This document shows positions 1 to 64,000 of a DNA stretch of 64,000 nucleotides, one piece after another. The stretch is from Octopus vulgaris (Eukaryota). The stretch lies in assembly GCA_951406725.2 (NCBI GenBank), contig OX597838.1, positions 28,024,001 through 28,088,000 of the forward strand, in the 5' to 3' direction. The translations under genes and the position numbers were made by a program. The notes beneath the pieces were generated by a model that did not search any database, was not told where the DNA came from, and saw only the letters and a program-made list of their open reading frames with translations. Position 1 is the first letter of the stretch. Each line of letters begins with the position of its first letter.

Positions 1-135
1 CCGGGACTTATTCTTTGTAAGCCCAGTACTTATTCTATCGGTCTCTTTTGCCGAACCGCTAAGTAATGGGGACATAAATACACCAGCATCGGTTGTCAAG
101 CAATGCTAGGGGGACAAACACAGACACACAAACAC

Positions 136-188
<53 letters not shown>

Positions 189-363
189 TACATATATACG
201 ACAGGCTTCTTTCAGTTTCCGTCTACCAAATCCACTCACAAGGCTTTGGTCGGCCCGAGGCTATAGTAGAAGACACTTGCCCAAGGTGCCATGCAGTGGG
301 ACTGAACCCGGAACCATGTGGTTGGTAAGCAAGCTACTTACCACACAGCCACTCCTGCGCCTA
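1..363 (-). mobile_element. tRNA-derived SINE family A (~420 bp, internal (TA)n/(TG)n), cut by window edge
   Basis: Reverse complement of the family head AGGCGCAGGAGTGGCTGTGTGGTAAG...GGTTCAGTCCC (Pol III A/B-box-like) followed by ACCTTGGGCAAGT; near-identical to copies at 826, 12201, 34501, 41575. Confidence 0.9.
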
Positions 364-696
364 TTGGGTGAAGTTTTATTTGTGAAATACAGTTGTTTTG
401 AATTTGCTTCAGAATGAGGTCTAATGTTTGAGATGGTCAGTTGGAGTGGGGGCACTAGGAATGTGGCCTGGGTGTCAAGGGGATAACAGCCAGAAAATGT
501 TTGGGAATCTCTGATTTAAAGGTACTGCAAAGCTCAGAACTGGACTCTATCTAGCATTGATGATTTGTAACTTTGGGCAATAGTAACATGTCAAAGGCTG
601 TTCAAGATGTCTTTATTGTCTTAAAGGCTCTTAGGTTGGCAGATTGGCAGAATTGGTAGAGCGTCAGACAAAATATCTTGTATCTGTTCCTGCTGT

Positions 697-1300
697 TAAC
701 CCTTTAGCATTTAAACTGGCCTATCCAGTCCAAGTTTTCTATCTGTTTCATTCTTAAACCAGCCAGATTCAAACTTTCATGTGTACCCTACAGTGTTATT
801 CTAAAAATGAGCAACTGCAACATTATAGGCACAGGAGTGGCTGTGTGGTAAGTAGCTTGCTTACCAACCACATGGTTCTGGTTTCAGTCCCACTGCGTGG
901 CACCTTGGGCAAGTGTCGTCTACTATAGCCTCGGGCCGACCAAAGCCTTGTGAGTGGATTTGGTAGACGGAAACTGAAAGAAGCCCATCGTATATATGTA
1001 TATATATATATATATATATGTGCGTATATGTTTGTGTGTCTGTTTGTCCCCCTAGCATTGCTTGACAACCGATGGTGGTGTGTTTATGTCCCTGTCACTT
1101 AGCAGTTCAGCAAAAGAGACCGATAGAATAAGTACTGGGCTTACAAAGAATAAGTCCCGGGGTCGAGTTGCTCGATTAAAGGCGGTGCTCCAATATGGCC
1201 GCAGTCAAATGACTGAAACAAGTAAAAGAGTAAAAAGAGAATTGGAAAAACTGAAGCTACAAAATAATGTGCGAATACATAATAATCAGTGAATATTTAA
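697..1300 (+). mobile_element. TTAA-flanked MITE (piggyBac-like non-autonomous element), interrupted by a SINE
   Basis: Starts TTAACCCTTTAGCATTTAAACTGGCC as in copies at 3485 and 60142; SINE A occupies 826-1240 and MITE-like sequence (GAAGCTACAAAATAATG) resumes after it. Confidence 0.6.
826..1240 (+). mobile_element. SINE family A, full length
   Basis: tRNA-like head, internal microsatellite, tail ...GCAGTCAAATGACTGAAACAAGTAAAAGAGTAAAA. Confidence 0.92.
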
Positions 1301-2668
1301 CGAGCATCTATATGCAAATTATTTGCTCAAGTAATTAAAACAAATATTTAAATTGACAGACACATTTAGTGTCTGTCAATTAATGATCTGAAAAAGATTT
1401 AAACAAGAAAACAAACTTCACAAAATGAACAGTATCCACTTTACGAGGCTGGTGTTTGCTGCTGTTGATGGAAACGGCTTTATAGACAAGAGAGGAATAA
1501 ATAAAATATGAAGATACAGTTATGTTTGTTTTGCTATTTTCAAGAACATCATAATGTAGACATGTACAATTCTAATCTCTTGTGTTGTAGTACTTGGAAT
1601 GGTTCCAATATTTTCTAGTTTCAGAAGCTTGTTGCTTTATGCCTCAAGGTCACTACAGCATCTTTTCACCGAGTTAATCATGAACCCTGAAAATTTCTTC
1701 AGATCTTGAGTGACAGCTACACTATCTTACCTTCTTGCTCTGTGTGTGTGTCTGTCTGTCTGTTTGTCTCTCATACACACATATATATATATATGATGAA
1801 ATATTGTATCAACCAGATTATTGGATGTGGCTATACACTGCTAGTCACAATGTGCTTTCTTGCATTATTGTAACTTTCGAAGGATACCCCGCTGCTGGCT
1901 AGACAGGCAGGCCAATATTCCCCCTGGACGGGTTGCCAGTCCATCACAGGGTTACCTATTTACAACTGAGTGGACTGGAGTAATGTGAAACTAAATGTTT
2001 TTCTCATGAGCACAACACACTGCCAGCCTGTGAATCAATACCATAATCATGCAGTCACGAGTCCAATGACTTATTAGGTCAAGTACCTTCACAATGAGGA
2101 GTTAATATTTATCTTTATATGTATTTAAGCTGGTATCTCTAGCTCTATGGGTGTGCTGTCCTAAATATTTTTTTTCTCTTTTTTTTTTGCAAAGGTGTCA
2201 AGGATATCTATATAAAGATTGTAGGGTCTTTCTAATTCTAAAGATATAAGTCTTTATTCTGAAAAATGTTTGGGCCTTCTGAAGTAGTTAGGGTCCTATT
2301 TTAAAGGTGCAATGGTCTTTTTCCTAAGGTATAAATCTTCACTGTAAATGTCCTGGAAGTTAATTGAAGCGATTGGACTTTGAGATTGCATGGTTCAGCT
2401 GGCAACATAGAAGCTTCCGTGCTGTCTTGCAAGAGTATTTATACCTGTAAAGGGGATGAAAGGTAACTTCACTTGGAGGATGTTGAAAATCCCATTTCTA
2501 GAGTGGAGGACTGAGTTGAAAGTATTTTGATGAGAACTCATTTTTTGTTTTTCTCTTGCATACATTGATCTGTGGAAATTTAAATGGACATTAACCACAT
2601 CAAAATCTAACCAGCTTGGGAACATCTGTTGCAAAGATCATAGGCATAATCTCCTCCTGCTCCAATTA

Positions 2669-2707
<39 letters not shown>

Positions 2708-2708
<1 letters not shown>

Positions 2709-3087
2709 TAGCAGCATCGCCTGACGTTGCTCGGGTTTGTTTCAACCCTTTAGAATTGGAATTTTTGAAAAGTAAAAATTTTGCATTATGTAGCTTGTTA
2801 TTCTCTTTAAGTGAACATTTTTCTGGTTGAAATACACTGAAAAATGGCGACACAGCAGTAAAAAAATCGTAAAAAATAGGGATTTTCATAGAAAAAAAAA
2901 GCACCTTTTTGATGTAAAAAGTTTTTGGTGTTAACATGGTCCGATTTGAATTTTATCTTCTACGGAATGAAGAGTATCATACTCTCAATTTTGGTCAACT
3001 TGCACTGGAGGGTCTCTGAGGAGATAGTGTTAGTTGAAGGCTATCAAACCTGCCACACACAGACAACTTCAGCTTTATATATAAAGA
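2708..3087 (-). mobile_element. Non-autonomous Helitron-like element
   Basis: On the minus strand it begins A|TCTTTATATATAAAG and ends CCCGAGCAACGTCAGG...CTAG|T: 5' TC, subterminal hairpin, 3' CTAG, A/T insertion site. Second copy at 31911-32305. Confidence 0.75.
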
Positions 3088-3484
3088 TATATATATTGAG
3101 TGGGTGGGTGTTTGAGTGTCAGCATGTTTGTATGCTTAAGCAGTTTGCTTCAGAGATCTTGGTCAGCTCAAGTGCCGTGAGGAATGAAGAATTGGAAAGA
3201 ATATTACAAGCTCTTGATTTTCATCTGAGAAAGAGAAATAATCATATTGCATCATCATCATCATCAGCTAGTCTTTTGACTAAATAGATGAAAACATTTC
3301 CAAAGATAGGTGATGTTTTCATCTGTTTTATCAATTGCTGATATTGATCTGTAGTTGATAATCTTTTGTAAATGTCGAAACAGAAAGATAAAATGGTGCC
3401 AGATTGTGAATAACTTCCCATATATGCATATTGTAAGGAATCTACATTGAGTGCCATTGCGTAAACTTAAGTATACCATGTGTT

Positions 3485-3855
3485 TTAACCCTGTAGCATT
3501 TAAACTGACTACGTCCATTTGAAATATTCTGCATGTTTTGTGTTCAAACTGGCCAGATCTGATGTCTCCCATCTACCCTATAATGTCATTCTAAAAATAA
3601 ATAATCACTTCATTGATATATTGAAGCTTACAAGATAATGCTAGATTAATTAAAAACAATGTGAATAAATAGAGAGGGAAGCTGGTATGCATGGGCAACT
3701 GCTGGTCTTCCATAAACAACCTTGCCCAGACTTGTGTTTTGGAGGGAAACTTTCTGGGTGCATGACCAAAGGGATTTTTTACCCTTCAAAATATTGGGGA
3801 TATATAAGCATAGCATTATATTTGACAGAATAATTTGACTGCTGAAAAGGTTAAA
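3485..3855 (+). mobile_element. TTAA-flanked MITE with an inserted SINE-tail fragment (~3670-3790)
   Basis: TTAACCCTGTAGCATTTAAA ... GCTGAAAAGGTTAA termini; the internal piece matches the minus strand of 29360-29540. Confidence 0.6.
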
Positions 3856-4849
3856 GCACAAAATTTATGGAAGGTTTAACTGCACATATAGGACCCAGGG
3901 TAACTTGTTTTATGATATTTATTTTTGTTTTTTAAACAAACTTCTTATATACCATCAAATAATATATCTACTTGTGTTTGTTCTACTGAAAAGACTTTCA
4001 ACTTGTTTACAGAAAAATGCTATGAGTAATTAGTGCTAAAGTTACTTGCTTGCACATCAGTACGTCATCTGGAATGTGAACCCAACATAGAAAGATAGAA
4101 CCAAAAGTGTCACACGTAATATTTGGCAACTTGGAGTTTACAAATAGATTATTTTAAGCTGAGTCTATTTGTTGTTGTATATCCTGTTGTTGTCCCTGGT
4201 CAATATTATGATGTGATCATTTTTCTGTTTTCTCTACTTCTTTATCTTGTCCATTTTTTTTCTTTTCTATGATAGTTGTCTCCTATTTCAGTGTGTAAAA
4301 ACCCCATAAATAAAATTAATGTCACAGCTATTCTACACATTTTCTTTCTGTTTGTTTGTTTGTTTGTTTGTTTGTTTGTGTGTTTCCCTTCTTCTGAAGT
4401 TTGGTTGACTGACTCGATTAATTGATCAGTTAGGATTTCCATTTATTTTTTATTAATCAAACAAAAATTATTCGACCAACGAAGCCATTAATGGAAACCG
4501 AGAGCTGTGTGTGTGTGTATCTATACTTGCTATCTCTTTAATATATCGTATTATAATTTGTAGTATAGTAGCCTTAAAAGTCATGAGTAAAACTTTGTTC
4601 TGTGTATGATGTTGTATACATGAGCAATAAACATAGCCAACCCTTACCTCTGTTGGCTTGTCCAGTGGCCCTCAAGCATTCATCTGGTGGCCCCTAATGG
4701 GTCCCCCCTTCCTATAAATATAATAAATTCTTCTGTAATTGAATTGTGTTTTATGTTTCTTTGGTGCGGGACCCCCTAGTTTTGGATCTGGACAAATATT
4801 AAAAAGGTTAAGAACCACTGCTTCTGTTTGAAGAGCAGAGGCCATTGTA

Positions 4850-5850
4850 GCAGCAGTGGAAAAGGCAGAGAGAGGAGACAGTGTATATGTTGGCCAGAGT
4901 TTGGAGTGTATTGGTAAGTGACTTCATGGAGTCTGTTGAGTTGCCTTCTTGCTTGATTGCCATCTATGCTGTCTATAAATATGTAATAGCTGTACCAGTC
5001 TGAGATTACCTGGGAGCGATACTCCTTTGTGGATCTCACCTGAGCTTTGAATTGGGTTTGTAGTTGTTTGTGTATGTGTGGGGGGATGTATTATTATTTT
5101 TTTTAGCTCTATAAAGGAAGATCAGTCATTGTGATGTTATATCTGTTGTGTCAAGGATGGTGCATTCTCCAGGAAGGATCTTCAATAATGGTTGTGGTCT
5201 GGTATTTGTTGCAACCCTAAGGGTTCTAGTTGTTGCCTGTTCATGTTGTTGTAGTGGTATAGGATAATGTTTGTTTTATGTGTAGCAATTGCCTTTGGGT
5301 TGTTGATGGAGGAGACAAGAATGGCTTGGCTTCAAACAATTTGAAGGAACTTTTTTCAGTCTGTTCATGTTTTACTGGGTTAACCTCACAACCATGCTTA
5401 CTGTGCCCAGGTATGCTCCAATTAAACTACAATTGTGCTAAGAATCTTTTGTGATTTGTACATGTCCACCTGATGGACTTTGTGTGCCCTTGCAAGTGAG
5501 AGATCAGCTAAACATAGGACTGAGTGCATTCTGAAACCAAGGAAATGAAAGATAGGTAAAGGTCCTCATTTAGCATGAGGAATAGAGTGCCTACCATTTT
5601 GGGTCTTACCCTTCATTTGCGAATGAGGAAAGGAAGCATGTAGAAGAATACACAAGAAGACAGTTTGCTCTGTGTGTATTGGATGGAGGAGGAGGGTAAC
5701 ATGTGAGACAGATTAGCCCATATGTAAACTGGAGAAAATGCATTTAAAATGAAAATGATGACGATGATAATTGCTAAAGCCAACCCAAATACTGGAGATA
5801 GGTGGGTGACCTTAAGCAATGAAAACAATCTTCTTCCTCCAACAGATATT
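4850..5850 (-). pseudogene. Highly decayed LINE ORF2 remnant (possible RT C-terminus plus RNase H, I-group-like)
   Basis: Broken minus-strand peptides in the expected order: LSPVFG, IGAYLGT (TGAFRT-like), PSWRM/ILDT (PPW-like), YIFIDS (IYTDGS-like). Many stops and frameshifts; may extend to ~7560. Confidence 0.3.
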
Positions 5851-7108
5851 GCGTTTGTTAGATCAATTGATTGAACAGTGACGCAGTCTAGTGTCAACAA
5901 TGGAAATTTGACTGGTATGTCGCGTACACAATGTTGCTCGCATGTGTGCGAGCACATGCACACGCACTGCAAATCACCATGCAGTGAACCATGTAATGTA
6001 ATCCCACGCCTTTTCTCAGATTACACACATGATATGTTCTGGTTTTGTAGGTCGGTCCCGGGGGCTACAATCTTGTTCTGTTATCTCTACCCGTGTGCTG
6101 ATAGAGAAATTGGATCTAACCAACAATAACAATTGTTGTTTAATGTTGTTTAGCCCTTGGACAACTCTAATCAAGAGCCCTTAGATCAAAGGCATTATAA
6201 ATGGCAGTGCTCCAGCATGGCCACAGCTTGTGAGCTGAAACTAGATAAAATAAAAAAAAATTAAAATAAATAAAAATAGTCATGATGGGCCCCTCTTTAT
6301 TTTCCTTTAACTATTTCTGGGACTAACTATATGATCTAATATGTTCTTTCCTTGTTGTTGTTGTTTAATACCCAGTCAGCCCTGATCAGGTCAATTATGA
6401 TCAAAGGTGTTCCAGCCAAGACCATCCCATCTTTATTTTATACCTTCTACAATTACATTATATTCAATATGCCATTTGCTACTATTTTTTTTTTTACCTT
6501 TTTACAGATGGCAGGATATTATTTGAGTGATTTTTGGTTACTGTTTTCAGCAGGCTGAGTGTCCACTGTGAGGCTCCCTCATTACTTTGAGATAACAAAA
6601 TGTTTGTTAGATTTGTTTTCTTCCTTGACATCTTTCTCTGACTGATGCTGAAGCTGGATGCGTCATACTTTAAGCTTGTCTTATTCAAGAACAGCCATAA
6701 ATATTTCATAGTTCAGTTAAATCATTTCTATGTGTCGTTGACTCTGACTTCGGAGATTAGGAGAAAGGGGGAAAAAGATGGCAGTTAATTATATGAGAGC
6801 ACTAGCACAGATCTGGCTATCAGCTGAGTCCACTATGAAGAATGTCTTGCCACCTTCCTTTATCTAGGAAAGGCTTGGCAGATTTTATGTCTTGTGGCCC
6901 TGGTGAAAGGGGTTGAATAGTAGATGAGACTGAAAGGGCTGAAGACGGACACCTTCCTCTTTGGCAAGTCCTCGTCATAACTGTTTCAAGTTTCATATGA
7001 AAGGAAAATGAAGTGCTGCTATGCAGTAAATTTGTTGAAAGGATGGATGAAGAGTGGCAAGTATAGTCCGTGTGACTGGATCTCTCCAAGAATTTACCTA
7101 TAGAATGT

Positions 7109-7330
7109 AAGGCGGCAAGCTGGCAGAAACGTTAGCATGCCGGGTGAAATGCTTAGCGGTATTTCGTCTGCTGCTACGTTCTGAGTTCAAATTCCGCCGA
7201 GGTCGACTTTGCCTTTCATCCTTTTGGGGTTGATTAAATAAGTACCAGTTACGCATTGGAGTCGATATAATCGACTTAAGCCGTTTGTCTGTCCCCTCTG
7301 TGTGCAGCCCCTTGTGGGCAGTAAAGAAAT
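7109..7330 (+). mobile_element. SINE family B (MetaSINE-like central domain) with 17-bp TSD
   Basis: Head AAGGCGGCAAGCTGGCAGAAACGTTAG...GAGTTCAAATTCC; core GTCGACTTTGCCTTTCATCC...AAATAAGTACC; TSD AAGAAT(T/G)TACCTATAGA at 7088-7104 and 7331-7347. Confidence 0.88.
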
Positions 7331-7580
7331 AAGAATGTACCTATAGATTTGTGAGGGATAGTTGGGAGAGGGTGCTTCCCCTTAATGGTCAGAATGATTA
7401 TCATTTTTGTGGGGTTTCCACAAATAGTCCTCCTTTGAAGAAATTTTGTTTTGAATTTAAAAAATTTTTGTTATCCTCGTTGTCTACATTTTTCTTCATG
7501 TACTCTCCTCACCCTGTATCATCCTGTACCATCATTGATCTTTCTGTAAAACCTTATGGTTAATAAAGCATTGTTATAAT

Positions 7581-7802
7581 CAAGGCGGTGAGCTGGCAGA
7601 ATTGTTAGTGCATTGGACAAAATACTTAGTGGCATTTCTCCCAACACTTTACATTCTGAGTTCAAATCCTGTTGGAACCGACTTGGCATTTCCTCATTTA
7701 AGGGTGGATAAAATAAGTACCAGTCACATGCTGGGGGATCGATGTAATCGAGTTGCCTTCTTCCCTCAGTATTGCAGGCTTTGTTCTAAAATTAGAAGGA
7801 AT
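7581..7802 (+). mobile_element. SINE family B, older copy
   Basis: Diverged match to the 7109 copy (AAGGCGGTGAGCTGGCAGAA...AAATAAGTACCAG). Confidence 0.75.
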
Positions 7803-7970
7803 TGTTATTATAATGATAAAATCTGATTAATAAAATAAATAACAAAAATTTCTATTAATATTCTTTTCCTTTTTTAAAATAAAATTGTCTATTTGCACAA
7901 GGTCCCAAGTTAACCAGATTTCTTATGAGTGGTTTGGTGGATGAAAAGTGAAAGCAACTCTGTGTGTGCA

Positions 7971-8004
<34 letters not shown>

Positions 8005-8480
8005 TGTTTTTGTTTTCATTTCTTAGCAGAATCTTATTTTTCTTTTTATATACTTTGAGGTCTATACAAGTTTTTTTCAATATTCATTCATTTGCAATCT
8101 TTTAATTGGTTTTGTGTGTGTGCATGTATGTATATATATATATATATATGGTACTAAGAATAATATGAATGGGCACAAAGTGTATGACTACACACGTTTC
8201 CATAATGGGTTTATTCAGAGCACAAGTGTTTTGTGTAACTTGATATGTCACATTATGCAAATGTGGGTCTTCATAAAATTCCACTTCTTCAGATAAGTAC
8301 ACCTTAGAATATTTCATAGGTGACATGCTCATAAATATTTGGCTGTTGATTTGCCTTGATCTGATTTGATTCCCTTTTTTCATAATTTTTACTGTGTGTA
8401 TGTATGTGTGTGTGTGAGTGTATATTATATTATATTTAAAACAGTTTGGTTTCGTTTTGTGCTGGTTTAAGTTTTGCAAG

Positions 8481-8694
8481 ACCCTAACGGGAGACCAACT
8501 CCTTCAGACTTCTGGAATGCCAATTAGAGAGATCTAGGAAGTCCATTGCAGGCCCCTAATGGGAGACCAACTCATTCAGATTTCTGGAATGCCAAATAGA
8601 GAGATCCAGGAAGTCCAAGAGCCATCTTGGACTTCCAGGATCTCTCTATTTGGCATTCCAGAAGTCTGGAGTTGGTTTCCCAGTAGGGGCCTGC
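8481..8694. repeat. ~72-bp unit duplicated in tandem and then inverted (fold-back hairpin)
   Basis: Units at 8481-8546 and 8548-8620, loop GCCA at 8621-8624, inverted copy at 8625-8694. Confidence 0.9.
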
Positions 8695-9025
8695 GTAACT
8701 TAAAGCAGCATGGAATGGAATCAAACTGTTTTAAATCATACATGTTACTCCTAAATGTGTTGAGTGCCCTTTTCTTTTGTTTATTCATATATATATATAT
8801 GTTGTTTGCAACCTGCTTATGTGTGTTTGTTTCCCACTGCTTGATAACCAATGTTGGTTTGTTTATGTACATGTAACTTAGCAGTTCAGTGAAAGTGATT
8901 GAAGAAATAAGCACCAACCTTTAAAAAAAAACAAAAAAACAACAACCCTCCAAGGTGGTGCCCCAGCATTGCCACAGTCCATTACTGAAACAAGGAAAAG
9001 AAAAAAAGTTAAAGTAGATTGGGAT

Positions 9026-9253
9026 TTAACCATTTCGTTACCAACCCAGCTGAAACCACCTCTGGCTCTGTAGTACAAATGTCTTGTTTTCATAAGTTTT
9101 AAATTAAAATCTTCCACCAAACCTTAGTCACAGTTTATATTCCTAACACTAGCTGAATGATAACTAAGTCATTTTACTAAATTCTTTGTTATATTTAAAG
9201 TAATTGAAAGAAATAAAGAGCATCTCAAAATTAATACAGTAATGAAAGGGTTA
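9026..9253. mobile_element. TTAA-flanked MITE, second family
   Basis: TTAACCATTTCGTTAC ... GTAATGAAAGGGTTAA terminal inverted repeats with TTAA on both sides. Confidence 0.65.
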
Positions 9254-9433
9254 AGGAAGATTTGGTTGTTATTTCTAGTAAGCTGAGCAACTGTATAGAG
9301 GGTACCTCCTTTTGACCTTTTTCTACTGTAGTTAGTCCTTGTAAGTTTCTTTATAAATTTATGTCAGAATATGACTAAAACATTGCAAGTGAGAGGTATC
9401 AACAGTTTCAACTGAGCTACATCAGATGTTCAT

Positions 9434-9470
<37 letters not shown>

Positions 9471-10635
9471 CATAGAGAGAGAGAGAGACATGGGTTTAGT
9501 TGTTTAGTTCATTGATTTATATGTTATATATCTTGATGCCTCAGTTTACATCTTTCTGCCCAATATATGAGTTGTTTACAACTAAAGGCAGGCTGACTAT
9601 CGGAGGTATGTAGTGATGGTGAGTAAATTCACTGCAGTCACCGTGGAGTGAGTGAGTAATGAGACTAGTAAAGCTACTAAACATGAAAACAGTTAGTTTT
9701 CTTCATATGATTGGGTTAATTTCCATCTGTACATACTACTAATATTGTTGGCACATATTGGCATACCAAAATATCCTGTTGCTGTTGATGTAAATTCTGA
9801 TGGGTTAACTAATTCTTCAGTGTTTATGTGTGTGGTTCACATGATAGTTATTTACACTCCCTAGTGAATTTACACACACTATATATGAGTAAAATAGTAG
9901 TTTTTCAAAGCCTTGTAACCCAATCTTGTTTGGTGTTGGCCTCTAAGATCGAGATAAATATGGATTAAATTCAAGGATATTTAAATTAGTTTCTAGTCTC
10001 TTAAGTACTTTTTTTTTGTTTTGATTTCAGTTCAACATCGTTAAATGATGAATATCGTTAAATGATGAACTTGTAATTGGTCGGGGTAGATTTTTCTACA
10101 GCTGGATGCTCTTGCTGTCACCAATCTTTGCTTGTTTTTAATCAAAGTATTATTTCCCCATGGCCATACGTGTCTTTCGCAGATGACCTGAAACGAACAC
10201 CACTTGTATGGTGGTGATGCTCATTTACAACCATCACATGATGTCAAGATGAGGCTACACACATACATGATGGGTTAGTTTCAGCCTCTGTCCACCAAGT
10301 CTGCTCATAAGGCTTTGGTTGGCCCAAAGTTGAGGAAACTTGCCTAAATGCTGTTGCCTCACAGCCTTGTAACCTAATCTATTTAAGTAAGTGTTGGGTC
10401 TCTAACATCAAGTGAGAGATGGTTTAAATTCAGTGAAATATTTAAATTTGGTTTTCAGTTAATTAAATGATTTTTGTCTTGAATTCATTTAGAGTTGATA
10501 AGAAGTTTATTTCCTAAGCACATAGTTTTGGTGTCAGGGGCCTTGGGTAAATGTCTTTTATACTGTAACACTGGGCTGACCAAAGCCTTGTGAGTTGATT
10601 TGGTAGATGGAAACTGAAAGAAACCTGTCGTGTGT

Positions 10636-10669
<34 letters not shown>

Positions 10670-10754
10670 GAGGTAATGGTGTCATTGAGACCTCTTTATT
10701 TTGTATCCTATCTAAATTAAGTATAACTTAACCATCCTCTCACACTATCTCTGA

Positions 10755-10898
10755 TGTCTGTCTCTCTCTATATCAGTCTGTCTGTCTATCTCTATATCTG
10801 TCTGTCTGACTATCTCTCTATCTGTCTATCTATCTCTATATCTGTCTGTCTGTCTATCTCTATCTGTCTGTCTGTCTATTTCTATATCTGTCTGTCTG
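10755..10898. repeat. (TCTG/TCTA)n microsatellite
   Basis: Directly visible. Confidence 0.9.
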
Positions 10899-11273
10899 TA
10901 TACAAATGACTAACAAGAGAACAGGAATCACCTGATCAACTTCATTAGCTTACAGCTGTTTCTGCTGAAAGACTACTGTTCGCTCAGAGCCGAGTGTTTT
11001 TGCTCTGTCCTTCCCAAAAATTTTATCAAAATGTATGTATATTGAGTACTAACAACTGGTTATCAGTATTGCTATGCTTAAGTGAAATCCTATGTAATAC
11101 TAGTAACATGTTGTGGCTGCTGTTTTAAATCAATTATTATAAGACTACGTCCATTTACAAGATCTTCTTGATGTGTTTTGTCGAAAGTGGTCATTTGTAA
11201 TATTGGAAATGTTTTTGACTGTTCTATGGCTTATCAGAAGGAAAGGTCAACACTCTCGACCTTTGCAGACCAT

Positions 11274-11328
11274 TCAGCATCGGTGAGATCAATTATGTTT
11301 ATATTCGACCTGAACATCTGTAAGCTGA
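11274..11328 (+). ncRNA. Degenerate type I hammerhead-ribozyme relic
   Basis: TCAGC...CGGTGAG-ATCAATTAT..ATATTCGACC-TGAACATCTGTA-AGCTGA; a perfect antisense copy of the 3' half (GAAACAGCTGTAAGCT) lies at 10947-10962. Confidence 0.4.
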
Positions 11329-12200
11329 CATCTATAGGAAGAATGTAGGCAGGAAGGTGGAAGGATTGGGTGAATGGTTAGTTAGGATGAAGCCTGTGTG
11401 ATAAGATATAGAATAGATGATGAGAAGAGGTGAGAATGGTATGTGGCGGCAAGCCAGTTCAGAGAAATGGATGCTGTTTTAAGTATTCAACAACTTATTT
11501 AACCCTTTTGTTGTATTGTTGTTGAAGCACACTACCTTTGCTTCAGTCAGTTTTGAAAATGAAGAAGAATGTAGTAAAATAGCTTTATTCTTTTATGTTT
11601 TGGCCTTGAGGCTGTGGCCATGCTGGGGCGTTATTAAGTTGGTCCTTGGAGCATCAACCAACATGAAATTATGATGGTAGCTTTTAATTTAGATTGTTTA
11701 AAAATATGAAATTTCTATCAGAGTTAGGGGTGGTCACAGGTAGGTTGGTATCAAAACGGTGAAATAACTCGTGGAAATGTTTAAATTTGTGGCATCCTTC
11801 TACCTACAAAAAGTATTAAAAGTTAGACACGAGTCTAGAAATTTCAATGTGGTGGGGGTTAGAGTTGATTAAATTTTACTTTCTGCATTTGACAAAAAAA
11901 AACTTTACCAACCCTGGAAGGACGAGTTGCAAAGTTGGTTGACCCCTTCTGCCTAGCCGGGTTTGAAATATGAGTGTAAAATGGTGGCTACTGATTCTGC
12001 CATTGGGATACAAAGAATGATTTCTCGGATATAAGGTTTCAAATTTAGGGGACGGGGACTAGTGCTTTTATTCACTGACCCCCTAAAAAAAAAAAAAGCA
12101 AAATCGATCTTGGTGGGATTTGAACAGGGAATGCAAAGAGGCAAAACAAATACTTCAAGGCATTTTATCTGGTGCTCTAACAATTCTACCAATCAACCAT

Positions 12201-12418
12201 ACTTTACTCTTTTACTTGTTTCAGTCATTTGACTGCGGCCATGCTGGAGCACCACCTTTAATCGAGCAACTCGAACCCGGGACTTATTCTTTTGTAAGCC
12301 CAGTACTTATTCTATCGGTCTCTTTTGCCGAACCGCTAAGTAACTGAGACATAAACACACCAGCATCGGTTGTCAAGCAATGCTAGGGGGACAAACACAG
12401 ACACACAAACACACCACA

Positions 12419-12458
<40 letters not shown>

Positions 12459-12624
12459 TACGACGGGCTTCTTTCAGTTTCCGTCTACCAAATCCACTCA
12501 CAAGGCTTTGGTTGGCCCGAGGCTATAGTAGAAGACACTTGCCCAAGGTACCACGCAGTGGGACTGAACCCGGAACCATGTGGTTGGTAAACAAGCTACT
12601 TACCACACAGCCACTCCTGCGCCT
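12201..12624 (-). mobile_element. SINE family A, full length
   Basis: Same head and tail as the 826 copy. Confidence 0.92.
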
Positions 12625-13020
12625 GGATAAAGATATTAAAAAATAAAATAAAAAGGGATTAATTAGCCAAAAAAAACTTCCTTCTGAAAAGTGCAAAAGG
12701 TAACTTTATTTTCTGAAATTTGGCTGTAAATGTTATTCCTATTTTTGTATCTAACCTCATATCAATCTGTCAGGGCCCGAAGGTTATAAACATAGATAAT
12801 AATAATAATAATAGGTTTGTATTTGATTTTCATAGAATTCTTTGTGTTACATTTGTAGTACTTTTCCTCTGATTTTTGCATTATCTTGGAAAATCAGACA
12901 AAAGTTAACCTTGTCTGTCAGTAAGCATTCTCTGTCGGTGTTGTTTAACCCCTGACCCCCCCCCTTTCTTTTAACCTTTTTCTGTATTTTATTTATATAT
13001 AATTGTGTTTTATTATGCAG

Positions 13021-13050
13021 ATAATAAACCTAACTCGGCCTACTGTAAAG
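13021..13050 (+). CDS. Candidate 30-nt symmetric microexon (DNKPNSAYCKG in phase 1)
   Basis: T-rich tract ending TTATGCAG, frame-preserving 30 nt with no stop in phase 1, donor AAG|GTTTGG; surrounding sequence is non-repetitive. Confidence 0.35.
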
Positions 13051-14079
13051 GTTTGGCTCTTCTCTGCCTTTTATTCGAGTTGTTAGTCAGTTGTCTGTAC
13101 TTCAAGTATCTGATTGCAGAAATATGCACTGCAATGAATGTTGTTATGAAATTAAAAACTAGGTTTCTTGATAAGATAGATGCAGCTTCTCTGATATGGC
13201 TTTTATAGATCTTGCCAGGCAAGATAACAAAATGAAATGATGATGATGATGATAATTATAATAATAATAACATAGCAAAAACTTTATTATTGTTTTAGCT
13301 GTTCTTGTTGTCATGCAGGTGGAATGCATTTTGTGAAGCTGCTTTGTTAACTTAACTCATTTCAGCCAGAGGCTGTGGCCATGCTGGGGCATTTCCTTTA
13401 AAATCCAAACATTACTGATGTTTCAGAAACTAGCTAGTTTTTGGGGGTGTGGAGGTGTAATGGCTCAGTGGTTAGGGCATCAAACTCGTGGTTGTAGGAT
13501 CTTGGTTTCGATTCCCAGACAGGGCGTTGTGAGTATGTTTGTTAGTTTTGCCCTCCAGCATAATTTGCCAACTGGTGTTGGTTTGTTTATGTCCCCCCCC
13601 CCCCATGACTTAGCAGTTCAGCAAAAGAGATCAATAGAATAAGTACCAAGGTCAGTTAGTGCAGCTAAATCTTTGAATGCAGTACCCCCCACCCCCCTCT
13701 CCAAGCATGGCTGCAGTCTAATGACTGAAACAAGTTAACAATAAATAAAAGATATTCATTTGGTTAACTACGAAATTGGAAGGAAGGAGGGAAGTTGATT
13801 CCGTGAATAGATTAAAATTAATAATTTTTCTCCTAAGTAATTAGATTGCATAATTATTTCTGTGCACTATCTTCAGATACGACCTGTTGATAACATTAAC
13901 CCAACCAAACGTTTGTTTGTGAACTTCAAACTGCCTGTATCTGGGACAATAGCTCTGCTGTTTCCTCAGCATATTCTCACGTATAGGCATGCCAACTCAT
14001 AAGTACACATGCTCACATGCAAACATTGATATGCACACATGCCTACACCCATTCATTTATATATATATATATATATAAC

Positions 14080-14379
14080 ATGATCACGTGACCGACCAGA
14101 CCATCAGACGTTGTTATACATCGCTGGTCACAATGCGTTCGCATTGTTTTAGCCTTCGAATGACGCTACCCTGCTGGCTAAGCGAGCAGGCCAACAGAAG
14201 AAAGAGTGGGAGAAAGAGTGGTGAAAGAGTACAGCAGGGATCACCACCCCCTGCCGGAGCCTCGTGGAGCTTTTTAGGTGTTTTCGCTCAATAAACACAC
14301 ACAACGCCTGGTCTGGGAATCGAAACCGCGATCCTGCGACCGCGAGTCCGCTGCCCTAACCACTAGGCCATTGTGCCTC

Positions 14380-14382
<3 letters not shown>
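14080..14382 (-). mobile_element. SINE family C (tRNA-like head GGAGGCACAATGGCCTAGTGGTTAGGGCAGCGGACTCGCGG)
   Basis: Clear A box TGGCCTAGTGG and B-box-like GGTTTCGATTCCC; same head at 47545, 41320, 34960. Confidence 0.85.
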
Positions 14383-14412
<30 letters not shown>

Positions 14413-14581
14413 CAAATAAGAAAATGGAGAAACAAATTCAGTTTGTTCATCAACTTAGGGATATTATAATGTTAGATTATTTATTCATTTTACATATGAG
14501 AACATCAAAAGCATACAACCAGTATATACCAACAGTATATTGGATAAATGATATCTCGTAGTGGGTTACACCCTTAACCCC

Positions 14582-14626
<45 letters not shown>

Positions 14627-15332
14627 CTGTCCTCACATACTGACATACATACAAGTCTACATACTCATAGACACATATACTTACACACACACACATTGAT
14701 ATGTACACACATAAACGTACACATACATAAGCATACACATTAGTATGTAGACACACACACACACACACACACTGATATGCACATGTGTGTATGTACATTG
14801 TAACCTACATACTAACATACTAGCATACACACATGCTTACACACACTCACACACATTGATATAAGCATACAAATACATGCATACAATTTCACTTTTGTTT
14901 CATCACACACCAGATATGCAGCCAAGAGGGAAAAAAAACAAAAAACCTTTTATCTCGCACATTTTCTTCATTTTTACCACCAATTACCGTAATTAAATCT
15001 AGAATATCAGCGGGATTGCTGTAACATAGTGACACAGATTATTGTTGAGTCATTAGGTTTTAGTTTTTTTTCCCTTCCTTCCTTTTCAAATTCACCGAAT
15101 TTCAAAACAATTGAATGTATTATTTTCAACAAGAGTTAATCACATAAATCATATCGCTTCTTAAATCATTAACCCTCTTAACAATGTGATTTGTTAAATA
15201 GATATGGTCATGTGCCCCACAAAGCAGGGTGAGGTAATTTCTGACGCCTTCTCGTGTCACGCAAACTTTTCATCATTAGCATCATCATCATTTAATATCC
15301 TTGTTCTGTGCTGGTTTATTAACTTCTGTTTT

Positions 15333-16346
15333 CCATTTGATACAGGCCTTAGAAAGTTTTTTTTCTCTTCATCTGATACAGACCGTTTCCCCCATTTGAG
15401 ACAGGCTTTTTCCCCCATTTGATACAGGCCTTTTCCCCCCCCCATTTGATACAGGCCTTTCCCCCCCATTTGATACAGGCCTTTCACCCCCATTTGATAC
15501 AGGCCTTTTCCACCCTTTGATACAGGCCTTTTCCCTCCATTTGATACAGGCCTTCCCCCCCCCCATTTGATACAGGCCTTCCCCCCCCATTTGATACAGG
15601 CCTTTCCCCCCATTTGATACAGGCCTTTCCCCCCCATTTGATACAGGCCTTTTCCCCCCCATTTGATACAGGCCTTTTCCCCCCATTTGATACAGGCCTT
15701 TTCCCCCCATTTGATACAGGCCTTCCCCCATTTGATACAGGCCTTTTCCCCCCATTTGATACAGGCCTTTCCCCCATTTGATACAGGCCTTTCCCCCCAT
15801 TTGATACCCCATTTGATACAGGCCTTTCCCCCCATTTGATACAGGCCTTTCACCCCCATTTGATACAGGCCTTTTCCACCCTTTGATACAGGCCTTTTCC
15901 CTCCATTTGATACAGGCCTTCCCCCATTTGATACAGGCCTTCCCCCATTTGATACAGGCCTTCCCCCCATTTGATACAGGCCTTTCCCCACATTTGATAC
16001 AGGCCTTCCCCATTTGATACAGGCCTTCCCCCATTTGATACAGGCCTTTTCCCCCATTTAATACAGGCCTTTCCCCCCCCATTTGATACAGGCCTTTTCC
16101 CCACCAACAGGCCTTTCCCCCCATTTGATACAGGCCTCCCCATTTGATACAGGCCTTTCCCCCATTTGATACAGGCCTTTTCCCCCATTTGATACAGGCC
16201 TTTTCCCCCATTTGATACAGGCCTTTTCCCCCATTTGATACAGGCCTTTTCCCCCCATTTGATTCAAGCCTTTCCCCCCATTTGATACAAGCCTTTCCCC
16301 CCATCTGATACAGGTCTTTCTGCTTGATCCAAGCCTTTTCCCCCAC
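15333..16346. repeat. ~22-bp minisatellite (CCCCATTTGATACAGGCCTTT)n, about 45 copies
   Basis: Near-invariant core CATTTGATACAGGCC with variable T and C runs; explains the MGGKACIKW-type ORFs. Confidence 0.95.
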
Positions 16347-17039
16347 ATGACACAGGCTTCACTCTAACCACTAGGCCATCCTGATGCATTGTGGAACCAT
16401 GTGGTTGGGAAGCAAGTTTCTTACCACACAGCCAAGCCTGTGCCTATATATAGATGTGTGTGTGTGTATACATTTATGTGTGTATTGGGGCGTGAAGCTG
16501 TATTAGCCTAAGGATGTATAGCAGAAGACACTTGGTCTAAAGTGCCATGCATTGAGACAGAACTGAAAAATGCATGGTTGTGGTGCGAACTTCTTAAGCC
16601 ACACGGCCATACCAGCACCACCTCTGTTGTGTTACTGTTTCAGGTTTCAAATCGATGGAAAAACTGTAAGATTTTCCATGTATTTTAATTAGCTGTTTTG
16701 GTGCATATTCTGGTCATGGTTGTTTGTTCACAACACATTTATAGGCACAGGTGAGGCTCTATGGTAAGAAGTTTTACTTCCCAACCACATGGTTCCAGGC
16801 TCAGTTCCACCATGTGGCACCTTGGGTAAGTGTCTTCTATGAAAGCTTGGACCAACGAATGTCTTATGAATGGGTTTAGCTGATGGAAACTGAAAGGGTC
16901 CCATTGTACATATATAGGGTGCAGTATATAAATTGTCGTCTAAATGATGAAAAGTTTGTGTGCTGTGAAAAGGCATCAGAAATTACCTTGCCCTGCTTTG
17001 TGGGGCACATGACCAAAAATTGTCATCTGTGTGTGTGTG

Positions 17040-17270
17040 TTACTGTTTCCTTTCTTGACATAACATGATAGTTGTAAGCATGTGTCACCGTCACGGTGTC
17101 CTTCATTTCCAGTCTCCCATGGAAACCTATCCTGGCCATGGGGAGATATTTCCTTGCCTGGAGACAGAGGAGAGTTGGTGACAGGAAGGGCATCCAGCTG
17201 TAAAAGACCAGCTTCAACAAATTCTGTCTGACTCTTGCAAGCATAGAAAAGTAGATGCTAAAATGATGAT
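17040..17270 (+). mobile_element. RTE 3'-tail-derived repeat, old copy
   Basis: AGGAAGGGCATCCAGCTGTAAAA ... GCATAGAAAAGTAGATGCTAAAATGATGAT matches 27500-27643. Confidence 0.65.
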
Positions 17271-17667
17271 TATTCTGTCTCCTGTTGTATGCCACATGTT
17301 TTGCTGGCAACCTCTACATGAAAACACTACTGTTTAAATGTAATTAATTATCAATAGGCTTTTTATAGTCTTACAGCTGCAGGAACCATTGTATAATGGT
17401 TGTGAGTAGTCTTTGCTGTTTGATCTGTGAAAGAATGTGACAACTACTCTTGAGAGATCACAGCTGTTAGAAACATTGAGTTAACAAACAGGATTATAAC
17501 GCATAACAGCTGTTGTTGTTATGTTAATGTTATGAAATAGCTAATTAATCCTACTAACCAGTCAATGTAATAACTGTCAATGAAGTTAGTTCAGTTTCTC
17601 ACATGCATAATACATATACTCTGTTTCTACCTGAACATGTAGCGTTTACATTCAAGTAATGAACATG

Positions 17668-17890
17668 GTAAGGTGGTGAGCTGGCTAAGTCTTTAACATG
17701 TGCAACAAAATGCTGGGCTGTGTTTTTCGTTGTTTGCTCTTTATGTTCTTGGTGCAAATACTGTCGAGGTGGACTTTGCCTTTCATCCTGTCGGGGTCAA
17801 TAAAATAAGTCCCAGTCAAGCACTGATGTCAATGTAATTGACTTGTCCTCTCCTTTTAAATTGCTGGGCTTCTGCCAAACTTTGAAATTA
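17668..17890 (+). mobile_element. SINE family B, old copy followed by an (ATT)-rich tract
   Basis: GACTTTGCCTTTCATCCTGTCGGGGTCAATAAAATAAGT core. Confidence 0.7.
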
Positions 17891-18197
17891 TTATTATTAT
17901 TATTTATTTTTATTATTTATTTTTATTTTTATTATTTAATTTTATTATTTTTTAAATTATTTTTTAATTAATTATTATTTTTTATTATTTATTTTTTATT
18001 ATTTATTTTTATTATTTATTATTATTAAAGCAGTGATCTGGCAGAACTGTTAGCACATAAACAAAATTATTTTGTTGCAGAAGCCTTAAATAATTTCTAA
18101 ATATCATGGAACCCATCCTTATATTTTAATAGCAGTCTCCTAACTCACTGATTTCAATCAGATGTTAAATGAAGTAAAAATTATTTTAGAGAAATTT

Positions 18198-18580
18198 AGG
18201 TGCAAATGTGGCTGTGTAGTTAAGGAACTTGCTTTGCAATAATGTGGCTGTGGGTTCAGTTCCACTGCGCAGAGCCTTGGGTTAGGGATAGGGTTCTATT
18301 ATAGCTCCAGACTTGTGAGTGAATTTGGTAGCTGGAAACTATGTGGAAGCCTGCTGGAGTATGTGTGTTTGTATTTGTCCTCTCTACTGACACTTGACAA
18401 CTGGTGTTTGTTTATGTCCCTGTGACTTTGTGGTTCAGTAAAAAGCAATTGATAGAATAAATATGAAACTTATAAGTAAATACTTGGGTTGATCTGTTCC
18501 GTCAAATCTGGGTTGATCTGTTCCATTGATCTGTTCCGTCAAATCCTTCATGGCAGCAGTTCAATAATTAAACAAGTAAA
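18198..18580 (+). mobile_element. SINE family A, old diverged copy
   Basis: GTGGCTGTGTAGTTAAG...GGGTTCAGTTCCACTGCG; degenerate tail. Confidence 0.65.
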
Positions 18581-18666
18581 AAATTTAATATATTTATTGA
18601 TTTAAAGAAGATGAGAAAATAGAGAGATAATTAATAAATAATTATTTATTAATTAGAAAATTTGAC

Positions 18667-18752
18667 TTCTCTAACAGCTGTTTCAATTCCAGACCTTTAG
18701 AAATTAATTAACAAAATTAAAACAATTTAAAAGTCAAATCTCATCAGAGTTA
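18667..18752 (-). ncRNA. Degenerate type I hammerhead-ribozyme motif
   Basis: Minus strand: AACT-CTGATGA-GATTTGACTTTTA...TAAAGGTCTGGAATT-GAAACAGCTGTT-AGAG; core intact, stem I eroded. Confidence 0.45.
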
Positions 18753-19495
18753 GCTAAAGATATATGAATTAGGTGTCCAACAGCAGGTTTTCAAGAAATT
18801 GTGGGAATATTGCCAAGAGGTGCATGCTAGATTTTGGAAAGACATATATGATTGTGGGCCATGGGACATGCTGTGGGGGGATTTGCAGGAGTTTGGGTTC
18901 AATGGGCAACTTCTGCTTGCTGTGAAGTCCCTATATGAATACCCAAATTAGATCAGGTTATGAATTATTAATTTATGTTCTTTGAAGTTAATTTTTAGCC
19001 ATCATTTTCTCTTTTTTTAAATTTTTAATCGCAGTGAAAACAAAGAAATTTGTTTCGTCACATTTATTGATTTAATTACTTCAAGTGTATTGACATCATT
19101 TTGATTTTTTGACAAAACCACTTTCATCTCATCAGCATCTTCATCATCCCTCTTTCATGACTGGGAGTGAATTTACTCGATTTATCTAAATTCCATCCTA
19201 AATATTTTCAGAGATTGCAGTCAAACTATAGATGGATTTTGCAGGTATGGCTTTTCCTTCTGGTTATCAATGATTCAATTCTTTAATGCCTTCATATTAT
19301 GAGAGAGGAATATATTGCTTCTGTCACTAGCTCAAGGCTACAAACTTGGGAGCAAAGGGATGAGGGAACCATCAGTTATGTTGACATCCCCTGGACACTA
19401 CACTGATACTGATATTACTACAACTTTCACACGAAAGACTGGAAGGCAGGGTCAGTAGGGTCAAACTTGGTGTTATTTGAACTCAGAGATGTAGA

Positions 19496-19750
19496 ATCAT
19501 CATCATCATCATCATTGTTTAGCGTCCGCTTTCCATGCTAGTATGGGTTGGACGGTTCAACTGGGGTCTGGGAAGCCAGAAGGCTGCATCAGTCTGATCT
19601 GGCAATGTTTCTACGGCTGGATGCCCTTCCTAACACCAACCACTCCGTGAGTGTAGTGGGTGCTTTTTACATGCCACCGGCACAGGTGCCAGACGAGGCT
19701 GGCAAACGGCCACGATCGGATGGTGCTTTTTACGTGCCACCGGCACGAAA
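19496..19750 (-). mobile_element. RTE LINE 3' terminus with (GAT)n tail
   Basis: Reverse complement of 27400-27643. Confidence 0.85.
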
Positions 19751-20139
19751 CAGTTAAATGCTGCAAGGGATTTGACTTGTTGCTCCACTGATTCTGCCAA
19801 ACTGTTACCATTCTCTTAATCCACAGCACTCTGCTAGTAGAACATTGATGATATCTTATGCCTGTTACCAATTTTAGCATAGAGAAAAGTTGTTGCTTAT
19901 CCTCAAACAAAACACGATCAAGTAAAACTATGATCAGACATTCCCGTCATTTTAGAGTCATCTAAGACTACATTGTCTAATGTGTCTCCAGCATTTATGA
20001 TAGCAGGATATGATTTGATGGAAGATCTGGTTGTTATTTCTAGCATGTCAAGCTACTATGAAAAAAAGTTTGTTGAGGTAGCAATGTTGCCAAATGAAAT
20101 AAGATGTTATTCTGTTAGCTTAACAACTTTCTTGTTCAG

Positions 20140-20214
20140 ATCCACTGCTGGTTTTTCAATGCACATTTGGGCAGGACTCGTAATTCTGCTGACCTCACTT
20201 GTTCTAGCTCTCAG
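20140..20214 (+). CDS. Candidate 75-nt exon, possibly encoding a signal peptide (MHIWAGLVILLTSLVLAL)
   Basis: Branch-like CTTAAC, CTTTCTTGTTCAG acceptor, CAG|GTAATG donor; hydrophobic peptide from ATG at 20159. Confidence 0.4.
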
Positions 20215-21889
20215 GTAATGCAACTTGCAATAGGATCATCATTCCCTACTCACAGACCAATTCAAATCTTGTCTCCTTAATACCTGGAAGTTAGAGCCAA
20301 GTATCCACCAGAAAAATTGTCAACATTTTAAACCTTTTTAATATTAACCCACTTGAAGCTGCTTCTCATTCTGTGACACAAAAACACACCTTTTCTATTA
20401 TAAAGGATTTTAATTCAAATCTTTCATGAAAATTTTATATAAGAAACCTTTTTTTGTTTTAAACACACACTAGTTTGGTGATGAAAACATTTGAAGGACT
20501 TAACTGACTAAATCATTTCAAATTCTTGATTATTTTCAAAACTGATCAAAAGATGTAGATAAAAGCATTTCCTTCGACTGGATTAACAATATATAAGTCC
20601 AGTGGAGAGAAGAGTTTGTTAGAAATTCATTATGAGATGATGAAAAAGTTCCCGTTCTCCTCTTCATAAGCCTTGGTAAGCAATAGATAAGATAGGGGAT
20701 TCAAGCTTGGTCAGCGGGGTCAGTTGTTTTTCTTTTTTTTGTTTCAAATTAGTGCTTATGGGGTGTACGATGATTTTATATTACGAAACCTTAGCATTTA
20801 ATTCTCTTATATATATATATGTTGGGCATTAAAGAGTTGAAAACAACAAACAACCAAACTTGTGGCCAGCTGGCATTTACTGAAATTTGCTTTGTGCGAA
20901 TGTTTTTTTTAATATAGATATTTTATTTAAGTTTTGAAAGATTGATTGTTGTTGTTATAAAAAAAAAATTGTTTCACTTCTGTGACTTGTTGTTATTTAT
21001 CTAATCTGTAACGATATTTTATTTCATATAATAATACTAATAATAATAATAATTAATCATGCATGAAGCTTGGGTGAAGAAGTCATTTCAGGCGCAGTCC
21101 CTGGTACAGTGTTTGTATTATTTGACACAGCGGTTGTTACCTTTACGTAAACAAACAACCAGGTAGTTTTAAAAAGAGCCAGTAAATTGCTTACATTTGA
21201 TGATGATGATTTAGCTAGATATATATATAGACGTAGGCATACTTTTAAATATGCTTGCAATTTAAGTGGGAGGAAGAAAAACTTCCATAAAATGTTCACA
21301 TTTCAGTTTTCCACTATTTTTAACCCTTTTTATGTCAATTTACCTGAGATTATCACAGGTTTTATAAAGCAAGACATCTAATTATAAAGTGTTTATATTC
21401 AAGGAAAAACCCTCCTTAGTAATTTTATGTAAGAATCCTCTTTTTAAAAGCATTGACACCTGTCTAAATGCAAGAGGAGACTTTGTTGATAGATACCTTC
21501 ATTCTGACAAATATATACTGCCTATTGGAAGATTCTGCCTGTTCCATTGGCAGTACTCACTCTGGTAAAATATGATTGTATATTCAGTCTAAATACTCCT
21601 TTGGCTAGGATGAATCAGCAGAGTCAGTAGAGCCTTGAATACCAATGTTTTCTACCCATTTGTTCTGATTACCTGGTGCTGAGTCCATATTCTGACATCT
21701 ACTTTGCGTTTTATTGTTTTGGGGTGGATGAAAAAAAAAAGTATCAATCTAGGGAAGGGATATGGTAGAACTGTGAGAACATTGCACCAGATTCCTTGCA
21801 GTGTTTGTTCCAGTTCCTTGCATTCGAAGTTTGAATCCTGTCCTGCCTTACATGGGTTGACTTAATCAAGCATCTAATCATGTAATAAA

Positions 21890-22108
21890 TATTCTTTTCT
21901 ACTCTAGGCACCAGGCCCGAAATTTTGGGGGAAAGGGCCAGTCGATTAGATCGACCCTTGTACGCAACTGGTACTTAATTTATTGACCTTAAAAGGATGA
22001 AAGGCAAAGTTGACCATGGCAGAATTTGAACTCAGTATGTGAAGACAGGCGAAATATCGCTAAGCAATTAACCCAGCATGCTAACGTTTCTGCCAGCTTG
22101 CCGCCTTA
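21890..22108 (-). mobile_element. SINE family B
   Basis: Reverse complement of the family B head and core; flanked by ATGTAATAAATAT duplicates. Confidence 0.8.
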
Positions 22109-22467
22109 TGTAATAAATATAAAATGATATACAATATAAATTTTAAATTAAAGAAAAAGAGAAAAGATTTAGGGTTACCAGATTCGACAGGAGTTTGAGC
22201 CCAAACCCTCCATGACTCTACCCTTCTATCACTATGTTTTGGTTCATTTGAAGGTACCTAGGTTTATCAGCAAAATTGCAGTGTGGTTTTGTTGATTTTC
22301 TTTCGAGTACTCCAAGCATGCTAGTCAACATTTTGCATGCTTATGATTCCATTAAAGTCCCTTCCACAAAAATTTCACTGATAAACTCACGAGAGACTCG
22401 TAAGTGACTTTGCAGTATATCTTTTTTATTGCTTCAGTGTTACTCAGCCACACTATCATGAACCCCC

Positions 22468-22755
22468 TTGAAGGCGTGTGGCCGAGTGGTTTGGACATTC
22501 GGTTCACAATCGTAAAGCCACGAGTCTGATACCTGGTGACACATTGTGACCTTGAGCAAGACACTTTATTTCACGTTCCTCCAGCCAACTCAGCTGGCAA
22601 AAATTTGTGCCTGTATTTCAAAGGGCCAGCCGTTTCACATTGTGTGTTAGGCTGAATCTCCCTGAGAACTACGTTAAGGGTATACATGTCTGTGGAGTAC
22701 TCAACCACTGTTTTGTTGATTGGATCAACTGGAACCCTCGTCATAACTGAGTGCC
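22468..22755 (+). mobile_element. SINE family C-related
   Basis: tRNA-like head GGCGTGTGGCCGAGTGGTT; 3' part matches 47745-47915. Confidence 0.7.
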
Positions 22756-23271
22756 ACTTTACAGTGAACCCTATGTTGTTTTCCTGCAAAGGAGACTCTT
22801 CATCCCCTCACACTTTATGTAGGGTTTTTTTTTCCTTCTTTTTTGAGGCCTTCTCCCCACATTTCTTTTAAAGCTTTATTTATTTTTATTTTTACTTCTT
22901 GCCCCCCCCCCCATCAGAAACTCAGTTATTTACTTGTTTTATTGATCTCTTTTGCCAAACCTCTAAGTTACATGGATGTAAACAAACCCCAAACCAGTTG
23001 TCAAGCAGTGCTGGTGGTGGAACACACACACACACACACACAACAAGCTTCTTTTAGTTTCCATCAACCCAATTCATTCACAAGGCATTGGCCAGCCTAG
23101 GGCTACAGTGCTAGAAGACATTTGCCCAAGGTGTGCTGTGCAGTGGGACTGAACCTGAAACCACATGTTTGCTTGCAAAGCAGCCTTCTTAACCTCTACA
23201 GCTTTTCCTAAACCAAAAATTTATCTTAACCCTATCTACAACATACAACACATTTCAATTATGTCTTTCTT

Positions 23272-23914
<643 letters not shown>

Positions 23915-24197
23915 CAGTATTAAGAAATAATCTAGGTTATAAACTTGCTTTATTTGCGTCCTCCACCCCTTGCACCCACCCCCGACTCTCAAACTGATTT
24001 TCTGCTTAAAAGTTTCTCTACTATAAGAGTTGTGGGTGTTTGCCTCTTGTAAACTCTTTAGTTTTATGTTTTCATTTTTTATTTTTTGTTTTCATTTTTT
24101 TTTTAGTTTCGGGTTTTATTTTGTTTTATTTTTGTTTTTGTTTTTATTTTAATCATTTTGATACTAGTTTTACTAACAGACACCATTTTTCTCATTC

Positions 24198-24673
24198 ATG
24201 TGCACATACATCTATACACACACATGCGCATGTATATACATACACACACACATACGTGTATATACATACATATATGTGCATATACACGTATGTGCATATA
24301 CATACATATACGTACATATACACATATATATGTACACATGCACACACATATGTACGTGCACATACACACACATACATGCATATACACACACACATACATG
24401 CATATACACACATATATATACGTGCATATACACACATACTTGCATATACATATACACATATATGTGCATATACATACACATATATGTATGTGCACATACA
24501 CACACATACATGCATATACACACATCCATGCATATACACACGTGCATATATGCACATACTTGCATACACATATACACACATGTGCGTACATACACATATA
24601 TGTGCATATACACACATATGTGCATATACACACACATCTGCATATATACACACATGTGCATATATATATACAC
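24198..24673. repeat. Alternating purine-pyrimidine (CA/TA) low-complexity tract
   Basis: Directly visible; resumes at 27644-27740 after the RTE insertion. Confidence 0.9.
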
Positions 24674-25383
24674 AGGTGCAGCAATGTCAAAGGAAGGCTA
24701 ACTAGGAAAATAGTTTTTGTCTGTGGCAGATGCTCAGGAGCAATAAACACTGGAAATGTGCAGAGACCAACTTCTACCACGTTCCAGGGAGACAAACTAG
24801 AAGTAGTTGATAGCTTCCGCTACCTAGGAGACCAAGTCAGTAGCGGGGGTGGGTGTGATGAAAGTGTAACTGCTAGAGTAAGAATAGCTTGGGCAAAGTT
24901 TAGAGAGCTCTTACCCCTGCTGGTGACAAAAGGCCTCTCGCTCAGAGTAAAAGCCAGACTGTATGATGCATGTGTACGTACAGCCATGCTACATGGTAGT
25001 GAAACATGGGCCGTGACTGCTGAGGATATGCGTAAGCTTGCAAGAAATGAAGCCAGTATGCTCCGATGGATGTGTAATGTCAGTGTTCATAATCGTCAGA
25101 GTGTAAGTACCTTGAGAAAAAGTTGAACCTAAGAAGCGTCAATTGTGGTGTGCAAGAGAGACGGCTGCGCTGGTATGGTCATGTGACGAGAATGGCTGTA
25201 GATAGTTGTGTGCAAAAGTGCTACACCCTAGCAGTTGAGGGAACCTGTGGAAGAGGTAGACCCAGGAAAACCTGGGACGAGGTGGTGAAGCATGACCTTC
25301 GAACTTTAGGTCTCACCAAGGAAATGACTAGAGACCGAGACCTATGGAAGTATGCTGTGCGTGAGAAGACCCGGCAAGAGTAG
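24673..25383 (+). pseudogene. RTE-clade reverse transcriptase C-terminal fragment, one frameshift near 25120
   Basis: LEVVDSFRYLGD, ARVRIAWAKFREL, LYDACVRTAMLHGSETW, RRLRWYGHVTRM, GRGRPRKTW, RDLWK are hallmark RTE motifs; Cys-rich FVCGRC segment upstream. Confidence 0.92.
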
Positions 25384-27355
25384 TCAGGCCATAACCCGTG
25401 GCCCCTACCTGGGACGTAGTCAGTCCACCTGTGCATACCTTCCTTCTTGTGACACTTGTGAAGACCTGTTGAGGCAAGTGAAAGTGAAAATCAAAATAAA
25501 ATAGATGATCATCAATGGAATTTGTATCTTTGTTACCAGTGCCGGTGGCACACAAGAAAACCATCCGAACGTGGCCGTAGCCAGTACCGCATCGACTGGC
25601 CTCCGTGCTGTGGGCACATAGCAAACACCATCCGATCGTGGCCGTTCGCCAGCCTCATCTGGCACCTGTGTCGGTGGCACATAAAGACACCATCCGAAGA
25701 CCCGGCAAGACTAGTCAGGCCATAACCCGTGGCCCCTACCTGGGACGTAGTCAGTTCACCTGTGCATACCTCCCTTCTTGTGACACTTGTGAAGACCTGT
25801 TGAGGCAAGTGAAAATAAAAAATCAAAACAAATCGAAATAGATGAATATCAATGGAATTTGTATCTTTGTGGTACCAGTGCCGGTGGCACACAAGAAAAC
25901 CATCCGAACATGGCCGTAGCCAGTACTGCATCGGCTGGCCTCCGTGCTGTGGGCACGTAACAAACACCATCCGATCGTGGCCGTTCGCCAGCCTCATCCG
26001 GCACCTGTGTCGGTGGCACATAAAAACACCATCCGAAGACCCGGCAAGACTAGTCAGGCCATAATCCGTGGCCCCAACCTGGGACGTAGTCAGTCCACCT
26101 GTGCATACCTTCCTTCTTGTGACACTTGTGAAGACCTTTTGAGGCAAGTGAAAGTGAAAATCAAAATAAAATAGATGAACATCAATGGAATTTGTATCTT
26201 TATGGTACCAGTGCCGGTGGCACACAAGAAAACCATCCGAACGTGGCCGTAGCCAGTACCGCATCGACTGGCCTCCGTGCTGTGGGCACGTAACAAACAT
26301 CATCCGATCATGTCCGTTCGCCAGCCTCATCAGGCACCTGTGTCGGTGGCACATAAAAACACCATCTGAAGACCCGGCAAGACTAGTCAGGCCATAACCC
26401 ATGGCCCCTACCTGGGACGTAGTCAGTCCGCCTGTGCATACCTTCCTTCTTGTGACACTTGTGAAGACCTGTTGAGGCAAGTGATTAAATCAAAACAAAT
26501 CAAAATAGATGAACATCAATGGAATTTGTATCTTTGTGATACCAGGGCCGGTGGCACACAAGATAACCATCCGAACATGGCCGTAGCCAGTACCGCATCG
26601 ACTGGCCTCTGTGCTGTGGGCTCATAACAAACACCATCCGATCGTGGCCGTTCGCCAGCCTCATCTGGCACCTGTGTCGGTGGCACATAAAAACACCATC
26701 CGAAGACCCGGCAAGACTAGTCAGGCCATAACCCGTGGCCTCTACTTGGGACGTAGTCAGTCCACCTGTGCATACCTTCCTTCTTGTGACACTTGTGAAG
26801 ACCTGTTGAGGCAAGTGATCAAATCAAATCAAATCAAATCAAAATAGATGAACATCAATGGAATTTGTATCTTTGTGGTACCAGTGCCGGTGGCACACAA
26901 GAAAACCATCCGAACGTGGCCGTAGCCAGTACCGCATCGACTGGCCTCCGTGCTGTGGGCACGTAACAAACACCATCCATCTGGCACCTGTGTCGGAGAC
27001 ACATAAAAACATCATCCGAAGACCCGGCAAGACTAGTCAGGCCATAACCCGTGGCCCCTACCTGGGACGTTGTCAGTTCACCTGTGCATACCTTCCTTCC
27101 TTCTTGTGACACTTGTGAAGACCTGTTGAGGCAAGTGAAAATCCAATCAAATCAAATCAAAATAGATGAACATCAATGGAATTTGTATTTTTGTGGTACC
27201 AGTGCCGGTGGCACACAAGAAAACCATCCGAACGTGGCCGTAGCCAGTACCGCATCGACTGGCCTCCGTGCTGTGGGCACGTAAGAAACACCATCCGATC
27301 GTGGCTGTTCATCAGCCTCGTCTGGCACCTGTGTCGGTGGCACATAAAAACACCA
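25365..27355 (+). repeat. Tandem array of six ~316-339-bp units
   Basis: GAAGACCCGGCAAGA unit starts at 25365, 25696, 26035, 26368, 26702, 27018. Confidence 0.95.
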
Positions 27356-28141
27356 GCCGAGCGTGGCCGTTCGCCAGCCTCGTCTGGCACCTGTGTCGGT
27401 GGCACATAAAAACACCATTTGAGCGTGGCCGTTCGCCAGCCTCGTCTGGCACCTGTGTCGGTGGCACATAAAATCACCCACTACACTCTCGGAGTGGTTG
27501 GCGTTAGGAAGGGCATCCAGCTGTAGAAACACTGCCAGATCTGACTGGCCTGGTGCAGCCTTCGGGCTCCCCAGACCCCAGTTGAACCGTCCAACCCATG
27601 CTAGCATGGAAAGCGGACGTTAAATGATGATGATGATGATGATGTACATATATATACACACACATGCATATACACACATATACATGCAAATACAAGTATG
27701 TGCATATACATACACTCATACAAACACACATGTATATGTACATTGGTTCATGTTCAACAAATGAGAAAGGAATGCCCAATACATGTCATAAGGCTGTGAT
27801 TCCCAAAATTTTTCAAGTTGCCACCCCCTTGGCATCCAGGTCACACTCATAACACCTCCCTCCCAACTCCCCACCATAAACATAGACCAATTTCTGCTGC
27901 AAATTCAAAACTGTATTTCACAAATAAGACTTAACCAAATTTACCCATAATTATTGTGTGTGTGTGTGTGTGTGGGCCATCCCATTACTGCCCTAACTTT
28001 TCTTCAAACCCCTCCCCCAGATCTCTCCCCCCACCCAGGGGGCAGTATTGTCCATGTTGGGAACTACTGTTGTCGAGGATATGTGGATCTTTAATTGAAA
28101 CTGAAACCTTGTCTTGCAATTCATGTGTGTGTGCATGTGCC

Positions 28142-28189
<48 letters not shown>

Positions 28190-28398
28190 CATACACATGT
28201 GTATATATGTGTGTATATATACGTGTGTACATATATGCACATGTGTATATATATAAATAAGGATAAGATCGTTAATCTAAAAATAAAATAACGATTTTAT
28301 CCGTGTTGATACATGGACAATTAAAGTGGTTTTAGAGTCAGATCATGGCTGCTATTTTCAGCATGGTGGTATCTCTTAGATACCCTAATTTATAATTT

Positions 28399-28484
<86 letters not shown>

Positions 28485-29354
28485 TGTATATAACGTATAT
28501 AATTAAAAAAGCAGAAAGACAAGAAAAAATAACGTGAGGACATGGTACATGCAAAATACACACACACACACTACACAGCCTCCCTTCTGATCAATTCAAC
28601 ATGAGAAGCCATTAATCCAGATATGTTTTTTTTTCCTCTTCACATTTTCCTCCTCTCTTGTTTTCTCTCCTCGTTCCTATCTGTGGAAGAGCATAAAGTT
28701 AGAAACATCAAACACTCTTTCATTTTTCCTGAAGCGTGAAACTAATACACCTGGTTTATTTTTCCTTCACCTGTCTCCCATCTTCTGATTTTTTGTATAA
28801 TTTCGAACGATATATATAAAATGTTTGCGTATGTGTATAATGCATACATGTGTGGTGTGTGTGTGTGTGTGTACATTCAGGAATGAAAAAGCTTTTGGTT
28901 GCAAATGTAGTAGTGTATTAATAATAAGAATAAAAAGAGAAAAAAAATAATCAGGACTGACTGAGATATAATTTCTTAGTTTATTTATACTCAGATATTA
29001 ATAAAAAGTCATTATTTTTTTCTAATGAAATAAAATACCCCTTAAATCCTTTTAGCATCTTTGTGATGTCTTGCATTGAAGAGCCAATCACACATATGCA
29101 CCACACGCAATTGTCATTTGACGTCCACTTTTCCATGCTTGCACAGGTTGGATGGAGTATATGCGAGACAGATTTTCTATGGCTGAATGATATTCCTGTG
29201 GCCAACCCTCACCTGCTTCTGAGCAAGGGGATTGGAAATGAACGACATGGCTTGTATGACAATGACACTTATTTGCTGCTATCATGCACTGTGAATGCAG
29301 GGAGACACACACACACACGCGTGCACATATATATATGTATAAATATTGGGTCAC

Positions 29355-29640
29355 AGGGTTCCCTTTGACCATGGATCCCAAATCCATCGCTGCACATTGA
29401 AATTCACACCACTGTACACCTCCATACTCCAAGCTATGAGGAGGTGAAGACCACCTAGAAAGTTACCCTCCGAGGCACAAATCTGGGCAAGGTTTGTGGA
29501 AGGCCAGTGGTTGCCCATGCATACCAGCCTCCTCTCTCCACACCACTGATGTTATCCAAGGGAAAAGCAAAGGGGTCGATACAGCTTGGCACCAGTGACG
29601 TCGCAACTCATTTCTACAGCTGAGTGAACTGGAGCAACAT
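29355..29640 (-). mobile_element. SINE fragment (unnamed family)
   Basis: GTTGCTCCAGTTCACTCAGCTG...GCTGGTATGCATGGGCAAC...; the latter part is shared with ~3670-3790. Confidence 0.55.
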
Positions 29641-30053
29641 AACTGAAATAGTTACTAATAGATTCATGCTATTATGATACTTGAACAGGCATATTTATAA
29701 AATATGCCATTTTTTCTTGAAGCACATACATACATACATACATAAAACACATAAAAAAACAGGCTTCTTTCAGTTTCCATCCATTCAAAGACTGGTTGAC
29801 TCAGGGTTATTGTAAAGTGCCTTTGCCCAAGGTGCCAGGCAGTGGGACTGAACCAGGAACCATGTTGTTGGGAAGTAAGTTTCTTAACCATACAGATGAC
29901 TCTGGAGCTATAGCAGATGACATTTGGCCAAGTTGCTCTACTGTTGGACTGCAGGCTGAGACTTCGAAGTTACTGTTACTCTTCTTGGAAAACTTTAATA
30001 AACATGCTCTTTATTAAAAAGTATTTACTGGTTCTTCAGCTTAATTCTGGATT

Positions 30054-30099
<46 letters not shown>

Positions 30100-30105
<6 letters not shown>

Positions 30106-30301
30106 CTGTAGTTGTTCCCCTAGCATTGCTTGACAACCGATGCTGGTGTGTTTATGTCCCCATCATTTAGCGGTTCGGCAAAACAGACCAATAGAATAAG
30201 TACTGGGCTTACAAAGAATCAGTGCCGGGGTCGAGTTGCTCGATTAAAGGCGGTGCTCCAGCATGGCCGCAGTCAAATGACTGAAACGAGTAAAAGAGTA
30301 A
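30100..30301 (+). mobile_element. SINE family A, 3' half
   Basis: Matches 1045-1232. Confidence 0.85.
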
Positions 30302-30308
30302 CATCACG

Positions 30309-30339
<31 letters not shown>

Positions 30340-30974
30340 AGACATATACACATATAGGAATATAGACACACACACACACATATATACATGCGTACCCCTT
30401 TCTCTCTGGCATACATGTTTATCAGCTTTTCTCTTACTTTTTTCTCTCATTCTTTATAGTGTACAGAAAAAAAAAAAGAAAAAGAAGTTATTTTGATATC
30501 ACGATGTCACAATATCACATTGAGCTTGTTGTTAAAGATTGTGGTTGTTTCAACTTATCAGCTGACTGAGTTTCTGGAGAGAGAGAGAGGGTGGAGGGGG
30601 TGGAAAACAAAGGACACATACTAAACAAGCACAGTCAAGTATTAATTGAAGTAGTATTTTGTTTATCTGCTGTTGTTATTTAACCCTGAGCTGGTCCACA
30701 TTGAGCAGAAGACTTATAACGAAAAACATTTCAGCTACGACCTTCTCGACTTATTTTCGGGCTTTGTATACCATGGAGCCACGCTATCCTATGCACCTTT
30801 ATAATTTCTACCTGGTCAAATGACTATGTTAGTAACTCCTCTCTTTGGCTACCTTGTTGTTGTCGTTGTTGTTGCTATTGCTGTTGTTTGGCCCTGATCT
30901 AGCAGTCCTACAAACAACTGTATTATTCCAACCATGACCATCTCATTAATTACCCATCATCCATTAAAGTACCA

Positions 30975-31195
30975 CGGCGAGCTGGCAGAAATGTTAGCAT
31001 GCCGGGCGAAATGCTTAGTGGTATTTCGTCTGTTGCTACATTCTGAGTTCAAATTCCGCCGAGGTCGATTTTGCCTTTCATCCTTTTGGGGTCGATTAAA
31101 TAAGTACCAGTTACGCACTGGGGTCGATATAATCCGTTTCTCTGTCCTTGTTTGTCCTCTCTGTGTTTAGCCCCTTGTGGGTAGTAAAGAAATAG
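30975..31195 (+). mobile_element. SINE family B
   Basis: Near-identical to the 7109 and 63196 copies. Confidence 0.87.
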
Positions 31196-31910
31196 ATATG
31201 TGCCCTTCTTTTTCAAGAGCTAGTAGCATTTCATTTAAGAGAGGTTTGGCTGCTATTTGTAGCACATAGAAGCTTCCTCTGATATCTGGAGTGCTTGCCT
31301 AACAATTGCGTTTAAATAACAAAGCATTGCATTGTAAATAAACAGTGTTTTATCTTGTTATTTTGATGTATTTTGGTTTCTTTTAAATTTATTTATATTT
31401 ACTATTATTATTATTATTATTATTATTATCGTCATTATTATTATGTGTTTGGGAAATTATTCATGGTCGAAGTATTTTCACAATTGCACAAACTTACATA
31501 GAGCCATTGTATGTAATGTAACACACATAACAATGCTCTTCCAGCATTTACCCCGTGTGAGTATAAGCAGTCCACAGTCACACATTCATACACAATGTAC
31601 TCCACCTCTCTCCCTCTCTCACAGCCATTGCGCAGAGCTTCACAAGCACGTAAGCACATATCTCAGTCGATATCAGATGTTCACGACGAACGAATGAAGT
31701 GACTATTAAGGAGCTGAGTCTTCACTCGTGATGGTTAACACTTCACTTGCTTTGGCTCAGAGTTTCACTCATTGTGAACAGCTGATTGATTTGGCACAGC
31801 AGGCTTAGTTAGGTACCTCTAGGCTTGATGTATGAATGACATGGCCTTGTAACTCAACTGATTACATACATACATGTATGTATGTATACACACACACACA
31901 CACACACACA

Positions 31911-32305
31911 CTAACAGTATTGCCTGGCATTGCTCGAGTTTGTTTCAACCCTTTAGATTTGGAATTTTTGAAAAGTAAAAATTTTGCATTATGTAGCTTG
32001 TTATTCTCTTTAAGTGAACATTTTTCTGGTTGAATGAAATACACCGAAAAATGGCGACACAGCAGTAAAAAAATTGTAAAAAATAGAGCTTTTCATAGGA
32101 AAAAAAAGCACCTTTTTGATGTAAATAATTTTTGGTGTTAACATGGTCCAATTTGAATTTTTTCTTCTATGGAATGAAGAGCAAGCCTTCTTCTATCATA
32201 CTCTCAATTTTGGTCAACTTGCGCCGCAGGGTCTAGGAGGTGATAGTGTTAGTTGAAGGCTACCAAACCTGCCATACACAGACAACTTCAGCTTTGTATA
32301 TATAA
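31911..32305 (-). mobile_element. Non-autonomous Helitron-like element, second copy
   Basis: Highly similar to 2708-3087. Confidence 0.75.
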
Positions 32306-32622
32306 GGAAAAGGAAGAAACAAAACCAAGGCTGGATGAGTGTCTCAGGTAATTTGGAATATTTAGAGTAAGGTGAATCAAAAATGGAGAAGTGGAAGTAA
32401 TAAATGTCTTACAGCTTTCCTACATGCACACCTTGTCTCTGATGATGGAATACCCAATGTGTGGAGATGTTGACCCATCACCTGGGATATCCCAGAAACA
32501 GCTGTAAGACATTAACTATTACTACTTCTTCATTTTTGATTCACCTTATTCTAATTAAATATTCTAAATGATCTGAGATATTCGTCTTGCCTTGTTTTTC
32601 TTTTCCCTTTTCGTTTAATATA
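32302..32622. mobile_element. Fold-back palindrome, probable Penelope-like element relic
   Basis: Arms 32302-32416 and 32500-32622 are imperfect reverse complements; contains a hammerhead motif. Confidence 0.6.
32434..32511 (+). ncRNA. Type I hammerhead ribozyme (minimal, palindromic stem III)
   Basis: Stem I TGTCT/AGACA; core CTGATGA at 32439-32445; stem II TGGAATACCCA.../...TGGGATATCCCA; GAAAC-AGCT-GTA with predicted cleavage after 32506. Confidence 0.7.
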
Positions 32623-32772
32623 TACCTGCTGACTCAGAAACCTACTACAGATCCCTAGCTCCAGCCTCTGTTGTGATCTTGGAAACAAACAGGTGCTCAA
32701 TTATAGTACTTACACAGCGTACCTATTGGTTTAGACCAGTGAACTGAAGCCCTCATTCTATATATGTATATA

Positions 32773-32808
<36 letters not shown>

Positions 32809-32965
32809 CGATCTCAAGATTAATCAGCCAAAATTGCTAGGATGATCCGGTTCTTGACTGAAGATTGAAGCCTTCGAATGTCCCGTCCGTGTTTTTTGTA
32901 TCGTCTTCTAAATGTTTTACGTTCTTGTCCCAGTTTGTATTTTTCTACATATAATATATACACAT

Positions 32966-33001
<36 letters not shown>

Positions 33002-33039
33002 CAAATGGTGATGATTATATATATATATATGTATGCTTG

Positions 33040-33438
33040 CAATGCGAAATCATAGTTGTGGCTGTTGCTGATGGCACCCATGAAATTGTTTGCATGATCT
33101 TCAAATGTTGGGCCTCATGGAGGCAATGACAAGTGACCAAGACCTTGGTGATACGCTGTGCTTGAAAGGACTTGTCAAGCCGAGTGAAACCATAATTGTG
33201 ACCATTGCCAGTGTCATGTAAATGGCACCTGTGCCGGTAGCATGTACAAAGCATCCGTTACGCTCTTGGAGTGGTTGGCATTAGGAAAGGCATCCAACTG
33301 AAGAAACCATGCCAAATCAGACTGGAAGCTGGTTCAGCTCTCCAGCTTACCAGTTCCAGTCAAATCGTCTAATCCATGCAAACATGGAAAGTAGATATTA
33401 AATGATGATTTTATATATACATATATACATACATACAC

Positions 33439-33479
<41 letters not shown>

Positions 33480-33528
33480 CATATATACATACATACATAT
33501 ATATATATATACATATATACATACATAC

Positions 33529-33604
<76 letters not shown>

Positions 33605-34133
33605 GGCTTCCGTGTCGGTGGCACGTAAAAAGCACCATCCGAATTATGGCCGAAGCCAGTGCCGCCTCGACTGGCTTCCGTGCAGGTGGCACGTAAAATG
33701 CACCAATCCGACCGTGGCCGATGCCAGCCTCGCCTGGCATCAGTGCAGGTGGCACGTAAAAAGCACCCACTACACTCACGGAGTGGTTGGCGTTAGGAAG
33801 GGCATCCAGCTGTAGAAACATTGCCAGATAAGACCGGAGCCTGGTGCAGCCTTCTGGCTTCCCAGATCCCTGGTCGAACCGTCCAACCCATGCTAGCATG
33901 GAGAACGGACGTTAAACGATGATGATGATGATATATATATATAGATGCCAGGCCCACCTGACTGGCTCCTGTGTCGGGGGCATGCAGAAAGTACCCACTA
34001 CACTCTCAGAGTGGCTGACGTTAGGAAGGGCTTCCAGCTGTAGAAACATTACCAGATCAGATTGGAGCAGACCTCTCCAGACCTCAGTGAAACTGTCCAA
34101 CCCATGGCAGCGTGGAAAATGGACGTTAAACAA

Positions 34134-34135
<2 letters not shown>
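33040..34135 (+). mobile_element. Three successive RTE 3'-terminal fragments separated by microsatellites
   Basis: 33040-33408, 33605-33930 and 33946-34135 each end in the TTAGGAAGGGCATCCAGCTGTAGAAAC...TGATGAT-like tail. Confidence 0.8.
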
Positions 34136-34186
<51 letters not shown>

Positions 34187-34500
34187 TATATATATGTGTG
34201 TGTGTGTCACATAGATGATCTCACTCTCTTTATCTCCCTCATTATCTACATGATTATTTTCCCTCTTGGAGGAAGTAAAGTGTTGAAGGGAGAAAGGGAG
34301 AATTAAAGAGCACTTCAAAGAGGAAGATAAACAGTTTGATGACCCACACACAAATTTAAACACATTGTGACAATTTATTTTAGAATATCTCTTTACCACC
34401 GATACACCTTTTCAACTTTGTGTTTCCCCATTTCTTTTTTCTCACTGATTGTCGGCTTTGGTTTGAAGGCGATGTGATAATTTCTCAAAGTAAATTTAAT

Positions 34501-34903
34501 TAGGCGCAGGAGTGGCTGTGTGGTAAGTAGCTTGCTAACCAACCACATGGTTCCGGGTTCAGTCCCACTGCGTGGCATCTTGGGCAAGTGTCTTCTGCTA
34601 TAGCCCCGGGCCGACCAATGCCTTGTGAGTGGATTTGGTAGACGGAAACTGAAAGAAGCCTGTCGTATATATGTATATATATGTATGTGTGTGTTTGTGT
34701 GTCTGTGTTTGTCCCCCTAGCATTGCTTGACAACCGATGCTGGTGTGTTTACGTCCCCGTCACTTAGCGGTTCGGCAAAAAGAGACCGATAGAATAAGTA
34801 CTGGGCTTACAAAGAATAAGTTCTTGGGTCGATTTGCTTGACTAAAGGTGGTGCTCCAGCATGGCCGCAGTCAACTGACTGAAACAAGTAAAAGAGTAAA
34901 GAG
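34501..34903 (+). mobile_element. SINE family A, full length
   Basis: Family head and tail. Confidence 0.92.
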
Positions 34904-34959
34904 TATATATTTCATCAAATGCATAAATTTAATAAAATAATGAAAAAAAAAGTATTAGT

Positions 34960-35262
34960 GGAGGCACATGGCCTAGTGGTTAGGGTGTTGCACTCCTGAT
35001 CCTGTGATTATGGTTTCGATTTCCAGACTGGCTGTGCATTGTGTTCTTGAGCAAAACACTTCGTTTCATGTGGATCCGGTCCACTCAGCTGTGAATGGCT
35101 AACCTTGTGATAGAGTGGTGTGCAAGGTAGTGACTCAGGAAAATCACATGAACGGAGGCCTCGTGAACCGGTTTTGTACTCAGCAATTGAAAGGATGAAT
35201 TGTACAACTCTCACTGTGAATCCAAAACTGGTTGAGAGTTGTGGTTCTCCCACGTCAAAGGA

Positions 35263-35265
<3 letters not shown>
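34960..35265 (+). mobile_element. SINE family C-related
   Basis: GGAGGCACATGGCCTAGTGGTTAGGG...GGTTTCGATTTCC head. Confidence 0.7.
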
Positions 35266-35312
<47 letters not shown>

Positions 35313-35418
35313 CACACACACACACATATGGTTTTATAGGTTTTTATTTTGTGGCCTTTGAACAAAAGGCAGGCACAGACTTCTCATGTTTGTGTGTCCA
35401 TATCTCTCTCTATGTATG

Positions 35419-35481
<63 letters not shown>

Positions 35482-35484
35482 GTA

Positions 35485-36444
35485 CAGGATGTCTTAAAAG
35501 TCATTGGCAGATTTCAAGTTTTAATAACTTCCTTAATTTTTCATATAAATGCATGAAATTTGCATGAAGGTTGTAATGGAAATCAGTATGTAAAAGTGAA
35601 ATTTTGCAACACCCCTACATTACATATGAAAAATGACATTGCTTAAATGGCAGCTATTTTCAGCTTCGCATGCCCATGCTCTTTCCAAAACTTGCACCGT
35701 AACACCCTCAAGAGTTTCATACCCCACTTTGCTGATTTCTCTATTGGTGTTCTCCTTCAATTGCACCAGGGTCTCTTTCAGGTATCTCCACAAGAAAACA
35801 TTTGGGATAGTCTGAGGAATATAAAGACCAGTTGACATTGTCTGTAGCGAGAGATTATTCTCTCTCCAAAGCTTTGCTGTAGCAACTGCATTGTTTCTCT
35901 TGCTGGAATCATGTGTGAGGTTTACTTTGAATGGCTTTCATGTTCCCCAGACTTGACCAGCCTGGATTTTTTCTTGTGTGGATACCTGAAACAGAGGGTT
36001 TACATCAACAAACTGGAGACCCTGGTGCAACTGAAGGAGAACATCAATAGAGAAATCAAAGAAGTGGGGTCTGAAACTCTTGAGGGTGTTACGGTGCAAG
36101 TCTTGGAAAGAGCATGGGTTTGTGAAGCCAAAAATGGCTGCCATTTAAGCAATGTCATTTGGCGTTAGGAAGGGCATCCAGCCATAGAAACACTGCCAGA
36201 TCTGACTGGGCCTGACGAAGCCTTCCAGCTTCACAGACCCCAGTTGAACCGTCCAACCCATGCTAGCATGGAAAGCGGACGCTAAATGATGATGATGATG
36301 ATGTAGGGGTGTTGCAAAATTTGACTTGTGCATATCAATTTCCATTATGTCCTTTATATTGTATCAAAAATTTCATGCATTTAATTGAAGAGTTAAGGAA
36401 GTTATTAAAAATTGAAACCCATCAGTGACTTTTGGGACACCCTG
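35485..36444. mobile_element. Palindromic Tc1/mariner derivative made of two inverted 3' ends, with an RTE-tail insertion (~36157-36303)
   Basis: TA|CAGGATGTC...GACACCCTG|TA termini; WLSCSPDLTSLDFFLCGYLKQRVY on + (35911-36168) and its mirror FLWRYLKETLVQLKEN on - (35620-35838). Confidence 0.85.
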
Positions 36445-36888
36445 TATGTGTGTGTGTGTATTCAATAAAAGTGTGAAGGTTACTCTGATTACTATGCATA
36501 AAATGCTAACTATTTTATTTTTTTTTATAGATTAGGTAGGCATAATTCGCCCCTGCTTTTTAATCTCTGTATTTAAGTTACGCATAATACTGCTGTAGTA
36601 CACTTGCTGTGTACACTCCTACAACACTGTTTTCTTTATGTGCTGTAAAGGCAGAAATAGATCTGTCTTCAACTCAGTTGCACACCTGTGTTTTGCTTAT
36701 TTTTTGTGTTTTTACTACATAAATGTCACCAACTGCCTACCCTGAGTAATTACTGACATCACGTGCATTATATATATATATATGTGGAATGATTCAATGA
36801 CTAAACATGAACTATTATTGGAACTTACCATGTACAGGAAGCTTTTTTACCACTTCTATACATACATACATACATACATACATACATA

Positions 36889-38066
36889 CAGGGTGTGTAA
36901 AATATTTGAGAACAGATTTATGTTAAAAACAAACACACAATAACAGATAATAACTTTACCAAAAAATGCTATGAGGATAGAAATAGACCTTTTAAAAAAT
37001 ATTATTGAATTAAGCCACCTTCAGCTTCAACAATTGCTTCTATGTGAGATCTAAATCGTGTACATGCTCGAATCAAGTGGTCCTGATTCATTTTGGACAT
37101 TACTCTGACTATGGCAGCTTTCAGAGGATCTTTGGTGTTATAGGCATGTTCCTTGACCTCTATCTCAACAACGCTTCACATGTAATAGTCCAATGAATTG
37201 AGATCTGGGGAATTAGGAAGCCAAATGTTAGATGTTATGTGATCATGAAAATTCTCAGCCATCCATTCCTGTATTACTAGAGCCATGTGTGATAGTGCAG
37301 AGTCTTACTGAAACCTATATGGCCTTAGATTGCATGCACTGCCTATCCAGGGCTTAACAATTGTTTCCAGGACCTTAATGTAGGTGGCAGAGTTAACCCA
37401 AAGGCGTTGTGGAAAGAAGTAAGGAGGCATCACATGTCCTTCATTGCTGACAACCCCTAAAACCATGACAGTTGCAAGAAATTTTGTGTGCATAACACCT
37501 GGAACTTCAAAAGGGTCTGCACATCAAATCTTCTTCTGGATTTGTCAGTTTGTTTAAGAGCTTTTTAGATCTGCCGTAGTGATTTTTCTTTTGCTTTTTC
37601 TGACAAATTGACCTTTCCTCATCAGATAAGACTTATATCTGAGGTCTTGGTGGATAGCATTTCTGACTGTTCCTTCTGTCACATGGTGATCTTTTGCAAT
37701 TAACCTCATGGACTTTCTGGGATTGTAATCAATGGTCTCTTAAACTTGCTAGATAAATTCAGGAGTTCTGATGATTTCAGAGCATTTAGAATGCTTTTTA
37801 TGTTTTGATACTGGTGATATGTTTCCATCTTCAGTCTCTAGCTCCTTATAAATTTTATAGATGAAAAATCTGGCAACTTTTAAAAATCGCGATATTTCTA
37901 AATTGCTATGCTCAGCCTTTATAACCACAGTAACAGCATGCCTCTCCATTTCTTGAGTAAGCTGAGGGTCTGCCATTATTATTTTCTGAAACAAAGATTA
38001 TACAAAGTTAGCAAAAAATGCAGCAATGACCCACAAAATGTATGTCCTCAAATACCTTATGCATAT
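36889..38066 (-). pseudogene. Decayed Tc1/mariner-superfamily transposon with transposase pseudogene
   Basis: Minus-strand MERHAVTVVIKAEHSNLEISRFLKVAR (HTH-like), VMVLGVVSNEGHVMPPYFF, WLPNSPDLNSLDY, ACTRFRSHIEAIVEAEGG; TA|CAGGGTGT terminus and a degenerate opposite TIR near 38043-38066. Confidence 0.85.
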
Positions 38067-39119
38067 AAATGTGTGTATGTATATGCATGTATACACACAT
38101 TATACAATGTACTTTTAAAATGAATTCAAATTAGGTCTATTTATTTATTTGTCTTTTTAAAGATATTAACTCTGTCTCCTCTTCTCTGTCTCTCTTACCT
38201 TCTCCTACTTCCAATATTCCAGCTATGAAATTTAGGTGGCTTTGTCTTTGTGGACACAGTTCAGTGGTATACAGAACATCGATCCATTCATTGATGAACC
38301 AGCTGTGAATATCTTTGTTAAAAAAAATCTCCCAGGGTGTCTGAACAAAATCAATAATGATCAGGAGCAGCTGTGGAGAGAATTGTTGCTAATCTGCTGT
38401 GAGGTGGCATAGATCTCACCTGAAGCCTTTTCTTTTACTGTCCTAATACTCTGAGTGAGAGTGGAGGATTTGTATGAGCCAGGCGAACTTGAGTGTTGTT
38501 GATCAAAGCTGTTTGCACAGGGAAAGAGCTTGAGGGAATGCTGCTTTTGTGGAAAAGCATTGTGTCCAAATTTGAAAACCTTTATTTTCATTATTATTTT
38601 GCCTTAGTGAAGGTGGAGGTATTGTTTTCAGTCATGTTTGTTTGTCTGTGGATAAGATATCTCAAGAACCGCTGGATGGATTTGGATGAAACCTTGTGAC
38701 TGACATGAACTGATTAGATTTTGGAATTGATCTGATTCCAGCCAAGGATTCTGGATTATTTTTCCGTTTTTTTTTTTCTTACTTAATTTTTGAGAGTGGT
38801 TGGGTTCATTTTTAGTACTCTGGTTTCTGAGAGCAGTCAAGTTTATTTCAGATATTCTCATTCTAAAAAATCATATCCAGTTATTTGTTGAGAGGACTTT
38901 GGTGTTGCCTTGGTGGAGGTTTGCACTCTCTGAGTGCTCTTGTTGTTAGTATTATTGCTATTTACTTGTAATGTGTATATTTGTTGCAATCACTTGCCAC
39001 GACACGCCTGGCACCCTAGGGCAAGTGAAGATTAAGAGATGTTATAGTGTAACTGAAAGCTTGGAGTGGGGAAGTGGCGAGAACAGTAGCAAAATACCTG
39101 TATTATTATTATTATTACA

Positions 39120-39315
39120 GCAGCAAGCTAGCAGAATCATTACCATGCCGAGTAAAATGCTTAGTGTCACAACGTTCTGGGTTCAAATTCTGAGGTCAAC
39201 TTTGCCTTTCACCCTTCCGGGGTCAATGAATTAAGTACCAGTGAAACAATGGGAGCGATGTAATCGACTAGTCCCCTCACCCAAAATTTCAGGCCATGTG
39301 CCTATAGTAGAACGG

Positions 39316-39356
<41 letters not shown>

Positions 39357-39565
39357 GGTAGCAAGCTGGCAGAATTGTTAGTACGTTGGGCAAAATACTT
39401 AGCGGTATTTTGTCTGTCTCTACATTCTAGGTTCAAATTCCGTTGAGGTTGACTTTGCCTTTCCTCCTTTCGGGGTCGATAAATTAAGTACCAGTGAAAC
39501 ACTAGGGTTGATGTAATTGACTTGTCCCCTACTCCCAAAATTTCAGTCCTTGTGCCTATAGTGAA
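39120..39565 (+). mobile_element. Two tandem SINE family B copies separated by (ATT)n
   Basis: 39120-39320 and 39355-39565. Confidence 0.8.
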
Positions 39566-39821
39566 ATGTTTAAAAGGGCTAGACACACTTTCCTCTTTGG
39601 CCAAGCCCTCATCAACTTTTTAAAGTTTCACTTGAAAAGAGAGTTGAGGATGGAAAAGGAAGTGTTGCCTTGTAGCAAGTTTGTTGAAAGGTGGATGAAT
39701 GTCGGAAGAATGGCCAGTGTGAAAGGACCACTTCTGAGTATGCACACGGAAATTAAAGGAGAAGGGCTCTTGCCCTGTTGATCAGGCACCTGTGACTTTT
39801 CTGGGTTTTTCCATGAGGACC

Positions 39822-40053
39822 TTAACCCATTACTGTTTGCATTATTCTGACAAAATTAATCCTTTTTTTTATCCACATTGTTTTGAACTAATCATTCATT
39901 AATCTTGTAGCCATGAGATTTTGATGAGGTAGCTGTTAATTTTTAAAACGATATTGTAGGGTTGGTGTGAGAGACCAGATCTGGCCAGTTTGAACATAAA
40001 ACAGGCAGAATACTTTTGGCCGGATATGGCCGGTTTAAATGCTAAAGAGTTAA
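39822..40053 (-). mobile_element. TTAA-flanked MITE
   Basis: TTAACCC...GCTAAAGAGTTAA; reverse complement of 60142-60368. Confidence 0.8.
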
Positions 40054-40183
40054 AGCAACTCCCCTATTGGGAGTTTTAATTTGTTCAATTTTAATTGTTA
40101 TTTATATTGTTTACATGCAGAAAACCCATTGTATCCCGTTTTTGTCTTTTATGTGGTCCTTTAATGTTTTTGTATGTGAGGCC

Positions 40184-40583
40184 TTTACTCTTTTACTTGT
40201 TTCAGTCATTTGACTGTGGCCATGCTGGAGCACCGCCTTTAGTCGAGCTACTCGACCTTGGAACTTATTCTTTGTAAGCCCAGTACTTATTCTATCGGTT
40301 TCTTTTGCTGAACTGCTAAGTGACGGGGACATAAACACCAGCATCGGTTGTCAAGCAATGCTAGGGGAACAACTACAGACACAAACACACACACATACAT
40401 TTATAAATATATATATACATATATACGACGGGCTTCTTTCAGTTTCCGTCTACCAAATCCACTCACAAGGCTTTGGTCGGCTCGAGGCTATAGTAGAAGA
40501 CACTTGCCCAAGGTGCCACGCAGTGGGACTGAACCCGGAACCATGTGGTTGGTAAACAAGCTACTTACCACACAGCCACTCCT
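40184..40583 (-). mobile_element. SINE family A, full length
   Basis: Family head and tail. Confidence 0.92.
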
Positions 40584-41319
40584 TGTGGCTAATAAAAGAA
40601 TGAATTATTATTATTATTAGTCTTCGGAGGAGGAGGAAGACAGGTGAGCTGTAGGATTGCTCAGATTAGTGATTGATTGGTGAGAATGCTCGTGAGCAGT
40701 GGACATTTTACGTATTAATTTTGTGTTTTGGTTCTTATTACAACATTCCTGTGGTTTCATAGTCCTCTGTGTGTGTGTGTGGTTGTGTGTGTGTAATTGT
40801 GAAAGTATGCACCAGAGATTACATGTGAACGCGTTTGTTATTTTATGTGTGATTACCTATGATTGTGAGTTGGTGTTTTGTGCGTGTGTGTGACTTCCTA
40901 CACATCCATACAATCACAGGACACACATGGATTTAAGATTTTTTCTTGTGTTCTGTAATGTTTTTATTTTCGTAAGTTTTTCCCTAAGCTGGAAATACAG
41001 TCCTCTGTAGCTGGATAGATTTTGTCATATTAACATCATTGTTCCATATCTATAAATGGCCCCTTCTTAAAACCAACCATTTAACCAAAAAAGCAGGGTC
41101 ATCATCAGCGTCGTTGTTTTTATGGGTCAGGCAGAATTCACTGATGCAGACTTTCTACAACCAGGCAACCCTTCTTGTTGCCACTCCTCACTTGTAACAT
41201 AATATTTCGAAGAAAACAAAGCCAGACATGTGTTTGTGGAAGACTGAAAATAAATCACACTGCCTGTATGATGGTGACACTCCTCTACATCTATTATGTG
41301 ATGTCAAGATGAGGAGATG

Positions 41320-41470
41320 TGGAGGCACATGGCCTAATGGTTAGAGCAGCGGACTCGCGGTCGACTGACCGCGGGCTTGAATATCAGACCGGGCGATGTG
41401 TGTGTTTATGAGTGAAACACCTAAGCTCCACGTGGCTCCGGCAGAAGGTTATGGCGAACTTCTGCTGACG
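41320..41470 (+). mobile_element. SINE family C, 5' part
   Basis: tRNA-like head matching 47545. Confidence 0.75.
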
Positions 41471-41574
41471 CATAGAGGCCCTAAGCACTTAAAAAGTTTT
41501 TCTGCCCTCATATATATGTAATTCAAAATATAAACAATAATAAACCATAAAATAAATTTTAATTTCTCAAAAAA

Positions 41575-41741
41575 GGCGCAGGAGTGGCTGTGTGGTACGT
41601 AGCTTGTTTACCAACCACATGGTTCCGGGTTCAATTCCACTGCATGGCATCTTGGGCAAGTGTCTTCTACTATAGCCTCGGGCCGACCAAAGCCTTGTGA
41701 GTGGATTTGGTAGACGGAAACTGAAAGAAGCCCGTCGTATG

Positions 41742-41780
<39 letters not shown>

Positions 41781-42002
41781 GTGTGTGTGTGTTTGTGTGT
41801 CTGTGTTTGTCCCCCTAGCATTGCCTGACAACCGATGCTGGTGTGTTTATGTCCCCGTTACTTAGCAGTTCGGCAAAAGAGACCGATAGAATAAGTACTA
41901 GGCTTACAAAAGAATAAGTCCCGGGGTCGAGTTGCTCGATTAAAAGCAGTGCTCCAGCATGGCCGCAGTCAAATGACTGAAACAAGTAAAAGAGTAAAGA
42001 GA
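41575..42002 (+). mobile_element. SINE family A, full length
   Basis: Family head and tail. Confidence 0.92.
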
Positions 42003-42544
42003 GAGAAAACTAACAGAAATATGGGAAATAATACATATTTTTGTATATTTCCACTGTATTTGTATTTGAAAAGTTTTCTTTTTTTTTTTAGTTGCAAAGT
42101 CTTTAATCAGATCCTCAATATGACACCATGAATATATCGAAATTATATTTCCAATCAATTAAACTACTTTGAATATTATTTTAGCAAGTTCAAAGTGATT
42201 TCTTTTGTACTGTAAGCCATTTCCCATTTCTGTGGTCTCCCCTTCCCTTGATGCCCTAAGTACCTGCCTATTTTGCTTAGCGCTGGTACTAGTAGTAGGA
42301 AAAGCAGTACTAGTTGTAGTAACCAAGGCTTGGATACACAACAGTCAAAACCTGTTAAAGAGATAAATTCAACCAATTCTTGGTCAAAATTCAATAATGA
42401 TCGTTATTAGTTGTAATGTTTATGCATATCGACGTTGTTGATTGTACTGACTTCATGACAGCAACACAAAACATGCTTTTGTTTGTTTTTGTTTTAACGA
42501 TCTTTCTTTGTTGCTTTCATTAATGTTTTATCTAAAAAATTTTA

Positions 42545-42671
42545 ATGTTTTTCCTCTATTTTCTTTTTTAGGTAAGTTTCCTGGTCAATTAAAGTTGATG
42601 CTTTATTAATTTGTTAAATAATTTTTAGGTAAGTTTCTATATTTTTTTTTTATGCCTTCCTAGGTAAGTTT
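42545..42671 (+). promoter_or_regulatory. Cluster of three juxtaposed 3'/5' splice sites (TAG|GTAAGTTT)
   Basis: AG|GT junctions at 42571/2, 42628/9 and 42663/4, each preceded by a T/pyrimidine tract. Confidence 0.55.
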
Positions 42672-44764
42672 ATACATTTCCCCACCATCCCCAGATTCAC
42701 ATACTGATCTCTCTCTCTCTCTCTTGGTCTCTCTCCAATTCTCTTTCCTTTTCCCTCTCTTTCTCTCATCATTCTCCCTGTTCCTTTTTCTACCATCCTC
42801 ACTCCCCTATCTCTTACCTTCTCATACAAATCAACAGCTGTGAAGTTACAGGTACTGGACTTGAATTGTGCTTGTCATCTGTCTCTCAATCCACATTGAG
42901 CCAGTTTGCCCTAACTCTTGTTGCTCTAGATTACATAATTGATAAAAGTAAAATTAAAAGAAATAAATCAAATAAAAACACGACTAAAGTATTTAATTTC
43001 TGACCCTAAAGAGGAATCCACTCCTTTGTAATGTGGAGGATTTAGCATGTTTATTTTGAGACAGTAGGTTGCAATTTGAGGTTTAGCTGCTATTCTTTGT
43101 AAGTCAAGTAACCGTGTAAATGTTTCCTTGTTGCCTCCTAAGGCCAAGTATTAGGACATGAAGAACAATGTAAAATAGTGTAGTAGTAGTAATAGTAGTA
43201 GTGGTTGTTGCTGATTAGTCCCCTGTATCTTATAGACCTTTGACCAAAGGTGTTTTAGTTACAGCCATTATGTCTTTTAGTCAATGTATCTAAGACTGCA
43301 TTTTTTTCTTAAAAAAAAAAGCACGATTTGGTTGCTATTTCTAGTTGGCTAGGTGACCTCATAGAATTGCTCTCTTTTAGTAGTGGAGGCAGTGGTGGTA
43401 CTACTAGTGGCAGCTACAATAGCAGAAGAGGCATTTACAGTGATGAAGGCCTGGCTGCACCACACACTTGAAATGTCATCATAAATGCAAAACAAAATAG
43501 TCTCTGTTGTCGTACTTCATGGGATAATTGGTGGTGGTTGTGGTGGTTGTAAGGGATCCAGTTGTTAAAAACCATCCCAAAACCCAGCAAAATAATTGCT
43601 TCAATATCTGTGCTATCTATGCCTGCTGCATTTAAATAAAAAAATGGAAAATAGTTTTAGAAAAACACAGCTAAAATAGACCATATTTGTTTACTTTGCA
43701 AAGAACAAAGAATCTCAAGTGTGTGTGTATGTGTGTGTGAAATCTACGGAATTTTATAGACTGGTATTTCTCAACCCTTCACGCACGCACAGAAATGGAG
43801 ACAATACGTAGTTGCTTGACATGCTAGAAACACCAGCTAATTCTCTCTCAAATTTAACCTTATTCTTTTAAAAGAGGAAGGACTCATTGAATTCACTTGT
43901 TCAACTGTAGGCATTCAGGCATGCTGTGGTATCATTTTCAAAGATGGCTCTTCAAGTATTTTGTGTGTGTGTGTGTGTGTATATGTATGTATGCTTGGAT
44001 GTTTGTTTCTTTGCACATATATATATATGCGTGTGTAAGCATCTACTTTCGTGTCTGTTCATAGGCCTGTGTATGCATAGAAGTGTATGAATACATGGGT
44101 GTGCATGTACATGTATATAAACATGTGTATATTTGTGTGTGTGTGTGTATATATATATATACATGCATATGTATATACATGTATCAACACACAAACGCAC
44201 ACACACTTGTATTTAGACGCATAACTACATTTTCAGCTAATTGTTTTGTCTGGCTATGCAGGATTGTCCCAGATTTTTGTGTGTGTCTATGTATGTATGT
44301 ATGTATATATATATATACACACACATATCTACACTACTGATTAATTGACATATCTGGGTATGTATAATTGTTATCATACTTTAATATGTGTATAATGTGT
44401 GTGTAATGTATGCACATAAAAAAACATATCTGCACTTTTGACATATGTTGTCCTGTACCATGTTTTGATGAGATATTGTTTGTATTCATTATGCTATCTT
44501 AATGATCTCTGGGTTATGATTGTGTCAAGCGTAAATTGAAAAATGGAATCAACACCTTTTTTTAAAACCCTATTTAAATAATATCAACAAAATTAATAAA
44601 TTTTTCAGAGTTTTTAGTGAAAGGTTGTAATTTATATTCTGATTGTGAAAATGAAATAAAATGTTGGTTTCTGTCATCGTCTGAATTGTATATCGTCATT
44701 GGTTTATACATCTGCTTTTCTGTGCTGGCATGGGTTGGACAAGTTTTATTGAGGTAGATTCTTT

Positions 44765-45241
44765 TTCATTAACAATCAAATTCGATGACTGTCACCCGTG
44801 CCAGTGGAGCGCTAACACCTCCATTCGAGCAGGATCATTGCCAGAGCAGCTGTCTGGCTTCTCTGCCATTGGGTACTAAAAAGCACCATTTGAGTGTGAT
44901 CGTTACCAGTGTCGCCTTACTGGTACTTGTGCCGGTGGCACGTGAACAAAACATTTGAGCGAGGTCGTTGCCAGTGCTGCTGGACTGGCTCCTGTGCAGG
45001 TGGCACGTAAAAAAACACCATTTTGAGTGTGGCCGTTGCCAGTACCGCCAGACTTGCCCTCGTGCCGGTGGCACGTAAAAAGCACCCACTACACTCTCGG
45101 AGTGGTTGGCGTTAGGAAGGGCATCCAGCTGTAGAAACTCTGCCAGATCAGATTGGAGTCTGGCGCAGCCATCTGGTTTGCCAGTCCTCAGTCAAGTCGT
45201 CCAACCCATGCTAGCATGGAAAGCGGACGTTAAAGGATGAT
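44765..45241 (+). mobile_element. RTE 3' UTR and terminus with ~62-bp sub-repeats
   Basis: GTGCCGGTGGCACGTAAAAAGCACC sub-repeats and the family terminus; inverted relative at 57345-57770. Confidence 0.85.
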
Positions 45242-45433
45242 AATTTCTTTCCTGTTGTTAACTCTTACTTGTTTTTATTTTTATTTTTTGAAATAAAGTA
45301 TTTTTTATTAAGCAAGAAACCAGCAAGAAATATTGTTTACAGGTGGTGTAAACAGACCATCACAGTTGCGTAGATGACATCAATTACACAGAGTAGCAAA
45401 ATTAAGAATTTTTTTTCTCATTAGTCAGTAAGT

Positions 45434-45832
45434 GTTATTTCCTATTTGCTTCTGTCTAGAAATCAAAGGAAATCGCTACTATTGCCTTCAAACCTTGCTT
45501 TTGTCACCTGGACATCAATGTTTTGAAACTGACCTGTTTTCCATTACATTTCAGACAGCCAGCACTGAGTTGCTGAAGCAGAAATATCATTATGGCAAAT
45601 ATTCTGCTCAGTACCAAAGATTTGCTTTTCAGTTGTTTGACCATAACCAGTTGAGCATGTCCCTTAGTGACTGACAATATGTGCATCTCTGATGATGAGC
45701 AGGAGTAGTGGGGGAGCACGATAGCCATGTTGAGAAAGATCCTTTGGGGTTTGAATATATGTAACAAAGCAAAGTTTGAAGGAGTTATTAGCCATTTTTC
45801 ATACTTTCTAGGGGTAAGCAAATAGGAAACAA
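45434..45832. mobile_element. MITE-like element with imperfect TIRs
   Basis: TTTCCTATTTGCTT..CTAGAAA vs TTTCTAG..AAGCAAATAGGAAA. Confidence 0.5.
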
Positions 45833-46338
45833 CAGCTGCTGCCCAAGGGCAAAAATCGTGTTACAGTATTGACGGGAAGAAGCAAAAATTCATACCTTCT
45901 TCCCCAGCACACACTCATTGTACCGATGCCACAGAAGAAGCATCTGGTACACTCTGTTAAGTGTTTCTATATTAGAAAGGGCATCCAGCCATAGAAACCA
46001 TACAAAAGCAGATATTGGGGCATGGCACTGTCCTCTGATTTGTCGGATCCTATCGAATAATTCATCCCATGCCAGCATGGAAGATAGACGCTAAATAATG
46101 ATGAGGATAGTGTGTGTGTGTTTGTGTGCGTGTGCATTTTTTTTTTATTTAGCAGAAGTAACAGTGACTCAAGGGGTGAACGTTCCATGCGTTGGTTTAG
46201 CAAGTGCTAACACGTGAAACCCTCAGCCTCTGAGTCACTCTGTTCCTGCTGCAAAACACACACACACACACACACTCTCTCGCCCCACCCCTCCCTTTCA
46301 TGCTTTGAGTTTTATTTTTCCTGTTTGCACCACCAAGC

Positions 46339-46400
<62 letters not shown>

Positions 46401-46451
46401 GTGTGTGAACTTTAGATTACTGGCAGTTCACAACCTTGGCTGATATTACTG

Positions 46452-46488
<37 letters not shown>

Positions 46489-47037
46489 CATATATAGATC
46501 ATGTGATCAAGCAGACTATCAAATGTTTTATATACATTGCTGGTCACAATGCACTTGGCATTGATTTAGCTTTTGGATGATGCTACTTTGCTGGCCAGGC
46601 AAGCAGGCCAACTTTCTTCTTCCTGATTGGAGAGCCAGTCTTTCATTGGGTTAACCCATGAAAGGGCTTGAGTGACCTGAAATGAAGTGTTTTGCTGAAG
46701 AACACAATGTGTGGCTCAGTCTGGGAATTGATCCCTATTCTCAAATTGAGCCATGAATTGAGTCCACGATGTAGCAATTGTGGGTGCAACACCCTAACCA
46801 CTAGACCACACCCCTTGTGTGTGTGTGTGTGTGTGTGTGTACATACACCATTTGGAACATCTGAATTATGGAATCTGTGAATTGAATCCATTTCACTTTT
46901 ATGGAATAAAATCCTCTTCAGTCTCCTGCCTTTTTTCCCTACCACTTTGGTTTTTTTTCACTTTTTCTTAACACATTTTCCTTGTTCCATTATGGTCACT
47001 ATTGCTTTACCAACCCCATGGCTATTACATGACCATC

Positions 47038-47270
47038 TATTTCGTTACTACCCACAAGGGGCTAAACACAGAGAGGACAAACAAGGACAGACAAACGGAT
47101 TAAGTTGATTACATCGACCCCAGTGCGTAACTGGTACTTAATTTATTGACCCCGAAAGGATGAAAGGCAAAGTCAACCTCGGTGGAATTTGAACTCAGAA
47201 CGTAAGGGCAGATGAAATATGGCTACACATTTTGCTTGGCGTGCTAACGTTTCTGCCAGCTTGCCACCTT
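47038..47270 (-). mobile_element. SINE family B with 15-bp TSD
   Basis: TATTACATGACCATC at 47023-47037 and 47271-47285. Confidence 0.9.
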
Positions 47271-47544
47271 TATTACATGACCATCACTGTTGGTTGGATG
47301 CTGGTGTTGCTACTGTTGTTATTTAGTGCTGTTCCAGATCAGTCCTGATTTAGTAGACCCTATGATCGATATTCCAGCTGTGTTTTTCAAACATGGTGTA
47401 TCAAGGGCTACAGTTTTTTTTTCAAAGGGGTTTGTAGGTTATCAGAATTACACCACTTCCTCCACCATTACCACCCCCACTGCGGTCACTACCGTCTTTG
47501 TTAATACCATTTCTATCTCTAGCATTGGTGTACTTTGAAGAGTT

Positions 47545-47935
47545 TGGAGGCGCAATGGCCCAGTGGTTAGGGCAGCGGACTCACGGTCATAGGATCGCGG
47601 TTTCGATTCCCAGACCGGGCGTTGTGAGTGTTTATTGAGCGAAAACACCTAAAAGTTCCACGATGCTCTGGCAGGAGATGGTGGTGATCCCTGCTGTACT
47701 CTTTCACCACAACTTTCTCTTACTCTTACTTCCTGTTTCTGTTGTACCTGTATTTCAAAGGGCCGGCCTTGTCACTCTCTGTGTCACGCTGAATATCCCC
47801 GAGAACTACGTTAAGGGTACACGTGTCTGTGGAGTGCTCAGCCACTTACATGTTAATTTCACGAGCAGGCTGTTCCGTTGATTCGGATCAACCGGAACCC
47901 TCGTCGTTGTAACCGATGGAGTGCTTCCATCCATC
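47545..47935 (+). mobile_element. SINE family C, full length, with 13-bp TSD
   Basis: A and B boxes, (CCAT)n tail, TSD ACTTTGAAGAGTT at 47532-47544 and 47936-47948. Confidence 0.9.
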
Positions 47936-48325
47936 ACTTTGAAGAGTTGACAAAAGGAAGTTACACATTGAGCAATAAAATTTTAGAGTGTCATGGTTGG
48001 AACATCTTTGATCAGAGGTTTGCTTAATCATGGATGACCTAGGACTTGACAGCACCAGCTGCAGCTACCTGAGGGACTCAGAGAGTGTTTTGAAATGTTT
48101 TTTTCTTGTATTTAAAAAATTTTTTTAGATTTTTTAAAAACTTTTAAACTTTAGAAGATTTGAAGAATTTAAAAGAAAAATAGAAGAACATTCTGAAATT
48201 CCAAACAAGGATTTCCAAGGGGCTCCCTCAGTGTTCACTGTTCATGTAATCCATTAAACCTCACCCTTTCACACTACCTCAGCTTCTCATTTTGTTATCT
48301 TTTCATTTTGTCATTTTTCAACATT

Positions 48326-48951
48326 TTTACTCTCTTTACTTGTTTCAGTCATTTGACTGCGGCCATGCTGGAGCACCGGCTTTAGTCTAGCAAATTGGCT
48401 CCAGAGCTTATTCTTTGTAAGCTCAATACTTATTCTATCAGTCTCTTTTGCTGAACTGCTAAGTTATGGGGACGTAAATACACCAGCATCGGTTGTCAAG
48501 CGATGTTGGGGGGACAAACACACACACAAACGTATACACATTAGGGCGGAAAGCTGGCAGAATCGTTAGTACGCCTGGCGAAATGCTTAGCTGTATTTCG
48601 TCTGCCATTACGTTCTGAGTTCAAATTCCGCAGAGGTTGACTTTGCCTTCCACCCTTTTGGGGGGTCAATAAATTAAGTACCAGTTACACGCTGGGGTAG
48701 ATGTAATTGACTTAATCTTTTCGTCTGTCCTTGTTTGTCCCCTTGTGGGCAATAAAGAAATAACAAACATATACACACACATACATATATGATGGGTTTC
48801 TTTCAGTTTCTGTCTACCAAATCCACTCAAAAGGCTTTGGTCAACCTGAGGCTATAGTAGAAGACACTTGCCCAAGGTGCCACGCAGTGGGACTGAACCC
48901 GGAACCATGTGGTTGGTAAGCAAGCTACTTACCACACAGCCACTTCTGCAC
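48326..48951 (-). mobile_element. SINE family A with a nested opposite-strand SINE B (48543-48762)
   Basis: A-family tail and head flank a B copy; TSD-like ACAAAC(G/A)TATACACA on both sides. Confidence 0.88.
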
Positions 48952-49671
48952 CATAATTTTTTCCTTCATTTTTCAATTCTGTCATCTTTCACTCATAGCT
49001 TTTGTTTTCCCCATCGCTAATCGCTCAATTGTCACTACCTCCTACTTGTTCATTCCTCCTCTGCTCCATTCCTCCTACCACATTCACAAGTGTCTTAACT
49101 CGTACTCATACCCGTGCTAACTTAGCTCAGCTTCTCTTAGCAAAGCATACCCTGTTTCCCCTCTGACACCCCCCTCTCACCATCTTACTAACGGCATTAC
49201 CCTGTTGTCTCTTTGTAACTAAGAGTGTAGAATTAATGTACTGCCCTCCACCCCCATCTATATATCAAAATGCCCTCAGTGAATTAAAACCAGCAGCAGT
49301 GACTTGGCAGTGCAATACCATATCCTTTTTGTTATCTAGTTTCCATTGGTGCTGTTGTTGGCACAATTATCTTCTAGTGGCACCACTGCTAATAATAATA
49401 ATAATAATAATAATGTTGATATTGTAGCTGCTTCTGCACTAACCACCAATCACTACTTCCATTTTCTCTGGCATTTCAGATCTTGTTTAAATTAACTGAA
49501 TCACAACCAGCTTTTTGTTATTTTATTTTTTTGCTTTTACGTCACTGTTGCTAACTGGTAACAACTGGTTGCTTGCGATGCCAAAACTCTTTGATGAATC
49601 CTTTTAATATCAACCCACTTAAGAATGCCTCCGGCTCCTATGATATAAACCCTATAATTTTAAAATTCTCA

Positions 49672-50096
49672 TAGGCATAGGGAAGACTGTGTGGTTTTAA
49701 GAAGCTTGCTTTGCAGCCATCTAGTTTAGGGTTCCGTCCCACTGCGTGGCACTTTGGGTAAGTGGCTTCTATTATATCCCTGAGCTGACCGATGTCTTAT
49801 GAGTGAATTTGATTAACGAAAACTCTATGGAAGCTCATCATCTGTGTGTGTGTGTGTGTGTGTATGTGTGTGTGTGTGTGTGTGTATTTATCTATGTCTC
49901 TTTGTTTTTATTGCCCTATCCTTTGATAATGGGTGTTGGTTTGTTTATGTCCCTGTGACTTAGTGGTTTGGCAATAGAATCCAACGGAATCATTATCAGA
50001 CTCGGAAAAGTGCTGGGGTCAGTTTGTTCAACCAAACCCTTCAAAGCGATGCCCCAGTATGGCTGCAGTTTTATGACCAAAATAAGTAAAATGTAA
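49672..50096 (+). mobile_element. SINE family A, old copy
   Basis: Diverged head and tail. Confidence 0.7.
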
Positions 50097-50223
50097 AAAA
50101 ATGTTTAAATTAGAACCTTCTATTATAATTTTGTTAGATTAGGATTTTTTGTTATATTTGAAATCCCATCATATTGACTAAAACTACATGCACACTGGGT
50201 ATTTTATTGGAAATAGAGTAATG

Positions 50224-50444
50224 TAAATATAAACAATATGAGAGACCCCTATGTGGACCCCTTGTATGCTAAAAATAGATGTCAAACTGTCTTACCATAA
50301 AATCTGTATTCTCAGATTTGTCTAGCTTGTAAACATCTAGTGTCTTGCTAATTTGAGAACACAGATTTCGTGGTAAGACGGTTTGACGTCTATTTTTAGC
50401 ATACAAGGGGTCGACATAGTGGTCTCTGATATAGTTTATATTTA
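50224..50444. repeat. Long inverted repeat (~95-bp arms, ~30-nt loop)
   Basis: GACCCCTTGTATGCTAAAAATAGATGTCAAAC... vs ...GTTTGACGTCTATTTTTAGCATACAAGGGGTC. Confidence 0.92.
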
Positions 50445-50631
50445 AATAGAATCCATGATCCTCAGATGTTTTTTAAGTTTGCTGACCACGGGTTGAAATT
50501 GATATTATATAATAATATTAATTTCTACTCTTATTATTTAACAGTAATGTAGAGTTTAACTCTTTTTCTAGTAATCCGTTACAGTACTTACCTAATCGTT
50601 TAGATCACCTGTGGACTAAACCCCCATACTT

Positions 50632-50691
<60 letters not shown>

Positions 50692-50693
<2 letters not shown>

Positions 50694-50844
50694 CTTAATT
50701 CCGAAGGAATAAAGGGTGCATTATGCCCTCTTCTCATCAGGAAAGACAAGGAACCTCTATCAGCCTCAAGACGGACAAAAGCTTTTTTATGGCTTCGGAA
50801 TTAAGAATATGCAGTCTTCGAAACATGTGTTGAAAGTAAAGGAA
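50692..50844. ncRNA. Hammerhead motif split across strands by an inversion (Penelope-like relic)
   Basis: Minus: TTCCTTGTCTTTC-CTGATGA-GAAGAGGGCATA; plus: TATGCAGTCTTC-GAAACATGTGTT-GAAAGTAAAGGAA. Confidence 0.55.
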
Positions 50845-51619
50845 TTTTGTTAAAATCTTCGTTCGACTCCATTCTTTCATTTATTCATTTTAAAAATTAC
50901 ACAAATTACCACACAAGAACATGGGGTTTCTACCCTTGGCATGTAGCTACAACCGTGTTTTCTGACGTGAATTTGCTACCCAGGTATCGATTAACCGAAT
51001 TATCAATGCTAGGATAATTCATTCACCTACTTATATATATATATGCTAGCATGGAAAGCGGACGTTAAACGATGATGATATATATATATTTATATATATG
51101 TGTGATGGGCTTCTTTCAGTTTCTGTCTACCAAATCCACTCACAAGGCTTTGGTCAGCCTGGGGCTATAGTAGAAGACACTTGCCCAAGGTGCCACCTAG
51201 AACTAAGTGGTTGGGAAGCAAGCTTCTTACCACACAGCCATGCCTGCACCCATTTGTCAGGTTTATGGAGGCAATGTGACTTTCAGAGAATAGCAGTTCA
51301 TTTTTTGGGATATTCAACATCATTTTGGGATAACCATAAAATTTCATTTTGCAGTTAAAGGGTTCAAAAACATGGCTGTTTAGTACAGGTAGTGCTAGGA
51401 GGCTGGGTGTGTGTGGGTGTGTGGAGATTGGTGTTTAGTGGTGCTTCTACTTATTCTCTTCCTTCTCTCCTTTCTAAGAGTCTTGGAATGTATTTTTGTT
51501 TTATTTCTCTTCATGTTTACTGCTCCATTGCAGTAGAAATCTCCACAAGCAATAATACTGCTGCTCTTAAAAGAGAATTCCTATTAACACATCTTCCATC
51601 TCTCAGTTTGTCTAACTCC

Positions 51620-52255
51620 CCTATCTCTCTATTTCCCCCCTCTCTCTCTCTCTTTCCCCCTCTCTCTTTTCCCTCTCTTTCTCTCTATTTCCTATCTCTC
51701 TCTCTATCTCTCTCTCTCTCTCTATTTCCCTCTCTCTCTCTATTTCCCTATCTCTCTCTCTATTTCCCCCCTCTCTCTCTCTATTTGCCTATCTCTCTCT
51801 ATTTCCCCTCTCTCTCTATTTCCCTCTCTCTTTGCCCTCTCTCTCTCTCTCTCTCTCTCTCTTCCCTCTCTCTTTTCGCTCTCTCTCTTCCCCCCTCTCC
51901 CCCCCTCTCCCCCTATTTTCCCTCTCTCCCCCTATTTTCCCTCTCTCCCCCTCTCTCTTTCTCTTTTCTCTCTTCTCTTTTCTCTCTTCTCTTTCTCTCT
52001 TCTCTCTCCTCTTTCTCTCTTTTCTCTCTCCTCTTTCTCTCTTTTCTCTCTCCTCTTTCTCTCTTTTCTCTCTCCTCTTTCTCTCTTTTCTCTCTCCTCT
52101 TTCTCTCTTTTCTCTCTCCTCTTTCTCTCTTTTCTCTCTCCTCTTTCTCTTTTCTCTCTCCTCTTTCTCTCTTTTCTCTCCTCTTTCTCTCTTTTCTCTC
52201 TTCTCTCCTCTTTCTCTCTTCTCTCTCTCCTCTCCTCTCTCTCCTCCTCTCTTTC
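51620..52255. repeat. Polypyrimidine (CT-rich) tract with ~22-bp sub-repeats
   Basis: Directly visible. Confidence 0.95.
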
Positions 52256-52741
52256 ACACACTTCTGTCCATCCATCCTTCTAGCTATTTATGTGGGAGTT
52301 GTTGCTGTAAGATGAGGTAGTTATTATTTAAGATGGTGTTGATTCTTTATCCCCGTCTCTGTCTCTCTTTCTCTTCCCCTCTCCCCCTCTCCTCCCTCTC
52401 CTTTTGTACTTTTATTGTTTCATTTCAGAGCGCTATCTTCTTAAAACGGGATTAAATAATTTGCACCAACTGCTGCTGTTGGCAATCTACCGGCTCAGAC
52501 AGACTGGTAGCACAACATCTTATTGATTACAGATTCATTTTTGTTTTCTTTTCCAACTCTTTACACTCTGAGTTCAAATTCCATTTAGGCCAACTTAGCA
52601 TTTCATCCTTCCACGGTCAATAAAATAAAGTACCAGTTGAATGCTGGGGTCAATACAATCGACTAACCTCCACCTTTCAAAATTTCTCTCCTCTTACCTA
52701 TATTGGAAATAGCGGTAAGAAATTCTCAAGAGAACTGAACA

Positions 52742-53135
52742 GCAGGTGTGGCTGTGTGGTAAGTAGCTTGCTTACGAACCACATGGTTCTGGGTTCAGTC
52801 CCACTGCGTGGCATCTTGGGCAAGCGTCCTCTACTATAGCCTTGGGCAAGCGTCCTCTACTATAGCCTTGGGCCGACCAAAGCCTTGTGAGTGGATTTGG
52901 TAGACGGAAACTGAAAGAAGCCTGTCGTATATATGTATATATATATATATGTGTGTGTGTGTTTGTCCCCCCTCCATTGCTTGACAACCAATGCTGGTGT
53001 GTTTACGACCCCGTAACTTAGCAGTTCGGCAAAAGAGACCGATAGAATAAGTACTAGGCTTGCAAAGAATAAGTTCCGGGGTCAATTTCTTTGTGGTGCT
53101 TCAACATGGCCACAGTCAAATGACTGAAACAAGTA
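52742..53135 (+). mobile_element. SINE family A with an internal 26-bp tandem duplication
   Basis: CTTGGGCAAGCGTCCTCTACTATAGC is repeated at ~52815-52866. Confidence 0.88.
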
Positions 53136-53419
53136 ATGAACAGGTCTTCAAAGAGCACCCCCCTCCACACAACCAGCTCAGGCAAGTGCTTTTGGTCCTT
53201 AACTTCTTATACTCCAAGGGGGGGGGGGGGTCAGGCTGCATTCGGGTCATGGCCCCTCGGTGTCCTTCTCCTGATATTTTTTTTAACCACTTGGATATCG
53301 GAGACTTGTGCGTTTAAACTGCTTGGAGATTTCGTCTAATTGTAACTCCTCCGCTTATATTAGAAATAAGGGAATTGACAATATTGTTAATATCGCAAAC
53401 ATGCCTTGTTGTATTTGTT

Positions 53420-53808
53420 GTACTTGATTGGTACTTACCCTATTGACCCTAGAGATGATAGGCAAAGATGACCCTGGCAGGAATTGACCTCAAAACTTAA
53501 AATGTCAAAATAAATATCACAAGGTATTTTAACCACAAATAACAAGTCTACCAATCTACCATATTTATAAGAGTAATAATTCTTTCTATAATGGGCACAA
53601 GGCCTTCAATTTTGTGGAGGTTGGTCAATTACTTTGACCCCAATGCTCACATCATACTTTATTTTATTGATCCCTAAAGAAGGAAAGACAAAGTAAGACT
53701 TCAACTCTGAACTCAGGCAATACAATAATATTGGTTTCAAATTCTGGCACAAGGTCAGCAGTTTGGGGGAAGGGGCCAAGTCGATTAAAGCAACCCCAGT
53801 GCTCAACC
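53420..53808. repeat. Inverted duplication partner of 62912-63536
   Basis: Collinear reverse-complement match across several old SINE-B fragments and their spacers. Confidence 0.88.
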
Positions 53809-54304
53809 TTCCAAGTTCTAATCCTGTGAAGGTTGACTTTACCGTCCACCCCCTCCATGGTTGATGAAACCAAGTGCCAGTTAAGTACTTGGGTGAGGGT
53901 CAATACAATCGACTCACTTCCTTACATTTTAAACCTTGTACTGTATTAAGTCAATTGTTTTTTTTATTTATTAGATAGTGTATCTTGGGGGAGATTTTGC
54001 TGCTATTTTTAGCAGCAAAATGCTCCTGCCGAAGCTTTCCTAATTGGTGTCATCGTTTAGTCCCAGGTCAGCCACGGTGAAGCAAACCCATGATCAAAGG
54101 CATTTCAGCTGTGACCATCCAGTCTTTTATTCAAACACAGAACATCCTTTTTCCTTTTAGAGTTGATCTGATGGAGAATTGGTTGAACTGGGCTATTTTG
54201 GTGATGGTGGTGGTGGTATCGGAAAAGGGGTCTTGGTGATGGGGGTGGATGTGTTGCCAGTTTGTTTGTATATGTGGCTCTTATCTTTCAGTGACATAGA
54301 AACT

Positions 54305-54406
54305 CCCTTCTCTCTCTCTCTTGTCTCTCTTCTCTCTCTCTTTGTCTCTCTTCTCTCTTTTTGTCTCTATTCTCTCTCTTTTTGTCTCTCTTCTCTCTTT
54401 TTGTCT

Positions 54407-54465
<59 letters not shown>

Positions 54466-54780
54466 TCTCTCTCTGTCTCTCTGTCTCTCTCTCTCTCTTT
54501 GTCTCTCTTCTCTCTCTGTCTCTCTTCTCTCTCTCTCTTTGTCTCTCTTCTCTCTCTCTTGTCTCTCTTCTCTCTTTTTGTCTCTCTTCTCTCTCTCTTT
54601 GTCTCTCTTCTCTCTCTCTTTGTCTCTCTTCTCTCTCTCTTTGTCTCTCTTCTCTCTCTTTTTGTCTCTCTTCTCTCTTCTCTCTCTCTTTGTCTCTCTT
54701 CTCTCTCCTTGTCTCTATTCTCTCTCTCTCTCTCTCTTTTTGTCTCTCTTCTCTCTCTCTCTCTTTGTCTCTCTCTCGCT
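54305..54780. repeat. CT-rich minisatellite (TTTGTCTCTCTTCTCTCTC-like)
   Basis: Directly visible. Confidence 0.95.
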
Positions 54781-55686
54781 ATCAATCTCCCTTCTCTCTA
54801 TCAATATCTCTTTCACTCTCTCTGTAGCGCTCCTTTCTCTGTATTTGTGCCTATCTCTTCTTTCTTTGGCTCTCTTATTCTTCAGTTTGTGTTTGTAGTG
54901 GTGGTCATGTTAATAATGGTCACTGCAGCGATCATGGTGTTTGTAACAAGTTGCCTGAAACTATTGTTCTCCTTTCTGTCTCTTTCTCTTCATAAAATTT
55001 TTATTGCCCCCCTCCCCCACCATTACATTTCTTTTCCTTTCTCTTTTTTGTTATTGCTGTTGTTATTTAAGTCTTCTGAGGTTGTTTTAATCCATTTGTG
55101 CTAATTCTTTTCAATCTGTTAATAAATCACTTGAATAGTGTGTGTGTGTGTATATACATACATGTATTTGTGTATGCATGAAAGTGTGTGTGTATGAGTG
55201 TGTAGACTCTGATACAAATTCTTTCCTGTTTTCCACTTTTCCTTTTCGCCAAGTGAAATTCTTCCCTTTCAAAACAACGGAGGTTTATCAAATTTACCGA
55301 AGATATGGCATTATCTGCCAAATTCCTGCCAGTCTTACAGACTGAAGTAAATATGCACCACTGGTTTTCTTTCTCCTTCCTACAGATATTCCAAATCTCT
55401 TAATGTCTGTTTGGCTATCAATTTGATACTCACTCGTAGCAATTAAGAGAGTAATTTTATGCAAGAATATACATTTACAAATAATTTTCAAAATTATAAT
55501 TCCTGGAGGGAATGAGTGCATGGCTGGTAGCTAAAACTTTATGATTGCAACCCAGTTGGATCTCATTTATCTTCTGTGTAGTTAGTATACCTTCCTGTTT
55601 GCTCTATCGCCACAATTTAACATTTTTAGTGTAGTTGGGGTAAAGGGTTACATTCATCGGCCGTGTAGTCAAAACCCATAATAATC

Positions 55687-55895
55687 TTACTCATTTACTT
55701 GTTTCAGTCATTTGACTGCGGCCATGCTGGAGCACCACCTTTAGTCGAGCAAATTGACCCCGGGACTTATTCTTTGTAAGCCTAGTACTTATTCTATCGG
55801 TCTCTTTTTGCCAAACTGCTAAGTGACGGGGTCATAAACACACCACCATCGGTTGCCAAGCAATGCTAGGGGGACAAACACAGATACACAAACAT

Positions 55896-55928
<33 letters not shown>

Positions 55929-56089
55929 CATATATACGACGAGCTTCTTTCAGTTTCCGTCTACCAAATCCACTGACAAGGCTTTGGTCGGCCCGAGGCT
56001 ATAGTAGAAGACACTTGCCCAAGGTGCCACACAGTGGGACTGAACCCAGAACCATGTGGTTGGTAAGCAAGCTATTTATCACATAGCCA
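55687..56089 (-). mobile_element. SINE family A
   Basis: Family head and tail. Confidence 0.9.
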
Positions 56090-57344
56090 AACTATCTGTA
56101 ATATTTCAGCCCTGTCTGATCGTATTCATCATCCAGGTAGTTGAGACCCTTCATGATTCAGTCATCATCATCTAATATCTGTTTTCTATGCTGGCATGGG
56201 TTGAATGACTTGACTGGAGTTGGTAAACGAGAGAGCTATTCCGGGCTACATTATATGTTCTGTCATGGTTTCTATGGCTGGATACTGTTCCTAATGCCAA
56301 CCATTCTGCAAAGTGCACTGGGTACTTTTTATGTGGCACTAGAACTAGTGCTTCTAACATGGCACTAGCATGAGTGCATTTTATGTGGTACAAGCACTGG
56401 TATCAATTCTACTGCCATGGATGGCCCTTCTTGGGTACAGCAAGGCGCCAGATAACTCTATCCTTTATCTATAATATTTTAGTATAATTGGATCACATTT
56501 ATATTCTATGCAGTCAGAACCATTCAGAGTCTCAATCACAGTTTCTATTGGCTCACATTCATCTGCTGTCTGGTCAGAACACTGCATGGTCTCTGTCACA
56601 TACAGCTCATAATATTTCAGTCTCAAAGGGTCACATTTGTTATCAGAGTAACCAGAAACCATCTTGAATTTTCAATTATAGTGTATATAATATCTCATTC
56701 TACATCATCAGTTAATCCCTCCTCCTCTCAATCACACTGTCTAGAGAACAGTGTTGATCTGCAACGCAGTCAGAATATTTCGTGATCTTTCAGTCTGTGT
56801 TTATAACATTTCAGTCAATATTTAGAATTAATCATTTAGTGATGTAAATTCTGACGATAACCATGGGAGGAAAATTACGTGATACACTTCACAGCAGAGA
56901 TTCCTGACTTTTTGTAGTACATTGCGTACATTGGCTCTTTTCCTGGAATAGCATTAGAAAAGCTTCCTCATGTTTCTGTAGATTTAATTATTAAAAAAAA
57001 AAAAAAAAATCAAACAGCAATTTTGCGCAGTGGTTTATTATCCACTCTGACACTGTCCAATCTGGCATCATCACTGTTTAATGTTTGTTTCCTATGTTGG
57101 CATGGGTTGGGCATTCAACAGGAGCTGGTGAGCCAGAAGAGTGTGCCAAGTTTCAGTGTTTGCTTGGGCATGGTTTTGATGGTTCAATGCCCTTTCCTGG
57201 TGTAAATGTACTCACTTTTTAGATATTTTCACAAACTAGTGCCCCCTATGTGAAATTTCTTATAAGGCAAAGACTTATCTACTGAAGCTGTATGAGACCT
57301 TTGTGCACCAACATGTTCAACTCTTGTTTTGATCATGACAAATA

Positions 57345-57770
57345 TCATCATCATCATCATCGTTTAATGTCCGCTTTCCATGCTAGCATGGGTTAGACAC
57401 TTTGACTGAGGTCAGGCGAACCAGATAGCTGCACCAGGCTCCAATCTGATCTGGCAGAGTTTCTACAGCTGGATGCCCTAATGTCAACCATTCCGAGATT
57501 GTAGTGGATGCTTTTATGTGTCACCGGCACAAGGGCCAGTCAGGCGGTACTGGGAATGGCCACACTCAAATGGTGTTTTTTTATGTGCCGCCTGCACAGG
57601 AGCCAGTCCAGCGGCACTGGCAATGACCTCGCTCAAATGTTTTTTCACGTGCCAGTGGCATTTTTATGTGCCACCGACATGGAAGCCAGTCAGCTGCTCT
57701 GGCAACGATCATGCTCGGATGGTGCTCTTAGCACTCCACTGGCACAGGTGCCAGTCATTGAATTTCATTC
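57345..57770 (-). mobile_element. RTE 3' UTR and terminus
   Basis: (CAT)n followed by the reverse complement of 44765-45241. Confidence 0.85.
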
Positions 57771-58218
57771 GATTGGAAAAATGTCTTTAAAATAGTTATT
57801 TGTATTTAAATATTTATTTCTAAGAAATATGATGGTCCGTCTAAACACCAAGCACCCTTTGGCATTTGATATCTCCTGCTCCCTTTGTTAGCTCACAATG
57901 CCTTCACTCCTAGAAAAAGTGCTGCTTCCTTGATTAAGGGCCATTGCTGCCAAACATATGACTGAATAAGATCTATAGAGTAATATATAAGTTTGGGAGT
58001 TGTACATCTTTGGTAAGGAATTTGTTCTGTGATTGAATGTTGAAACTGTTACATCATGGTAGTTATGACAACCAGTTAATGTACTCTTCCTCATTTCATC
58101 CCTCCCTCACACACACACACACACACTCTCTCTCTCTGTCTCTCATACTCACACATTTGCATGTGGACACAAGCATGTGCATGTGTGCACACATACACAA
58201 ACACATTCCCACTTTTTA

Positions 58219-58313
<95 letters not shown>

Positions 58314-58887
58314 GGAGTAAACACATAAATGTGAAACAAGGTGGAAAAAAAGAGTACTCAAATACCAGGGGTAGAGTAATATGCTTTATTTAAAAGCAGC
58401 AGAAATTCAACAAAACCTGTTACTGCTGTTTTTAAATAAAGTATATATATATATCTCACATCATTATATTCTCCTTTCATTATTATTTTATAACAGTGTC
58501 ATATATTATTTAGTATCAAAGTCTTTCCTTGACCGTCTACAACCTGGTCAATGAAACTCCATTGTCAGTGACCAGGTCATAGATATAATCCTTGGTATTT
58601 AGGAGATAACTTTTTTTTTTATATAATATTAGCCTAAACCGATAAAGATGTACCTCTAAAATCTTGGAAAAGAATGTCCTGCCAAAGACCTTGTAAGGAA
58701 TTAAAATATTTGATATTTTGTTTTACTCTTGACCCTTCTCGCTGTCCCTTTATCACTTTTGTCCATCCATTTCTGTCTCCTTTTCCTCTCTCTCTCTGTT
58801 TGTCTCTCTCTCTCTCTCTGCCAATCACTCTCTATGCATTTCGTCCTTTTCTGTTTCATTCATTCAGTGAGATAGAAACTTCTCCAC

Positions 58888-59016
58888 TTCTCTCTCTCTC
58901 TGTAGATCTTTCTCTCTGTCTCTCCCTCTCTCTGTCTGTCTGTCTCTCTCTCTGTCTGTCCCTCTCTCTGTCTCTCTCTGTTTCTCTCTGTCTCTCTCTG
59001 TTTGTCTGTCTGTCTC

Positions 59017-59081
<65 letters not shown>

Positions 59082-59333
59082 GTCTGTCTGTCTCTCTCTG
59101 TCTGTCTGTCTCTTTCTGTCTGTCTGTCTGTCTCTCTCTGTCTGTCTGTCTCTCTGTTTCTCTCTCTTTCTGTCTGTCTCTCTCTTTGTCTGTCTGTCAC
59201 TCTCTTTGTCTGTCTGTCTCTCTCTTTGTCTGTCTGTCTCTCTCTTTGTCTGTCTGTCACTCTCTTTGTCTGTCTGTCTCTCTCTTTGTCTGTCTGTCAC
59301 TCTCTTTGTCTGTCTGTCTCTCTCTGTCTGTCT
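58888..59333. repeat. (TCTG/TC)n microsatellite
   Basis: Directly visible. Confidence 0.95.
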
Positions 59334-60012
59334 AAACAATCCTCTCTTTCTTATTGGGTTGTCAAACCTCTATCGACATTCAGATTACTCAATCAAACAT
59401 AATAATGCTTGTTCATTCACACTGGTTTGAAGTAATCGTGTATTATCTCATCGCTTTGAGATTTTGATAATGTGATAGCTTACCTTTAGAATAACATTGT
59501 AGGGTAGGTGTGAGAGGCTTGATCTGGTTGGTATCTACATAAAACAGGTAGAATATCTAGGCCGAATATGGCCTGTTTGAATGTTAAAAGGTTTAACGAT
59601 AGCCTCGTTTCTTTGTGTTGTCTCTATTCATTAGTTCTTTTTCATTCCCAAACAACAGTTGTGTAGAAGAGACATTTTCATGTCACCAGCACTGTTAGAC
59701 ATTGCTGTCTCCTAACACCAACACCTGTGGCATTGGCGGTGGAGTGAGGAGTGAGCAGAAAGTAATGGACAAGAGCCAGTGTTGAGAGGGTGATGGGAGA
59801 AAGGGTAATAGAAGAGAGCGCAGGAGTAAAAAGTGGAAGAGGAGGAGGGAGATAGAGTGATAGCAAATGGAGAGTAATAGAGGGAAGCGAGGGGGGGCGA
59901 GGGGAGAGCAATAGGCAGTGAGTGATAGAGGTGAGAGTGACAAGGAGTAAGAAACTGGAGAGAGAGCTGAATGTCTTCAGAAAAGAGACGTTGCTCATGC
60001 TAGTGTTTTGGC

Positions 60013-60477
60013 TCTGAACTCTTCAGCATTCAAGATTATTCTGGCAGATTATTCTGTTTAATGCTTATTTATTCGCACTGTTCTGAATTAATCATGCATT
60101 ATCTCGTAGCTTTGAGATTTCGATGCTGTGACTGCTTGTTTTAACCCTTTAGCATTTAAACTGGCCATATCCGGCCAAAAGTATTCTGCCTGTTTTATGT
60201 TCAAACTGGCCAGATTGGTCTCTCACACCAACCCTACAATATCATCTTAAAAATTAACAGCTACCTCATCAAAATCTCATAGCTACAAGATGATGCATGA
60301 TTAGTTCAAAACAATGTGGGTAAAAAAGGATTAATTTTGGCAGAAAAATGCAAACACTAAAGGGTTAAAAATGACATTGTAGGGTAGGTGTAAGAGGCCT
60401 CGTCTGGCCAGTCTCTACATAAAACAGTTAAAGTATTTGGGCCCAGATGTGGCTGGTTTAAATACCGAAGGGTTAAC
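60013..60477. mobile_element. TTAA MITE nested in the opposite orientation inside a related MITE
   Basis: The inner copy 60142-60368 (TTAACCCTTTAG...CTAAAGGGTTAA) interrupts an outer copy like 59395-59596. Confidence 0.75.
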
Positions 60478-60607
60478 TCCTAACTCTTTAAGAAGAGTTG
60501 TTCATAAAAAGAAGATTAGTTGTGAATTAATGTAGTGCAAATGTAATAGGTGAAAGAAACCCAAAATGTGGGCATTTAGCATCCAACCTCCATTTTCATC
60601 ATCATTT

Positions 60608-60966
60608 GTGGTGGTTAAGAAGCTCACTTTGCAATCATGTGGTTTTGGGTTCAGTCCTATGGCATGGCACCTGGGACAAGTGCCTTCTACTGTAGCCACA
60701 GGTTGACCAATGCCTTGTGAGTGAATTTGATAGTTAGAAACTATGTGGGAGCCTGTCATGTGTATGTGTATTGGTCTCCTCCCCTACATTGCTTGACAAC
60801 TGGTGTTGGTTTATTTACATCCCTGTTACTTACAGTTAGGCAAAAGACGCCAATAGAGTAAGTACTAGATTTTAAAAATAAGTTCAGGCATCAGTTTGTC
60901 CGACTAAAACCCTTCGAGGTGGTGCTCCAGCATGGCTGCAGTTCAGTAACTGAAAGAAATAAAAGA
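60608..60966 (+). mobile_element. SINE family A, old copy
   Basis: GGTGCTCCAGCATGGCTGCAG...GAAATAAAAGA tail. Confidence 0.75.
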
Positions 60967-61001
<35 letters not shown>

Positions 61002-61053
61002 GTTTAAATATTTGTTGTGCAAGATTTTTTATGTGAAGTCATGTGTTGAAACA

Positions 61054-61457
61054 GATATTGTTATATTTCGGAATGGTCATTTTGCCAGTTTAGCCAATAA
61101 AAACACACGAACTATATATTTGGTGTTATTTTGCTTCAGTGTAATACAAATATTACAGGCATCCCCCCCACATACACACACTAAATAAACATAAACGCAC
61201 ATAGAGATATAAGCATGCGCAAATGAAGACATACAATAGAAATACAAAATGGCTGACAGTTAGTAAGGAGAGACACAAATAAGAAAGAAGAAAACAAAGG
61301 ACCACTGATGCGGTCACAGGAGTGTGACGAAAGAACTCTGGCCGAAATAAGATTAAGATTAATGTAAAAAATAAATAACACTGAAGCAAAATAACACCAA
61401 ATATATAGTGCTTGTGTTTTTATTGGCTAAACTGGCAAAATGACCATTCCGAAATAT

Positions 61458-61464
<7 letters not shown>
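61054..61464. mobile_element. (TA)n-flanked fold-back palindrome containing a hammerhead-like motif (61299-61343)
   Basis: ~87-bp arms at 61054-61142 and 61378-61464; GGACCA-CTGATGC-GGTCAC AGGAGT GTGAC-GAAAGAACTC-TGGCC. Confidence 0.65.
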
Positions 61465-61500
<36 letters not shown>

Positions 61501-61503
<3 letters not shown>

Positions 61504-61720
61504 TTTATAATTAGGGTTCAGCAAAGATTTGCTTTACCATATACCGAAGTTTAGAAATAGCAGTCAAAAACCTTAGCTATTTCTTCTACTTTAAAAAGGG
61601 ACTCCCAGAAAAACCAAAATACTTGAAAACAAGTTTTCAAGTATTTTGGTTTTTTGACTGCTATTTCTAAACTTCGGTATGTGGTAAAGCAAATCTTTGC
61701 TGAACCCTAATTATAAAGTA
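61501..61720. repeat. Nested inverted repeats
   Basis: Outer ~72-bp arms at 61501-61572 and 61648-61720; inner 22-bp perfect stem at 61609-61654 with a 2-nt loop. Confidence 0.92.
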
Positions 61721-62369
61721 TTACTTAAGTTTACCGTAAATGGTCTTTTTTCATGCCGAATTCTACTTGGTGAAATTATTGATGACTTCTTAATTAATTA
61801 ATTTTACCCTTTGTTATTATTTATGTGTGTGTGTGTGTGTGTGTGTGTGTTTATATTGATACAAAATGTGAAAATTGTGTGTTTACATATCTAACAGCAA
61901 ACTTAAGCATTTGTCATAAATAAGGGGTGGAGCAACACTAGTGATTAGACTGATTTCTTCTCCAAGTAGCTCAAGTGTCATGTGCCAGTGTATGATTTAA
62001 CATAAATAACTTCATTATCTTAAAATTTCTTTAACTGTTTAGCAACCATAGATATCGAATGAGGTTATCTGTCCTTGAACTAGTTTCGTGGGAGTTACCT
62101 TGATAAACAGTAAAATTAAGATTTGTATTTTTTCTCTTTGATTAACCACATTTTCATTTGGAATAAAGGAGGTTTTTATCAACTTTTTCTTACGTTTTCT
62201 TCCTTTTACTGGTTTTTGCCACTGAATTGCAATTTTTCCAGAGACATCGCCTCACAGTCAAGGTCTCTAGTATTGGTAGCCTGTTAAAATTATTGTTGTT
62301 TGAAGGATGACTGGATGATGAAGGTAACTATATAGGTTGCTTTGAGAGGATGTAAGGAATTATTAATAT

Positions 62370-62583
62370 TTCGTCTGGCAGCCAGCCTTGTCTGGCACCT
62401 CTGCCGGTGGCACGTAAAAAGCACCCACTACACTCACGGAGTGGTTGGTGTTAGGAAGGGCATCTAACTGTAGAAACATTGCCAGATCAGACTGGGCCTG
62501 GTGCAGCCTTCTGGCTTCCCAGACCCCAGTTGAACCATTGCTAGCATGGAAGGCGGACGCTAAACGATGATGATGATGATGAT
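62370..62583 (+). mobile_element. RTE 3' terminus
   Basis: Family terminus with (GAT)n tail. Confidence 0.85.
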
Positions 62584-63195
62584 TACATCTGTTTTAAGGC
62601 AGTGAGTTGGCAGGTTCGTTAGCATACTGGGCAAAATGCTTAGCAGTATTTTGCCTGTCTTTATGTTCTGAGTTCAAATTCCGCTGAGGTTGACTTTGCC
62701 TTTTCGGAGTTGATGAAATAAGTACCAGTTATACATTGGGATTGATGTAATCGATTGGCCCCCTCCTCACCAAATTTCAGGCCTTGTTTCTATAACAGAA
62801 AGGATTATTATATCTGTATAGTGGCATTTCATCCATCTCTGCATTCTGAGTTCAAATTCCACTGAGGTTGACTTTGCCTTCATCCTCTTGGGGTTGATAA
62901 AAACAAGTACCAGTTGAGCACTGGGGTTGATTTAATCGACTTGGCCCCTTCCCCTAAACTGTTGACCTTGTGCCAGAATTTGAAACCAATATTATTGCAT
63001 TGTCTGAGTTCAGAGTTCAAGTCTTACTGAGGTCAACTTTGTCTTTCCTTCTTTTGGGATCAATAAAATAAAGTATGATGTGGACATTGGGGTCAAGGTA
63101 ATTGACCAACCTCCTCAAAATTGTAGGCCCTGTGCCTATTATAGAAAGAATTATTACTCTTATAAATATGGTAGATTGGTAGAATTGTTAGTTGT

Positions 63196-63410
63196 GGAAG
63201 GCAGTGAGCTGGCAGAATTGTTAGCATGCCAGGCAAAATGCTTAGCAGTATTTCATCTGCTGCTACGTTCTGAGTTCAAATTCCGCTGAAGTTGACTTTG
63301 ATATAAATAAGTACCAGTTACGCACTGGGGTCGATATAATCGACTTAATCCATTTATCTGTCCTTGTTTGTCCCCTCTGTGTGTAGCCCCTTGTGGGTAG
63401 TAAAGAAATA
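63196..63410 (+). mobile_element. SINE family B inserted into the inverted duplication
   Basis: TSD AGAATTGTTAGTTGT at 63181-63195 and AGAATTAGTAGTTGT at 63411-63425; absent from the partner copy near 53540. Confidence 0.88.
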
Positions 63411-63691
63411 AGAATTAGTAGTTGTTAAAATACCTTGTGGTATTTGTTTTGATATTTTACGTTTTGAGGTCAATTCCTGCCAGGGTCATCTTTGCTTATC
63501 ATCTCTAAGGTCAATAGGGTAAGTACCAATCAGGTATAGAGATCAAAGGTACTGCCTTAACCCTTCTCTCAAAATTTCTGACCTAGAACCTAAATTAGAA
63601 ACCATTGTTGTTATGAACGCATTATTAAAGATAGGGTTTAAGTCCCTTAGATTACATGAACCCTATACTTTGACATCTTGTAATTCTTCTG

Positions 63692-64000
63692 TGCAGGAGT
63701 GGCTGTGTGGTAAGTAGCTTGCTTACCAACCACATGGTTCTGGGTTCAGTTCCACTGCATGGCACCTTGGGCAAGTGTCTTCTACTATAGCCTCGGGCTG
63801 ACCAAAGCCTTGTGAGTGGATTTGGTAGATGGAAACTGAAAGAAACCCATCGTATATATATGTATATGTATGTGTATATGTTTGTGTGTCTGTGTTTGTC
63901 CCCCTAGCATCGCTTGACAACCGATGCTGGTGTGTTTACGTCCCCATAACTTAGCGGTTTGGCAAAAGTCCGATAGGCTTACTAAGAACAAGACCTGGGG
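63692..64000 (+). mobile_element. SINE family A, cut by window edge
   Basis: Family head. Confidence 0.9.

Follow-up and report, generated by a model that had tools for sequence, protein, structure and literature searches.

The first intron of the octopus Mondo/ChREBP (MLXIP/MLXIPL-like) orthologue contains what is probably a ratchet point of the Drosophila type (site 1), followed at short distance by two further copies of the same motif (sites 2 and 3), which we read as donors defining a cryptic exon of 57 or 92 nt and not as further ratchet steps. Our searches gave no report of such an element in this lineage. The stretch analysed, hereafter the window, comprises 64 kb of a 2.8-Gb genome (G000:C25:28024001-28088000), and all positions given without a contig refer to it. 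The motif at issue is the 11-mer TAGGTAAGTTT, present on the plus strand at 42569, 42626, and 42661, with no further copy in the window on either strand.

The threefold presence of this identical 11-mer, which had been noted in a preliminary description of the window, is well beyond what composition would predict, with a mean of 0.05 copies in shuffled sequences and three or more copies in 0 of 100 shuffles. The junctions lie at 42571/2, 42628/9, and 42663/4, that is, at spacings of 57 and 35 nt. The same description held that the copies do not form a simple tandem repeat, and indeed TRF finds no array here, while a genome search shows the three-site region to be single-copy apart from a CT microsatellite. 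A tandem repeat or known RNA family can be dismissed, given the lack of a head-to-tail array, 0 Rfam matches over 41000-44500, and a folding z-score of 0.59, with no stable structure in the three-site region. The further claim of a pyrimidine tract before each copy stands for site 1 (19 pyrimidines in the 20 nt before the YAG) and site 3 (17/20), but the tract is weak at the A-rich site 2 (12/20), so the three sites are not equivalent.

The window lies entirely (1..64000) inside Mondo/ChREBP intron 1, which occupies G000:C25:27966571-28135998 on the plus strand and measures 169,428 nt. The host search covered a 200-kb flank on each side of the window, and the gene was named by PDB and homologue searches, with Pfam returning 0 families for three host ORFs. 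Exon 1, whose end lies 57,430 nt upstream of the window, aligns with ChREBP residues 44-71 and 81-97, reaching LAY97, and is 95% identical to a ChREBP-like protein (XP_014786236.1, presumably from Octopus bimaculoides) and 54% identical to an Argonauta hians protein. Exon 2 begins at 111,999 in window coordinates and matches ChREBP 5f74_B (E = 5e-12). The A. hians protein maps in 17 pieces between window coordinates -58058 and 157009, leaving the interval from -57432 to about 112,000 empty, and in two relatives' proteins the sequence LAYSGKIV runs across the exon 1/exon 2 junction with no intervening exon. All 16 of the 10-kb bins in the intron have more T than A on the plus strand, compared with 1 of 7 bins in a neighbouring minus-strand gene. 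Since both the Mondo exons and this skew run on the plus strand, the three motifs lie on the sense strand, which is the orientation of host transcription on which the preliminary description had depended. A minus-strand host is ruled out by the skew together with the mapping of the relatives' proteins, and a coding exon or microexon at the three-site region is ruled out by the stop that would follow at once and by the way exon 1 joins exon 2 directly in the relatives' proteins.

Some other features of this neighbourhood deserve mention. The T>A skew follows the transcribed strand well in this genome, in Mondo intron 1 (16/16 10-kb bins) and in the neighbouring gene (6/7), and could be used to orient unannotated introns. 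The Mondo intron also houses a minisatellite of 23 nt (15370-16320), a (TGT)214 run (23273-23914), and six tandem 339-nt units (25365-27360). Minus-strand neighbour genes are found at about -144,000 to -132,000 (L014-L015) and at 168,000-257,500 (L039-L048) in window coordinates, and from their translated motifs we take them to resemble TYW1 and carboxypeptidase D.

Site 1 (AG|GTAAGT, 42570..42577, plus strand) shows the features of a fly-type ratchet point, namely a strong acceptor directly abutting AG|GTAAGT, TT at -6/-5, and a branch motif within -36 to -21, and it does so on the sense strand of a very long intron and at no annotated exon boundary. Its pyrimidine tract (42548..42569) carries C at -9 and TT at -6/-5 and is among the 42 places in the genome that match TTYYCTTTYNYAGGTAAGT, against 7 for the control. 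Upstream of the tract, a sequence resembling the yTnAy branch-point consensus (42542..42546) places its A at 42545 (-27), inside a 110-nt zone free of AG. Acceptors were scored with a matrix built from 45 class loci with site 1 left out, in which purines are penalised by construction, and site 1 obtained 19.5, within a class range of 9.3-24.5 with a median of about 19. Across 464 kb and both strands only sites 1 and 3 reach a score of at least 8, and site 1 is the highest. By its position, site 1 divides the intron into 100,001 and 69,427 nt.

From the host, the strand, the geometry, the quality of the motifs, and the genome-wide class described below, all of which are direct observations, we infer the splicing steps as follows. 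During transcription, U1 on site 2 or 3, together with U2AF/U2 on the tract and branch point of site 1, would define a short exon. Exon 1 would then be spliced to the AG at 42571, releasing a lariat of 100,001 nt. Exon 1 ends in CAG, and therefore this step would create the junction CAG|GTAAGT, which agrees with the donor consensus throughout (7/7 on a crude score, against 6/7 on the same measure for the TAG|GTAAGT donors at +57 and +92) and would be expected to outcompete the two downstream sites. Splicing of the regenerated donor to exon 2 would remove the remaining 69,427 nt and leave nothing in the mRNA. Should site 2 (42626..42636) or site 3 (42661..42671) be used instead, the predicted cryptic RS-exon of 57 nt (42572..42628), or its 92-nt form, would bring in a stop codon at once, as any RS-exon inclusion reads LAYR*, with the stop directly after exon 1. 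The earlier proposal that each site serves as the donor defining an RS-exon for the one before it is supported for the 57-nt (or 92-nt) exon behind site 1 and not for serial use.

Mondo site 1 belongs to a class that can be counted across the genome. The pattern Y12NYAG|GTAAGT has 154 genome matches, compared with 43 for the reversed pattern and 127 summed over the three other first bases (about 42 each), so that about a quarter of the Y12-type motifs (about 42 of 154) may be put down to chance. TT at -6/-5 is found in 129 of the 154 motifs and in 48 of the 127 controls, an 8-fold excess, whereas motifs without TT at these positions number 25 against about 26 (0.95-fold) and show no excess; site 3, with its TC, belongs to this latter group. 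Among fly ratchet points, TT occupies -6/-5 in 196 of 197 (Duff et al., 10.1101/006163). The octopus genome therefore holds about 110 excess ratchet-like sites, and all of the excess bears the fly TT hallmark. Site 1 itself falls outside the 154-member Y12 set because of an A at -14, but it is included in the stricter TTYYCTTTYNYAG|GTAAGT, with 42 matches against 7 in the control (6-fold).

Class members also resemble each other in their surroundings. We compared 45 loci (the first 20 listed of the 154 and the first 30 listed of the 42, minus 5 duplicates) with the first 30 of the 127 controls, and called a donor where no fewer than 5 of 7 positions agreed with the consensus, which is a crude score. 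A donor 10-150 nt downstream was found at 28/45 loci vs. 6/30 controls (p = 0.0004). The interval of 150-290 nt gave 13/45 and the upstream side 3/45, an upstream count that is biased by T-richness. A perfect AG|GTAAGT 35-86 nt downstream occurs at ten sites vs. 1 reversed control, and Mondo site 1 is the only one of these ten with two such donors. AG|GTAAGT is also simply what a strong donor looks like; it is the presence of two (1/10) that is unusual. Neighbours within 300 kb lie on one strand in 12 of 12 cases (first 100 listed of the 154), with only 2 pairs, both same-strand, among the first 100 controls. Nucleotide skew in the 3-kb flanks agrees with the motif strand at 21/30 motifs and 19/30 controls and does not separate the two; with the prediction fixed beforehand, 10-kb samples taken between paired sites had a skew that agreed with the motif strand at 9/10 clusters and in 18/20 bins. 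The TT rule, the downstream donors, the co-oriented neighbours, and the strand skew are what characterises fly ratchet points that have cryptic exons.

Several co-oriented runs can be named, with spacings of about 37-650 kb that likely mark giant introns. On the plus strand these are G000:C13:4468665-4805401 (5 sites), C21:20201806-20432096 (3 sites), and C9:104955602-105622543 (3 sites), and on the minus strand C13:56677060-57801923 (5 sites). Skew agrees with the motif strand in both C13 runs and disagrees in C9, and a crude ORF score recognised no coding exon in 400 kb around the C21 cluster. Two ratchet-like sites of that cluster, G000:C21:20201818 and 20286282, lie 84 kb apart and are identical over 25 bases or more spanning the junction. 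The flanks of L109 and L111 (G000:C2:56263537 and C2:83430269) are alike, suggesting a repeat or paralogous origin of some members, and identical 22-nt ratchet-like motifs with AG|GTGAGT occur 182 nt apart at G000:C2:70662328 and 70662510. At L051 (G000:C4:128575622-128575688, minus strand) a ratchet-like site is tandemly duplicated, the unit being 57 nt, so that two complete AG|GTAAGT sites with pyrimidine tracts are present; this is a precedent for stacking through duplication, and L056 and L058 are similar.

Such cases bear on the possibility that the Mondo sites have no function at all, the motif having arisen by chance in the T-rich DNA of the intron and been multiplied by old short tandem duplications. 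The spacers had been described as dissimilar, and for the most part they are, but the first spacer, which separates sites 1 and 2, is weakly similar to the 70 nt that precede site 1, a similarity matched by 28 of 1000 shuffles and found in one of five comparisons. Sites 1 and 2 also have a 16-nt match in which bases beyond the consensus are shared, and taken together these two resemblances hint that an old local duplication may have taken place. Duplicated motif pairs elsewhere (L051, L056, L058) and the lack of an RNA junction in contigs of four runs guessed to be RNA would fit as well. However, site 1, in sense orientation within an intron of 169 kb, combines every hallmark of the class with the top score in 464 kb, and its strict pattern exceeds the control 6-fold, so that we regard an inert motif as unlikely. 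A duplication origin of sites 2 and 3 would, moreover, be compatible with a ratchet point followed by donors.

The arrangement was originally read as a serial or tandem ratchet, in which each TAG|GTAAGT is an acceptor and then a regenerated donor, or in which site 3 serves as another ratchet acceptor besides site 1. This has some appeal considering the three identical 11-mers and the two perfect downstream donors, which among ten sites with such a donor only Mondo possesses, and site 3 is preceded by a T-run and further pyrimidines (42642..42661; 17/20), with a score of 11.5 that is inside the class range. However, site 2 scores -11.4 as an acceptor, far from the class range of 9.3-24.5, and is best read as a donor, while site 3 has TC at -6/-5, the state in which the genome shows no excess, no branch motif, and no donor of at least 5/7 within about 200 nt downstream. 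Neither site looks like a competent ratchet acceptor, although site 3 could be a minor one. The pieces of 57 and 35 nt would also be at or below the usual minimal intron size. Clustering of the motif, which the preliminary description had proposed to count genome-wide, is not enriched: close pairs of TYAGGTAAGT number 11 vs. 22 in the control, several of them are tandem duplications (L051, L056, L058), and motif triples, among the first 100 listed of 211, are nearly all simple tandem repeats. Because pairs are not enriched and triples are nearly all simple repeats, stacking is no feature of the class. The three-step serial ratchet is not supported by these results, and we consider any serial use at Mondo very improbable.

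RNA data were viewed as assembled contigs from four runs, out of 24 listed, that we guessed to be RNA. Splice joints at the three sites were absent from these contigs, a form of data in which rare forms are dropped, and the same contigs contained no loose ends at 42572, 42629, or 42664 among the 20 listed of 31. Contig X6-31, which is 249 nt long at a depth of 2.2, runs from 42323 to 42571, and its end coincides exactly with the AG of site 1, with no loose end. The chance of a contig ending at 42571 is 0.3-0.8% over five unique-sequence contigs, and this end, which may be that of the excised first segment, amounts to one weak hint. In X1 and X2, contigs cross site 3 unspliced, and the bin 42576-42639 has no contig cover and carries no weight either way. 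The X1 and X2 contigs, from two studies, share a start base at 42643 within a T10 run; oligo-dT priming, on one strand or the other, may account for this.

The contigs are also relevant to a regulated poison exon, that is, to inclusion of the 57/92-nt exon according to tissue, state, or an alternative intronic promoter, which would lead to a stop, to decay, or to a truncated Mondo. The downstream donors nearly match the regenerated one (6/7 vs. 7/7), every inclusion would produce LAYR*, and in flies inclusion is set by donor competition (Joseph et al., PMC8605326). However, the included 57/92-nt form is absent from the contigs of the four RNA-guess runs and annotated relatives show the direct junction only, which leaves regulated inclusion with only a slim chance. 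A broader proposal would join class-wide octopus recursive splicing to a Mondo tandem ratchet, with twin near-perfect donors and site 3 as a second acceptor, acting as a regulated poison-exon switch on a sugar-sensing transcription factor; this combination seems improbable.

It is very likely that more than 100 sites serve octopus in removing its giant introns by recursive splicing of the fly, zero-nucleotide type, and this would be the first spiralian case, pointing to a bilaterian-wide mechanism. Demonstrated cases of recursive splicing come from flies and from a few sites in mammals, and for other insects and sea urchin the process is predicted from an excess of the motif. Neuronal transcripts are over-represented among the long genes of octopus (PMC7222433), which raises the question of how introns of 100 kb or more are removed in this animal. 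The approximately 110 sites in excess, with the TT rule of flies and donors for cryptic exons, form a ready target list and suggest that the mechanism spans bilaterians. The Mondo site with its two strong competing donors would be a natural test of the donor-competition model of RS-exon inclusion, which Joseph et al. (PMC8605326) set out for flies. The preliminary description knew of no such arrangement in cephalopods, and this is in line with our literature searches, which, with most subscription papers outside reach, gave no report of recursive splicing in molluscs. In PMC8797185, the terms recursive splicing and cephalopod both stand in the reference list.

The closest known systems are the Drosophila ratchet points with cryptic RS-exons in Ubx, kuz, Bx, and luna (Duff et al., 10.1101/006163; Joseph et al., PMC8605326; Pai et al., PMC6110457). 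As in Drosophila, Yn-YAG|GTAAGT stands deep in a very long intron at Mondo, with TT at -6/-5, a branch motif at -36 to -21, which is where fly ratchet branch points lie (10.1101/006163), and a donor about 50 nt downstream. Further likenesses are a ratchet donor stronger than the exon donor, a stop upon inclusion, and several co-oriented sites per locus. Unlike in Drosophila, the host is a mollusc gene, the segments would be 100 and 69 kb as compared with 2.6-63.6 kb in flies (10.1101/006163), and two equal near-perfect donors follow the site. The fly gene names Mondo and Mio had 0 matches in nine supplementary files of Pai et al. (PMC6110457).

Of the genomic surveys, Shepard et al. (PMC2773006) reported an excess of RP-sites in large introns of fly, mosquito, bee, beetle, and sea urchin. 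The 13 species in its Tables 1-2 include no mollusc or other spiralian. Our evidence is of the same type and size as in that survey, with a 4- to >10-fold excess there and 3.6- to 8-fold in octopus, but the survey compared the intron with its complementary strand, whereas motif variants served as our control. In mammals, RS-sites and RS-exons in long neural genes were reportedly described by Sibley in 2015. The octopus element would resemble these mammalian RS-exons in its exon definition by a downstream donor, in donor competition, and in the stop on inclusion. However, PMC8605326 cites no more than about nine intronic sites that are fully suppressed in mammals, and with about 110 or more sites the octopus class is nearer to the fly pattern.
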